Source of the DNA: Massalongia carnosa
Taxonomy: Eukaryota
Reading direction: 5' to 3'
DNA: 64,000 nucleotides
Assembly: GCA_965645245.1 (NCBI GenBank)
Contig: OZ287075.1
Location: 868,001 to 932,000 of the forward strand
The position numbers and the translations under genes are program-made. The notes under the pieces are model-generated. The model did no database searches and was not told where the DNA came from. It saw only the letters and a program-made list of their open reading frames with translations. Shown here in pieces: positions 1 to 64,000 of this stretch. Position 1 is the stretch's first letter. Every line of letters begins with the position of its first letter.

Positions 1-257
1 GTCCTAATTTATGTAGACATAAATCTTGAGAGTTGAAGTTCGACGACGAGGTTTTTCGGATGGTAATGGAAGGGGTTGGGGGATGTAATTACTCTCGGGT
101 GATGATCAGACTGTTTTCGAGTGACGAGGCTATTCAGATTTATATAATTCATTATTATTTTCGCTGTCATTGATGATGACGATAAGGGTATTTAGATATT
201 CTGGTGTTTAAAGTATTGGTGGGTGACGAACTAGTGGTGGGTTACGTTATCTTAAAC
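1..257. repeat. AT-rich transposon relic, same family as ~55690-55772
   Basis: TGGTGTTTAAAGTATTGGTGGGTGACGAACTAGTGGTGGGTTACGTTA (~202-249) recurs with mostly transition differences at ~55707-55755; no intact ORF. Confidence 0.45.
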
Positions 258-384
258 AACGTTCGTCATGATCGAAACGGTAGAGAGAAATCCTCGGCCG
301 TTTTGGGATATAAACACAGAGTTTAATCTACAGTCATTATCGGTATCCTTCGACGTAACGATTTTTGTTCCTGTAAATCTACCA

Positions 385-1385
385 CGAAACCGTCGGGCCG
401 CCTCGATTCCAGTATTGGAAACCGAAACGCACGTGACGTCTATAGAATCGCATTTGGAAGAATTACAAGTCAAAACGAGATATCGCCAACGAACCGCCGG
501 GCAAACGAGACTCATCTCGTCTTTCTGCAAGGAGATAGAACGCAAGTTGCGCGGAAAAGCGGGGCAAAACAAGCTCGCCGAAACCGACCCCAGGAATGCT
601 CAAACACGAATGGGCCAAAATTACAGTGATCAGCGCCATACCCACCGTAGCCCCAACGCCGCACCCACCCTAGATCACGCCTACGGAGCAACCTATCCTT
701 ATAGCCAATGCAGTAAGGATGAGTCGCAGCGCTCACACGAAAGCCACAAAAGCGCATTATGAAACGAAATAGCAGACAACCTGGAAAGCATATCAAGATC
801 GCGTACCCTTTCCTACCGAAGCACAGCGCGCTTCCTTAACCAAAGGAAGAATCAAAATACACGACAATCTGGCAAAAGCGGAAAGCGCGTTAGCTACCCA
901 AATTCGCACGGAAAAAATAGGTCTGGCAAGTTTTCTATTTAAACGACGAGTTCCCAACGTGACGACGGCGGCCTGCAGCTGTGGTTGGCCCCAGTAAACG
1001 GCCAAAAACGTAATCCTGCACTGCCCATTCATGACGGGAAGACAAGAGCTGTTTCGGCGTATTAATACCAACGAGTATCGTACGATACTCGAAACATCCA
1101 AAACATTGAAACAGGTAACGAGATGGATTATCGAAGCTGGCGTTTTGGCGCAATTTTCTTTATCGGCAAGCTTGCTATACAAGCAATAATTTTCTTTTCA
1201 TTCAAGGGACTCAGCGAAAAAGCACACGAGCAGCACAGCTGTAGGTTGTTGGGACGTCGTACGCGCAGCGTTGGCAATGGGTTTTTATTCCTCTTAAAGG
1301 TTTTCCTTTAGTATAGTAGTCTATCCCGCATGGGCCGGCCTTCGGCCGGTGACATATCGGCGTAAGAATATATCTATCTATCTAC
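385..1385 (+). mobile_element. 5'-truncated, degenerate LINE (Tad1-like) 3' end
   Basis: Post-RT motif RAASIPVLETETHVTSIESHLEELQ; C-terminal zinc finger CSCGWPQ*TAKNVILHCP (~974-1027); 3' GC hairpin (1335-1349) and (TATC)n tail. Confidence 0.75.
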
Positions 1386-1452
1386 CATGAAACCGGTAAA
1401 GGAGGATAAACTAGGTGGTGTGCGTCTATGAATAAATCGTACTGATACTGGG

Positions 1453-2433
1453 TGTCACGGACAAGGTCCAGATAGGGAGATATGCAAGAGTTACTATTAG
1501 AAAGGTAGGTCTAGGGATAGTATACAAGACGTCCGTGTCATGAAATGCCTCCGACCTCACCACGTGCCTCTATCACGTGCCTTGATCTGATGACTACTCA
1601 CGGACGTCGTGCCATGCCTTCGGGACCCTCATATCATTCTTCGAATTCACCGATTACTGATCATTAATCAGCCTCGCATTGATGATTTATTCCCGTCTTT
1701 CGACTATTATCATGTCTAATAGCTTCGCATTGATGTTTGACATCTCCCGTCTCCTCGCTGACCCCATCGTGCTTATTGCCGCTATAATGCCCCTCATTCA
1801 TCATCGCACTGACTAGACATCATTCGCCGCCACCCTAGAAAGATGAATATGGGAGGACAAAGATATAAGAAAGAAGTCGAATCATTGAAGTTCTGATTCT
1901 TTGTCGAACGTCTTGAATAGCCAACCTAGCCTAGCCTAGATTCATAGCTATAGACTCAATCAATAAGCTTGACCATCAACCCACCTTGCCTTTGCCCTTG
2001 CCCTCGACCTGATTTCGTGACAGTCCGACGAAGAGCTCTAAACACCTGAGAAACCACATAGGTTTTATAGCCACGGCTTCCAACTCCCCTATTCTTGACT
2101 TGCCCTCATCTCTGTTCCTGTTCTAATTTCCTAACCATGATCGCTTTGACCTGTTCCGCCTTTCTCCATGTCGAAGCAATCTCTCTCTGCTGGGCAATCC
2201 TAGTCGTAGGCTTGGATAGTGGAGACGTTGAGATTAGATTCGGGATATAGGAGTTTTGGAGTGCACTGAAGGCAGCGGAAGAACATCTGTACACATGGGG
2301 TGAGGTTTCAGGATAGTTCGGAATAACGGGCCACGGTTCTATTCAATATGCAGGGCAGGTTTCACGGCAAGAGAGCCTGTTAAATACCAACCCGATCAGG
2401 AAACGTGGGAGGGTGCGAGGTAATTCCATGACA
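1453..2433. mobile_element. Solo LTR (~490 bp net) inserted in an LTR
   Basis: TGTCACGG...CCATGACA termini; 5-bp TSD CTGGG (1448-1452 / 2434-2438). Confidence 0.8.
1536..2022. mobile_element. Solo LTR (487 bp) nested in the previous solo LTR
   Basis: TGTCATGAAA...TTTCGTGACA termini; TSD GTCCG (1531-1535 / 2023-2027). Confidence 0.85.
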
Positions 2434-3007
2434 CTGGGCCATCATATGAAAAGAAATGAAAGATCAGGTCATCGTCGTCGTCATGTTGCTACGTACGCAC
2501 GGACTAGCTGACTAGATAAAGAGATGAAGAGATAAACTGAACAGATAAATTAGGCGAGCGGGACTATATCTGACAGCTGTCCTAGCCTGACATAAGGGTT
2601 AGAAATATCCGATTAGGCTTAGTGCCAGCTGAGATCGAAAGAGGGATCACGGGAGCACGCGAGGCTAGCCTGGGTTAGCGCGACACTCGGTGGAGATATT
2701 TCTAGCGAGTCGCGCACGATAATTCTTTTCTTCTTTGTAGATAAATTTTGGTTTAATAGTGGTTGATTAGAATTGACGACAGCTTCCTTACACAATTTAT
2801 CTACCATCTTATCACAACCCTCTTGGGGTAGACACCCGTTCCAGAAAATTTTCAGATAGGGTGAAAGCCTGTTTCAGCATCTTCCAGATCAATCAATCGT
2901 GCGGATCCGATTGATAATTTCCAGAAAACTTCAAGTTGGGTAAAGACCCGTTCTAGTAGATTCAAGATCGTGTGTATCCGAACCGATCTCCATTCCAGAA
3001 CGCCGCC

Positions 3008-4621
3008 ATGAGTTCGAAAACCACCATGACGGCCAGAAAAGCCCGAGGGGACAACAATATCGGCCCAGCTTTTATCACCCGCGCACGTTCCTTATCCCGC
3101 CACTCAGCCCGATCAAGCAATAGCATGCCAGGAGCGTTCGAGGACCCCGAACTCTCTTCAGACGAACGAACAATGCTGACGATTGAAGGGGCACCGAATG
3201 ATAACCCTAGGACGGAATTGGGCAAGGATAGGGAGTTGTCTCGCGAGATAAACATCTTGGTGCATCCATATTATGAGAAAGAGGCAATGGGACAACCAAC
3301 GAGATATATAGTCCGCAAATTCGAAGAATTTCGAGATGTGATCTCGGATGACAGAGAGGGTCCTCGTTGGTACGAGTTCATTTCCAAGGCAATCGAATAT
3401 GATAAAACGCTTTATGAGAAGTGTCTCTCTCTTCGAGATGCCGACGAGAAACTCATCACAGAAAAGAGAATAAACAGGCGATACACGCAACAAGCGGAGT
3501 GTTTTGTGACCGAAATAGAAGAAAGGGAACATCAACTTCTTCTAGCTCAAGAGGAACTATCGCATAAGGAGATAGAGTTGGAACAGGCTCTGTCAGCCAA
3601 AGATAGATTGCAAGAAGAGAAGGAAACGCTCGTTCGCAGAGCCGCGGAGAATAATCCCCGCTATCAACAAGAAGATACTGTTGGTACCCAAAACACTGCA
3701 TCGAATCCCCAGAACTGGCGTCCCCGGGGGATCAAACCTAGTAAGCCCCTGAGAGGCGAGGACCCTGAAGAATATAGCCCATGGGCTTATTCTATTCGAA
3801 ACAAATTGAAAACTGACTCACTATTGTATGCCGATGAGAGCGAGAAGGTTGTATATGCGTTGTCACAGATGGAGGCTCCGATCTTTGGAGCCATGCATTC
3901 TTGGGTAGCCGACACGGGGGATTCCCTCACTATCGACGCCTTGTTCGAGGAAATCGAACATTACATGGGGATTCATCTGCAAGGCCGAGATGCCAAGAAG
4001 GAACTGATCGCCATTATCATGAAAGGAGGCGAGAGCGTGAGCGAGTACTATCACCGTATTTTCAAGCTCTGGCAAAAGGCGAAGACTCCTGTCGACGAGA
4101 GAATCGAGAAATTCCTCGTGATATTGATAACGAGCATCTCCAGCTCGTTGATGGGTTCGGTCTTCACGAAATTCCGTCCCCTATTGGACGAGGCTCGGAG
4201 AATCGAGGATCGCCGAAAGGATATCGCCCAACACTTCCCCCGCCCCGAGAAACAACTCCCGTCAAAGAACGCCGGCAAAGGGAGTAACTTCTTGGGAGGA
4301 CAATCAACTAAGGGAAATTCTTCATACTCCCCCTCTCATCAAATCAAGAAAACCGATGATCGCCCGAGCACCGAACTCGCCCCGACGATCGTGAAACCAA
4401 CAGGTTGGACAGGTGCTTGGTACGATCCAGACCCGAATCCAAAGAAACTGGAGAACGACGATCGGGAAACCCTTTCCGCTCAGGGTAGATGCTGGGCTTG
4501 CAGGGGATCGGGACATCGGTGAAGCGATTCAATATGTCCTCAGCACAAAAAGAGGAAACTCAACGCCATGAAAACAATAGAAACCGATTCCGGTTCTGAA
4601 TCGGACTCGGGGAAAGCTTAG
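3008..4621 (+). pseudogene. gag: gag of the chromovirus
   Basis: Long ORF with retrotransposon gag-like region; zinc knuckle CWACRGSGHR*SDSIC broken by a TGA at 4520-4522; reading frame otherwise runs to TAG at 4619-4621. Confidence 0.8.
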
Positions 4622-7600
4622 TCCTTGATCAAAATCGCGATCAAGGACTCTCAGAGGGGGATGTTGTTAATGAGAACGGTGAAGCTGAAATAAAGAGTGT
4701 TAGGGTCTCTACTTGTGCTGTCCGCGATACTGAAAAGAAAATCGAGGGCAAGCATTTAGTATTTAAAACTAGCATAGCTGGGATTAAAACCCGTTTACTA
4801 GTCGATAATGGAAGTGAAGCCGAACTCATTGACGAATCCTTTGCGCGTATTCATAAATTAAACACCTTCAAACTTGACAAGAAGGTGAAACTTACTCTTG
4901 CTAACGGTGAAGTAGTCCAACTTCTCACCAAAGCTGCTCTGATCGAGATAAAGATCGGAGATCATGGAGAACAAGTCCGGTGCTATTTAGCAAAACTTGA
5001 TACGTACTCAGTTATTTTGGGGGATGGGTGGCTACAAACCCACAACCCGAGCATTAACTGGAAAGAGCGAACTATTAAGTTCAACTATTAAGATTGTTTA
5101 GAAAAAGGATGTCTCACACGGGGGATAACTTGCACCGAGTTTGCCATAGGTAGCAAGGTCAAAGACAGGATTGTGCCAAAGGGGGACATAGAATTTCTCC
5201 CAGTTAACGCGAAGCACTTCTTTCGCATGGCTAAAAAGAAGGATCATGACGAATATCTGTGGATTCCTCAAGAGAAGACAAAAGCCTGTTGTGCGACAAC
5301 CACAGAGGCTGTAACATCAGAAGATTACGACAAGTTCATGAAAGGCAAACCGGAATACACTTGCGAGGAGTTGTTGAAGAGAGTCCCAGCAGTCTATCAC
5401 AGCGTATTAGATGTTTTCATGAAGCACAAAGCGGATGAACTACCTGAACATCGAAAGGAGGATCATTCGATAATTCTCGAAACAGGAAAAGATGCTCCAT
5501 ACGTAAGGAACTATAAACCCATGTCAGAACAAGAACTGGAAGCGGTTAAAAAATACATCGATGAGCATCTGGGAAAAGGCTTCATCCGTCCTAGTTCTTC
5601 AAGCGCAGCAGCCCCCGTCCTTCTAGTTAGGAAACCAGGGGTGGTTTAAGATTCTGCGTAGATTATAGAGCCTTGAACTCCATCACGATCAAGAACAGAT
5701 ATCCAATACCGTTGAAAAATGAGACATTAGGGAAACTCTCACAAGCCAAGAAGTTCACAAAGCTAGATGTGATTACTGCGTTCAATCGTATGAGAATGAA
5801 GGAAGGCCATGAGTGGCTCACAGCTTTCAATACTAGATATGGCCAGTTCGAATATTTGGTAATGCCGTTCGGTCTTTGCAACGCTCCAGGAACCTTTCAA
5901 AGCTTCATAAACGATACAGTCAAAGAATACCTAGACGTTTTCTGCACGGCGTAATTTGGACGACGACTTAATTTACAGCGAAAACGAAGAGCATTCCGAA
6001 CAAGTGCTAAAGTTCTAACTCGATTAAAGGAGAAAAGACTGCAAGTGGACATAGACAAATGCGAATTCTCCATGACAGAAGTGAAATATCTTGGGTTGAT
6101 AGTTACCACCGATGGAATAAAGATGGACTCGGAGAAAATCGAGGCGATTCTAAAATGGGAGACCCCAGGCTCCGTTAAAGATGTGCAAGCATTCTTAGGC
6201 TTTGCAAATTTCTACCGACGATTTATATCAAGGTTCTCGCAACGAACGAGATCGTTAACAGAGTTAACAAAGAGCGAGCAAATAACGACGAAGTCAGGAA
6301 AGAAACGAACCAGATACAATTCATTCGTTTGGTCTGAAGACTGTAAAATAGCCTTCGGAGATTTAAAGAATGCGTTCACCACCGCTCCCGTCTTAGCACA
6401 TTACGATCCGGCCTTGGAAACATGGGTCGAGACTGACTCTTCAGATTTTGTTAGCGCCGGGGTACTCTCTCAAATGCACGACGGAATACTGAAACCGGTA
6501 GCTTATTTCTCCAAGAAGATGACTCCTGCCGAGTGTAATTATATGATTTATGATAAGGAACTCCTCGCCATTGTGAAGAGCTTCGAAGTCTGGCGTCCCG
6601 AGGTCGCAAGTGCTGCTCCTGATAAACCTATTAAAGTATACACCGATCACAAGAATCTAGAGCACTTCATGACCACGAAACAGCTGAACAGAAGGCAAGC
6701 CAGATGGGCCGAATTTCTTTCCGAATTCAACTTCAAGATAATGTATCGACCGGGAAAGCAAGGAGAGAAACCGGACACGTTGACCCGACGCTCTCAAGAC
6801 CTCCCGAAGGGATTCGAGGATATAAGAAAGCAACATCAATTCCAAACGCTGCTGCAAGAGCATCAACTAGATGACGATATACGAAAAGCACTAGCAGTCG
6901 TGTTCTGCTCGAACATAGCAGACGCCGACGACGACGACGACGATAACGATCAAGGTAAGCAAAGCAATGCCACCGAAGAAGGCGCAACAGAATCAGGAGA
7001 ACCCAACGCAGAACATACACCAGCGACTGATGAAACCGAGAATTCAGTAACGAAGACTTTGGAGGAACTAATTGAAGAAGCTTACGAAAGAGACGAAACG
7101 GTCCAAGACATAATAGCAGCAAAAAAAAAGGAACTGAGAAAGCTCCCATTGAACCTCATAAAAAGAGGGATAAAGCTAGCAATGGGGGACCTCAAAATAG
7201 AGAACGACAAGCTGTATGTCAAAGAAAGACTATACGTACCAGATTAGGAGCCATTGCAATTACATTTATTGCAAAAGCATCACGAACCACCATTACAGGG
7301 CCACCCAGGATACAAAAGTATGTATCAAACAATGAGAGAGAATTATTTCTGGTTCGAGATGAAGGAGCACTGCAAGAGATACGCAGTTAACTGCTCTGTA
7401 TGCCGAAGATCAAAAGCATACAGCGACAAGAAGCAAGGCCTGTTGAATCCTCTTCCCATCCCAAATAGAAAATGGATGGACGTATCATTGGACTTCGTTG
7501 AATTCCTCCCAGAATGCCAAAGACGAAATAGAGTCTATCAGCACATATTAGTGATAGTAGATCGTTTAACGAAAAGACGATTATACGAACCACTAATCTC

Positions 7601-8630
7601 TCTCTCTACGGACGAACTGATGGACGCAATGTCCAGGAGATTATTCTCCTCTTACGGATTCCCTATATCAACAGTCAACGACCGCGGTAGCCAACTAAGC
7701 GCTCACCTGAAAAGAGTTTGCGAAAGATACGGGGTGAAAATAAAGTTCTCTTCTGCACATCATCCCGAGACGGACGGTCAAACCGAAAACGCCACTAAGG
7801 CAATGAAAAATTACCTTCGAGCATACGTCAGTTATACACAAGACAACTGGGTGGACTATCTCTCAGACGCCGAGTTTGCCGCCAACAACCATGTAAACGT
7901 ATCCACGGGAATGACCCCATTCTTTGCAGATCATAGCTATCACCCACGCTGTGGCATCGAACCACCAGGCACATACGAAGGGAAAGGAAAAGCAGAGATA
8001 CTGCACGCTGACAGGATCATAGAAAGGCAAGAAGCCATGCGGACCTGGCTTCGAGATCAGTTAGCCTGGGATCAGGAAGAACAAACACGGCACGCAAACA
8101 AAGGCCGTCAACCCCATCCCGAATACAAGATCGGAGACGTGGTTTATGTAAACGCCAAGCACTTTGTTTCCGAAAGACCCAGTAGATCATTAAGTTTCAA
8201 GAACGCAGGGCCATGGAAGATCATAAGGATCATCGACAATAAAGCATACGAATTAGAAATTCCGGATCAGCTAAAGAACGTCGGTCTTACCCCCATCTTC
8301 CATCCATGGAAGCTACACCTCGCACCTTCCAATCCATTCCCAGGACAAGTCTTACCGCCTGAACCGCCCATAGCCATAACAGAAAACGATGAGGAGGAGG
8401 CCCACGAAGAATGGGAAGTCCTCGAAATAGTAGACTGCCGCGAAACGAGGAAATTCGGGGTGCAGTACAAAGCAACCTTCATTGGCAACTGGGACGAATG
8501 GAATGCGAATCCTTACTGGCAACCATGGACCGACTTCAAGAACTCAAAGGATAAAATCCTTCAATACCACCGAGAACACCCACAGAAGCCCAATCCACTA
8601 GATGATCTATTAAAGATAGATGATAATTAA
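4610..8630 (+). pseudogene. pol: pol (protease, RT, RNase H, integrase, chromodomain) with stops and frameshifts
   Basis: LLVDNGSEA protease; [44 protein letters not shown] and YDKELLAIV RNase H; HHCC and SAHHPETDGQTE integrase; EWEVLEIVD chromodomain; breaks near 5091, 5649, 5954 and 7247. Confidence 0.9.
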
Positions 8631-11127
8631 GAAACCGGCAGGGCGCCTGCCACTTAGCGCTACGGAGACCTCGCCAATAGAAGGGGGGGGTAGTGTCAGG
8701 GGTCCTAGCCTGACATAGGGGTTAGAAATATCCGATTAGGCTTAGCGCCCGCTAAGATCGAAAGAGGGATCACGGGAGCACGCGAAGCTAGCCTAGGTTA
8801 GCGCGACACTAGGTGGAGATATTTCTAGCGAGTCCCGCACGATAATTCTTTTCTTCTTTGTAGATAAATTTTGGTTTAATAGCGGTTGATTAGAATTGAC
8901 GACAGCTCCCTTACAGCTCAGGGGGTGATCATGTGACTGCCGGCAGTGGTGCTCGGTAGCACTGACCCTCGCGTACAGTCATCACACCTGTCATCTGGCC
9001 ATCTGGTGGAGATCCACTCCACCCCTCCACATAGCTCCCCTCAGTACATAGGTGTCGTCCCCTGACACCTATTCTTGTCCTTCAGGCCGTTCATTTAGCA
9101 AGCCTCCTGGTCAGTCCATCTGTCATCCTATTAATCAACAGCGACCGTGCTCGCTGTAGCCCACCAACGACGTTCAAACTGACCAATCAAAAGGCCTCCC
9201 ATGAACCAGAAACGCCAGGTAAAGAACGAACAGCGTCCCGAAAGGACTTTAGAAACAGCAGACCCAAGGTAAACAAAACAAACAAAACGACAAACAAAAA
9301 ACTCCCTTCCGGATCCTCGTAATTCCACTTCATTTAACAGGCCAAGTCTGTTAAATCGTTGTCAGCTAGGCTCGATCCGTGCTAGCTCTGATCGCAGTAG
9401 CGACGATGAATGTTGACTACGTCGCATGCGGTAGCGGCGGTAGCGGCGGACGCAAATGAGGCGGAGAGGGCGGTAAGGAAGCGAAAACGAATATATAATG
9501 TCGGCTGTCGGTGGGGCGGTGACAGCAGAAGTGATGGATGATCGATGCAATCACGATAACGTTTTGACTCTTTCGACTGCCAAGCAACAGGTCGAATAAT
9601 CGAAGGTGTGTTGTTCGGTGCTTATGGCCCACGAGGCAATTCCGAAAATGTCACACTGGACGTCAATCGGTGGTCCAGCCGTCAGTCTGATCGATAGGGG
9701 TTGTGCAGAAATGGCTGTCTGCTCAGCGGTGGTGACTAGGGCTAGCCCTAATACGAAATGATATAAATGTCCCTGGCGCGGTATCGGTGGTCGGTGGTCG
9801 GAGGTCGGATGATGATGCGGTCATACTCGGGTTGCTTCGAGCCCTTTTCATAGCAAATGTCTAGCAAACGGTGCTTATCGGCCTCCTGCAATCTCATGAA
9901 GCTGCACATGACGATCCAAAAGGTATTACGAATGGCCCTCGTGTCCACTGCTTCCTGCATTCATGAATCAAAGAGTCTGACGTGTAACTCTCGTCCACTG
10001 CTCAATGCGTTCTATGAATCAGATAGTCTAACGTGTAACACGTGCATGACATCGACAAAACAGATGGTCTAGCCTGACCCGGTATAACGCGGTGTGATGC
10101 TGAGAGAACTATCCTGCTTTCCTAACTGTCTCCTGCCTGTCCTGTGTATTTGTGCTCTTTCTGCTGTCGGTGTACGGCCCCTGTCCCTGTCGCATGCCTC
10201 TCGCTGTCGCTCTAGCTGTCGCATGCCTGTCCTGTCGGTGTCCTGTATGGCCTCCAACCAGCAGTCGCAGTCCTTTGTCGCAGTACTCGTGCTAAGTCCT
10301 CGCAGTCCTCGTGTCCTCGTGTCAGCAGTAGTGTGTATGTAAGTAGTCCTAGTCGGTGGTGAGGTAGGTAGACTCGGTGCTCTGTGATAGTAATTATGCC
10401 CAGGTGAATGAACGGTCGGTCAGGTGGTCAGCACGCCCTGCCTTCGCTCAGAAAGTCCAGCTCAGAAGTGTAAAAACATAGAGAATGTCGGATAAAAGAA
10501 GCCCAGCTCGGGTCAAACAGTCCAGTAAATAATTGACAGTTGGTCTGCATACGATGACCCAGCAACAGTCCCGGAAAGAAACATCGCACCGTGGTCGCCA
10601 AATGAAGGAGGATAAACTGGGTGGTGTGCGTCTATGAATCAATCGTACTGTCACTGGGCCATCATATGAAAAAGAAATGAATGATCAGGTCATCGTCGTC
10701 GTCAAGTTGCTACATGTGCACTGACTAGCTGACTAGATGAAGAGATGAAGAGATAAACTGAACAGAAGAAGTGGGCGAGCGGGACTATATCTGACGGCTC
10801 AGGGGGCGATCATGTAACTGCCGGCAGTGGTGCTCGGTAGCACTGACCCTCGCGTACAGTCATCACATCTGGCCATCTGGTGGAGATCCACTCCACCCTC
10901 CACAACGCGAGAAATAACCAGCATAAATCAAGTAATTTCGGACAAAAAAACAGATGATGCACGGGGAAGCGTTGACTCTTTTTTTAACGCTACGACGACA
11001 CTCTATGTACGACATTATAGACGAGTTATGTTGACATTTGAGTTAATATCACGAAGTAGTTATGACTCCTCCTTTACGTGCCCGAATCGGATAACTGTAG
11101 AATGCTAAAGGGTTTACTTAGACACGA

Positions 11128-11370
11128 ACGCGAGTGACAAAATTAAATTTACACCGAAACTTTTTCCTTATCAAAATCACCGGATTTTCTATCATAAACC
11201 GTAGCGTTTTTTTAGTTAATTTCATGGTTTTTTGAACTTCAATAATTAAATCAATAATCTGCCATTTCTGCCTTTATCATCAATCATTGCTTGCAAACTT
11301 TTAGGCATTAAATCACGATGATTTTGGTGGGGGGGAATTTTTGGTGTATATTTAATTTTGTCACCTGCGT
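11128..11370. mobile_element. MITE with ~30-bp terminal inverted repeats
   Basis: ACGCGAGTGACAAAATTAAATTTACACC versus inverted GGTGTATATTTAATTTTGTCACCTGCGT; AT-rich non-coding interior. Confidence 0.6.
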
Positions 11371-11878
11371 GACACGTTAAAGTAAATGTACTTGTAGACT
11401 CGGAAACTAGATTATAAATTAATAGGTACACGTCATGCTCAGAACTAGTGTTCTATCTAGAGGCCATAGCGAGCCCGTAGGTGGTCTATCAACGAAGCTG
11501 CTCGGACTGTTTTTATCCACAAGATAGTTGTTGCGCTGAGATAATCCTGACACAAAGAATCTCCACATTAAATAGTACCTAACAGCGACACGCCTGAGTG
11601 TAGGGGTTTGTGGTTTTGGGTCAATGCCCTACAACACATCTAGAATACAGGATGGGCATGATGACTATGATGCCGGAAACAACAATGCGATGCGTTGGTC
11701 GAAAGCTGTTGGATGACCTTGATTAAAGTCTCCCGAAGATTGAAGCCCCCTCTATCGAGGAGGCAACATATTCTTGATGATCGAAAACGAACACTAGCTT
11801 TCGTGAGCATGCCCCGACTTAAGGGACCCAAAAAAGTATGGGTTTCACCAAATTTCTTAGGAAACGGCTGCAACCTCC

Positions 11879-13034
11879 TTAAGCTGTGGGCAACGCCTTC
11901 ATGCCCTTCCCTTCCTGAAGCCACTTTGGGTTGATGAACCTCTCTCTATCCGGATAGATGAGTTTGTACGCGTGGCGGATGGTTCCATCGCTTACCCCCG
12001 CGACGAGAGATATTTCTTTTGCGGACTTTCCCTGATCCATCAGATGAGACGCCATATAGATACACGCGCCTGCGATCGAAAGGGGAGAACGACCAGCCAA
12101 TGAGCCAATTCCATCCATTCTGCCAGCAAGCTCCTGAGACATCATGGTGCACTTATTGGACAGACCAAGTTGGCTGCAGAAACGAATGCACAGTTCCTTG
12201 GCCGTGGTGTTGCTAGTAGTTTTGTAGTTATCATCTGGGTTAACAACCCCTTTTCATCATTTATGTTAGCATAATTGAAAAAGGGGCGATATTTGCGTAC
12301 TGAAACTTACCGCCAGCCTGCACTACATTATCCATTTTCTCCTTATTCTGAGCAGCGAAAAATTTCTCCAGCGCTTTGAATATTCTTCCAATCTCCGCCT
12401 TCGACACCTTTGTCAAGGCAAAAATCTCACGGAATGTACGAGGAACTTTGCATTGACGGCAGGCTATGAAGATGCAGCCAGCAATGATTGTGTCTTGAGA
12501 TTTACCCCTGAAAGCCCCAGCATCGCTGACCATTTTAAACAAATGCTTAGCCGTGTCTGAAACATTTTTTGGAATACTCATTGCATCGCAGAGAGCACCG
12601 ATCTCTTTGTAGGCAGCCAACAATCCTTTGGTGGATTTGTCATGAGTTGATTTATTTTGAGCCCTATGAAGGTCCCGACTTCGAGCAGATGAACCATCAC
12701 CAAATGATATTGTAGTTTGCAGCTGAGATCCGTTTAATAGGGGATTCGCACCGTCTCCAACCCGAGAGGGATCGTCGTTTCCCTGGTCGTCGTTTGAGAA
12801 AGTTCGCCACTCGGAACGAGTATCAACAATTCTATCTCCAAGCACAAGTCCGCAAGACCCACAGACCATATCGCCTGACGAGAACTCTTCGACCAGGTTG
12901 GGAGGGAATTCTTTACAGTCGCGACAGACCATTTGCATGTTGAGATTCTCCTTCCACAACTCCTGAGGTTTAGCTGCAGGTGTCGCCTCCAGCGTAGTCC
13001 CAAGAGACGGCGCTATACTGGAAATGGTGGCCAT
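11879..13034 (-). CDS. SUA7: Transcription initiation factor TFIIB; 2 exons (13034-12311, 12249-11879)
   Basis: Zn ribbon CRDC...CGSCG, B-reader SEWRTFSND, cyclin-fold repeats and GRSPLSIAGACIY; GTAAGT...GCTAAC...AAG intron restores the frame. Confidence 0.95.
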
Positions 13035-13735
13035 TCTTGAGGATTCAAGTTGCTTTTCAAACCGTTGTCTTGCCCTTCTTCGAACACCCTTTGCACTTAG
13101 CACAAGATTATATTTAGTTGCACAATAACGAATGAACAGCGGAGAATACAGCTTGACGAGTTTTGAAATTAAGGCTTCAGTGTTATGAGGACTTTCAGAA
13201 AATTAGGAAAGGTGAACCGTTGTGCTGGGATGCTATCCGACCATTTAACCAGTCAAGGCGTCCACGAGTATCCAAACGCAGTCAGATTCTCACAGATAGT
13301 CGATGGTGCAACTTTTGAGACGATGCAAATGCCTAGTCCTTACCAGCAGAGACGTATGTGTTCACGGAGAAGAAAGAGAAGATGAAGAAAAGAGTGGCTG
13401 GATGTGTAGTAAAGTAAGCTAATATTAGCAAGGCACCGAATGGATGAGTCAACTTGCCCTGAAAAGCTAGTAATTAGTAGTTAGGGCGTACTCGTGCCTG
13501 TTAGTGCTATGTATAATTCGGCCAACCGGCTACAGTTTACCGAAACGGCTTAACTACATATTAGTTTGGAGGAGTTCTCTGTACATTAATTTAAATCCTG
13601 CATTTTCTCACTCCTGTTCAAGTTTGCTCTGAATGTAATCCAAACCCTCCTTGTTTCTGAGTGTTCTCGAGATATACTGATTCATTTCTGCGCAGAGGCT
13701 AGACAAGGACACGTGTGCGCTTCATTTCTCCAAAT

Positions 13736-14220
13736 ATGCTTCAGTTATCTTTGAGAGCATCCGTAAGACTTCCTGACCTTTCCTATAATATATAATTTCA
13801 ACTAATAAAAGCAGCGTCTTGCACTTCCTCGCCGGTCCCAGACCTATATAGTGGGCTCCAAAAGGACCTTCGTAACAATTACACCAACTCATCGAGGTTG
13901 GTGGCCTGTTGGAGTACTAGCTGCGGGTCTGTGACTGACATTACCTGGTAGCTGATCTCGTCCAAGAGTTGTATCTTAAAGAGCTCAAGGCGTACAAACC
14001 TAACCCTACCAAGCACTCTGATTCCGAGGGACACGTCCAAAAATTCTCCGCACCGAAACCTCCTCGATCACCAGAAGAAAGTGATATGGCGAATGAATTG
14101 AAAACATATGAAGCTCAACAAGTAGAAGTGGAAGGACAGGTAACAGGTGCAGAGGCAAGCGTAGCAAACGACGATTGGTTCGAGGACGACGAGGAAGAAG
14201 ATCCGCCTGTAGCTCATTAA
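13736..14220 (+). CDS. ATP14: Mitochondrial ATP synthase subunit h; 3 exons (13736-13762, 13815-13896, 13952-14220)
   Basis: Spliced product MLQLSLRAS-RLALPRR...HR-ADLVQELYLKELKAYKP...GHVQKFSAPKPPRSPEE with acidic DWFEDDEEE tail; basic presequence; canonical introns. Confidence 0.85.
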
Positions 14221-14784
14221 AGATTTCTACAACTCTATTGGCATTCGTCTGCCGTTTGTACATTCTAAAATATTCATGCAGTCCACTTATAATCCTCCTC
14301 GCAGAGCTTTCATTCCATGCCACTGATCCGTCGCCTATTCTTTCCGTATTTAACTCAATCTAGAAAATACCCATGGTATTACGTATCAAGTGAGTACCTG
14401 AACATTAAATATGAGGCTGGTATCCATCCCACGTCACCGCCATTGATATGGGTTTCGTTCTTGATTAGGCTACCTAAGCAGACTGTAAATCAATTTGGTT
14501 CACCCAACAAGAATTGGATTCAGGTGTGATTCACTTTCCGAGGATAAGTAGTTGCCTAAGTACTTTAGTGTAAGATTTTCCCCGCTTTCGGATTCCACTA
14601 CGCTTTTGGACAATCGTCATTGTTCATTTAGGTACCGAGTACACAACATTACGTCAAGTTCACTGGGTTTTAGAACTGTAATTATATTTTCGAGGACATC
14701 CTGCTTGTTCTCGAGAGTCATGTTGGCTTGCCTGACTTCGTTCAACCTATATACTTCTGGACTTTGAGCTAATATAAACTCAAA

Positions 14785-15944
14785 ATGGCTATTGCTCCAA
14801 CCGACGTTGCCAAGGGGGATTGGTTGGATTCCGCAGCAGTTTCCGGTGCTCAGAAACAAGATGATAACATCCCCTCTTCAGCAGCAACGTTACGATTGGG
14901 TGCTCTCCCTTCGGTGAGAGCTCATATTGGGCTCAAGCCAGCCGTATCAATTGATCATGATCATGAGGGTCTTGAGCATCAGAATCTGGCGTGGAGTCGT
15001 GTTAGGCTGGCGTTGCGTGAACCATTTGCTGAGTTCTTCGGGACCTTCATCATGGTCTTATTCGGAAACGGTAGCGTAGCACAAGTCCTGCTAAGCGCAG
15101 GTCAACCAAGCTCTCCAGGTAAGGCTGGCAGTGGGAATTATCAATCAATCTCCTGGGGGTAGGTTCGCTGTGCAACAGGAGCAATGAAACCGCTGATCTG
15201 TTATGCAGCTGGGGCCTAGGCGTGATGTTAGGAATATATGTTGCTGGGGATTCTGGTGGCTTTTTGAACCCAGCGGTTACTCTATGCTTTTGTCTCTACC
15301 GCAAGTTACCATGGCGACGATTCCCAGTGTATTTTGTTGCACAATTCTTAGGAGGGTTTTGTGCGGCCGGCGTCGTTTACGCAAACTATGTCAATGCGAT
15401 CAATGCGTATGAAGGTCAAGGCATTCGTACAGTTCCGCCATCGACGACCGCAACCGCAGGCCTGTTCTGCACTTATCCGCAAGCGTTCATGACAAAGACG
15501 AGCCAGTTTTTCTCCGAGTTCATCACCAGTTCGATCCTGATGTTTGTGATATTTGCACTCAAGGATGACTCCAATCCTGGGGCGATGGGTAAAAGCGGAG
15601 CAGGGCCAATATTCCCCCTGGCATTGTTCTTCCTGATATTTGGCTTGGGAGCGTGCTTCGGATGGGAAACCGGATATGCCATTAATCTTGCCCGAGATTT
15701 TGGGCCGCGCCTAATGTCATACACTGTCGGCTACGGCCACGAAGTTTGGTCGGCTGGGGGCTATTACTTTTGGATTCCCATGGTTGCGCCTTTCCTTGGA
15801 TGCGCTTTCGGTGGGCTCCTATACGATATGTTCATTTACACAGGCCCTCAGAGTCCGATAAATACCCCCTGGCTAGGCCTAAAGCGGGTTTTGCGGCCTG
15901 ATTTATCATTCCAGGAGTATCAAGGCTCGAGAGGCGTAGTTTAG
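14785..15944 (+). CDS. Aquaglyceroporin (MIP family); 2 exons (14785-15158, 15209-15944)
   Basis: REPFAEFFGT, SGGFLNPA and GYAINLARDFGPR motifs; intron 15159-15208 joins ISWG-WGLG. Confidence 0.93.
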
Positions 15945-16842
15945 GTGGTAGTTGACGGTAAGGCGTTGGTGTGCCGATGAGGATTTATGATAAGGCGAGA
16001 GACAATTGCGGAGAAATCTTGGACAAGAGTGATTGCAGATACTATGGCCGAACCGTGGTATATGAACGATAAGATTCACTCCTGAGTGCTCAGGTCCTCC
16101 GATTTCAAGTGACAAAGGCGTAGCGTGGTGGGTGGGCGTTTTTGGTCATGTTCCATTTAATCCCATGTGCATTTCATAGGGTAAGAGTGTGATCTAATTA
16201 TGGTAATCAGTCGTGGTCAAACTCTGAAAAACCCTACTCTACGCCACCGATCAGACTCTCCTTGTGCTGACTCATCTTTGGGAATGTACCAAGTGGCTGA
16301 AAGGGTTGGGGCGGCACAGCGGCAACGGCGTTACGGCACGAAGTCCCTCCATAAACAGGGGTCCCCTCAAATCAATTACACTTGTAGCTATTTCGGATTT
16401 CGTCGCATGTACTTTGGACTGAGACGCTATACATACTATATCAATCATTTATTCAACTATCTTATAGCGTGGAGAATTTATCCAGTCATTCACTTATTCT
16501 CTTCTTGCTGCAGATCTTGGGTTCCATGAAAGCCAAGACTTCTTTCGCCCAACCCAATTTTTCACAAAGGTCAATCTTACAGAGTATCCGCTTTGCCTTT
16601 AGGATTTCGATATCCGAAATCAATGAGTCTTTCGTTACACCGTTGCTATACGTGCTAATTTCTCCACAACTTGTTCTGGAGCACCAAGAATCTAGTCCTT
16701 AAGAGCATAGTTGAGAAAAGCTCTAGAGATACTGCACTTTGTGTGTAGAAGAGGGACATTCATCACTTTACAACCGAAGGTTGCTGGTAGATTCCCGTTG
16801 TGCCCGTGGCTCTCGACCCTGGCTGGTGCTTGCCAATGTGCA

Positions 16843-19800
16843 ATGCCGAAAACGGGCCCTGCTGTAGCTTCTAGCAGATCAAGTCCTGGCAACAGCGCGG
16901 GTATCCCTCGATCTGCAAGTTGTGATCAAATCGCTATCGCTACACTTTCTAACGGCTCATCCGAGACCCATTTCGTCAAACGATCTCATTCACAGAACGC
17001 CTTGGCATTTCCGCCGGGGGATGTCTTGCGTCATTCTCCTGCCCGGCAGGAGTCAGATATCAAAGAAAGCGCTCTGAGAAAACAGCTGTCCATTCGTTCA
17101 AGTTCCAAGCCGAAAATCGCCATCTCAAAATATACGCTTGCTACACAGCTTGAGGAGAGCAATGTGGCCGGTGATGGAGGCTTTTCATCGGGCCCTGACA
17201 TCAAGACGAGGTCTGTCTCCGGATCCCTTTCAAGCTTTGCAAAAAAATCGTGGCACACAGCTTCAAGGTCCCCTTCCCCTCAACCCAGGTCTGCTCTGGC
17301 TGGAAGTCATCTGGCGACCAAGCCAACGGCGAACTTTTCAAGACCGTCCCAAACATTTCCGCCTAGCAATCATGAAGAATATAGTAGAAGATTGAACAAC
17401 GGCGATGCAAGCCACTCGCTGAATAAAAGCTTCGCTATCGGTAAGAAATCACGGCGACCCCTTAGCGCCTTTCTTGGAAAAGTTTCCTCAGAGCCAAAAG
17501 TCCCTTCAGTCCCCTCCATTCCAAAATCCTTTTCCACCGACCAGTTAATGTCAATACCTCATGTACACGCCTCTTCAGATATCCTCCCTACAATTCCGAA
17601 GTCTATGTCATTTGATCGACTGCACGTGCTAGGTGTTGAGTCCTTGCGGAGACGGGATGAATTGTGGAGTGCGTTCCGAGCTCTGGATGGCGAGTTCCAC
17701 AAGTAAGATAATTATTTCAGGAGAGGCCTCTCGAGCGAGATTTGTAGTTGTATTATTTTGTTCTAACTGTTTACTGTGTAGATTTCAATCGCGCCCTAAC
17801 ATTGCCAAGGCTGGAGTTGTTCGTTCAGCGCTTTTGCCATTCTTACGAGATAATGCCGAGCATCCATCAAATACCCTTCTGAGACCGGAAGAATTGGACC
17901 GACGTATTCAAGTTCTTAATCGCTGGTGGACTGGTCTGCTAGAGCTGCTCAATGGAAAAAACGGCGAATGTGTTTCTGGGAACGATAGACCAGCCATACT
18001 TGAAGCTGCCGCAGCTATCATGGTCAGACCTGAATGGGATTCACCTTCTCCTACGTCCATGGCTCGGTCAATTATGACCCTTCGACCGTCACTCAAATCT
18101 AGATCTACAACATCACTAGGATCTACTGCATCCGAGTTTCTCGCTGATTCTGTATACCATAATATCAAACACACCTATGCACAGAACCTCATAGCACAAA
18201 TGTCATATGTCGTGGATAAAATGTCTACCAGAAACGTACCAACTAGCGTGGTAACATTTTGCGGCAAAGCCATTGCCTATGCTTTCTTCTACTGTGATGG
18301 TGTTGCTGAGATATTGGTTAGGTCTTGGGCAACATCTGCTGAGACGCTGCGACGTGTTCTAGCTGAAAATGACATAAGGCGGGATGCCGATTTGAAACAA
18401 GCATCTGAAAAGATAATAACAAGGTTTCCCTCTTGTTTGCATGGACTATCCTTCACGTCATTACAATCAATGATGAGATACCTGCGGAGCCAGCCTCAAC
18501 TGCCTATCGCCACTAGATGCATTGCATTGCATAGATCCTGGGTTGGAAGGTGGATTGGAAGAGATACCGATCTTTTCTTCGTTTTTGTAAAATCCTATTA
18601 TAGCTTGGTTGGTCGACTGTTGCCAGAGGATCATACTCAAGAAGATAGAATATGTACCCCTGCTTATGCCTTAGTACAAGCTCAAATACTCACAATAATG
18701 GACACGACGATGCAGCACACAAGCAACCAGCCTTATCTGGAACATACGAAGGGATCGTCTCTCTTGACATTTGATGATATTCTTGGAGAGCCTGATGTAT
18801 CTGCAACTTTACTACCAATCCCTACCACTAACATGGTCCGATCTATGGCTGAGAATCGTCTTATAATGCTCCTGAGAGATTTCTTGTCAGGGCCTCATTC
18901 AGCGGTGGAACAGGATAGAGAGATTTTTGCACACTCGTTTCAAATTCTGCTCAGAGCCGCGACTCGACGAATATCTGTATTTGATCACAACGCATGCTTC
19001 ACGTTGTGCGACTTCATGGAGGAGGCAATCGTAATAATCGACCGTTATTGCCAGACCTCAACCCCCCAGACCTTTGAGCTGGACTGGCAATTTTGGCTTG
19101 AGGTATTGCGAAAATTGACGGAAAGCCAAAATACGATGACGGAGATCCGACTATATGCTTTATTATATAGTTTATGGGGCACAATCACTTCGGAGGAAAG
19201 CAGGAAGTATGAGATCTGCATCGGGTGGCTTCTACAAGCAAATTTCTTTCAGGGACAATTTAGCCACTGGTGTCCTATGGTGAGGGCATATTTTATGCGA
19301 CTGCTTTGCTGGAGAGTTGCTAGAATTGACGGCAAAGGCTCGGAACTAGACAGGTATGAACGTTGTTGCACTTTCGAACACTAAGCTGACGATCCCGCAG
19401 AATGATTTTGAAGACCCTGGCACTTCAGATTGAACGTGGTTGGTGTTACTACCTCTACCTGAAGAGGCTTGGTGAGAGTAAAGGACTTGTAGCGCCGTCA
19501 ACAATACCATGCAGCCCCGCCCCGGGCCGACGGCTTCTAATTGTACAGGATGATTTACAGGCCATTTCGAATGGAATGTTTCTTTCCTTTGATAACATGC
19601 TGTTACATTCATTGTCAACTCAAGCAACAGCGTACGAAAGGCATAGTTCGCTGAACTCGCTGACCCAAGAAGGTTTTTCGTCACCTACCCAGACGTTAGA
19701 AGATACAGCTCGACCTGCGAGTATGGCCAAGAGGAGATGGGGATTGCTCAAGAACATACTTCCTTTCGCCAGCGGGTCCACGGATCGTCCTCAGACAAAC

Positions 19801-20280
19801 CTGCCGGCTCCTAACCCGTCGCTTTCCAAACAAACCCCATGGAAAGGGACTTCTCAACGTGTATCAACAGAAGATAAGTTAAGATCAGATCGCATTAATA
19901 AAAAGTCCTCTCAGATGATTACGGGGCCGGCGCAAACAAAGCCTTCGTTTCGAAGCCACTCTTTCAAGTTTTCCTTGGAGTGGATTGACAAGGACCACAA
20001 AGAGGTGGAAAATGGACTGCAGCTGCAGCCGCCGAAACTCCCTGTAGCTGCTCAGATGCTCTTAGACACTGTCCGATGTGAGACGCGAGAGTATGAGCCT
20101 ATAAAGCCGGAAGGTATAACCAGAGGCCCAAGCAAATACGCCGGGAGAGCGCTTGCGGAGTGGTCTGAAATAATCATGGAGTGCCAAGTCTTCTTCGAGA
20201 GACGGAGACAGGAGGGAGTTCCGCTGAGCTCAAAGGTTGAAACTCCTACATTGGGAGTGGAGTCATTTCGAAAATTTTGA
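16843..20280 (+). CDS. DUF1765-family protein; 3 exons (16843-17702, 17782-19353, 19401-20280)
   Basis: LDRRIQVLNRWWTGLLELL, HWCPMVRAYFMRLLCWRVAR and KYAGRALAEW motifs recognised as DUF1765-like; GT-AG introns join the three ORFs; start codon uncertain. Confidence 0.8.
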
Positions 20281-20791
20281 TAACATAAAGTCTAGCTCTC
20301 ATACAAAACTGAGTTCAGGAAATAAACAGGTAAACGTAATTATTAATATATAATTTTATATATAATAAAGACGTTTATGAGATTATGACGACTAGACAAA
20401 TAGACAAAAGACAAAAGAACAAGGACAAGAAAACTTCCAATAATGTCTAATCTTATCAATGACGATCAAATAATATTTACATTCGAGGAAAAAACAGAAA
20501 TATCTTAACAGAAATTATTTCTATTCGATTTTTCTTTTAATTCCAAAAACATAGAGGACATTTTTTTATTATAAATCTTCTTACTTACGCCACGCAACGG
20601 GTTGAATTAAACCCGTCGAATTTGAATCGAATTCGAGTTATTTATGCGGGTCAACGGGTTAAATCGTTTAACTCGATTAGTTTTTTTTGCCAATTAAATC
20701 TGAAAATTCGATATTAATATGACGTTTAAAATTGTTGAAATAGGTATATAACTATAGTTATATAGCTATGTAATAATAAAGGTTTGTATGA

Positions 20792-20945
20792 CTACGCCGC
20801 GCAACGGGTTGGGTTTTCACCACAAAATTGCTTTTTCGCCACCGGATTTTTCTTTTAAAACTCAACCCAGACACCAAAAATCATAGTGTTCGCCACAAAC
20901 TGGTTGGGTTTTCAGTAGAGAAACCCGACCCGTTGCGCGGCGTAG
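20792..20945. mobile_element. MITE, 154 bp, ~25-bp TIRs
   Basis: CTACGCCGCGCAACGGGTTGGGTTT ... AAACCCGACCCGTTGCGCGGCGTAG; no clear TSD. Confidence 0.7.
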
Positions 20946-21886
20946 GGGCCTCGAGGGTGCGCTCATGAAATTAAAGAGAAGGGGAGCTCAGGATACGGGG
21001 TTCATCTAGACTTTTCAAGGCTGCAGCTTACTTCTGACGAATGACGTCGAGTACTATTTTCGGATTGAATTGGACGATGCCGGTAGTCCTGAATGCATGA
21101 CGAAAAGCGGATAATTTGAATATCTTGTTGCGAGAAGTAATGTAGTCACGATTATCCGGATCAGTCATACGAAGAGGCTTTCGTAGGTCTAAGGTGATTA
21201 CTATTTAAGCTCGTCCGTATCTAATTCGAAAGCCTGTTTCGTCTATATTCCATAAATCCAGCTCCGTTTTTTCCTTTTCCCTCATCACCCTTTCTAATTT
21301 CTGAAATATTCAACCATACCGTTACCGTCGTGACTATTTTCTCGATCGACCGCGAGAGGCTTCTGTTATCGTATATGAAACTCGGGATTTCGATCAAGAA
21401 ATCGCTCCAGCCACTGATAACCAAGAGTACGATTCTTAAAACGAATCAGATAATTTGCAGCCTCCACGATCGGTTTGGGTCGCGCACATATATTAGCCTT
21501 GTCTAATCGCTCGATGTAGTCAAGAACAGCTTGTTCTTAATTATCCGTCTGAGCTTTTTTTGTTGAGGTACACACGGTGATAAAACGATTAGGAGATATC
21601 GCAGTTAGCATTAACTCAGTAGCTTATCAAGCAAATGAAGCATTACGCTTTTGCCTCTTGTCGTCATGACTCGTTTAGGACTACTATAGAAGTATAAAGA
21701 CGAGCTTAGCTTAGTTTAAATCAAAAATCCTTTTTATACACTAATATTTTTAGTACTAGGTTTATTGCTTTCGGAGTTGTCTCTAATCCATCGTTTTTAA
21801 ACAGTACGAGGGGCTGCAGCTCGACAATTAGTATAAAAACCATCGTGTAACGCGTCAATTGCACTGTCAATTTAACCCTCGATAGC

Positions 21887-22297
21887 TGTTGAATATTCAA
21901 CTTCTACCAGCATTGCCTAGCCGATAGATTAGATAAGATCTAATCTAATCTAATCGCATAGAGGCTCGGATAAACTATTATCATCTTGCTTAGCAGAGGT
22001 GACCAATATAAAAGAAACAGATTGCTCTGCACTCCGTAGCAACTCTGCATCCTTAACATCGTAGTCGTACAGGCCCTATCTTTACATAGTCATATATGTA
22101 ACGGTTCGACCAAGCGTGGTGCGGACGGCAGGACCTACAGCGAACATAGCATGAGTCCCAATTATAGTAGAATAGAGCTTGGTCTGCGGACTAAGTATTG
22201 TGCCTTTTGCTCGGGAAGGACAGGTGGCGCAATGGTAGAAATCTATTCACTATCTCGCTTCGTCACAATATAGCCATAGTCATAGACCTATTCAACA
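21887..22297. mobile_element. Solo LTR (family B, ~235 bp net)
   Basis: TGTTGAAT...ATTCAACA termini; TSD ATAGC; inverted copy at 54850-55085. Confidence 0.85.
22097..22267. mobile_element. Solo LTR (family C, 171 bp) nested in the family B LTR
   Basis: TGTAACG...CGTCACA termini; TSD ATATA; second copy at 55197-55358. Confidence 0.85.
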
Positions 22298-22505
22298 ATA
22301 GCTGAATGTGAATTTACTATTGTGTTATTGATTGTTGACATGTTAAAATTACGGTGTAAAATGTTGAAAATGTGTCTTTGAGCCGGTAAATACTAAGGGG
22401 TGCTCTCTGTAGTCCGAAAGTAGTCTAGTACCATTAACCCGTTTGACTCGTTTAACTAGAGGAATTTTTTATATTATTTTTAAAGATATTTTTTATATGT
22501 TTTAA

Positions 22506-23536
22506 TGTAAGGGGCTACGAGACCAGTAAGCTAATCACGAGCGACACTGATCTCGAAAGGGGAAATGCTCAGCGTGAGAGGAGGAAGATAGCTACTACGT
22601 GCTAGTCTCCGAGAGTATATGTGATCCAAAGAACTATTGGATGTGGAAGTGCTTGGACTAAGAGATCTCTTCCGAGACCCAAACGTAGGTTGTTCCTAGA
22701 ATAAAGACTAATTGCTAACGAATAGTACAAGATTCGTTCTGATATTTATCCTACTCACCCCAAGCCTATAGCCTTGGGAGCCTTGGAACCTTAGGAGCCT
22801 TGCAAGCCTTGGGAGTCTTGCGAGCATTACAGCCTTGCAATCCACATCCGACTTTATCGCATTACATCCAACCATCCCTCAGGATCCATCCACGAACTCG
22901 GCGTTCGCTGGATCATCTAGTCAGCCTCGAGCAGCCTTCTAGATCTTCCCTTGCAAGGTAGAACAATTCTACCCCCGGCTAGATCCCTCACTATATGCCT
23001 CAGGCTATGTAGCTTCATTTCGCCGTCACCACTACCTAGTGATGGAAGGTTACCTCCGACTGAATACCTCGCTACACTGCGGACCTGCCTCTAGACACAA
23101 GGTCTAGACAACGAGGTCATGTAGGTTCATTCAGCCGACATCACTACTAACGTAGTAATAAAGGTTGAAGCTGAAGTTTACACCGGGGAGGCCATACTCA
23201 AGCTGCGTCCAGCGAGCCGTACCTTCTGCTACCTCTCTTGATCTATCAAGAGATCCAGTAGCTCCGAGTAGGCCAGTAAATCCCATTTGGAGTTCCTCGG
23301 CGTCTCCACAGGAGTTCGCCTTACACTCCATGGCAATCTACCACCACGGCCTCGACAGGTGTTTGATCTGTAAGTAGTCAAGAACGTGATTACAATAACT
23401 CCGAAGTTTCGGGGCAAGATGGCAGTGTGTCAGCCTCGACGGCTTATACGACTTGGTACTACGGCATGGTCTACGCTAGTAAATCCCACAACCGCCATAG
23501 GCGATCACGTATCCCTCTAGCGCCATCCGTATTACA
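22506..23536. mobile_element. Long solo LTR (family D, ~1030 bp)
   Basis: TGTAA...ATTACA termini; TSD TTTAA; highly similar copy at 29121-30151. Confidence 0.85.
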
Positions 23537-24334
23537 TTTAAATCTATTTGAATATTCCGAAAATTTCGAAAATTAACCGTCAGGAAATGTTGATTAGTAA
23601 GCAAAATATTTATCAAATTAAACGTCATATTGTCGTCGAATTTCCAAATTTAATTTGCAAAAAAAACTGATCGGGTTGAACGATTACATCCGAAAACCCG
23701 CATGAAATGTCACGATTCTACATAACACGACTTCGATACTCAGACAATGTCGATTACGCCTAGGAAAATCGTAGATAAAACACGCAGACACTTTCGATTT
23801 CGTTACCGCAATTATTAAAAGATTTCATGACGATTATATCATATAAGTACTGATAGGTCCTCCTATTTCTACACTATTAGTCCTTACTACGGAGAAGTCA
23901 AAGGCCTCACCGTGGGGCGATCGTCAAATTTAGAGTTTCTCCCATCTCTTCGCATTAAACAATGCTAGTTTAACCCGTTTACACGCGTCCCAGACGTACG
24001 TATAGAAGAGGTTTCTAAGGCCAACCGCCCGGGGGGTCGCATACGCGCGTCCCTACACCATGCTTTTAAGGGTTCAAGTCCTTTCATACAGTTATCAGCT
24101 AGAAGAAGATATAGACCAAAGGAGCCATATCACCCCCCACCCGTGCACGGTCGATACTCGTTCTAGCTCTAGAGAGTTCAAGTCTCCCCATGCAGTCATT
24201 AGCTAGAATTAACAGAACGCGTACAGGCACCGGGCCGAATGCTGCAACCTCAAGAAAACTCTATCACGGAGCGGAATAACAATATCTCATTTAACAGGCC
24301 CGGCCTGTTAAATAAAATCGAGGAAACAACAGAG

Positions 24335-24490
24335 TTATAAAACACATAATTATAAATCATACAATTATAAAACATACAGTTACAAAGTATATAATCACAA
24401 AGATACAGTCATAAAGCATACAGTCATCAAAAATACAGTTACAAATACATAGTGACAAAACATATAGTCATAAAACATACAGTCACAAAT
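24335..24490. repeat. Degenerate ~15-bp minisatellite (AAACATACAGTCATA-like)
   Basis: About ten imperfect tandem units visible. Confidence 0.6.
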
Positions 24491-25092
24491 CAATAATATG
24501 TCTCTGTGAAGGGGTTCTTCGGGGGCTCGTTAAGGCATATCTATACCCCAGCCAGTGACGAGCAGAAACCTCTACGTGGTGCTGGCTATCAACTCGGCTT
24601 CCTCCGGGGGTTGGAGGCTAATATCTGCTCACAGACGGACCCACAGCTAGGGGAGCAGTTCAGGTAGTAGATAGGTAGAGGACCAACGGGAGGACGGGGT
24701 GAAGGGAGCGGTAGTACTATGTTTTATGCTTGATAGGGACTAATCACACCTACAGACCACCTCTGAGTCGACCGACGAACTTATTTTCATAGGTGGCCTT
24801 GTCACCCACTTGCCTGGACCTCTGAGTCAGCGTCGGACATGTGGTAACTTCTATCTCCCCTTGTCAGAACCGGTTAAACCCCCGACGCACGGCCGAACAG
24901 AGATTTTCGACGCCTGGAAACGACCTATTTTACCTGCCCGCCGGGCGTAAGCGGCGGTCCTATAGGTGGACCTAGGAGAAGGACACGGGGAGAAGGTATA
25001 GTTAGACATTACGGTAAAGAGATAGGTATAAAGTGGAAGGACGCCACCGAGCTAGGATGATCACCTGCCACAGTTCGACTACTGGACACCTA

Positions 25093-26430
25093 CAGTACTA
25101 GGCCAAAAGTCTGCGGCCCCGCACCCCACCAACAATTCACTCATTCTATTCAATCAAAAATCAACCACGTCACGATTGCTGAAATGTCTTGAAACTTTAC
25201 ATAATGATTATATACATACTAAACAGGAATTCCCCTAAAAATTGATTTTTAATATTTAGTATACCATCCTTCCGACGCTATACACGCTTTTATCCTTCTA
25301 TTAATGCTCTCTATTAACCTCCTCATCATTTTCATATCTATCAACGTCTAGGCTTCTTCTAACGCTTTCCAAAATACCTCACGAACAGTTTCATCACTGC
25401 CTATCACCAAATCTATGTTCGGGTTGACTTGATAGACGAGCTTTTTGAGCACATACCAAACGTGCTCGAGGGGATTTAAATCAGATGAATAGGGGGGCCA
25501 ATCGATGACCTCTATGCCGTTCTCATTGAACCATTCCATCACCTTTTTAGCCTTATATATAGGTGCGTTATCCTGCATGAAAATGAGGCCCGGTTGCCAA
25601 ATTCCAAGCAGATTATCGTTCAATAATTCCATATATGAGTTCGCCGAGTACCCCATCGTCTTCGCAGCAAAACCACGAGCCAATTTGTAAAGATCTGACC
25701 TGTCATCTCCCCAAAAAGCTGCCCAGACCATGACACTGACTCCTTTGCCTTTGGGGACAGGTTATATCATCTCTTTATTCCATTTTTCTTTCGGCAATCT
25801 GAACACCCACAGACGCTGTTTTCCTGACCCCTTTTCTACCGAGCACTCATCTGATCATATAACTCTTGAACACTGCTCAAAAGTCCCCTCACGCCGCAGC
25901 AACCACCAATCCAATCATTTCTTGGCAACCTCAGACGTCAATGAAGGTCCTTTTTTAGCCACCCAGTTCGTTAAGCCATACAGTTTGAGTGCCCGACAAA
26001 TAGTCGTACGACTGCAGGCGAGCCCCACTTCTAGTTTGATTTGTGCATAAGTGATTCGCGGATTGATTCATGCATGCTTGATGATATAACGTCGATCGCG
26101 TTCTGACAGCACTTAAGGCCGTCCAGAACGTGATTTAGACACGCCGTCGTTGCGAATTGAGTGCTTCTGAGTGGTGCTCTGCACGATCGATTTATTGAAA
26201 TTAAGAGTCTTCCCAATCTCGGTCGGTGTGTGCCCCAACGCCTGGGCCCCAACAATCATACCATGTTTATATGGCGTCAATTCAGTATTGAGAGGCCAAT
26301 TACCACTTATAGGGGTCAAAGTAGCACGAAGCATGGTGAAATGATGAGGTGGAAGATGGGGGGTTGATGAGTTGAAAACGCGAAATCACGAAAATCACGG
26401 GTTCGGCCGCAGACTTTTGGCACGGGACTG
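25093..26430 (-). mobile_element. Tc1/mariner (DD34E) transposon with pseudogenised transposase (~26334-25250)
   Basis: 26-bp imperfect TIRs ending GCCAAAAGTCTGCGGCC; TA on both sides; HTH region and RSGRP; FMQDNAP...WPPYSSDLNPLE with 34-residue D-E spacing; frameshifts and stops. Confidence 0.9.
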
Positions 26431-26437
26431 TAGATAA

Positions 26438-26686
26438 TAGATGGTCAAAAGCTGGTCAAAAGCTGGTCAAAAGTTGGTCTGGACGATAGATAAAAGGTGA
26501 TCTGGGTGATGAACAAAAGTTGGCCTGACAGGTGAAAAAAAGGTTATTAGTGGTAGACAAAAGATGGTCTGGGTGATGATCAGAAGTTGGTCAAGACGAT
26601 GAAAAAAAGATAATATGGGCGATGGACAAAAGATAATGTGGACGATTGACAAAATATGATCTGAAAGGTAGACAAAAGATGATCTG
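26438..26686. repeat. Degenerate 11/22-bp minisatellite (GACAAAAGATGGTCTGGACGAT-like)
   Basis: About ten imperfect tandem units. Confidence 0.6.
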
Positions 26687-28296
26687 TTTACCTTCCTAGA
26701 ACCACTACCCCGACAACCGGAGCACCGACTGAACTAGGTCAGAACGGAGGCCTACCGCCCTGCCTGCGGCCTAGACTCCACCAACAATATTGCCTGGAGG
26801 GAGCTATTTCGATAGGCGGACTCTCTACCCTAGCAAACAGTAGCCGTCTACCCTACCAGCAGCCTAAACGCCACCAAGAACTCACGACCTAGAGGGGAGT
26901 CATTTCGATGACCGGCCCCTTTCCATTCGACCACCCATATTCTACCAGCTGGACCACTACATGGGCGACCACCCATAGGTCTACCGGACTACCATATAGA
27001 CGACCTGGAGGGAAGCTATTTAGGTAGTTATTCCCACTACTATAAGGTCCTAGGACCACCTACGGAGAGCCTATCATTGTACACATCGGCCGGAGTGTCG
27101 TCCCGAGTACCTGCAAACATTTCTACATACACAGACAGAGTAAAAACGATTCAAAATAGACCACAAATATTTGGGTTATAAATGATTTTCGTTGGTCAAG
27201 TCATGGTTTATTGATTTACAACTAAAATCATGAAAATAGTTTAGTGTCATAACCTTAGGTTGCATACACTTATTGAATAAATAAAATAAAATAAAAAAGA
27301 TCTATACCTCGTTAATATCGGAGTATATATTTTTAGAAGTTTAAGTCCTTTCTAGCAGTCATCAGCTGAAAATAATTCATTTTAAGACGGGCATGGTTTG
27401 GATTTGACACGGGTAGACCTCGATATATCATAAAACGGAGGAAAAAATTTCAACGGAGTTTCGCTAATATTTTTCTCGAAGATCTCGTTAATAAGATTTT
27501 CGTAGACCTCGTTAACAACGTTCGATCATACTCTTAAACGTTTACGTCCTTTTATGCAGTCCTCGGCTGAGAGCTAGAGACGTACGACACGGGTCAACTA
27601 TGTTTATCACACGGGTCTCCTTGGTCTACAAAACGGAGCCCTCTGGCTGAAAGAAATAAAACATATAGACACAGAGTGTGGGGTCACCCTGTACGATACA
27701 AAGGATTTGGCTTATAAAACCTATCCGATTAATGGCTACCGTGAGCAGCACGGCCTGAACTGGAGTCGTACCGGGGATAGTGGAGGCTACTTAGTCATCA
27801 AATAGGACACCCTTAGGACAGGAAAATGGTAATATACGAGGAACCCGTTAATTGATAACAGTCTAGGCCCTGAGTTAATAGACGAATTTCAAACGAGAAT
27901 TCCTCCGAGTTGTCCTAGACTCGTTTTGGTTAGTTGGGACGGAAAATCGGTACTATACTGCCTGGTCAGGAGCATAGTAGCCGAAATCCCCGCGAGACAT
28001 CGTCGGTTCATAAACGAGAAAACTTTATGAATAACGCGAAGTGAGTATAAAAAACCCGTGAGGCGTGGTATGCAATGGCTACTACCGTACGGAGACCGTC
28101 TGCATAGCCCGAGAGGACAGTATACGTATGTCGGTATATATAGAGCAGGAAATGTCTATTTCGCTCGTAACGAGACCTCGTCGGTTTGCCGGCGCATGGG
28201 CTACTGTAACAGGGGTGGTAATAAGTATTTAAAGCCACTGAGCCAAAAGGCTACTATAGTAGTTCACCTATAGAGACACTACCGCTTATTACATTA

Positions 28297-30892
28297 CGCG
28301 GTAATATTTTAAAGTATTCGAAATAGCTACCGTAGTGGCAACCTTAGTCCAGAAAAATATCATACAAAGATGTAAATTGATACTATTTATGACGACGAGA
28401 TGTATAATTGCTACCTTGATTAAATAATAAAACATATTATCTATGAAAAGTATTATCAGCTTATGCGGCAATTACTTGATATATTCTTTTCATTTGATTG
28501 AGAATAAATAGATTAATATCCTTCTTAATGTCCAATTTCTTCCCTTCATCTAACCACGTCAACTCCAATTCATGTCTGCCTTTGATAAAAGGTCTTCGAT
28601 TACTGATCCGTCGTTTCATAAGGTCCCACATATGTTCAATGGGATTGTGATCCGGACTGTTTCCCGGCCAATCAAATATTACAACGTCTTGCTCGATAAA
28701 TAAAGGCTTTTGCCATTGAGAAGTATGATTGGAAGTACCATCCTGCATCAAAAGAGCTTGAGGACGTGTTGGTTTAAAAATCTGATAGACTGGAAAAAGT
28801 AAAGGCCGAAGTATACAATATTGATATCGATACCAATTGATGCCTCCCAATTTAGAACTAGCACAGGGAGTCTAATAATAATACCCTGTATGCGATAAAA
28901 TAATGGTTCTTTGACGTTGTTGACGAAACAGCCCCGCTTTTGGAGTCTTATCTGCTTTCTTTTGTATGACTTTTCGTATAAAATCAAGAGTAGCAAATTC
29001 TTTGATTGAATCTTTTCTTTCCTGAGGATTTTCCTTTTGATACACGTGACAGGGACCTTTCAAATTTAATGCGATAGCATACCAAAACATAAACGTCGAA
29101 TAACCAGAAAAGGATTTCTCTGTAATGGGCTACGAGACCAGTAAGCTTATCACGAGCGACACTGATCTCGAAAGGGGAAATGCTCAGCGTGAGAGGAGGA
29201 AGATAGCTACTACGTGCTAGTCTCCGAGAGTATACGTGATCCAAAGAACTAATGGATGTGGAAGTGCTTTGACCAAGAGATCTCGTCCGAGACCCAAACG
29301 TAGGTTGTTCATAGAATAAAGACTAATTGCTAACGAATACTACAAGATTCGTTCTGATATTTATCCTACTCACCCCAAGCCTATAGCCTTGGGAGCCTTG
29401 GAACCTTAGGAGCCTTGCAAGCCTTGGGAGTCTTGCGAGCATTACAGCCTTGCAATCCACATCCGACTTTATCGCATTACATCCAACCATCCCTCAGGAT
29501 CCATCCACGAACTCGGCGTTCGCTGGATCATCTAGTCAGCCTCGAGCAGCCTTCTAGATCTTCCCTTGCAAGGTAGAACAATTCTATCCCCGGCTAGATC
29601 CCTCACTACATGCCTCAGGCTCTGTAGCTTCATTTCGCCGTCACCACTACCTAGTGATGGAAGGTTACCTCCGACTGAATACCTCGCTACACTGCGGACC
29701 TGCCTCTAGACACAAGGTCTAGACAACGAGGTCATGTAGGTTCATTCAGCCGACATCACTACCAACGTAGTAATAAAGGTTGAAGCTGAAGTTTACACCG
29801 GGGAGGCTATACTCAAGCTGCGTCCAGCGAGCCGTGCCTCCTGCTACCTCTCTTGAACTATTAAGAGATCCAGTAGCTCCGAGTAGGCCAGTAGATCCCA
29901 TATAGAGTTCCTTGGCGTCTCCACAGGAGTCCGCCTTACACTCCATGGCAATCTACCACCACGGCCTCGACAGGTGTTTGATCTGTAAGTAGTCAAGAAC
30001 GTGATAACAATAACTCCGAAGTTTCGGGGCAAGATGGTAGTGTGTCAGCCTCGACGGCTTATGCGACTTCGTACTACGGCATGGTCCACGCTAGTTAATC
30101 CCGCAACCGCCATAGGCGATCACGTATCCCTCTAGCGCCATCCGTATTACATTCTCACAGTATTCCTTCTTCTACTCTTCATTCTTAGTATAAGTTATAT
30201 GAATTAAACCATATGTTTCTCCCAATTTACCGACGTCTTATCGGTAAATATCACCAACCCCCAACCCGATTTATCCGTAATATACCAATCCTTCTTTGTT
30301 ATACACTAATTCAATCGTTTTTGGCTCATTTCGAGATTCAAATTTGACTTGTGACGAGGTGAATATTGACCTTATCCTGCTTTTGAAAGGCTTTATCGAC
30401 GCTTAATATGGAAGCTTGAACTTCGTATTCTCGAGCAACTTTCATCCAAGTAACTCGTCTCTATTCGTACGTGGAAGAGGCCAACGCTAACATACTATCG
30501 ATTTGATCTTGATGCAGCAAAGGAGGCCTACCAGATCGAGACCCGGGAGCCGTATTTTTGAGATGAATGCAGTCGTCATGATAAATTTGGGCCTGTTTCT
30601 CCGCATGACGAGTTATATCTGAAATGGTTAATACTGGAACTCCCGTAAGAGCTTCAATTTCTTTCAAAGGTAATCTTTGAAAATTTCGAGCATAAGTTAT
30701 AGCTCCACGAGTAGTTAGACTCACTTCACGACCTCGCCTTTGAACTGGCATAATATAATTAAATTAAATGTATGATGATATTCGATGTTGTAAATAACTA
30801 ATATTTGCAAAAAGCCTGGACCCCTACGGTGACTATACGGCGTGCAGTTGCACCAGGGTAGTGCATTCCGAATACTTTAAAATATTACCTCG
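28297..30892 (-). mobile_element. Second Tc1/mariner (DD34E) transposon, interrupted by a family D solo LTR
   Basis: TIRs CG(C/A)GGTAATATTTTAAAGTATTCG flanked by TA; ORF pieces MPVQRRGRE...RSGRPPLL, VIFTD, LMQDG...WPGNSPDHNPIE. Confidence 0.88.
29121..30151. mobile_element. Long solo LTR (family D), independent insertion
   Basis: TGTAA...ATTACA termini; own TSD TTCTC. Confidence 0.88.
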
Positions 30893-31426
30893 TACATATG
30901 GGTGCCCCGCGCCCGGTATGTTACCGTACTTACTTAGGCGCTTATGTATTGCGCCGCTGGCTAGCAGTACTGAGTACCGCTGTAATAGCTACGGCTAGAC
31001 TCGCCCTTGATATATGCTTACGGTGTGGAAGGAGGAACTGGGTGGTGTGCGTGGTCCACTACTGCTAGGAGTGCAAGAGAACTAACAAACAAGAGAACAG
31101 AACAATAGAATAAGAACAATAGCTAGACTGATCACTGTAAGCCTCGCGCCTCGTGCCTGATGCCTCGTGCCTGTGAACTGTATGTGTTGATACTATGTGT
31201 TGTAGTTATTGCTACGAGCATGCTTGCTCTAAAAGGAAAAGAACTATCTATAACTAAACTAAAAGAAAGACTGTTACGTGACTTCCCCGCTACCTTTACC
31301 GAGTATCAGCCGAAAAGAACCAACTCCCGAACCGCTAGCAATTTGAATTTAGAGTATCACCGCTCCACCCCCCTACATAGTTCCCCTCTCTCTTTAGGTG
31401 TCGACCCCTGACACCTACCACTGTTC

Positions 31427-31942
31427 CTACTCCAGCGTTCGCTTCATTCCGGCCTCAGCAAACACTAACTCCTCCTCATCCAGCTCGGGTCCCGGAGTCG
31501 TATCAATGTCATCAGAGATGTGAGGAATGGGCCTGCCATGTGACTCTCGCTTTAACCGAAAAGATGACCTAGTCCCAAAGTCCTCTTCCTCTGCTTTCTT
31601 CACATGCTGAAACATAATAATGGCCTCCTTTAGTGTCCGATTCCTCCATTCTCCAACTGCCCGTGACAGTTGGGCCATATCCACCTCCTCAATAACATCT
31701 TCTCGTTGAGCTTTGAACTCTTCTTCTTTCATCACCGAGGCCCAGGCATCATTCTGTATGACATAGTCATAATAGTCCACTATGCTATCCCCTAGCATAT
31801 GCTGGAACTCTATTAGCTGCGATTCTATGGTCCTCTGTCCCTCGTATCGGTCTGCTGGGGTCAATGTCTCAAGAAAAGCTAGTGCGTCTGTCATGTGGTG
31901 GAAGCGGTCATTTCCTAGGACAATGACTAATTGGAAAGACAT
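31427..31942 (-). CDS. Accessory ORF3 of G1, 171 aa, unknown function
   Basis: Open frame between pol and PPT; differs from the G2 copy by one residue. Confidence 0.6.
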   Translation of the reverse strand: MSFQLVIVLGNDRFHHMTDALAFLETLTPADRYEGQRTIESQLIEFQHMLGDSIVDYYDYVIQNDAWASVMKEEEFKAQREDVIEEVDMAQLSRAVGEWRNRTLKEAIIMFQHVKKAEEEDFGTRSSFRLKRESHGRPIPHISDDIDTTPGPELDEEELVFAEAGMKRTLE

Positions 31943-33956
31943 GCCAAAAGATGTAAGGCAAGTAAGATAAGATAAATTGTTCCAAGTTATCGAGTAGCTT
32001 GCTGACTTTCGCTTAGATAAGAAGTTGAGCTTAGCAGAGATGTTTGCTGATAGGAAGATAGTATATGTGCTGATCAGGTAGGTAGTAAAAGCTAGATACT
32101 TTGCTGAGTTCTGGTAGTATGGAAAAGGTAAAACATGGAGGTGAGGATTCGGAAGATGGCAATTTCGACTAAGGTTGGTGAAGTTTTCGGTGAATTTTGG
32201 TAAGTGTGAAATGAAACTATTCCGAAGGTTCGTGTGCTTCCTCCGCTGACAATATGCATTTTACTAAGGAAATTCGTTCGATATAGGTAGTCGGATATGT
32301 CAATTTTCCACCGTCTCCATCGCATCAGCACGTCTGCTAGGAATCACTACTGCCATTGGCCAGCCAGGTGGAATCATGGACTGTCGGTCGTCCTCGTCCC
32401 CCCCATGGTTTATAGTCGGCCCCTGACTATTATGTTGCTCAGGTTCTTCTATCGGAGGTAAATTAATATTTTGCCGAGCATGAAATGGTTTCAGTCGATT
32501 TCCTGCAAAGGTTCCAGCTAATAGGGTGCCGTCTAGTTCACATAGTTTGTAAGTTCCCTTATCAACAATTGTTTGTTGAATTTTATATGGTCCTAACCAC
32601 CTGAAAGTTAGTTTGCCTGTGTGCTGATTGTCTAATTTAGTGTCGTGCAAAAGAATTAATTGACCCTCGGTGAGTTCAATTGATCTCAGATTGTTCAGAG
32701 TGTCAAAGGTCTCTTTGCCTTCCATTCTTTGTCTTTGCAGGAATAAAGCTGTCTCTTCCATGTCTTCATCCCTTCGCTGTATTTGTCTCGCATGCATAGC
32801 TAGCAATTCGTCTGTTGTATGAACTTCATTCCATGGTTCTATTCTCCATGTTGGAATTTCCAGTTCAGTTGGTAGAACAGCCTCATTGCCGCTATTCAGA
32901 TAGAAAGGTGTGTTGCCGGTGCTAGCACGAACTGTTGTCCGGTCGGCCCATAGTACTGCAGGAAGATTATCAACCCATTTGCCCATGCCTCCATTTGTCA
33001 TTTTGGATAATGCTTGAACAACTGGCCGATGTCCCCGTTCTATCATGCCATTGGCTTGCGGATGATAGGCAGAAACAACTACTCTTTTGATACCATATCG
33101 ATTTGCTAATTCGATAACAGCATCTTTGTTTTCTGGTCCACCATCAACAATCAGTTTTCCGAAGCACCCATGTCTGCATATAACATCTTCCCACAAGAAT
33201 CTCGCGACATTTTGAGCGGTAGCTTTTCCTAGTGCTCTACCCTCGACCCATCCGGAAAAGTCATCTCTGGCCATAACAATATAGTGCTTGCCTCGACAAG
33301 CTGGCATGTGTACCACGTCTAAGCCAACCTTCTGCCACATGAAGGTAACCCATGTCGGATGAAGTGCTTCCTCGAGCCTAGTGGGGTCACGTTTCTGACA
33401 TTCCTCGCAGGACCGAACATAGCCTTTTACATCATCGTGCAATTGTTCCCACCAGTACCTGTCTGCTATGCGTCTGTATGTGCCCTCTCTGCCTCTATGT
33501 CCACTTTCGTCATGTAGCTGTTTCAATATTTCCAACTTCCGCTCATCAGAGTCTATCACTCGCCTGGAAGGTACGTTCTTGCTGTTTCGTCTATAAAGAT
33601 GGCCATCTTGTACTCGATAGCGCAAGGCCTCGCTCTTAAACGCCCTAAACTCTTTGCGGTTTAGTCCAACCGGCTTTTGTAGTGATGTTAGAAATGCAGC
33701 GATTCTCTCGGACTTATCACTATATCCGGCCTTTAGCACTTTTTCGTCTGGCACCTCGTCTGCGGAGTTAACGGAAATTGGACAGGCCCTTAGTGAATTC
33801 AGTTCGGCATCTATGAAGTCGTCTATGTCTTGCTCCTGCTGTTCGGCCCGAATTTCTTCCTCAGTATGAGGTCGTCTAGACAGTCCATCTGCTGCCGTAT
33901 GTTTTCGGCCAGCAACATGTTTGACCTCGAAGTCAAACAGTCGTATCCATGCTATC

Positions 33957-36900
33957 TGTTGAGGATAGCCGAGATGTCTGCTTATAGAAAATGGCACTAA
34001 CCCCAATGCGCACTAGCTATTGGAAGTATTTGGATTGGCCACCTTGGGATTTATCATCAACATCCCGCGTCTGATATTCTAGGAGACATTCGAACATTCT
34101 ACAGTGGATTGATAATGAGGCAAATATGTCAGCTTTGGAACTCCGACAAAGACGAGCTTACATATCAGCATTTGACTGACCGATCACATAGAAAGTGGGA
34201 GAATCGTGCTCAAGGCAGGCAGCGGTATATAATGGGCTATATGCCCCCATAGATAGCCTCAGTCATTTTCAATCAATCATTAGTAGCCTGCCATTGGATC
34301 AGCTTGATCATCGCACGTACTTTTTGCTGTTGTTTCCTACTTCCACCCCTATAATCCGTAGCCTCCGCAACAGGTTATGAGCCCGGTCAGCCAATAGGAA
34401 AAACAGTCTGAAAATCGACTCGAAATGTCTTCATCCACCCCTCAACAAACGCCCGGCCCCGAAATCGTGGTCAAGGATAGATCAGATGGGGCCGACGGTC
34501 GGATCACGTCCGGAGCAGGGGTAAGGGATGTTAAAGTTCCCAAACTAACCGAGGAAAATTATCGTACATGGAGTAAGATAATGAAGAATAACCTGATAGG
34601 TAAAAAGCTCTGGAGCATCGTCATTGGACGAATAGTATGCCCGGACGAGACTCGGCCCAGTGATCTGGAAGCATGGGAATTCAACAATGCTACGGCCATG
34701 ACATACATCATGACGGCCGTAGATGACAGACAGCTTCAACACATCATCCGATTGGACACAGCCAACGATCAGTGGGAGACACTAAATCGTATTCATAGGG
34801 ATATCGGACTGACACGCCTTATACCTCTTTCTAGACGGCTTTGTGGTTACAAAGCCGGCCCATCAGACTCCGTTGAGCAAATAGCTTCGGAGCTACGAAC
34901 CATTGCTGCTGTAATGGCCGAAATTCGACCCGGGGAGGAACCGTCGGAGTTTCTTCTAGCTCGAATATTGATGGATTCAATTGACGGGACCCCGTACGCC
35001 ATGGCTAGGGCCCTGTTGGAAGACAAAGGAGAAATAACCATGACCATGGTTATAGAAAAGTATAAGGAGGTGGAATCAAGAAATAAAGATGAGATAAGCA
35101 TCCCGGAAATTGCTAATAAGGCCTCATCTAGCCGAAAATTCACTGGAAAATGTTTCTATTGTGATAAGGCTGGCCACATAAAAACGGACTGTTTTCAATG
35201 GTTGAAAACGGATGAGGGCCGAGAGCACAAGCGGAAAAATGAAAATGCTTATCAAACCAATGATAGTAAGAGGCGGGGGAAATCATCAGGGAGTCGGGGC
35301 CGAAAAACGAAGAAATCGGACGAAGCACGACTGACCCAGGAGAATGATGCCCGATCTGAAGAAAGCGACTCGGAATACGCCCGTGCGGCTACCGAAGTCG
35401 AAGATTTTGGCCTGATGGCTCAAAATAAGGACGCGGTCCCTGCTCAGGAAGAATTTGCCCTGGTGACTCGAAACGATGACGCGGTCCCACTCGAAAAACT
35501 CAAGGAATGGGTTATTGACTCCGGAGCGAGTCGACATATGACCCCTGATAGGGGAATATTCGTCAACATGATGTTGATTAGAACGACAGTGCGTGTGGCC
35601 GACGGAACGGTCATCTCGTCAATTGGTCGAGGAGATATTCTCATTCGGATGAGAAACGGGGAGAAAATACGATTAACCGAGGTGTTATACGTCCCCGAGC
35701 TCGACACCAATCTTCTGTCCATACGAGCTCTTCAGACAAAGGGAATTTCTGCCCGCTTTGGTCTGAATGGAGTCGAAATAACCCGAGGGGATGCCTTACT
35801 GGCCACGGGAGTCCTGATTGGATCGTCGTACTTATTGAGGCCTGCCAGAGAAGATGTGGCCCTAGTCACCGACATGATAACGACGAAGAAAAAGCATATT
35901 CCGAATCCGAATCGGGACGGATATCTTTTGTGGCATGCCCGAATGGGTCATGTCGGACCAGGGAGGCTTGAAAAGCTCCCATTTCTGACCACCGGAGTCG
36001 GAAATTCAATAAAGCATCAGCATGATGGCGAAAAATGCGTCACCTGCAAATACACCAAAATGACGAAAATAATCAGTCGAATGCCCCCATTAAAAGCCAC
36101 ACGCCGGGGGGAACGTACATACTCGGACTATTGGGGCCCGTACAAAGTAATGAATTTACAGGGGTCCCAGTATTTTTTATCATTCATTGACGACTACACG
36201 CGTCGGTCAGAGGTGTATTTCGGGCCCAGATCAAGCCTGAGGGAGAATTTCTATCGATACAAAGCGAAATTCGAAGCCGAGACAGGGGAAAAACTGGCCC
36301 TGATTAGGAGCGACAATGCCAAGGAATATCATGCTCTGAAAAAAGACCTTTTGAATGAAGGCATTCTGATGGAATTTACTGATCCGTACACTCCCGAGCA
36401 AAACGGGGTCGCTGAGCGGATGAATCGGACACTAATGCAAATGGTTAGGGCCATGCAATTATGGGCCGGATTACCCAGAGAATTTTGGGGGGAGGCCCTG
36501 ATGGTAGCCAATTATTTAAGAAATCGGCTACCAACGAATACTCACGGGGGAAAAATGACCCCGTATGAGGCCTGGTATGGCCGAAAACCGGACCTGAATC
36601 ACATACGAACCTACGGATGCTTGGTGCATGCCCGTATCCCCAGTGAAAAAAGGGATAAAATGGATGTCGTGTCATTTCAGGGAATTTTTGTTGGTTATCA
36701 TTCGTCGAAACAGTATCGAGTCTATAACCCCGTTACGAAGAAAATCGGCTGGCATGCGGCCCCCGAATTCTTCGAGGACTGGCCCGGAGGGCCGTTATTG
36801 AATGCTCCGAGCCGGGCTGGGACTAGAGATTATTGGTTAGAAATGAGGGGGGAACATACATCGGTCATTTGGCCCATGGTCCTGGGGACGGGCCCCGGAG

Positions 36901-37379
36901 ACGACACGGATAGTCGAGGATATGCGAGGGCATGAAGTTATTCAGACATTCTCGGAGTGGGAGTGTTGAGGATAGCCGAGATGTCTGCTTATAGAAAATG
37001 GCACTAACCCCAATGCGCACTAGCTATTGGAAGTATTTGGATTGGCCACCTTGGGATTTATCATCAACATCCCGCGTCTGATATTCTAGGAGACATTCGA
37101 ACATTCTACAGTGGATTGATAATGAGGCAAATATGTCAGCTTTGGAACTCCGACAAAGACGAGCTTACATATCAGCATTTGACTGACCGATCACATAGAA
37201 AGTGGGAGAATCGTGCTCAAGGCAGGCAGCGGTATATAATGGGCTATATGCCCCCATAGATAGCCTCAGTCATTTTCAATCAATCATTAGTAGCCTGCCA
37301 TTGGATCAGCTTGATCATCGCACGTACTTTTTGCTGTTGTTTCCTACTTCCACCCCTATAATCCGTAGCCTCCGCAACA
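33957..37379 (+). mobile_element. Ty1/Copia element lacking RT and RNase H
   Basis: 416-bp LTRs (33957-34372, 36964-37379) that look identical; TSD CTATC; PBS GGTTATGAGCCC; PPT GGAGTGGGAG. Confidence 0.93.
34425..36935 (+). CDS. Copia Gag-protease-integrase polyprotein (836 aa), no RT/RH
   Basis: CFYCDKAGHIKTDC knuckle; WVIDSGASRHMT protease; LWHARMGH...CVTC; IRSDNAKEY and TPEQNGVAERMNRTL integrase; stop 28 nt before the 3' LTR. Confidence 0.9.
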   Translation: MSSSTPQQTPGPEIVVKDRSDGADGRITSGAGVRDVKVPKLTEENYRTWSKIMKNNLIGKKLWSIVIGRIVCPDETRPSDLEAWEFNNATAMTYIMTAVDDRQLQHIIRLDTANDQWETLNRIHRDIGLTRLIPLSRRLCGYKAGPSDSVEQIASELRTIAAVMAEIRPGEEPSEFLLARILMDSIDGTPYAMARALLEDKGEITMTMVIEKYKEVESRNKDEISIPEIANKASSSRKFTGKCFYCDKAGHIKTDCFQWLKTDEGREHKRKNENAYQTNDSKRRGKSSGSRGRKTKKSDEARLTQENDARSEESDSEYARAATEVEDFGLMAQNKDAVPAQEEFALVTRNDDAVPLEKLKEWVIDSGASRHMTPDRGIFVNMMLIRTTVRVADGTVISSIGRGDILIRMRNGEKIRLTEVLYVPELDTNLLSIRALQTKGISARFGLNGVEITRGDALLATGVLIGSSYLLRPAREDVALVTDMITTKKKHIPNPNRDGYLLWHARMGHVGPGRLEKLPFLTTGVGNSIKHQHDGEKCVTCKYTKMTKIISRMPPLKATRRGERTYSDYWGPYKVMNLQGSQYFLSFIDDYTRRSEVYFGPRSSLRENFYRYKAKFEAETGEKLALIRSDNAKEYHALKKDLLNEGILMEFTDPYTPEQNGVAERMNRTLMQMVRAMQLWAGLPREFWGEALMVANYLRNRLPTNTHGGKMTPYEAWYGRKPDLNHIRTYGCLVHARIPSEKRDKMDVVSFQGIFVGYHSSKQYRVYNPVTKKIGWHAAPEFFEDWPGGPLLNAPSRAGTRDYWLEMRGEHTSVIWPMVLGTGPGDDTDSRGYARA

Positions 37380-39305
37380 CTATCCATCGGACTATCAGAG
37401 CACCAGGCAAATCGGTACAAGCTCCATTCAATTGCGCCACTAGGACGTTGGCGTCTGTCTCCAACACAAAGTGAACTCCATATAGCCAGTGCCTTGTCTT
37501 TTTCAATGCCTTTAGAACGCCTCGACACTCTCGCTTGGTTGCATCATATCGCTGTTCCACCTCGCTCCATACTCCGCTTTCGTACCGAATGGGGTGACGC
37601 TTGCCATCAAAGATTTGCATCAGTACAGCGCCCCATCCTTTCAAACTCGCATCCACAGCCAATATGATAAGTCCAGCTAGCTCGCTATAGTCAATGGTCT
37701 TTAGTGCTGGCGGAGATGTCAGAGCTATCTTCAGCAAGTCCATTGCCTCGGTTTGTTCCATGCCCCATACAAAAGCAACATCTTTCTTCAGCAGACGATA
37801 TATTGGTTCAGCAACAATGGCAAAGTCCAATATCCATATGCGATAGTACACACACACACCTATAAAAGCACGAGCGGAAGAAGCGTCGGTGCATATCGGC
37901 CACTCTAGAATTTTGATGACCTTAGCGGTGTCCGGATGTCTACCATCTGAGTCGGTCACAAATCCTACTATCTTCAGACCGGCCATGCAAAATTGCGACT
38001 TTTCTCCGGAGATAGTGCATCCAGCCCTTTCTATGTCCGCGAGTACCCCATCTAGCCACGTGAGATGTTCAAGCACGTACTTTCTGATGCCCGGTGCCAC
38101 TTCTTCACCACCATAGTCAGTCTTCGGCCCCTTCACTCCGATGTCATCAAGGAAAGGTTTAGCACGATTCGGAATGTAGTCCTGCAGTATCTTTGTCACT
38201 ACCCGTACGAACTGTGCAACCGAATTGGTAGCTCCCATTGATATAGATGTCATTCGCAATAGTCCTATTGGTGTCATGAAGGCGGTCATGTCTCGACTAT
38301 GAACATCGAGTTCCATTTGGTCATATCCTGAAAACAAGTCGATCAAGGAAGCGATGTGGCAGCCAGCAAAGTCCTCTGAGAATTCGTCTACCGAAGGTGG
38401 CAGATTTGCGTCTCGGATGCTCACTTTGTTCATGTCTAGGGCCGCATTAATTAATCGGTACTTATTTTTCTCTTTCTTCTTCACTATGAACCATGGATTT
38501 CGATAGGGACCATGACAAGGTTCCAACGTTCCTCGCTGCAGTCGGTCCTTCAGCATCTCTATCACCATCGGTACCAGGGCCCTTGGCAATGGGAATGATG
38601 GGGTCTGCCATGCCTCATGTGGAATGGTGTTGATTTTACATGGTGGAGACACCTCAGGTTTGACTCTGCCCATCTCGGAAAACTCCCATGACAGCGCTGC
38701 TTCTCGGTTGTATAACATCTGGGTCAACAATTCTTTCTCAGCAGACGTCATACTGTCGCCCACTGTCATTCGCTGCAGCCGTTCCGGTGTCAATCGTGAA
38801 CCTTTGAATATTGTCGAGAACTTTGGAATCAGCCAATCAGGAAACTTTTCTAACTTTGGTAGACCTCTCTCTTTCTCTAGCGCCTTCGCCTTCCAATCTG
38901 CCATTCCACCAGGTATGGTGCCATCCGACTGGTCAGAATTCACTGGTCGAACTTTTACCGCTTTCCGCTTATACGCCGTGTCAACTCTCACCGTACTCCG
39001 CTTGCCGAACACTCTGTTTTGATTGATTGTATATATGTCGAATTTTCGAGAGAACCTTAGAGAGGAAAGTCCGACCGAGCCAATTAAGCGCGACGGTGTA
39101 AAGGCGCGAATATAGTGATCCATCGCTGCCACTTCCGCAATAGTCGCTGAGGGAGTTAGGGCTATTTGATTTAACAGGCCGGGCCTGTTAAATGGAACGG
39201 AAGAACCACTTTCCGGAAGTCCCACCCTAACACTCGATACTTTCGCTCTCTCCAGGTTTTTACCACCACTACCAACCATGGACCTGTTCTGCACATGGTG
39301 GTTGG

Positions 39306-42176
39306 TCAGTTTAAATTCTCCTCTCGGCCCTCCGGAAACAGGTCCTCTGCAGTACGATTTTTACTAGTTGAGTCAGAAGTTGCGGTGAATTTGGCAGCTC
39401 GGTTTCCCTCCTCCGCATGTATAGTACATTCCACCTCGTTATTCTGATAATCCATATCGACACGCATCTGATGAAGATAAGGTTGGCCCAACACTAATTG
39501 ATGATCCGCAGCGTCGATGACAAATATGTGATTGAGCGACACTATTCCGCCAATATTAACCTCAACGTCCTCACATACACCTAGGAATTCTTTCCGGTCT
39601 CCAGTATGAGAAATAAGATTGATATTGGGATAGGGTCGCATAGCTAGGCCTTCACGCTTGGCCACGTTGCACGTCATCACATTCACTTCAGCGCCGGAGT
39701 CTAGGAGAGACTTATACCTGTTGCCATCGCCGATCTGCACTTTGGCCTTTGGTGTTGACCTCGTGTAGGCCCTGCGAAGTCGCGGGTCCCGAATGCCAAT
39801 TGAACCAATTTTTACCGTTGGACCCTCTGCCTTTTCCGGTTCGGCATTCCGTGTCATCTTATTGACCACCGGTTTAAACGTAGGCATCATGGCCATCAGA
39901 TTTTCATAGGTCAGTCCTCCAGCACCAGGCAAAGGTATTTGCAAACAACGACTCTGTATTAGGTCCATGTTGAACTCATGTTTCGCGATCCGTAGAAACT
40001 CTTCGGTGCCCATCTGTTCTATCGCAGACCGAACCTCCTTTCGGATGGGGCCTGTCGGAACCCCGACCCCATGTTTCTTTCCTTTGCCGCCGCCGCTGCT
40101 ACTGCGGAGGCGGCTAGCTGGGCCCGCCTCCGTCATGGTCACCTCTTCTTCCAAAGGGTCGGCGAATGTAACACGAGGTTCAGTCGCATGAGATTTATCA
40201 GTTACAATTGAGCTAGGTGGCCTTGATTGGTCAGAGTTGTCACTCCGACGTTCTACCGAGGCAGGAACCGGGTTCTAACTGCCATATCTGGGTGCTTTCG
40301 GTACTGCGAACTTGTCCTCGCGTTCAGCCCTGCGTTTCAGAATTCGCTTAGCTGGCTCCCTCCAGCTCTCCTCGACAGGCTTCTGTTGTTCCGTTCTAGC
40401 TGAATTGACAGAGGTGGTGTCGATGATGGTCACCTCAGGGTCCCATTCTTCATCAGATGAATATTCGTCCGCGCTATCCTCGCCAATTCGAACTGAGTGG
40501 ACATCAGCACTTTGGTCCGCATGACTGAATTGATTGGCCAGCATTTTTGCGCGCCTAATGGACTCCTTCTGTGTCACCCCGGGCACATGCCGAATGGGAT
40601 TGGAATATGTGCCCATCGGTCCTAGACATAACAACCCTCGCTCATTCAGATGAATAACACCATTCCGCTGGTCGGCATCAAACTCCGGGCAGTTCCTCCG
40701 CCTATCATGGGTCTCCTTCTCTCCACAGTATGTGCAGGAATCCTCCCCTCCATACTGACGGTCATTCGGTTTCTGGCCATCATAAGGTGCCTGTCTACCA
40801 GGTGACTGTGAACGGTTCCGAGTCTGCTGACTGTTCTGATTGGCTGGACGGGCCTGAGTTCCCGCCATCAGGACCAGCGCATCAAACCTTTCGGTTAAAC
40901 CGGCAATAGCCTTCTCCGTGGACTTCGACAAACTAACGGTCGAACTGTCTGCAACTGGTGGGGTAAGTGAATTCATGATATTTTCATGACCATCCAGCAC
41001 TATCTTCCTACCAAATTGATCGGCTAGGGCACTATATTTGTCAGTAACACTCTTCTCAGTCCGCATCACCTCTTTATATTTGAGCCTCGCCTCCACTAGT
41101 CCCAATGTCTTCTTCACCAATCCATCAAAGTCCTTCATCACATTATCGTCAATATCAACACCTCGGCGGAAGAACAACTCCTCGCGTACGTCCTTGGGAA
41201 GGCCCTGTAGGAACCACTGATTGCGTGTATAAATATCTAGCTTTTCCTGACCAATTAGGACTTTGGATATGGCCCCGAACTTTCGGCAAAAGTTTCGCAC
41301 GTCATCTTCACTAGTACGTTCCTTGTCCTTGTATGACTCCAAAAACGCTCGAGAATTCACCTGCTGAATACTATCACCAGCCTTATACTCCTTCTTCATC
41401 ACCTTACATAGCTGAGCTCATCTTCTTTCCACAAAGTCAGGTAGTGACTCCACCGTCTGTCCAATTAGCATGTCACAATAGCGGGGTAAACTACGAATCT
41501 TTTCATTGTTCCCGACTTGGTAGTCTTCGCACATGTCTTCATACCTACTCAAGAACTCCGACACATTTTTACCTTGAAAGAATGGGGTCCCGGGAGTCCC
41601 TGGCTGAGGCATGATCATCACAAACCCGAAGGGCCCCGCAGACATAGCAGGTCTATTCCCAGAGTACTCGGGACTAGTCGTAGATGGAGTAGCCATGTCG
41701 CTGATTGTTGCACCACTAGACTGATTTTCGATTGTAGATATGGTAGCCGACGATGAACTCTCACACTCAGGTCGAGTCGGTGGGCTAGTTCGGACAGCAG
41801 TCTCAGTAGCAGGTTCAGTATGCTTGCAGGTAGTAGTAGCAAGTCGCTCAAGTATAGGTAGGAGGTGTGTAACGATTTTCGAAAGAAGAGCTGTTGTTGT
41901 TTCCTTGTCCTCTCTATTCGACTGACAACAGTAGTGATGACAGTGCGGGCTAGTAGGATGAATGTATGGTAGAGGTAGGTCCGAAGGCCTGTTATGCTGA
42001 TATGCTTTGTGCTCGACACTGTCTGAACAGGATGAATAAGGTGAAAAAGATGGATGAAATGATCTGTTGAAGATGGGCAGTGAGGCAGCTTTTATGCCTC
42101 CTCGGTGCCGTTCAGTCGCCATGGTCTCGATTCCGGATGGCCTTCGGGCAGGAATGCGGTACTTTCTGAACCCCAT
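39306..42176 (-). pseudogene. gag: G1 gag-protease with two nonsense codons
   Basis: Colinear with G2 gag; TGA at 41418-41420 and TAG at 40275-40277 where G2 has Trp; LLDSGAEVNVM protease. Confidence 0.85.
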
Positions 42177-43824
42177 GTTTCTGGTGGGTCCTTCTGTTCA
42201 CATTGTCAAATCGACGTCGTCGCTCAGTCCTCGAGGCTGCTCGCTTATTCTCACGATCTTCTCAAACAGGATTAGCTTGCCACCGAGACGGAATTCGAGC
42301 TCGCTGATTGGTTCGGGTCAAATCGGCCACCTATCTCCCGCCTATCGGAATCGTGATGTCGCTACGTTAGACTCTCGACCGTCTCCACCGTGTCGCTAGG
42401 GCTAGGAAAAATACGTCAGTTGGGCCAACTGACACGTATTATACGTCACGTGCAGACTTGGACCCTGTCTTTTTGGTATAATATTACTTAAGCATGTCAA
42501 ATTTATCCTTCTCATAGATCAATACCTGAAATTACTAGACATTTCTACCTAATTTGAGGTACCTTCCTATTATCTCTATACATACATTGATCATGTCTCG
42601 ACAATCTGGACATTCTGGCGGTCGACCGAAAAATGCATTGGTAGATGAGAATTTCGTTGATGTCATCATTGAAGGCATGAAATACCCTCAGCATCGTTGT
42701 ACGCATTGCAGATATCAGTCTGCCAAAGTTGCTACCAGGGGTCAGCAGCATTTGCAGACATGCAATGCCTTTCAAGAAGTGCAAGAAAGAAGACAGCAAG
42801 AGACGTCTTCTAGGAGCAGCAAATCTTTGATTCAATTGCCCATCACCCCTTTGATTCGTCCCTTAAATCAAGCCCAAGTTGCGCATGCTCATCGCGCTGC
42901 TGCAATGTCCGTCTTTATGACCAATCTTCCGTTTAACCACTTCGAAAATCCCTATGTGATTGCTCATCATCAAGCACTGCATCCTGGATATAAACCTCCA
43001 CATCATAAGCTCGTTGGCGGGAAATTATTGGACGACGCCTATGAGACGGTTAAACTGAAAGTAAATCAGCAGTTAGATGCCTGCAGTTATCTCAACTTCT
43101 TTACCGACGAAACGGCCAACATTAAGAAGGAACGGGTTATTAATCTCTGTTGTCATGTCCCTTCATCAGCTACCTCTCGAGGGGGGGGCTTTCATTTAAA
43201 AGCAATGGCCGGCATCGCTGAGACGATGACTGCAGCTGTTCAAGCTGAGTGGATGATAAAAGGCTGTAGAGAAGCGACCAATAATCAGCTCTGGAGAGTC
43301 AATTGTATAGGAACAGATACTTGCTCTACTATGAAGGCCATGTGGTCTGAAATTCGAAAGTTTCCTGAGATGAGACACGTCTTTTTCGTTCCTTGCGACA
43401 GTCACGGTTTACAGCTTCTTTTGGGAGACATTTTGAAGCTTCCTTTTTTTGCAGACATGCAAAAAGCTCAGTCGATAGTGATAGCTTTTCGTGGATCGAA
43501 TAAAGAATTGGCCATTCTATGGAATTTTCAGATGAAGGTAAGTAGGAATGAAATTTCAATGCGGCATCAAAACGTCATTGCTAATTTATAACTTTCAAAG
43601 GCATACAATCAACGTCAATCACTGATTCTCAACGTTTTCACCAGATGGGGTACGACTGTAGGCCTTTTGAACTCGGTGCTAAAAAGCAAGCGGGCAATTT
43701 TGGATTATTTTCAGCAAAATGCTCCGGGCATTGATCAGGGCAGAAGTCATCCTTTAGGAACATTCGTCAACGACTTCTCGTTTTGGAAAAAGCTGGCCAT
43801 CGTACAGAAAATTCTTGATCCCAT

Positions 43825-44644
43825 TGTAATAGGGTAGGCCTAGTATGCGTTCGTTGAACGTAAGACTGGCCTATGTGGCTATGTGGGATACGTACAGCCA
43901 AAACAACCACCAAGACAATAAGGTCCCGCCTAACCCAGTTAGGTATAGTGTGGGGACTTAACTTATTATGGAGGTGTTTTCGTAGTACACGAAGTATCCC
44001 CTCGCCTCGCCTCACCTCCCCTAGCTCACCTGCCTAGTCTTATCTACCCGTGTCTTTCGGTGTCCGAAGTATTTCGGAGTCCGAAAATACCAGGTAGTTG
44101 GGCAAGGTATGGAAGAAGAGCTTAGGTTATGGATTGTCCTATCCTATATAGATCAATGATCAAGCACTTTAAAAGGGTAGCATTTAGTCTACCCTTTGAC
44201 CCGACCCTACCTATTTTGTACCTCTATTGTGACCATCACGTTGTAGAGGGGTGGAGTGGAACTCCACCGGGTCGGTGGCAAGTGAGGTGATGAGTCAGGT
44301 GATTGGTCATGTGGTCGGGTGCTGGCGTCTTGGCGTTCCGGTTATATGAGTCTTTTTCTCAAACTTTCCTTCTCATCTTTCGGGATATCCATCTTCGGAT
44401 CATACTGCTATCAACACATACAGCTATCATAGACACTTTCATTCATACAGCTAGTCGGCCATTGATGGGCATGACGATTAATTCATCGATGCAGTGAGGC
44501 TCTGTTGATTCGGTCATTTGTTTGTTTGTTTCATCCTTCTATCGTTCGCCACCACCCAGTTTATCCCTTCACAACGTTGTGTAGCCCCTGTGGATCCCAT
44601 CTTCCAGTAGTGAATACCTGCTGGGAGAAGGTCTCCCCGTTTCA
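43825..44644. mobile_element. Solo LTR (~485 bp net) within the hAT transposase
   Basis: TGTAAT...GTTTCA termini; TSD CCCAT; removing it restores ILDP-IHKAQ. Confidence 0.85.
44242..44573 (+). mobile_element. Solo LTR (332 bp) of the G-related lineage, nested in the previous LTR
   Basis: TGTAGAGGGGTGGAG...CACCACCCAGTTTATCCCTTCACA resembles the reverse complement of the G and non-coding element LTR ends; 4-bp TSD ACGT. Confidence 0.8.
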
Positions 44645-45320
44645 CCCATACATAAAGCACAATACATGTCCGAGGCCGAGGGGCATAAACTGTACGCGGT
44701 GACTGCAAATTGGAACAGGCTTCGATCTCACCTATATACAATGGCCAAAGAGGATGAAGATTCTGAGATGGATTTGCATCACATTGCAGAGATAGTTTAG
44801 GAAGATCGATATCTCAGTCAAATAACTGAACTTCATGTGGTAGCAGCTCTGTTGGTTCCTCAGAATCATAACATTCAGGTGATTGGAGTATCCACGTCGC
44901 AGGCATTTTTCTCTATCATGCTGTGGAAGGATGAACTGGGTGGTGTGCGTGGTCCACTACTGCTAGGAGTGCAAGAGAACAAACAAACAAGAGAAGAACA
45001 GAACAATAGAATAAGGACAATAGCTAGACTGGTCTCTGTATGCCTCGTGCCTCGTGCCTCGTGCCTGTGAACTGTATGTGTTGATGCTATGTGTTGTAGC
45101 TATTGCTACGAGCATGCTTGCTCTATAAGGAAAAGAACTATCTATAACTAAACTAAAAGAAAGACTGTCACCTGACTTCCCCGCTACCTTTACCGAGTAT
45201 CAACCGAAAAGAACCAACTCCCGAACCGCTAGCAATTTGAATTTAGAGTATCACCGCTCCACCCCCCTACATAGTTCCCCTCTCTCTTTAGGTGTCGACC
45301 CCTGACACCTATCACTGTTC

Positions 45321-45836
45321 CTACTCCAGCGTTCGCTTCATTCCGGCCTCAGCAAACACTAACTCCTCCTCATCCAGCTCGGGTCCCGGAGTCGTATCAA
45401 TGTCATCAGAGATGTGAGGAATAGGCCTGCCATGTGACTCTCGCTTTAACCGAAAAGATGACCTAGTCCCAAAGTCCTCTTCCTCTGCTTTCTTCACATG
45501 CTGAAACATAATAATGGCCTCCTTTAATGTCCGATTCCTCCATTCTCCAACTGCCCGTGACAGTTGGACCATATCCACCTCCTCAATAACATCCTCTCGT
45601 TGAGCTTTGAACTCTTCTTCTTTCATCACCGAGGCCCAGGCATCATTCTGTATGACATAGTCATAATAGTCCACTATGCTATCCCCTAGCATATGCTGAA
45701 ACTCTATTAGCTGCGATTCTATGGTCCTCTGTCCCTCGTATCGGTCTGCTGGGGTCAATGTCTCAAGAAAAGCTAGTGCGTCTGTCATGTGGTGGAAGCG
45801 GTCATTTCCTAGGACAATGACTAATTGGAAAGACAT
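45321..45836 (-). CDS. Accessory ORF3 of G2, 171 aa (155 aa from MTDAL), unknown function
   Basis: Open frame downstream of pol in the same orientation; 4 synonymous and 1 non-synonymous difference from G1. Confidence 0.62.
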   Translation of the reverse strand: MSFQLVIVLGNDRFHHMTDALAFLETLTPADRYEGQRTIESQLIEFQHMLGDSIVDYYDYVIQNDAWASVMKEEEFKAQREDVIEEVDMVQLSRAVGEWRNRTLKEAIIMFQHVKKAEEEDFGTRSSFRLKRESHGRPIPHISDDIDTTPGPELDEEELVFAEAGMKRTLE

Positions 45837-46193
45837 GCCAAAAGATGTAAGGCAAGTAAGGTAAGATAAATTGTTCCAAGTTATCGAGTAGCTTGCTGAC
45901 TTTCGCTTAGATAAGAAGTTGAGCTTAGCAGAGATGTTTGCTGATAGGAAGATAGTATATGTGCTGATCAGGTAGGTAGTAAAAGCTAGATAATTTGCTG
46001 AGTTCTGGTAGTATGGAAAAGGTAAAACATGGAGGTGAGGATTCGGAAGATGGCAATTTCGACTAAGGTTGGTGAAGTTTTCGGTGAATTTTGGTAAGTG
46101 TGAAATGAAACTATTCCGAAGGTTCGTGTGCTTCCTCCGCTGACAATATGCATTTTACTAAGGAAATTCGTTCGATATAGGTAGTCGGATATG

Positions 46194-49100
46194 TCAATTT
46201 TCCACCGTCTCCATCGCATCAGCACGTCTGCTAGGAATCACTACTGCCATTGGCCAGCCAGGTGGAATCATGGACTGTCGGTCGTCCTCGTCCCCCCCAT
46301 GGTTTATAGTCGGCCCCTGACTATTATGTTGCTCAGGTTCTTCTATCGGAGGTAAGTTAATATTTTGCCGAGCATGAAATGGTTTCAGTCGATTTCCTGC
46401 AAAGGTTCCAGCTAATAGGGTGCCGTCTAGTTCACATAGTTTGTAAGTTCCCTTATCAACAATTGTTTGTTGAATTTTATATGGTCCTAACCACCTGAAC
46501 GTTAGTTTGCCTGTGTGCTGATTGTCTAATTTAGTGTCGTGCAAAAGAATTAATTGACCCTCGGTGAGTTCAATTGATCTCAGATTGTTCAGAGTGTCAA
46601 AGGTCTCTTTGCCTTCCATTCTTTGTCTTTGCAGGAATAAAGCTGTCTCTTCCATGTCTTCATCCCTTCGCTGTATTTGTCTCGCACGCATAGCTAGCAA
46701 TTCGTCTGTTGTATGAACTTCATTCCATGGTAATATTCTCCATGTTGGAATTTCCAGTTCAATTGGTAGAACAGCCTCATTGCCGCTATTCAGATAGAAA
46801 GGTGTGTTGCCGGTGCTAGCACGAACTGTTGTACGGTCGGCCCATATTACTGCAGGAAGATTATCAACCCATTTGCCCATGCCTCCATTTGTCATTTTGG
46901 ATAATGCTTGAACAACTGGCCGATGTCCCCGTTCTATCATGCCATTGGCTTGCGGATGATAGGCAGAAACAACTACTCTTTTGATACCATATCGATTTGC
47001 TAATTCGATAACAGCATCTTTGTTTTCTGGTCCACCATCAACAATCAGTTTTCCGAAGCACCCATGTCTGCATATAACATCTTCCCACAAGAATCTCGCG
47101 ACATTCTGAGCGGTAGCTTTTCCTAGTGCTCTACCCTCGACCCATCCGGAAAAGTCATCTCTGGCCATAACAATATAGTGCTTGCCTCGACAAGCTGGCA
47201 TGTGGACCACGTCTAAGCCAACCTTCTGCCACATGAAGGTAACCCATGTCGGATGAAGTGCTTCCTCGAGCCTAGTGGGGTCACGTTTCTGACATTCCTC
47301 GCAGGACCGAACATAGCCTTTTACATCATCGTGCAATTGTTCCCACCAGTACCTGTCTGCTATGCGTCTGTATGTGCCCTCTCTGCCTCTATGTCCACTT
47401 TCGTCATGCAGCTGTTTCAATATTTCCAACTTCCGCTCATCGGAGTCTATCACTCTCCTGGAAGGTACGTTCTTGCTGTTTCGTCTATAAAGATGGCCAT
47501 CTTGTACTCGATAGCGCAAGGCCTCGCTCTTAAACGCTCTAAACTCTTTGCGGTTTAGTCCAACCGGCTTTTGTAGTGATGTTAGAAATGCAGCGATTCT
47601 CTCGGACTTATCACTATATCCGGCCTTTAGCACTTTTTCGTCTGGCACCTCGTCTGCGGAGTTAACGGAAATTGGACAGGCCCTTAGTGAATTCAGTTCG
47701 GCATCTATGAAGTCGTCTATGTCTTGCTCCTGCTGTTCGGCCCGAATTTCTTCCTCAGTATGAGGTCGTCTAGACAGTCCATCTGCTGCCGTATGTTTTC
47801 GGCCAGCAACATGTTTGACCTCGAAGTCAAACAGTCGTATCCATGCTATCCATCGGACTATCAGAGCACCAGGCAAATCGGTACAAGCTCCATTCAATTG
47901 CGCCACTAGGACGTTGGCGTCTGTCTCCAACACAAAGTGAACTCCATATAGCCAGTGCCTTGTCTTTTTCAATGCCTTTAGAACGCCTCGACACTCTCGC
48001 TTGGTTGCATCATATCGCTGTTCCACCTCGCTCCATACTCCGCTTTCGTACCGAATGGGGTGACGCTTGCCATCAAAGATTTGCATCAGTACAGCGCCCC
48101 ATCCTTTCAAACTCGCATCCACAGCCAATATGATAAGTCCAGCTAGCTCGCTATAGTCAATGGTCTTTAGTGCTGGCGGAGATGTCAGAGCTATCTTCAG
48201 CAAGTCCATTGCCTCGGTTTGTTCCATGCCCCATACAAAAGCAGCATCTTTCTTCAGCAGACGATATATTGGTTCAGCAACAATGGCAAAGTCCAATATC
48301 CATATGCGATAGTACACACACACACCTATAAAAGCACGAGCGGAAGAAGCGTCGGTGCATATCGGCCACTCTAGAATTTTGATAACCTTAGCGGTGTCCG
48401 GATGTCTACCATCGGAGTCGGTCACAAATCCTACTATCTTCAGACCGGCCATGCAAAATTGCGACTTTTCTCCGGAGATAGTGCATCCAGCCCTTTCTAT
48501 GTCCGCGAGTACCCCATCTAGCCACATGAGATGTTCAAGCACGTACTTTCTGATGCCCGGTGCCACTTCTTCACCACCATAATCAGTCTTCGGCCCCTTC
48601 ACTCCGATGTCATCAAGGAAAGGTTTAGCACGGTTCGGAATGTGGTCCTGCAGTATCTTTGTCACTACCCGTACGAACTGTGCAACCGAATTGGTAGCTC
48701 CCATTGGTATAGATGTCATTCGCAATAGTCCTATTGGTGTCATGAAGGCGGTCATGTCTCGACTATGAACATCGAGTTCCATTTGGTCATATCCTGAAAA
48801 CAAGTCGATCAAGGAAGCGATGTGGCAGCCAGCAAAGTCCTCTGAGAATTCGTCTACCGAAGGTGGCAGATTTGCGTCTCGGATGGTCACTTTGTTCATG
48901 TCTAGGGCCGCATTAATTAATCGGTACTTATTTTTCTCTTTCTTCTTCACTATGAACCATGGATTTCGATAGGGACCATGACAAGGTTCCAACGTTCCTC
49001 GCTGCAGTCGGTCCTTCAGCATCTCTATCACCATCGGTACCAGGGCCCTTGGCAATGGGAATGATGGGGTCTGCCATGCCTCATGTGGAATAGTGTTGAT

Positions 49101-49781
49101 TTTACATGGTGGAGACACCTCAGGTTTGACTCTGCCCATCTCGGAAAACTCCCATGACAGCGCTGCTTCTCGGTTGTATAACATCTGGGTCAACACTTCT
49201 TTCTCAGCAGACGTCATACTGTCGCCCACTGTCATTCGCTGCAGCCGTTCCGGTGTCAATCGTGAGCCTTTGAATATTGTCGAGAACTTTGGAATTAGCC
49301 AATCAGGGAACTTTTCTGACTTTGGTAGGCCTCTCTCTTTCTCTAGCGCCTTCGCTTTCCAATCTGCTATTCCACCAGGTATGGTGCCATCCGACTGGTC
49401 AGAATTCACTGGTCGAACCTTGACTGCCTTCCGTTTGTATGCCGTATCAACTCTCACACTACTCCGTCGCCCGAACACCCTGTTCTGATTGATCGTGTAC
49501 ATGTCCAATTTCCGAGAAAACCTCAGAGCCGAAAGTCCGACCGAGCCAATTGCACGCGACGGTGTGAAGGCGCGAACATAGTGGTCCATCGCCGCCTCTT
49601 CCGCACTAGTCGCTGTAGGAGTTAGGGCTATTTGATTTAATAGGCCGGGCCTGTTAAATGGAATGGAAGATTTATTCTCCGATAGTCCAACCCTAAAACT
49701 CGACACTTTCGCTCTCTCCAGGTTTTTATTACTGCTACCAGCCATGGACCTGTTCTGCACATGGTGGCTAGCTAGTTTAAA
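46194..49781 (-). CDS. pol: G2 Pol (RT-RNase H-integrase), predicted to be reached by -1 frameshift
   Basis: About 1190 open codons with RT (PFLDD), RNase H and DDE integrase motifs; slippery TTTAAAC at 49781-49775. Confidence 0.93.
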   Translation of the reverse strand, partial: FKLASHHVQNRSMAGSSNKNLERAKVSSFRVGLSENKSSIPFNRPGLLNQIALTPTATSAEEAAMDHYVRAFTPSRAIGSVGLSALRFSRKLDMYTINQNRVFGRRSSVRVDTAYKRKAVKVRPVNSDQSDGTIPGGIADWKAKALEKERGLPKSEKFPDWLIPKFSTIFKGSRLTPERLQRMTVGDSMTSAEKEVLTQMLYNREAALSWEFSEMGRVKPEVSPPCKINTIPHEAWQTPSFPLPRALVPMVIEMLKDRLQRGTLEPCHGPYRNPWFIVKKKEKNKYRLINAALDMNKVTIRDANLPPSVDEFSEDFAGCHIASLIDLFSGYDQMELDVHSRDMTAFMTPIGLLRMTSIPMGATNSVAQFVRVVTKILQDHIPNRAKPFLDDIGVKGPKTDYGGEEVAPGIRKYVLEHLMWLDGVLADIERAGCTISGEKSQFCMAGLKIVGFVTDSDGRHPDTAKVIKILEWPICTDASSARAFIGVCVYYRIWILDFAIVAEPIYRLLKKDAAFVWGMEQTEAMDLLKIALTSPPALKTIDYSELAGLIILAVDASLKGWGAVLMQIFDGKRHPIRYESGVWSEVEQRYDATKRECRGVLKALKKTRHWLYGVHFVLETDANVLVAQLNGACTDLPGALIVRWIAWIRLFDFEVKHVAGRKHTAADGLSRRPHTEEEIRAEQQEQDIDDFIDAELNSLRACPISVNSADEVPDEKVLKAGYSDKSERIAAFLTSLQKPVGLNRKEFRAFKSEALRYRVQDGHLYRRNSKNVPSRRVIDSDERKLEILKQLHDESGHRGREGTYRRIADRYWWEQLHDDVKGYVRSCEECQKRDPTRLEEALHPTWVTFMWQKVGLDVVHMPACRGKHYIVMARDDFSGWVEGRALGKATAQNVARFLWEDVICRHGCFGKLIVDGGPENKDAVIELANRYGIKRVVVSAYHPQANGMIERGHRPVVQALSKMTNGGMGKWVDNLPAVIWADRTTVRASTGNTPFYLNSGNEAVLPIELEIPTWRILPWNEVHTTDELLAMRARQIQRRDEDMEETALFLQRQRMEGKETFDTLNNLRSIELTEGQLILLHDTKLDNQHTGKLTFRWLGPYKIQQTIVDKGTYKLCELDGTLLAGTFAGNRLKPFHARQNINLPPIEEPEQHNSQGPTINHGGDEDDRQSMIPPGWPMAVVIPSRRADAMETVEN

Positions 49782-52700
49782 GTTTCGTCTCGGTTCTCCG
49801 GAAACAGGTCCTCTGCTGTATGGAGTTTGCTACCAGGATCGGAAGTCGCTATGAACTTAGCAGTTCGTTTCCCATCTTCAGCATGTATGGTGCATTCTAC
49901 CTCGTTGTTACGGTAGTCCAAGCCCACACGCATCTGGTGAAGATAAGGTTGTCCTAGCACTAGTTGATGGTCCGCAGCATCAATGACAAATATGTGGTTA
50001 AGCGACGCTACTCCGCCAATATCAACCTCCACGTTTTCACACACCCCGAGGAATTCCTTTCTATGTCCGGTATGGGAAATTAGATTGATATTTGGGTAAG
50101 GTCGCATGGCCAGACCCTCGCGCTTAGCGACATCATATGTCATCACGTTCACTTCGGCACCTGAGTCAAGAAGAGACTTATATCGGCCTCCATCACCAAC
50201 TCGCACTTTGGCTTTAGGTGTCGACCTTGTATATGCTCTGCGGAGTAGTGGATCCCGAATGCCGATAGAGCCGATTTTTACCGTTGGACCGTCCTGTCTT
50301 TCTGCTTCCGTATTTCGTGTCACTTTGTTAACTACCGATTTAAACATGGGTAACATGGCTATGATATTGCCATTGGTCAGTCCTCCAGTACCAGCTGCTA
50401 GCGATTGCAGATAGCGGCCCTGTATCAAGTCCACGTTGAACTCTCGTCTCGCTATCTTCAGGAATTCTTCTGCACCTATCTTTTCTATGGCGTCTCGAAC
50501 TTCTCCACGAATAGGTGCCCTCAGCACTCCGGTACCCGGCTTCTTCTTTCCGCCGCCTTTCCCAGCTAGACCTGCTTCTGTCATTTCCACATCTTCTTCT
50601 ATAGGGTCAGCAAATGTTACCCGAGGTTCTGCCGCGGAAGCTCTGTCGGTTGGTTTTGATTGGTCAAGACTATCATTCCGACGTTCTACCGACGTAGGAA
50701 GCGGACTCCAATTGCCATATCTAGGTGCTTTCGGTACTGCGAAATGGTCCTCGCGCTCAGCCCTGCGTTTCAGAATTCGTTTAGCCGGCTCTTTCCAGTT
50801 CTCCTCAGCAGGTTTATTGTTTTCGGTCCTAGCCGAGTTGATAGAGGTAGTATGTTCGATGATCGTCACCTCCGGGTCCCATTCTTCGTCAGAAGAAAAG
50901 TCATCTGCACTATCCTCGCCTATTCGAACCGTGTGCACTTCGGCATTTTGTCCAGCTTGACTAAATTGATTGGCCAACATCTTCGCACGTCTAATGGACT
51001 CTTTTTGTGTCACACCCGGTAAATGCCGAATTGGGTTGGAATATGTACCCATCGGTCCCAGACAGAGCAGGCCTTTCTCATTCAGATGGATAACACCATT
51101 CCTTTGGTCAGCGTCGAAGTCTGGACAGTCTCTTCGCCTGTCATGCAGTACCTTCTCTCCACAATAGTTGCAGCTTTCGTCGCTACCATATTGATGGTCA
51201 TGCTGTTGTCTCTGTCCGTCATAGGATGACTGTCTATGTGGTGATTGGGAACGGTTCCGACTCTGCTGACTCTGCTGACTATTCTGATTGGCCGGTCGCA
51301 TTTGAGCTCCGGTGGCAAGGACTAATGCATCGAACTTATTGGTCAGGTCCATGATAGTTTTCTCCGTGGACTTCGATAGGCTAACAGTAGTCGAGTCTGC
51401 TACTGGTGGACTAAGCGAGTTCATGATATTTTCATGACCGTCTAGCACTATCTTTTTGTCGAACTGGTCGGCTAGAGCACTATATTTATCGGTTACACTC
51501 TTCTCGGTCCGCATCACCTCCTTATATTTCATTCTCGCCTCTACTAGTGTCAGAGTCTTTTTCACCAGTCCATCAAAGTCCTTCATCACATTATCGTCGA
51601 AATCAACACCTCGGCGAAAGAACAACTCTTCGCGTATGTCAGCAGGAAGACCTTGCATGAACCACTGATTTCGTGTGTAAATGTCTAGCTTCTCTTGACT
51701 AATTAGGGCTTTGGATATGGCACCGAACTTCCGACAGAAGTTCCGCACATCATCGTCGCTAGTGCGTACTTTGTCCTTGTATGACTCCAGAAACGGTCGA
51801 GAATTCACCTGCTGAATGCTATCGCCAGCCTTGTACTCTTTCTTCATCACCTTGCTCAGCTGTGTCCATCTTCTCTCCACAAAGTCCGGAAGCGACTCAA
51901 TGGTCTGGCCAATTAGCATGTCGCAATAACGGGGCAACCTACGAATCCTCTCATTGTTTCCGACATGATAGTCCTCACACATATCCTCGTACCGACTCAG
52001 GAACTCCGACACATTTTTACCTTGAAAGAATGGAGTGCCAGGAGTGCCTGGTTGAGGCATGGTCATCACAAATCCAAAGGGTCCAGCGGACATGGCTGGT
52101 CTATTTCCAAAAGACTCGGGGCTTGTCGACGATGGTGTGGTCATGGTGCTCTCTGCCTCGTGACTAGGTTGACCTTCGGTTGTAGGTATGATAGTCGATG
52201 GACTATCTCGGCTCGCAGGTGGAGCAGGACTATCAGTTCGCGTACGTGCCTCGTTAGTGTTTCGGACGCTAATGACAAGTTGCTCAAGAAGAGGAATGAG
52301 GTTTGTAACGATTTTTGTCAGCTGTGAGGTAGTTGTTTCTTTGTCGTCAGAGGTTGGGATATGACTACTCGGCTGACAATAGTATTGATGACAATGCGAA
52401 ACAGGATGATGAGTATACGTCTCTCCTGCAGACGAATGACCAATAGGAGCTTGCTTAGTCGGCTCGAAACAATGATATGACAAACAAGGACAAGTATGTG
52501 TCTGGTACGGTGGAGGTAGGTCGAAATGTCTGTGGTGCAGAGGTGCTGGTGCCGCCTCCGTATGCAGACGTTGTCTGTTATAGCAATGCGCTCTGCTTTC
52601 TCTCTCGGTATTGTCAACTGGTGAATAGGAAGTTTGATATGAATTGTACGAATGGGTAGAATGGAATGGCTGCGCTATTCTGCCATCGGAGGGAAATGAG

Positions 52701-52792
52701 GCTACTTTTATGTCTACTCCGTGTCGTTTTGTCTCTCGGTTCCCGACGCTGGCTAATCTCCTAGCAGGAATGCGATACCGCTCAGGCCCCAT
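49772..52792 (-). CDS. gag: G2 Gag-protease
   Basis: About 1000 open codons; PFFQGKNVSEFL gag-like region, atypical knuckle CNYCGEKVLHDRRRDC, LLDSGAEVNVM protease; ATG at 52792 is homologous to G1 42176. Confidence 0.88.
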   Translation of the reverse strand: MGPERYRIPARRLASVGNRETKRHGVDIKVASFPSDGRIAQPFHSTHSYNSYQTSYSPVDNTERESRAHCYNRQRLHTEAAPAPLHHRHFDLPPPYQTHTCPCLSYHCFEPTKQAPIGHSSAGETYTHHPVSHCHQYYCQPSSHIPTSDDKETTTSQLTKIVTNLIPLLEQLVISVRNTNEARTRTDSPAPPASRDSPSTIIPTTEGQPSHEAESTMTTPSSTSPESFGNRPAMSAGPFGFVMTMPQPGTPGTPFFQGKNVSEFLSRYEDMCEDYHVGNNERIRRLPRYCDMLIGQTIESLPDFVERRWTQLSKVMKKEYKAGDSIQQVNSRPFLESYKDKVRTSDDDVRNFCRKFGAISKALISQEKLDIYTRNQWFMQGLPADIREELFFRRGVDFDDNVMKDFDGLVKKTLTLVEARMKYKEVMRTEKSVTDKYSALADQFDKKIVLDGHENIMNSLSPPVADSTTVSLSKSTEKTIMDLTNKFDALVLATGAQMRPANQNSQQSQQSRNRSQSPHRQSSYDGQRQQHDHQYGSDESCNYCGEKVLHDRRRDCPDFDADQRNGVIHLNEKGLLCLGPMGTYSNPIRHLPGVTQKESIRRAKMLANQFSQAGQNAEVHTVRIGEDSADDFSSDEEWDPEVTIIEHTTSINSARTENNKPAEENWKEPAKRILKRRAEREDHFAVPKAPRYGNWSPLPTSVERRNDSLDQSKPTDRASAAEPRVTFADPIEEDVEMTEAGLAGKGGGKKKPGTGVLRAPIRGEVRDAIEKIGAEEFLKIARREFNVDLIQGRYLQSLAAGTGGLTNGNIIAMLPMFKSVVNKVTRNTEAERQDGPTVKIGSIGIRDPLLRRAYTRSTPKAKVRVGDGGRYKSLLDSGAEVNVMTYDVAKREGLAMRPYPNINLISHTGHRKEFLGVCENVEVDIGGVASLNHIFVIDAADHQLVLGQPYLHQMRVGLDYRNNEVECTIHAEDGKRTAKFIATSDPGSKLHTAEDLFPENRDETLN

Positions 52793-54849
52793 GTCTGTGG
52801 GTACACTATATTTTTGCCACTGTCGCACTCACGCCGTCGCTAAATCATTGAGGCATTCGCTAAATGTGGCGATGTTCTCAAACGGGATTAGTCTGTCGAC
52901 TTCAACTGCCGAGTCGCAATTCCGAGGCTCCTGATTGGTCCGGTCCGTAATGCCGTCACTTTTCCGTCTTTCTTCGTCTCGATGTCAATTCTTTTAGTAC
53001 CTAGACCGTCTCCACCGTGTCGCAAGCTGTATGGGGTCGTCCCGTCGCTATGTCCGAGTCCGCGCGTTCTTGAGAGGTCTGTTCGTGCCTCGTTGTCAGG
53101 GTCAAATGGATGCCCCCGTTCTTTCTGTCTTTCTCCGGTCACTGTATGTCGTTTTTCCACTATCTCTAGATATCTGTACGCTGTCGCTGCTTCCTGTCGC
53201 TGTTTCCTGTCGCTATTTCCTGTCGCTGTCGCTGTCGCTGTAAGTCTACTGTCTGTCTCACATGTCTGTCTAGACTCGTCGTTTGATTCCTGCTCCCGGT
53301 CAAATAGAGATCGCACCGTGGTCGCCAAATGTGGAAGGATGAACTGGGTGGTGTGCGTGGTCCACTACTGCTAGGAGTGCAAGAGAACAAACAAACAAGA
53401 GAAGAACAGAACAATAGAATAAGGACAATAGCTAGACTGGTCTCTGTATGCCTCGTGCCTCGTGCCTCGTGCCTGTGAACTGTATGTGTTGATGCTATGT
53501 GTTGTAGCTATTGCTACGAGCATGCTTGCTCTATAAGGAAAAGAACTATCTATAACTAAACTAAAAGAAAGACTGTCACCTGACTTCCCCGCTACCTTTA
53601 CCGAGTATCAACCGAAAAGAACCAACTCCCGAACCGCTAGCAATTTGAATTTAGAGTATCACCGCTCCACCCCCCTACAATGCATAGATTCTTTGCTGAA
53701 TATCTGAACATTGAAGAAGCAAAGTCGGCAATGAAGCAATGGCTTTCTTTTCGAAATCAAGAAGACGGTTTTTATCCTGCCTCCGAATGCTGGACATATC
53801 AAACGGATTCGGAGCTGTTTTGGAACTTTTCCAGAAGCTTTGCTTTTGATCTCAGCAACATAGCTAGAAAGGTAATAATGCTGCCTGCTAATTCGGTGCT
53901 GGCAGAAAGAAATTGGTCGGTCATGAATTTGATCATGACCAAAAGTCGGAACTCTCTACATTCCATCAATGTCGATAAACTCATGTTTATTTACATGAAT
54001 GAGCGTACTCTTAATCGGCCAACAGATTTCAAAAGCAAGCTTCAGTTTGCTGGCATCGACATCAATGAGACGGATCTTTGTGAGATGGAGGATAGACTAC
54101 TGCAAAAAGAGATCTCTTTATCTGATACGTCCATGTCATCATCGAAAAGACCGGCGAGTCAAACGATATTTGGTGATGCGACGAGAGCTTGGATAAACAC
54201 CTAGCTAGTAGAGTAGGAGATACATAAAATTGTACGCAAATTGCTAACAAAATAAAGTATCTTTTCCCCACTTTCTATGTTCCCGCTTCTTCCGCCCCCC
54301 CCCCCCCTCCCCCCCAGTAGCTAATCCCTGTGTCTGTCAGTTGGGCCAACTGACACGTATTAAACACTTCCCGATCGGGTTAGTCAATAAACATGTTTAA
54401 TACATATCCTAGCCCTAATTACTGGTCGCCTTCTGTTAAACGAGGTGATCTTTATCTTATCTTGGGACTAGTCCTAATGCGGCTTCGACGGTTTCCTAGA
54501 TATTGTACTAATAGGAGTTGGATATTCAACAATTATCGATGCATTCGTTTTCTTTATTTCTTTTCAGATATGTTATCTACCGAAGGTTCCTCGTCCAGCT
54601 CTTCGAATTGTCGTCGAATGTCGACGATTTAAAGCGTTGAATTATTTGAACGTTACGAAAGAGGAGAAGAATAAAACAATGAATGCTAATTGATATCGAG
54701 AGTCTCGGAGATCTCGACAAGATTAGAGCATGAAATCTGTACGTTTTTCTGATGAAAAGAGATAAAGGACTCGCGTCGAATGAGAATTTTTCAATTAAAT
54801 TGATCATGTCGAAAGGTCTTTAAAGAGACAGGAAAAATATAAAAGAATT

Positions 54850-55085
54850 TGTTGAATAGGTCTATGACTATAGCTATATGACTATGTAAAGATAGGGGCG
54901 TGTATGACCATGATGTTAAGGATGCAGAGTTGCTACGGAGTGCAGACCAATCTGTTCCTTTTATGTTGGTCACCTCTGCTAAGCGAGATGATAATAGTTT
55001 ATCCGAGCCTCTATGCGATTAGATTAGATTAGATCTTATCTAATCTATCGGCTAGGCAATGCTGGTAGAAGTTGAACATTCAATA
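54850..55085. mobile_element. Solo LTR family B, inverted relative to 21887-22297
   Basis: Reverse-complement match without the nested family C insertion; flanks GAATT / GAATG. Confidence 0.8.
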
Positions 55086-55196
55086 GAATGTTAAGAAATT
55101 CGACAATTATACGATTATTTTACATATAAAAGACAACGAAGATTGAAAGTAATATTCGATAATAAAAGAGCTTTTATGTTTATTTGAGCCTCTGAT

Positions 55197-55358
55197 TGTA
55201 ACGGTTCGACCAAGCGTGGTGCGGACGGCAGGACCTACATCGAACATAGCAGGAGTCCCAGTTATAGTAGAATAGAGCTTGGTCTGCGGACTAAGTATTG
55301 GTCTGGAAGGACAGGTGGCGCAATGCTAGAAATCTATTCACTATCTCGCTTCGTCACA
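55197..55358. mobile_element. Solo LTR family C
   Basis: Matches 22097-22267 with a small deletion; TSD CTGAT. Confidence 0.85.
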
Positions 55359-55828
55359 CTGATGATTTATACTGAGTTTCTGATAATTTTAATTCCTTTA
55401 ATTTTGATCTTGTTTGTAGTTAATCGAACTACTTTTATTCAAAATCACATTTGTCATCTTATTATAATTAATACTGTCGATCATGAAGCTATTACGAAGA
55501 GATTTTTCGCCTGACAAGACTCGAAAGGCATAAGGAAGGCGAATCAAAAAGGATAATTGATTTGGGCTTTAGGCGATCAACTGAAGCAATTTCTTCGGTT
55601 CGGTGTTAGATTAATAACTGAATAAGAGGCGCCTTTAGTTAGATTCATGAAGTTATTCATATCGACGACGTTGCAGCTGACGACAGCAAGGTAAATGAAG
55701 CAATTCTGGTGTTTAAAGTAGTGATGGGTGACGAACTAGTGATGGATTACGTTAATATCATTATTCTTAAACTAATAAGATCTAAATACTAAGCTACATA
55801 AACCATCAAGGACTCAAAGAGAAGCACA

Positions 55829-58281
55829 TTAAAACCCCCTTTCCCCCCTTCTATTCCTACCTAGGGTAATGTCTGCTATAGCGCTATTAAACGATTCAAT
55901 GATAGGGTCATATAGCTTTTCAGGTGGATCCAGGGGTGTCCCTTTAAAAAGCGCTCCGTCCTTCAGGAGAGGGAAAAGGATGCCCCGTATCTTACTGCAC
56001 AAAGGCTTGACGGAATCAAAGGCTATTGGAAACTCATCCAAGATATCCTCAAATCCATCAACATGCATGTAACCTCGTTTCGCCTCAGCAATATCCTTGA
56101 AGCTGCCAGAATACCACTTAGTTAGGACGCTTTGTTTAGGTCGACCCTTTCGATTTCCACAAAGATCCCACCCACGTCGGGCACAAAGCCAGATCAGCAC
56201 GTAGAAGAATGATTCGAGGTCATGTCGGTAGGTGTGATCGATACCGAGCAACACTTCAATAGCCATGAATTCCATCGTGCCCGTTTGATGTTGTGCACCA
56301 CTGCGCCCGCTGCCAATCACTTTCGCAAGGTCCAGGTCGGTTAGCATTCCTGTAAAGCCACCGGTTTCATTTGGATTCGTAATAATAATATTGTTCTCCG
56401 AGATGTCTCTGTGCAAAATGTTTCCCTTCAGATACAGAGAGCGATGCGCTTTGATCGCATCTCGAAGAGTGATGAGCAGCTCTCTGATGGATGACGAGAC
56501 TAACTTTGTAGACTACGGCTTCTAGGTGAACTCGCTCAGCGCTCGACCTGCCGGTGCGATCGCCAGACATCCAAATACTCGGTTACTGTATTTGTCGTTG
56601 CCGGACTCGTACAAGCTGACGGCTGGCTCGCCCGGTTTTTGCGCTGTTTCGTACTGCTGGCTGAGTTTTGACTTCTGACTGTTTGATCGGGACCTCTTCT
56701 GACTGCCCCGTTCGTCTCCAGGGCGCTTCCGCTTCGACGAGGTCTTCGAGATGCTAAGATTCTGTATCGGGCCGAAAGACTGACCTAGCTGCGTCTGAGA
56801 GAACGAGGTAGAAGCGCTCGCAGTGCCATCTCGAAATTGATGTGGAGACAGGAATGTTAATCCGCTGCGCAGCTCACTAATGCTGGTAATGCGTTGATAC
56901 CCTATAAGTTTGGCAATACCTTCCACTCCCTTTTCACGTGCCAGCCGGAGATGATCTGCTTCGGGCGGCCGCTTATCGGATGTCCATGAGAACTTGATGA
57001 CATTTGCATGATCGCTGCTGCGGAAGCAGGTTGTGCCTCGACACACAACCGCGCGTTGCTTGACAAATGGCGCCTCATCTAGCTGCATCCTGTTCTCCTT
57101 CCCTGTCGCATCCTTGCTAATTGTGATAAACCGGCCTTTGCCATCCAGTTCGGTCAATATGTCCAGCCCCAGCTCCTTGTCGTCCATCATGGCGTACCCC
57201 GCGATAGCTCGGATGAATTTCTCAGGTTCCTCGTGTATGTCAAATTCCCCTGAGCTGTACGGGCCAGAGCGATCAAACACCCATAACTCCATGGTGGTGC
57301 CGTGCAGAAAAAAGCCGTGGATAAAGCGGCGGGTGGGCTGGACGGCGAAGGCATCGCGCATGTACCTCTAGCCAGTTGTAGCAAAATCTTTTTCAAGGGC
57401 CACTTCGACCGTTTGAGTTCTCCAATGACACACACATCTTTCCAGTTATGGTTTCCGCTTGTTTCAATACCTCGTCTCTTTACGAACAGATCCAGCTGGC
57501 GTTGTGCCTCGCCACCAGTAAGGTCACTAGAGCTCTCGGTCGTGTATAAAATGCCGTGTGAGTCTGAGAGATGTTTGTTCTGAAAACGAGATAGCCAGTC
57601 CCACACGGCATCCTCGTCTGGCGGATCGGGAAAATCGGTCCATCGCCCATCTCTGTATTGCTCATTCATCACATTATAGATCGCCTTGCTTTTGCGGCTC
57701 CAAGACCGTCCTTCGAAGTATTTTTCAAAGAAACCATCGACATCACGACACGTGCACCTTTTTATCTCATAGAATATCTCTGGCTCGATGATCCTCCGAG
57801 TCTGTTCACTGCCTTGAAAAGATGAGGATGACTTCGTAACCGGGGTGCCATCGAAGGAGACAGGGATGCTTGTAGGAGGGGTTGTTCGGGAGATTATAAT
57901 AATGAGATCGAAGACGGCGTTCCAGATGTCGACATCGGGGGCTCGTTTGACGACAAGGCGTGATAGCGCACGGTAGTGTTCATAATCGTAACGGCCGCGT
58001 TGAATGAGTCCAAAAAGGTTTGAAAGTTCAGTGGCTACATTATCAATTCCAATCTTTGAGTGAAGGTTGAAGGCAACCTCGTGGCCCCCTAAAGCATTGA
58101 GAAGTCGCGATATTGCCTTTTGAAGACCTGAGTCGAGACTGCCGACAGAGACATCATGCGAGATAGAGCGGGGTCTATAATCTTGCTCTGCTTTTCGAAG
58201 TGGCTCCCGTAAATGATCGAGAGAGGTGTCCAAAGGATGCTCCGCTATGATGGTGCGATCATTCTGCGACAAGTTGGCCAT
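55829..58281 (-). pseudogene. Fungal-type protein kinase (FunK1 / Pkinase_fungal), disrupted
   Basis: WKDVCVIGELK, QPTRRFIHGF...ELWVFDRSG, VCRGTTCF, LHRDISENNI, DLDLA, TGTMEFMAIEVL and HTYRHDLESFFYV motifs; frameshift at ~57366 and a ~30-nt stop-containing insertion at ~56498-56527. Confidence 0.88.
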
Positions 58282-58929
58282 CTCAAGGTCCAAGGCACAA
58301 GGCCTGGGCTATATTGAGATTTGTGTTTTGTTTGAAAGCTGCTAAATGACACTGCAAGATGTCAGTGGCTTAAAGTCGATAGCTAGGAGGCTGAAGGAGC
58401 GCAACCCATCCCACGTCAATGACTAATCTGTTCTCAAGGGGAACCAATCATTTCTGCGATGTACGAGGCACCAGTCGGCTCAACTTAAACTAGCTAGCTT
58501 TTCAGACCATATCAGACCAGACTGGCTGACTGTAACTTAAAACGTCGCAGAGACTTTAAAACGATCGATTATCGCTCGATTTCCTAAATCTTGTTAACCT
58601 TTTACGGAATTTAGCGTGGTAAAATGAGTAACTGTTCACGTTGACAGATTATAGCTGACCAAGGTATCCTCGCATGAGAGAGCCCTTTTGAATGCCGTCC
58701 GCAAGGTAAGACGAGAAAAGGAGGCCGACTGGATCGAAGTCGCTGTCGATGCGGCCTACGGCAACTGAAGAGAAGTCCCAGTGCCTTACGGTCACAGAGA
58801 GAAGAGAATTTATGTAACGGCATATGATAGGAACAGCAGTATTATCTTTCATCACTATTCATGAGTTCGGCAATCATTTTTTAGGCTTTGTATCTTAAAC
58901 CAATATATTTCAGCGTCCCTTGACTTAAT

Positions 58930-60458
58930 ATCTATATTGTGACGACCTTCATCTGCCTCCAGTTTTGCACCAATCCCGGCGCGGTGAGCCGACCTCCATC
59001 CACCCAAGATGATTTCCGTACTGCTTGCGAGGCCTCCCTCGTCCTTGGTTCATATCCCTTTCTCTGATGATCTCTCCTTGCCAACTCTGCTGCTCGTAGA
59101 TGACAACCGTCCGAGATCGTCCGCCTGTAAACTCCATCCATCACTTGTATCTCCCTCAAGGCCGGTCGAACGGGAAGAAGTAGGCTGAGCGCTTGAGGTG
59201 TGGTGAGGTCTTGAAGGTGTATAGCTGCTGATGTCCGACTCATCCTCGGTCTTGGTATTCCTGTTTGAAAGCGATGACAAAAAGCGGCCACGTTTGATAC
59301 GACGCTGCACCTAAGGGTTACCCTCAGCGGTAGGCAGAGACCGTTTCTTTGTGGAACGCAGCAATGGCGTTTTTTCCTTCTCGTAATCACCGTCAGGTTC
59401 CTCTTCGTCATTCGCTTCCACCTCTTTCTCGTTCTGCTCGTCGTCCTTGTTCTCATCGTGGAAGAGATCAGACTCGAAATCGTTGCGACCAGCGTTGGCT
59501 GGCTCACAGTTTGGTGTATCAAGCGTTGGCAAGAGATGGACATTGCGGCGCGGAGGAGAGGTATTTGGGGTATCGTGTTCGCTGTTCTCGTGGGGGGTTA
59601 GGCATCCGCATCGACCCTGTCTGTAAATATCTGAATTATCAAATGGGGATCATGAGTTCTATCCAGCATCTGTGCTCGACATAGAAGTCGGTGGAGTATT
59701 GAATGAACTCTGATTCTCACACTTCTTCTCCGAAGTCGAGCTGTCGTTGATATGAACGCTGATGCTGCGGCTAGCTTCTCTCCCACTAAGGTCGAAATCG
59801 CTACATTCGGAGTCATTGTCATTCAGTACTATTGGCTCATCTGCAGGTCGTCAAGATCAATTTTCGTGACACATAGAGTCGAAATGCACACGTTTGTTTT
59901 CACCTTGTTTCTGCTCGAGAGCGGTGATCTCATTGTAATCGTTCTTGATCGCAACTCGAAAATTTCCCGCGATGTGTTTATCACTCCAACCCCATCGTCC
60001 CGACTATTAGGTCTCATTAACTCGAGATAGTAACTGCTCGAGGGAAGGGAAATCATTGTGGTTTTCGCTAATACTTTGATTGAGATCGCAGGTGTTGTGA
60101 GATTCGTTCCATGAACCTAGAGTGGTTACTCATCATCTACGAAAATAAGAGGATGTTGGACCTTACCTTCGACCGCTGCTTCAATATCTTTGAGATCTGG
60201 GGCAGGCTCATGAAAAGAATCAAGAGACTTCTTTTCAGATGGAGCAGTCATATCAAGGAGCTCAATCAAATCGTGTTTTTCAAGACTTGCACTTGATTTG
60301 ATTCATTGGGTAATGTAATCGTTGCAGCAGTCGTTTTCACTCTACCCATCGTGGGGGACATTAGTTTTGGACACTGTTAGCCGCTTCTTGTCAGCCAGGC
60401 CCGCATTTATCAGAGGTTGGCGATAAAAATGTTGAGAGTCCAAATCGACGAATGCCAT
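58930..60458 (-). pseudogene. Degenerate intron-containing gene of unknown function (acidic, low complexity)
   Basis: ATG at 60458; plausible intron GTAAGG...CTAG (~60166-60117); NDFPSLEQLLS and acidic/basic tracts broken by stops and frameshifts. Confidence 0.35.
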
Positions 60459-60959
60459 GGTGTAATTCAAGCGTAACTATAATCATGGGACAGGGTTAGA
60501 CGGATAAATCTGATTGAAGTCTGAGATGAATGGTTCAAAGCATGCAAAGGCGGGGAGACGATGTTCTTATGCGTTTCTCAGTCGTACCTATAGTGAGATT
60601 ACATTACCCGTCCCCTCTCTCCAATGAAAGAATTGCTGAGGGCCAATCCGCACCATCTCCCCTTTCCCCTAAGATTATCGATCGCCGATTCCGGTCAATT
60701 ATTACTCAACCGCGCACATGCCGAGCGTGCACGAACCTCGATCATCCATCCTGCATCCAACATCACATGCTAATGCAGCTCTCAGTCATTGAGCCTCGTA
60801 TTCGATCCCCATCCCACGCAGGCTAGGTGCTCGCTGCGCCCCTCGGAGGTGTATGATTGTCAAGTTTCGTCAGCTGCTGCGGCCTGAGCTGAGAGCCTTG
60901 CAACGGATCAATGGCACCGCACCCTACAAGATGCGTGCCCGAAAACAGGATCGACGTCT

Positions 60960-61960
60960 TGAGGCCACGTCATCAGATCAATAGCGTTGCTGCATTCTAT
61001 CGGCGCAGCCGGGCAGACTCGCAAAGGCCGCCATCGATTGGGGCGAGGCCAACACCCGTGGGACTCCATTCAACCGTTGTTCATCTTCACAGTAAAGCCC
61101 TTCAGCGCCAGGTCATCACTGCCATGGAGCAGCCCCTGTCAACGCAGTCAGGCAGACAATAGGGAAGCCTGAGCGCTCCTAATTTCGACAAGGCAATTTC
61201 TTCAGTGGTTGTGTAGCAGCTATCGCGTGATCCAAGAGTTTCTTCGCCCTGGAATCCTTCCTTGCCGCAAGCTGACGACCTCCAGAGTCGAAATTCAGCT
61301 AAGCGGTGATGAAACAGTCCTTGATCAAAATAGATAGAGGCGCAGAGGTCCAGAGCGGCAGAGTCGAGGGCATAAGGGCCTTTAGCTCGTCCCACGATGA
61401 AACCGTGGTTCGACCTGAGCTGCAATAGAGGCGCGAAGATACAAACCAACGAATGAAGGGGCGCGGTTCTGTTCGAGGCCACGTCACCAGATCAACGGCA
61501 TTACTGTATCTTATCGGCGCAGTCGGGCAGACTCGCAAAGGCCGCCGTCGCTGGAGGCGAGGCCAACACCCGGTTCAGCTGACCAATTGTTCATCTCCAC
61601 ACTAAAAGCCCTTCAGCGCTAGGTCATCATTACCATGAAGGAATCCCTGTCAATGCAGCCCGGCAGACATGTGGGAAGCCTGAGCGCTCGCAGTTTCGAT
61701 AAGGCATTTGCTTCCTTGGTTGTGTAACAGTTATCGTGTGACCCAAGAAAATTTTTCGCCCTAAAATCCTTGCGTCACTAGCTAACGACCTCCAAGGTGG
61801 AAATCCAGCTAAGCGACGATGAAAAAGTCCTTGGTCGAGGTCCAGAGCGACAGAGTCGAGGGCATGAAGGCCTTCAGCTCGTCCCACATGAAACCGTAAT
61901 TCGACCTAAGCTGCAGTAGGGGCGTGAAGATGCCGACAACAAATGAAGGGACGCGGTTCC
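60960..61960. repeat. Diverged tandem duplication of a ~500-bp GC-rich unit
   Basis: Units ~60960-61473 and ~61474-61960; both start GAGGCCACGTCA, share GGGCAGACTCGCAAAGGCCGCC, and end near ATGAAGGG(G/A)CGCGGTTC. Confidence 0.8.
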
Positions 61961-62311
61961 ATCACTGACTCAAGGATTCGATTAGAGCGGACGGGTCCGG
62001 ATGGACGAGGATGATGGAATCGGGGGCCAACTATCCTTGCGAACGCGATTGACCAAATGCCTTATGCAAGGTCGGGACCGACGATCGGCGATGACCGGTA
62101 GAAGGAGGCGAAGACCCAGGAAGAAACGAGGAGACGGCCGGTGCGAAAGGGGAAGATGGAAGGGAAAGAGAAAACAGCGAGGGGCGGAGGGTCTTTTATA
62201 CCTTCAGAAAAGCGGCAGGCCGGGGCGCGCATGACGCTTGGCCCGAAAGGGTCGCGCTCAACCCGTTTCGGGCGCGGCTTGCCTCGAAGCACCCTTTCGC
62301 CGTCCCCTCGT

Positions 62312-62369
62312 TTATAGATAAATTTTGATTTAATAACGGTTGATTAGAATCGACGACAGCTTTCTTACA
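62312..62369 (+). repeat. R/U5-like end of an LTR related to the chromovirus at 2579-8915
   Basis: TAGATAAATTTTGATTTAATAACGGTTGATTAGAATCGACGACAGCTTTCTTACA closely matches 2738-2792. Confidence 0.7.
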
Positions 62370-62986
62370 TAAAAAGTCATGAACGAAGACAATAAAGATA
62401 AAGAGGAAAGAAAGACTCGAAAGGTCGGACTCGCCCCTATAAAGCAACGCACTCTAGTCCTCATGCAGTAAGGTGGCGAAAGAGTTTTCCGCGCTATCTC
62501 GTGAACAGGTCCATCTACGGTTTCCGTAGGTGCTCGATTAGGCTTAGTTTCCTAAAGGAAAAAGGTAGATTCGTGACAGACTCGATGTCTCATCGAACAA
62601 ATATCAAGAATAAAAAAAATTTCATATGATATAATTCATATAACTTTACCCGCATGAGCCGATCTACCATTGATGTCATATTGAAGTATAAATATCTCAT
62701 TATTATCATAATTCGATAAATAAATCTTAGACAATCAATTTTTCTGCCTCTTTAACGGGTAAAGTCGAGACTTTGCGTGTTTTTCTCTGTATTATTCATA
62801 TGTTTGTTAGCTTAATACCACAGCGCTTCCGAGAACTTTTTCGTACCGTCTATTCTCTGTAATGGTTTACGATATTTGAGAGTTACGGAATACAAGCCTA
62901 TCGCATTTCATGTTTATTAACTTCGGAAATCTCAATAGGGCAACATTCAAAAGCTCAACCTGTATCAAATAAACATCTCATCAAGA

Positions 62987-64000
62987 ATGCCAGTTGCATC
63001 TGAGAACCCCGCTTCGGAACCTTTACTACGCACGCATTCAACCTTGGCTCTTCCAAATGAGCTACTTCTCCTAGCTGAAAGGCAATGGATTTTCACAGAG
63101 TCAGAACTTCTACGAACGCCTTCTGTGTTAGATGGCCTCACTCCAGAAAAGGAACGTGAGAATCGAGGAAAAGGTGTGAATTTCATTTTACAAGTAGGGA
63201 TTATGCTCAGGCTTCCCCAAATCACCCTAGCCACTGCCTCTGTCTTCCTTCACCGGTTTTATATACGTCACTCTATGGTCAATCTTTCAAATCGATCAGG
63301 ATTTCACTACTATTCTATGGCCGCCACAAGTCTTTTTCTGGCAACCAAGGTAGAGGAGAATTGTCGCAAGATGAAAGAGTTGGTTGTCGCATGTGTAAGA
63401 GTCGCACAGAAGGATCCACATAAAGCGGTAGACGAGCAAGACAAGGAATATTGGAGATGGAAAGACAACATCTTGCACAACGAAGATCTACTCTTGGAGG
63501 CAATCTGTTTTGACCTTAGTCTGGAACCCCCGTACAAGACTTTGTTTGAGCTATTGGTTCGCTTTGGCGAGGAGACCAACAAACGCTTACGGAATGCAGC
63601 ATGGGCCTTTATTAACGATAGTTGTCTCACCGTGTTGTGCTTGTTATTTCCAAGCAGGACTATTGCCGCGAGTGCCCTTTACGCTGCAGCAAAGCATTGT
63701 GGTATTTCCTTTCCCGACGATGAGTACGGACGACCATGGTGGGATGCTGCGGGCATTGAACTAAAAGACATTCGAAAATCATGCAACTTTATGGCAGGAG
63801 TTTATGAAAACGCCCATACGAGAAGTGGTCGAGATGGCAGTATCTATGGGCGTACACCAGAGGACGGGGACGAAAAGGATGCAAAGACTCGGGCGATTTT
63901 AGGCGGTGCTTCGGGGCTGATAGAAGATGAAGCTAGCGAATCTGGTGTCTCGTCGGCTTCTGTCTCAAACCATGAGCGAAGAGGCAGAAAACATACAACA
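62987..64000 (+). CDS. Transcriptional cyclin (cyclin T/K, Pch1-like); runs off the window end
   Basis: QWIFTESELLRTPS, RGKGVNFILQVGIMLRLPQITLATASVFLHRFY, SLFLATKVEENCRKMKE and AAWAFINDS; absent from the ORF track because no stop lies in the window. Confidence 0.92.
   Translation, partial: MPVASENPASEPLLRTHSTLALPNELLLLAERQWIFTESELLRTPSVLDGLTPEKERENRGKGVNFILQVGIMLRLPQITLATASVFLHRFYIRHSMVNLSNRSGFHYYSMAATSLFLATKVEENCRKMKELVVACVRVAQKDPHKAVDEQDKEYWRWKDNILHNEDLLLEAICFDLSLEPPYKTLFELLVRFGEETNKRLRNAAWAFINDSCLTVLCLLFPSRTIAASALYAAAKHCGISFPDDEYGRPWWDAAGIELKDIRKSCNFMAGVYENAHTRSGRDGSIYGRTPEDGDEKDAKTRAILGGASGLIEDEASESGVSSASVSNHERRGRKHTT

Follow-up and report, generated by a model that had tools for sequence, protein, structure and literature searches.

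ORF3, the third open reading frame of a Ty3/Gypsy family that has two copies (G1 and G2, both on the minus strand) in the 64-kb window, that is, in the whole stretch of Massalongia carnosa DNA analyzed here, is, judged from its sequence, an in-frame, internally deleted mini version of a protein with a PhyH-like oxygenase domain, from which the catalytic domain has been lost. We regard this frame as the likely remnant of a large accessory gene, shortened internally without loss of frame, and probably not as an envelope-like gene. An ancestor of the family would have had the gene at full length in the interval from pol to the polypurine tract (PPT), and a deletion of about 2 kb, most likely caused by template switching during reverse transcription, would then have joined the two helical modules, N-terminal and C-terminal, in a single frame of 171 codons. 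The mini-ORF would now be carried along in a very young multi-copy family.

The Gypsy Family and the Position of ORF3

The G2 copy (Table 1) has the two LTRs, identical at 350 of 350 positions (100%), the target-site duplication, the primer-binding site (PBS), the PPT, and the order of protease, reverse transcriptase (RT), RNase H, and integrase that define a Ty3/Gypsy element. In Pfam terms, the domains follow one another as Asp protease, RVT_1, RT_RNaseH, Integrase_H2C2, and rve, and a motif scan recovered the PBS-like string TGGCGACC... at the 5' LTR. The gag of G2 is unusually long, with approximately 870 residues ahead of the aspartyl protease, and a word-indexed protein search with the gag of the window matched four clusters of this long-gag type, which looks rare.

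The preliminary description of this DNA had reported a sense ORF of 171 codons between pol and the PPT of both copies, with five differences between them, four synonymous (Pro, Leu, Glu, Phe) and one Ala/Val. Both ORFs were found again in this interval, which in G2 runs from the pol stop (46194) to the PPT, and the comparison gave an identical count, with exactly 5 of 516 nt differing, four of the changes being synonymous and one Val/Ala. The claim that this third ORF occupies the env position throughout the family was borne out by 22 protein variants, clustered at about 98% identity and obtained through the word-indexed protein search, which recovered the family of ORF3 itself and one older copy (P0004) that is 79% identical and shows an indel together with changes typical of decay, and nothing else. 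A tblastn search of the 64-kb window with ORF3 found no copies beyond the two already known, and comparison with the gag of its own element revealed no similarity (best E 0.34).

The product is acidic (36 D+E vs. 19 K+R) and has no hydrophobic segment, the maximum Kyte-Doolittle mean over 19 residues being 0.68. Neither a signal peptide, nor a membrane anchor, nor a glycoprotein family was found in it by hydropathy and Pfam, and Pfam returned no family at E ≤ 1, all of which agrees with its earlier characterization as acidic, anchorless, and atypical of an Env. The frame is open from stop to stop as far back as 46154 and is the same as that of pol. A read-through extension of pol was considered and rejected, given that TGA ... 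TAG TAA intervene despite the shared frame.

Table 1. Features of the two Gypsy copies and of ORF3, in positions of the 64-kb window.
Feature	Position	Strand	Description
G1	31024 to about 42200	-	same family as G2
Nested 3.4-kb element within G1	33957-37379		interrupts G1
ORF3 of G1	31427..31942	-	product P0002, twin of G2 ORF3
G2	44922-53679	-	structurally intact, young Ty3/Gypsy LTR retrotransposon
Target duplication of G2	44918-44921 + 53680-53683		4 bp, ATGC
3' LTR of G2	44922..45271	-	350 bp; starts TG at 45271
PPT of G2, AAAGAGAGAGGGGAA	45275-45289	-	3 nt before the 3' LTR
ORF3 of G2	45321..45836	-	171 codons + stop; product P0001, 19.9 kDa, pI 4.68
C-terminal module of ORF3	45324..45551	-	residues ~96-171; ...WR.R....F..VKKAE..AFG..SYF... 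tail
Deletion-junction zone of ORF3	45537..45575	-	residues ~88-100, ...EEVDMVQLSRAVGEWR...; approximate breakpoint
N-terminal module of ORF3	45558..45836	-	residues 1-~93; N-terminus of the long protein
AG proposed as splice acceptor	45809..45810	-	codons 9-10 (CTA GGA) of the conserved N-terminus
Five G1/G2 differences in ORF3			F46 TTT/TTC, E81 GAG/GAA, V90A GTC/GCC, L104 TTA/CTA, P138 CCT/CCC
Spacer between pol and ORF3 of G2	45837..46193	-	357 nt, G-poor (41 G/357), C+T 58%
pol ORF of G2	46194..49760	-	1188 aa; RT, RNase H, integrase zinc-binding domain, integrase core
gag-protease ORF of G2	49772..52828	-	1018 aa
PBS-like TGGCGACCACGG... of G2	from 53327 downward	-	2 nt inside the 5' LTR
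5' LTR of G2	53330..53679	-	350 bp

The Two Ends of a Longer Protein

A phmmer search with ORF3 against 1.84 billion representatives returned 18 proteins at E ≤ 0.001, five of them at E ≤ 1e-10, and relatives of such database-wide significance rule out the possibility that ORF3 is a chance frame. Three of these proteins, P0019 (819 aa), P0024 (911 aa), and P0032 (880 aa), each match ORF3 in two stretches. Residues 1 to ~93 are homologous to the N-terminus, and residues ~96–171 to the C-terminus, of intronless fungal proteins of 819–952 aa, about 650–750 residues of which are absent from ORF3. In the MAFFT alignments A2 and A5, ORF3 lies at both ends, on either side of a single gap of about 850 columns. 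Collinear matches to the N- and C-terminal halves were recovered by pairwise BLASTP in six of nine long ORFs (P0019, P0024, P0032, and those of the loci L002, L003, and L007), and the two halves were not both matched in the other three (L005, L010, and L012). The E values of the N-terminal half range from 1.4e-13 (P0019) to 4.6e-4 (L003), and the C-terminal half reaches 7.1e-11 against P0019 and 6.7e-24 against P0020.

ORF3 contains both the N-terminal pattern (F....FL......RY..Q......Q....F.DYV....AW) and the pattern of the C-terminal tail (WR.R.....F..VKKAE..AFG..SYF). The relatives closest to it are long-form fragments, one of which, P0018, matches residues 17–100 at 52% and then runs into the linker of the long form, while the other, P0020, matches residues 86–171 at 45%, carries the oxygenase core directly upstream of the shared tail, and has the ending KRESH...ISDD.D...MKRT in common with ORF3. 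At the columns of the oxygenase core (HxD...H, RR), ORF3 is a single gap, and since the central core is absent, it cannot be an oxygenase. A pattern scan of genome contigs with ORF3 yielded 95 matches, none of which encoded a relative. The family of the accessory protein, which the preliminary description had been unable to recognize, can now be given as that of the PhyH-like protein whose N- and C-terminal ends are fused in ORF3.

The Long Form and Its Predicted Oxygenase Core

The long relatives are uncharacterized fungal "hypothetical proteins" (P0019, P0024, P0032, and the ORFs of L002, L003, L007, and L010), among which P0032 is KAI9767399.1 from a Candelina submexicana MAG, in the naming of the source itself. 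They are encoded by intronless genes, most of which are standalone. The middle portion that is missing from ORF3 contains a Cys motif (C.C ... C..H) and a predicted PhyH-like 2OG-Fe(II) oxygenase core, which in P0019 covers residues ~480–740. When 12 long forms are aligned, three residues (H650, R660, and R661) never vary and two others, H550 and D552 (FRH.D), hardly do, giving an HxD...H motif with arginine of the kind that characterizes the 2-oxoglutarate/Fe(II) oxygenases.

The Pfam family PhyH (PF05721) was matched by 3 of the 12 long members at E ≤ 1, with a best E of 4.5e-6, and P0019 scored 18.8 bits, under the Pfam gathering cut-off of 22 bits. In the ESM Atlas, the clusters nearest to P0019 were PhyH, with scores of 0.88–0.89, which is a lead only. 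A sequence-profile search of the PDB with the long forms found nothing at E ≤ 0.1, T4 lysozyme alone appearing at E 0.14, and a word-indexed protein search with P0019 recovered only P0019 itself. A scan of viral contigs with the long-form alignment gave 50 pattern matches, and none of these encoded a relative.

Possible Association of the Long Gene with Gypsy Elements

A scan of metagenomes with the long-form alignment identified 16 loci, and the gag and pol of the window were matched by tblastn at one of these, L012. This locus has a gag-pol ORF of 2314 aa, the pol of which is 46% identical to that of the window over 1057 aa, and its gag matches the window gag at E 1e-15. Downstream of gag-pol, on the same strand, is an ORF of 1224 codons with the oxygenase core, the end of which directly abuts a purine tract and a subsequent TG, an arrangement that mirrors the layout of the window. 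In this locus, a related long-gag Gypsy element appears to have the gene at full length in the interval from pol to its PPT. A second PPT-like tract is found in L012 right after pol (7327–7345), after it comes an LTR-like segment (7343–7890) that has inverted ends of 8 nt, and there is a TATA-like box ahead of the long ORF, so that this ORF could lie outside the element. No LTR pair was found within the 12.1 kb of L012 examined.

The link between ORF3 and an element-borne long form is indirect, given that HMMs of the terminal modules (ORF3 and its relatives) found nothing under E 0.2 in the long ORF or the gag-pol of L012, or in the gag and pol of the window, and that P0020, used as a proxy for the lineage of ORF3, has its highest similarity to P0019 (40%) and its lowest to the L012 ORF (25%). 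This resemblance to the standalone genes of the P0019 type, rather than to the L012 ORF, would be expected if ORF3 had been captured directly from a host PhyH-like gene or its mRNA by template switching, independently of L012, and had never been a full-length gene of the element. The surroundings of the standalone genes also fit such a capture, considering that at L007, L010/L011, and L016, the other loci whose upstream flank measures 3 kb or more, no gag or pol adjoins the gene and the neighbors are host-like, and that no direct repeats flank the long gene in L010, L007, L002, or L003; the absence of introns, in turn, fits retro-copying. Direct capture nevertheless requires that a rare long-gag Gypsy and a rare gene family became neighbors on two occasions, with identical order and orientation, and a chance meeting of this kind is unlikely. 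It also has to contend with the closest of the long-form relatives, P0018, P0020, and P0033, which lie on short contigs of 1.4–2.5 kb, are AT-rich and rich in I/N/K/F, and have the look of repeat-induced point mutation, which suggests that they were formerly repeated DNA.

On balance, direct capture from the host seems rather unlikely, and an element that ancestrally bore the full gene and underwent an internal deletion later is the better reading, which we consider reasonably probable. ORF3 is a truncated derivative whichever of these origins, element-borne or host capture, applies.

Selection and Survival of the Copies

The signal of purifying selection claimed for ORF3 in the preliminary description survives in part, in that the 4:1 excess of synonymous changes is real and corresponds to a dN/dS of 0.067 between G1 and G2, although this is a weak signal, based on five sites, for which the binomial probability of at least four synonymous changes in five is 0.009 under a model of all substitutions and 0.044 with transitions only. 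The part of pol that is 99% identical between the two copies has 16 synonymous and 10 non-synonymous changes. ORF3 behaves like pol in the replicating lineage, with five sites carrying little weight, and the resemblance of the 4:1 excess to the 16:10 of pol argues against the mini-ORF being simply neutral in the active lineage. The excess hints at a residual constraint in that lineage, through a binding module, for example, or a function at the RNA level.

The openness of the frame, by contrast, adds nothing to this signal. The 15 variants listed, of the 22 in the family, comprise eight of full length (171 aa in seven cases, 170 aa in one) and seven truncated forms; the G1 protein is the consensus of the 7 full-length variants. 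Counted by contig among the copies listed, ORF3 is open in 17 of 25 and truncated in 8 of 25. A neutral simulation, which considered substitutions only, predicted that 60–78% of the copies would be open at a divergence of 1–2%, and since the observed fraction lies within this range, it is no evidence of selection. The copies of the ORF3 family are about 98–99% alike, and the youth of the family mostly explains the openness. In the Logan contigs of four runs, the alleles of G1 are those of the family majority at four of the five differing sites.

It is possible, although it seems to us more doubtful than not, that the mini-ORF is a selected and functional small protein, acting as a binding module, a decoy, or a regulator, and, with the same reserve, that it partners Gag, integrase, or a full-length oxygenase encoded by host paralogues or by sister elements. 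In addition to the skew in the substitutions shared with pol, this would account for the survival of the reading frame, with both its original start and its original stop, through the deletion, and for the most abundant of the variants listed (P0001, on 7 contigs) being full length. The informative sites, however, number only five, the truncated copies are as frequent as neutrality predicts, and the decay of the older copy P0004 points the same way.

Predicted Structure of the ORF3 Product

The structure predicted for ORF3 bears on a possible function in two opposing ways. AlphaFold2 gave a confident model with an alignment of 23 sequences (pLDDT 88.2, pTM 0.58), which would suit a functional small protein, and a pLDDT of 48.1 from the single sequence. 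The alignment-based model has a beta-hairpin at residues 7–14, a long helix at 29–64, and a second long helix at 81–125, followed by a disordered acidic stretch and a terminal helix, and the helix at 81–125 is predicted to span the deletion junction unbroken. Against a functional protein, no fold or family that would suggest a function emerged from Pfam or from the structural searches. Foldseek found no match to the model in the PDB at E ≤ 0.001 (65 at E ≤ 10), the ESM Atlas gave no usable match, and a wide VIA-align search had a best Z of 5.5, with none at Z ≥ 8 and generic helical hairpins only.

Expression and the Proposed Splice Acceptor

The position of ORF3 between pol and the PPT would also suit an env-like accessory gene expressed from a spliced subgenomic RNA, as is the env of the errantiviruses, with the AG at 45810–45809 as the acceptor, and the upstream spacer does lean toward pyrimidines. 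The preliminary description had placed a pyrimidine-rich tract ending in TTGTCCTAG shortly before CACCACATG (MTDAL), and both strings are present, although TTGTCCTAG is inside ORF3, at codons 7–10, and the first ATG of the frame, at 45836, is upstream of it. The start of ORF3, MSFQLVIVLGNDRF, aligns with those of its homologues, such as MESLYLVSLGDQRF and MSNQSIIRYGSITF, and the AG is thus located in a coding N-terminus that the homologues share and read from their own start codons, and its codons fall within the confidently predicted beta-hairpin.

No CTRAY branch motif was found in the 70 nt before the AG, nor any GTRNGT donor in the leader of 501 nt, and a splice at 45809 would put a 6-codon, out-of-frame AUG first. 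The Logan contigs of four runs (X1, X2, X6, and X7), which are of unrecorded kind, contained no joint between the leader and ORF3. The six joints listed from these contigs were one opposite-strand LTR-to-LTR joint (44922/53330), one skip within the 3' LTR (44995->45159), three in the leader/gag and 5' LTR region (52145->53004, 53024->53094, and 53212->53249), and one LTR-proximal joint, 45312->53310, with a skip of 7997 nt (X2). Beyond the sites listed, these contigs had another 111 variant sites, and 81 loose ends besides. With a product that also lacks the signal peptide, membrane anchor, and glycoprotein family of an envelope, an env-like gene translated from a spliced RNA is highly improbable, and these results lend no support to the splice acceptor proposed at ~45809–45810.

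If ORF3 is expressed, it is more likely that transcription starts in the G-poor spacer upstream of the ATG at 45836 than that the proposed splice is used. This spacer is well conserved, with G1 and G2 differing at only 2 of its 357 sites, and it might contain an internal promoter or a 5' UTR.

Implications and Comparison with Known Systems

The reading of ORF3 as the remnant of a large gene links what had been an orphan ORF to a datable event, in which a large oxygenase-like gene tied to a Gypsy lineage lost its catalytic core, and it provides a first handle on the "hypothetical proteins" of 819–952 aa found in sequences from lichen-associated and soil fungi. It also calls for caution, given that an open frame and an excess of synonymous changes between two young copies are insufficient to establish a working accessory gene. 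The long form, with its possible life within Gypsy elements, is a more interesting object than ORF3 itself. If the long form is indeed element-borne, the fungi would join the orchids in having Gypsy elements that carry 2OG oxygenases, and a counter-silencing role of these enzymes, acting on RNA, DNA, or chromatin marks, would become testable. A more ambitious proposal, which we consider distinctly unlikely, is that a fungal long-gag Gypsy lineage, apparently of lichen-associated fungi, has a PhyH-like 2OG-Fe(II) oxygenase as its third gene, plausibly a counter-silencing enzyme and the fungal counterpart of the orchid AlkB-Gypsy elements, and that the family in the window evolved from the two terminal modules a selected "headless" mini-protein that serves as an adaptor or decoy for the full-length enzyme or for its host paralogues.

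One close comparison is with the long proteins of the P0019 type, which have the N-terminal module of ~93 residues and the C-terminal tail of ~76 residues in the same order as ORF3. They differ from it in possessing the ~650–750 central residues, with the C.C / C..H motif and the HxD...H core, and in being mostly the products of standalone genes, whereas ORF3 is inside a Gypsy element. With the env of the errantiviruses (Drosophila gypsy), ORF3 shares its place in the element, after pol and before the 3' LTR, but its product is anchorless, acidic, and helical and belongs to no glycoprotein family. The fusion-glycoprotein fold that is the hallmark of an Env is not found in it, given that the model is an all-helical hairpin and that there is no Pfam family.

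Among the fungi, the Gypsy family Boty/BcGypsy1 of Botrytis cinerea likewise has an extra gene, the small ORF brtn (Zhao et al. 2011, cited in PMC8365987). According to its cited title, brtn is antisense, in contrast with the sense orientation of ORF3. No PhyH-like ORF in a fungal LTR element was found in searches of the literature outside the subscription journals.

In the orchid Phalaenopsis, Ty3/Gypsy elements are reported to have an additional ORF with an AlkB-type 2-ODD (m6A RNA demethylase) domain (PMC9289625). The orchid elements resemble the fungal one in that an extra ORF, related to the 2-oxoglutarate/Fe(II) oxygenase superfamily, accompanies Ty3/Gypsy as an accessory gene and not as an env. 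They differ in that the host here is a fungus and the domain PhyH-like rather than AlkB, the putative element-borne status of the fungal long form depends on one metagenome contig (L012), and the family in the window has had its oxygenase core deleted, with the terminal modules alone left. LTR elements with accessory ORFs are, then, already known, and ORF3 would be one such accessory gene in degraded form rather than an env.

Structure and insertion of the Gypsy copies

The G2 copy of the Gypsy family is flanked on both sides by DUF659 and hAT C-terminal dimerisation domains, and a hAT transposase gene seems to have been its insertion target, with a target duplication of ATGC. The gag-protease ORF of this copy, which matches no Pfam gag family, precedes pol, and pol shares its reading frame with the third ORF (ORF3), the two being separated by TGA, 11 sense codons, and TAG TAA (46155-46196). 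Upstream of the ORF3 ATG, 106 codons are open from stop to stop in the frame of this ORF, across a G-poor spacer.

In one contig from the sequencing run X2, position 45312 is joined to 53310, skipping 7997 nt and connecting the flank of the 3' LTR on the side of the polypurine tract (PPT) with the flank of the 5' LTR on the side of the PBS. The joint represents a deletion form of the element, LTR-short core-LTR, that exists as DNA.

The two copies were compared over 45332-53079 (G2) and 31024-42400 (G1). They are approximately 99% identical between ~49300 and ORF3 (G2 coordinates), whereas identity is just ~65-85% 5' of ~49400, in the gag-protease and the start of pol, and G1 therefore looks like a recombinant between two subfamilies. 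When contigs from the X1 and X2 runs were aligned to G2, a second haplotype was found at 49419-49530, at about 1/3 to 2/5 of the depth in these runs.

The pol of G1 is interrupted by a nested Copia-like element, the flanks of which overlap by 5 bp (47846-47850, G2 coordinates), and the direct repeats of which (33957-34256 and 36964-37263) are at least 300 bp long and 100% identical. Its 845-codon frame contains gag, Pol_BBD, and integrase domains, with no match to RT, so that the element may be an internally deleted, non-autonomous form.

The remaining features include a second, different Gypsy element, three host genes, and a fungal-type protein kinase, the split of which reflects either an intron or a frameshift.

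Features of the stretch and of the metagenome locus L007
Feature	Position	Strand	Remark
Second Gypsy element	2449-10800
RT_RNaseH, integrase, Tf2-1 SH3 domains	5955-8630		second Gypsy element
LTR-like repeats	2449-2792, 8694-8915, 10670-10799		second Gypsy element
TFIIB	12261-13202		host gene
Aquaporin-like MIP	15123-15944		host gene
DUF1765	17633-19384		host gene
Nested Copia-like element	33957-37379		3.4-kb, within G1 pol
DUF659, hAT dimerisation domains	42539-43591, 53641-54204	plus
Gag-protease ORF, G2	49772-52828		~870 residues ahead of protease
Protein kinase (PF17667)	55829-57367	minus	two adjacent frames
rva_4/rve integrase-core ORF, L007	6470-7573	same as long PhyH-like gene

Related loci

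In L007, a distance of 2.2 kb separates the integrase-core ORF from the standalone long PhyH-like gene downstream of it. The ORF immediately upstream of this gene (8282-9496) is conserved at 81% aa in a second metagenome locus, L003, and orthology between the two loci is the most likely reason.

In the 7327-7985 region of L012, a locus that carries gag-pol upstream of its long ORF, a PPT-like tract directly follows pol and is succeeded by a 548-nt segment, the inverted ends of which are 8 nt long (TGATGAGT...ACTCATCA). The end of this segment is spanned by a 98-nt repeat whose two units, at 7671-7768 and 7888-7985, are 88% identical. The segment may be an LTR remnant separating pol from the long ORF. 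The long gag is common to the G2 family and the L012 gag-pol, and its relatives form only four clusters in a word-indexed search.
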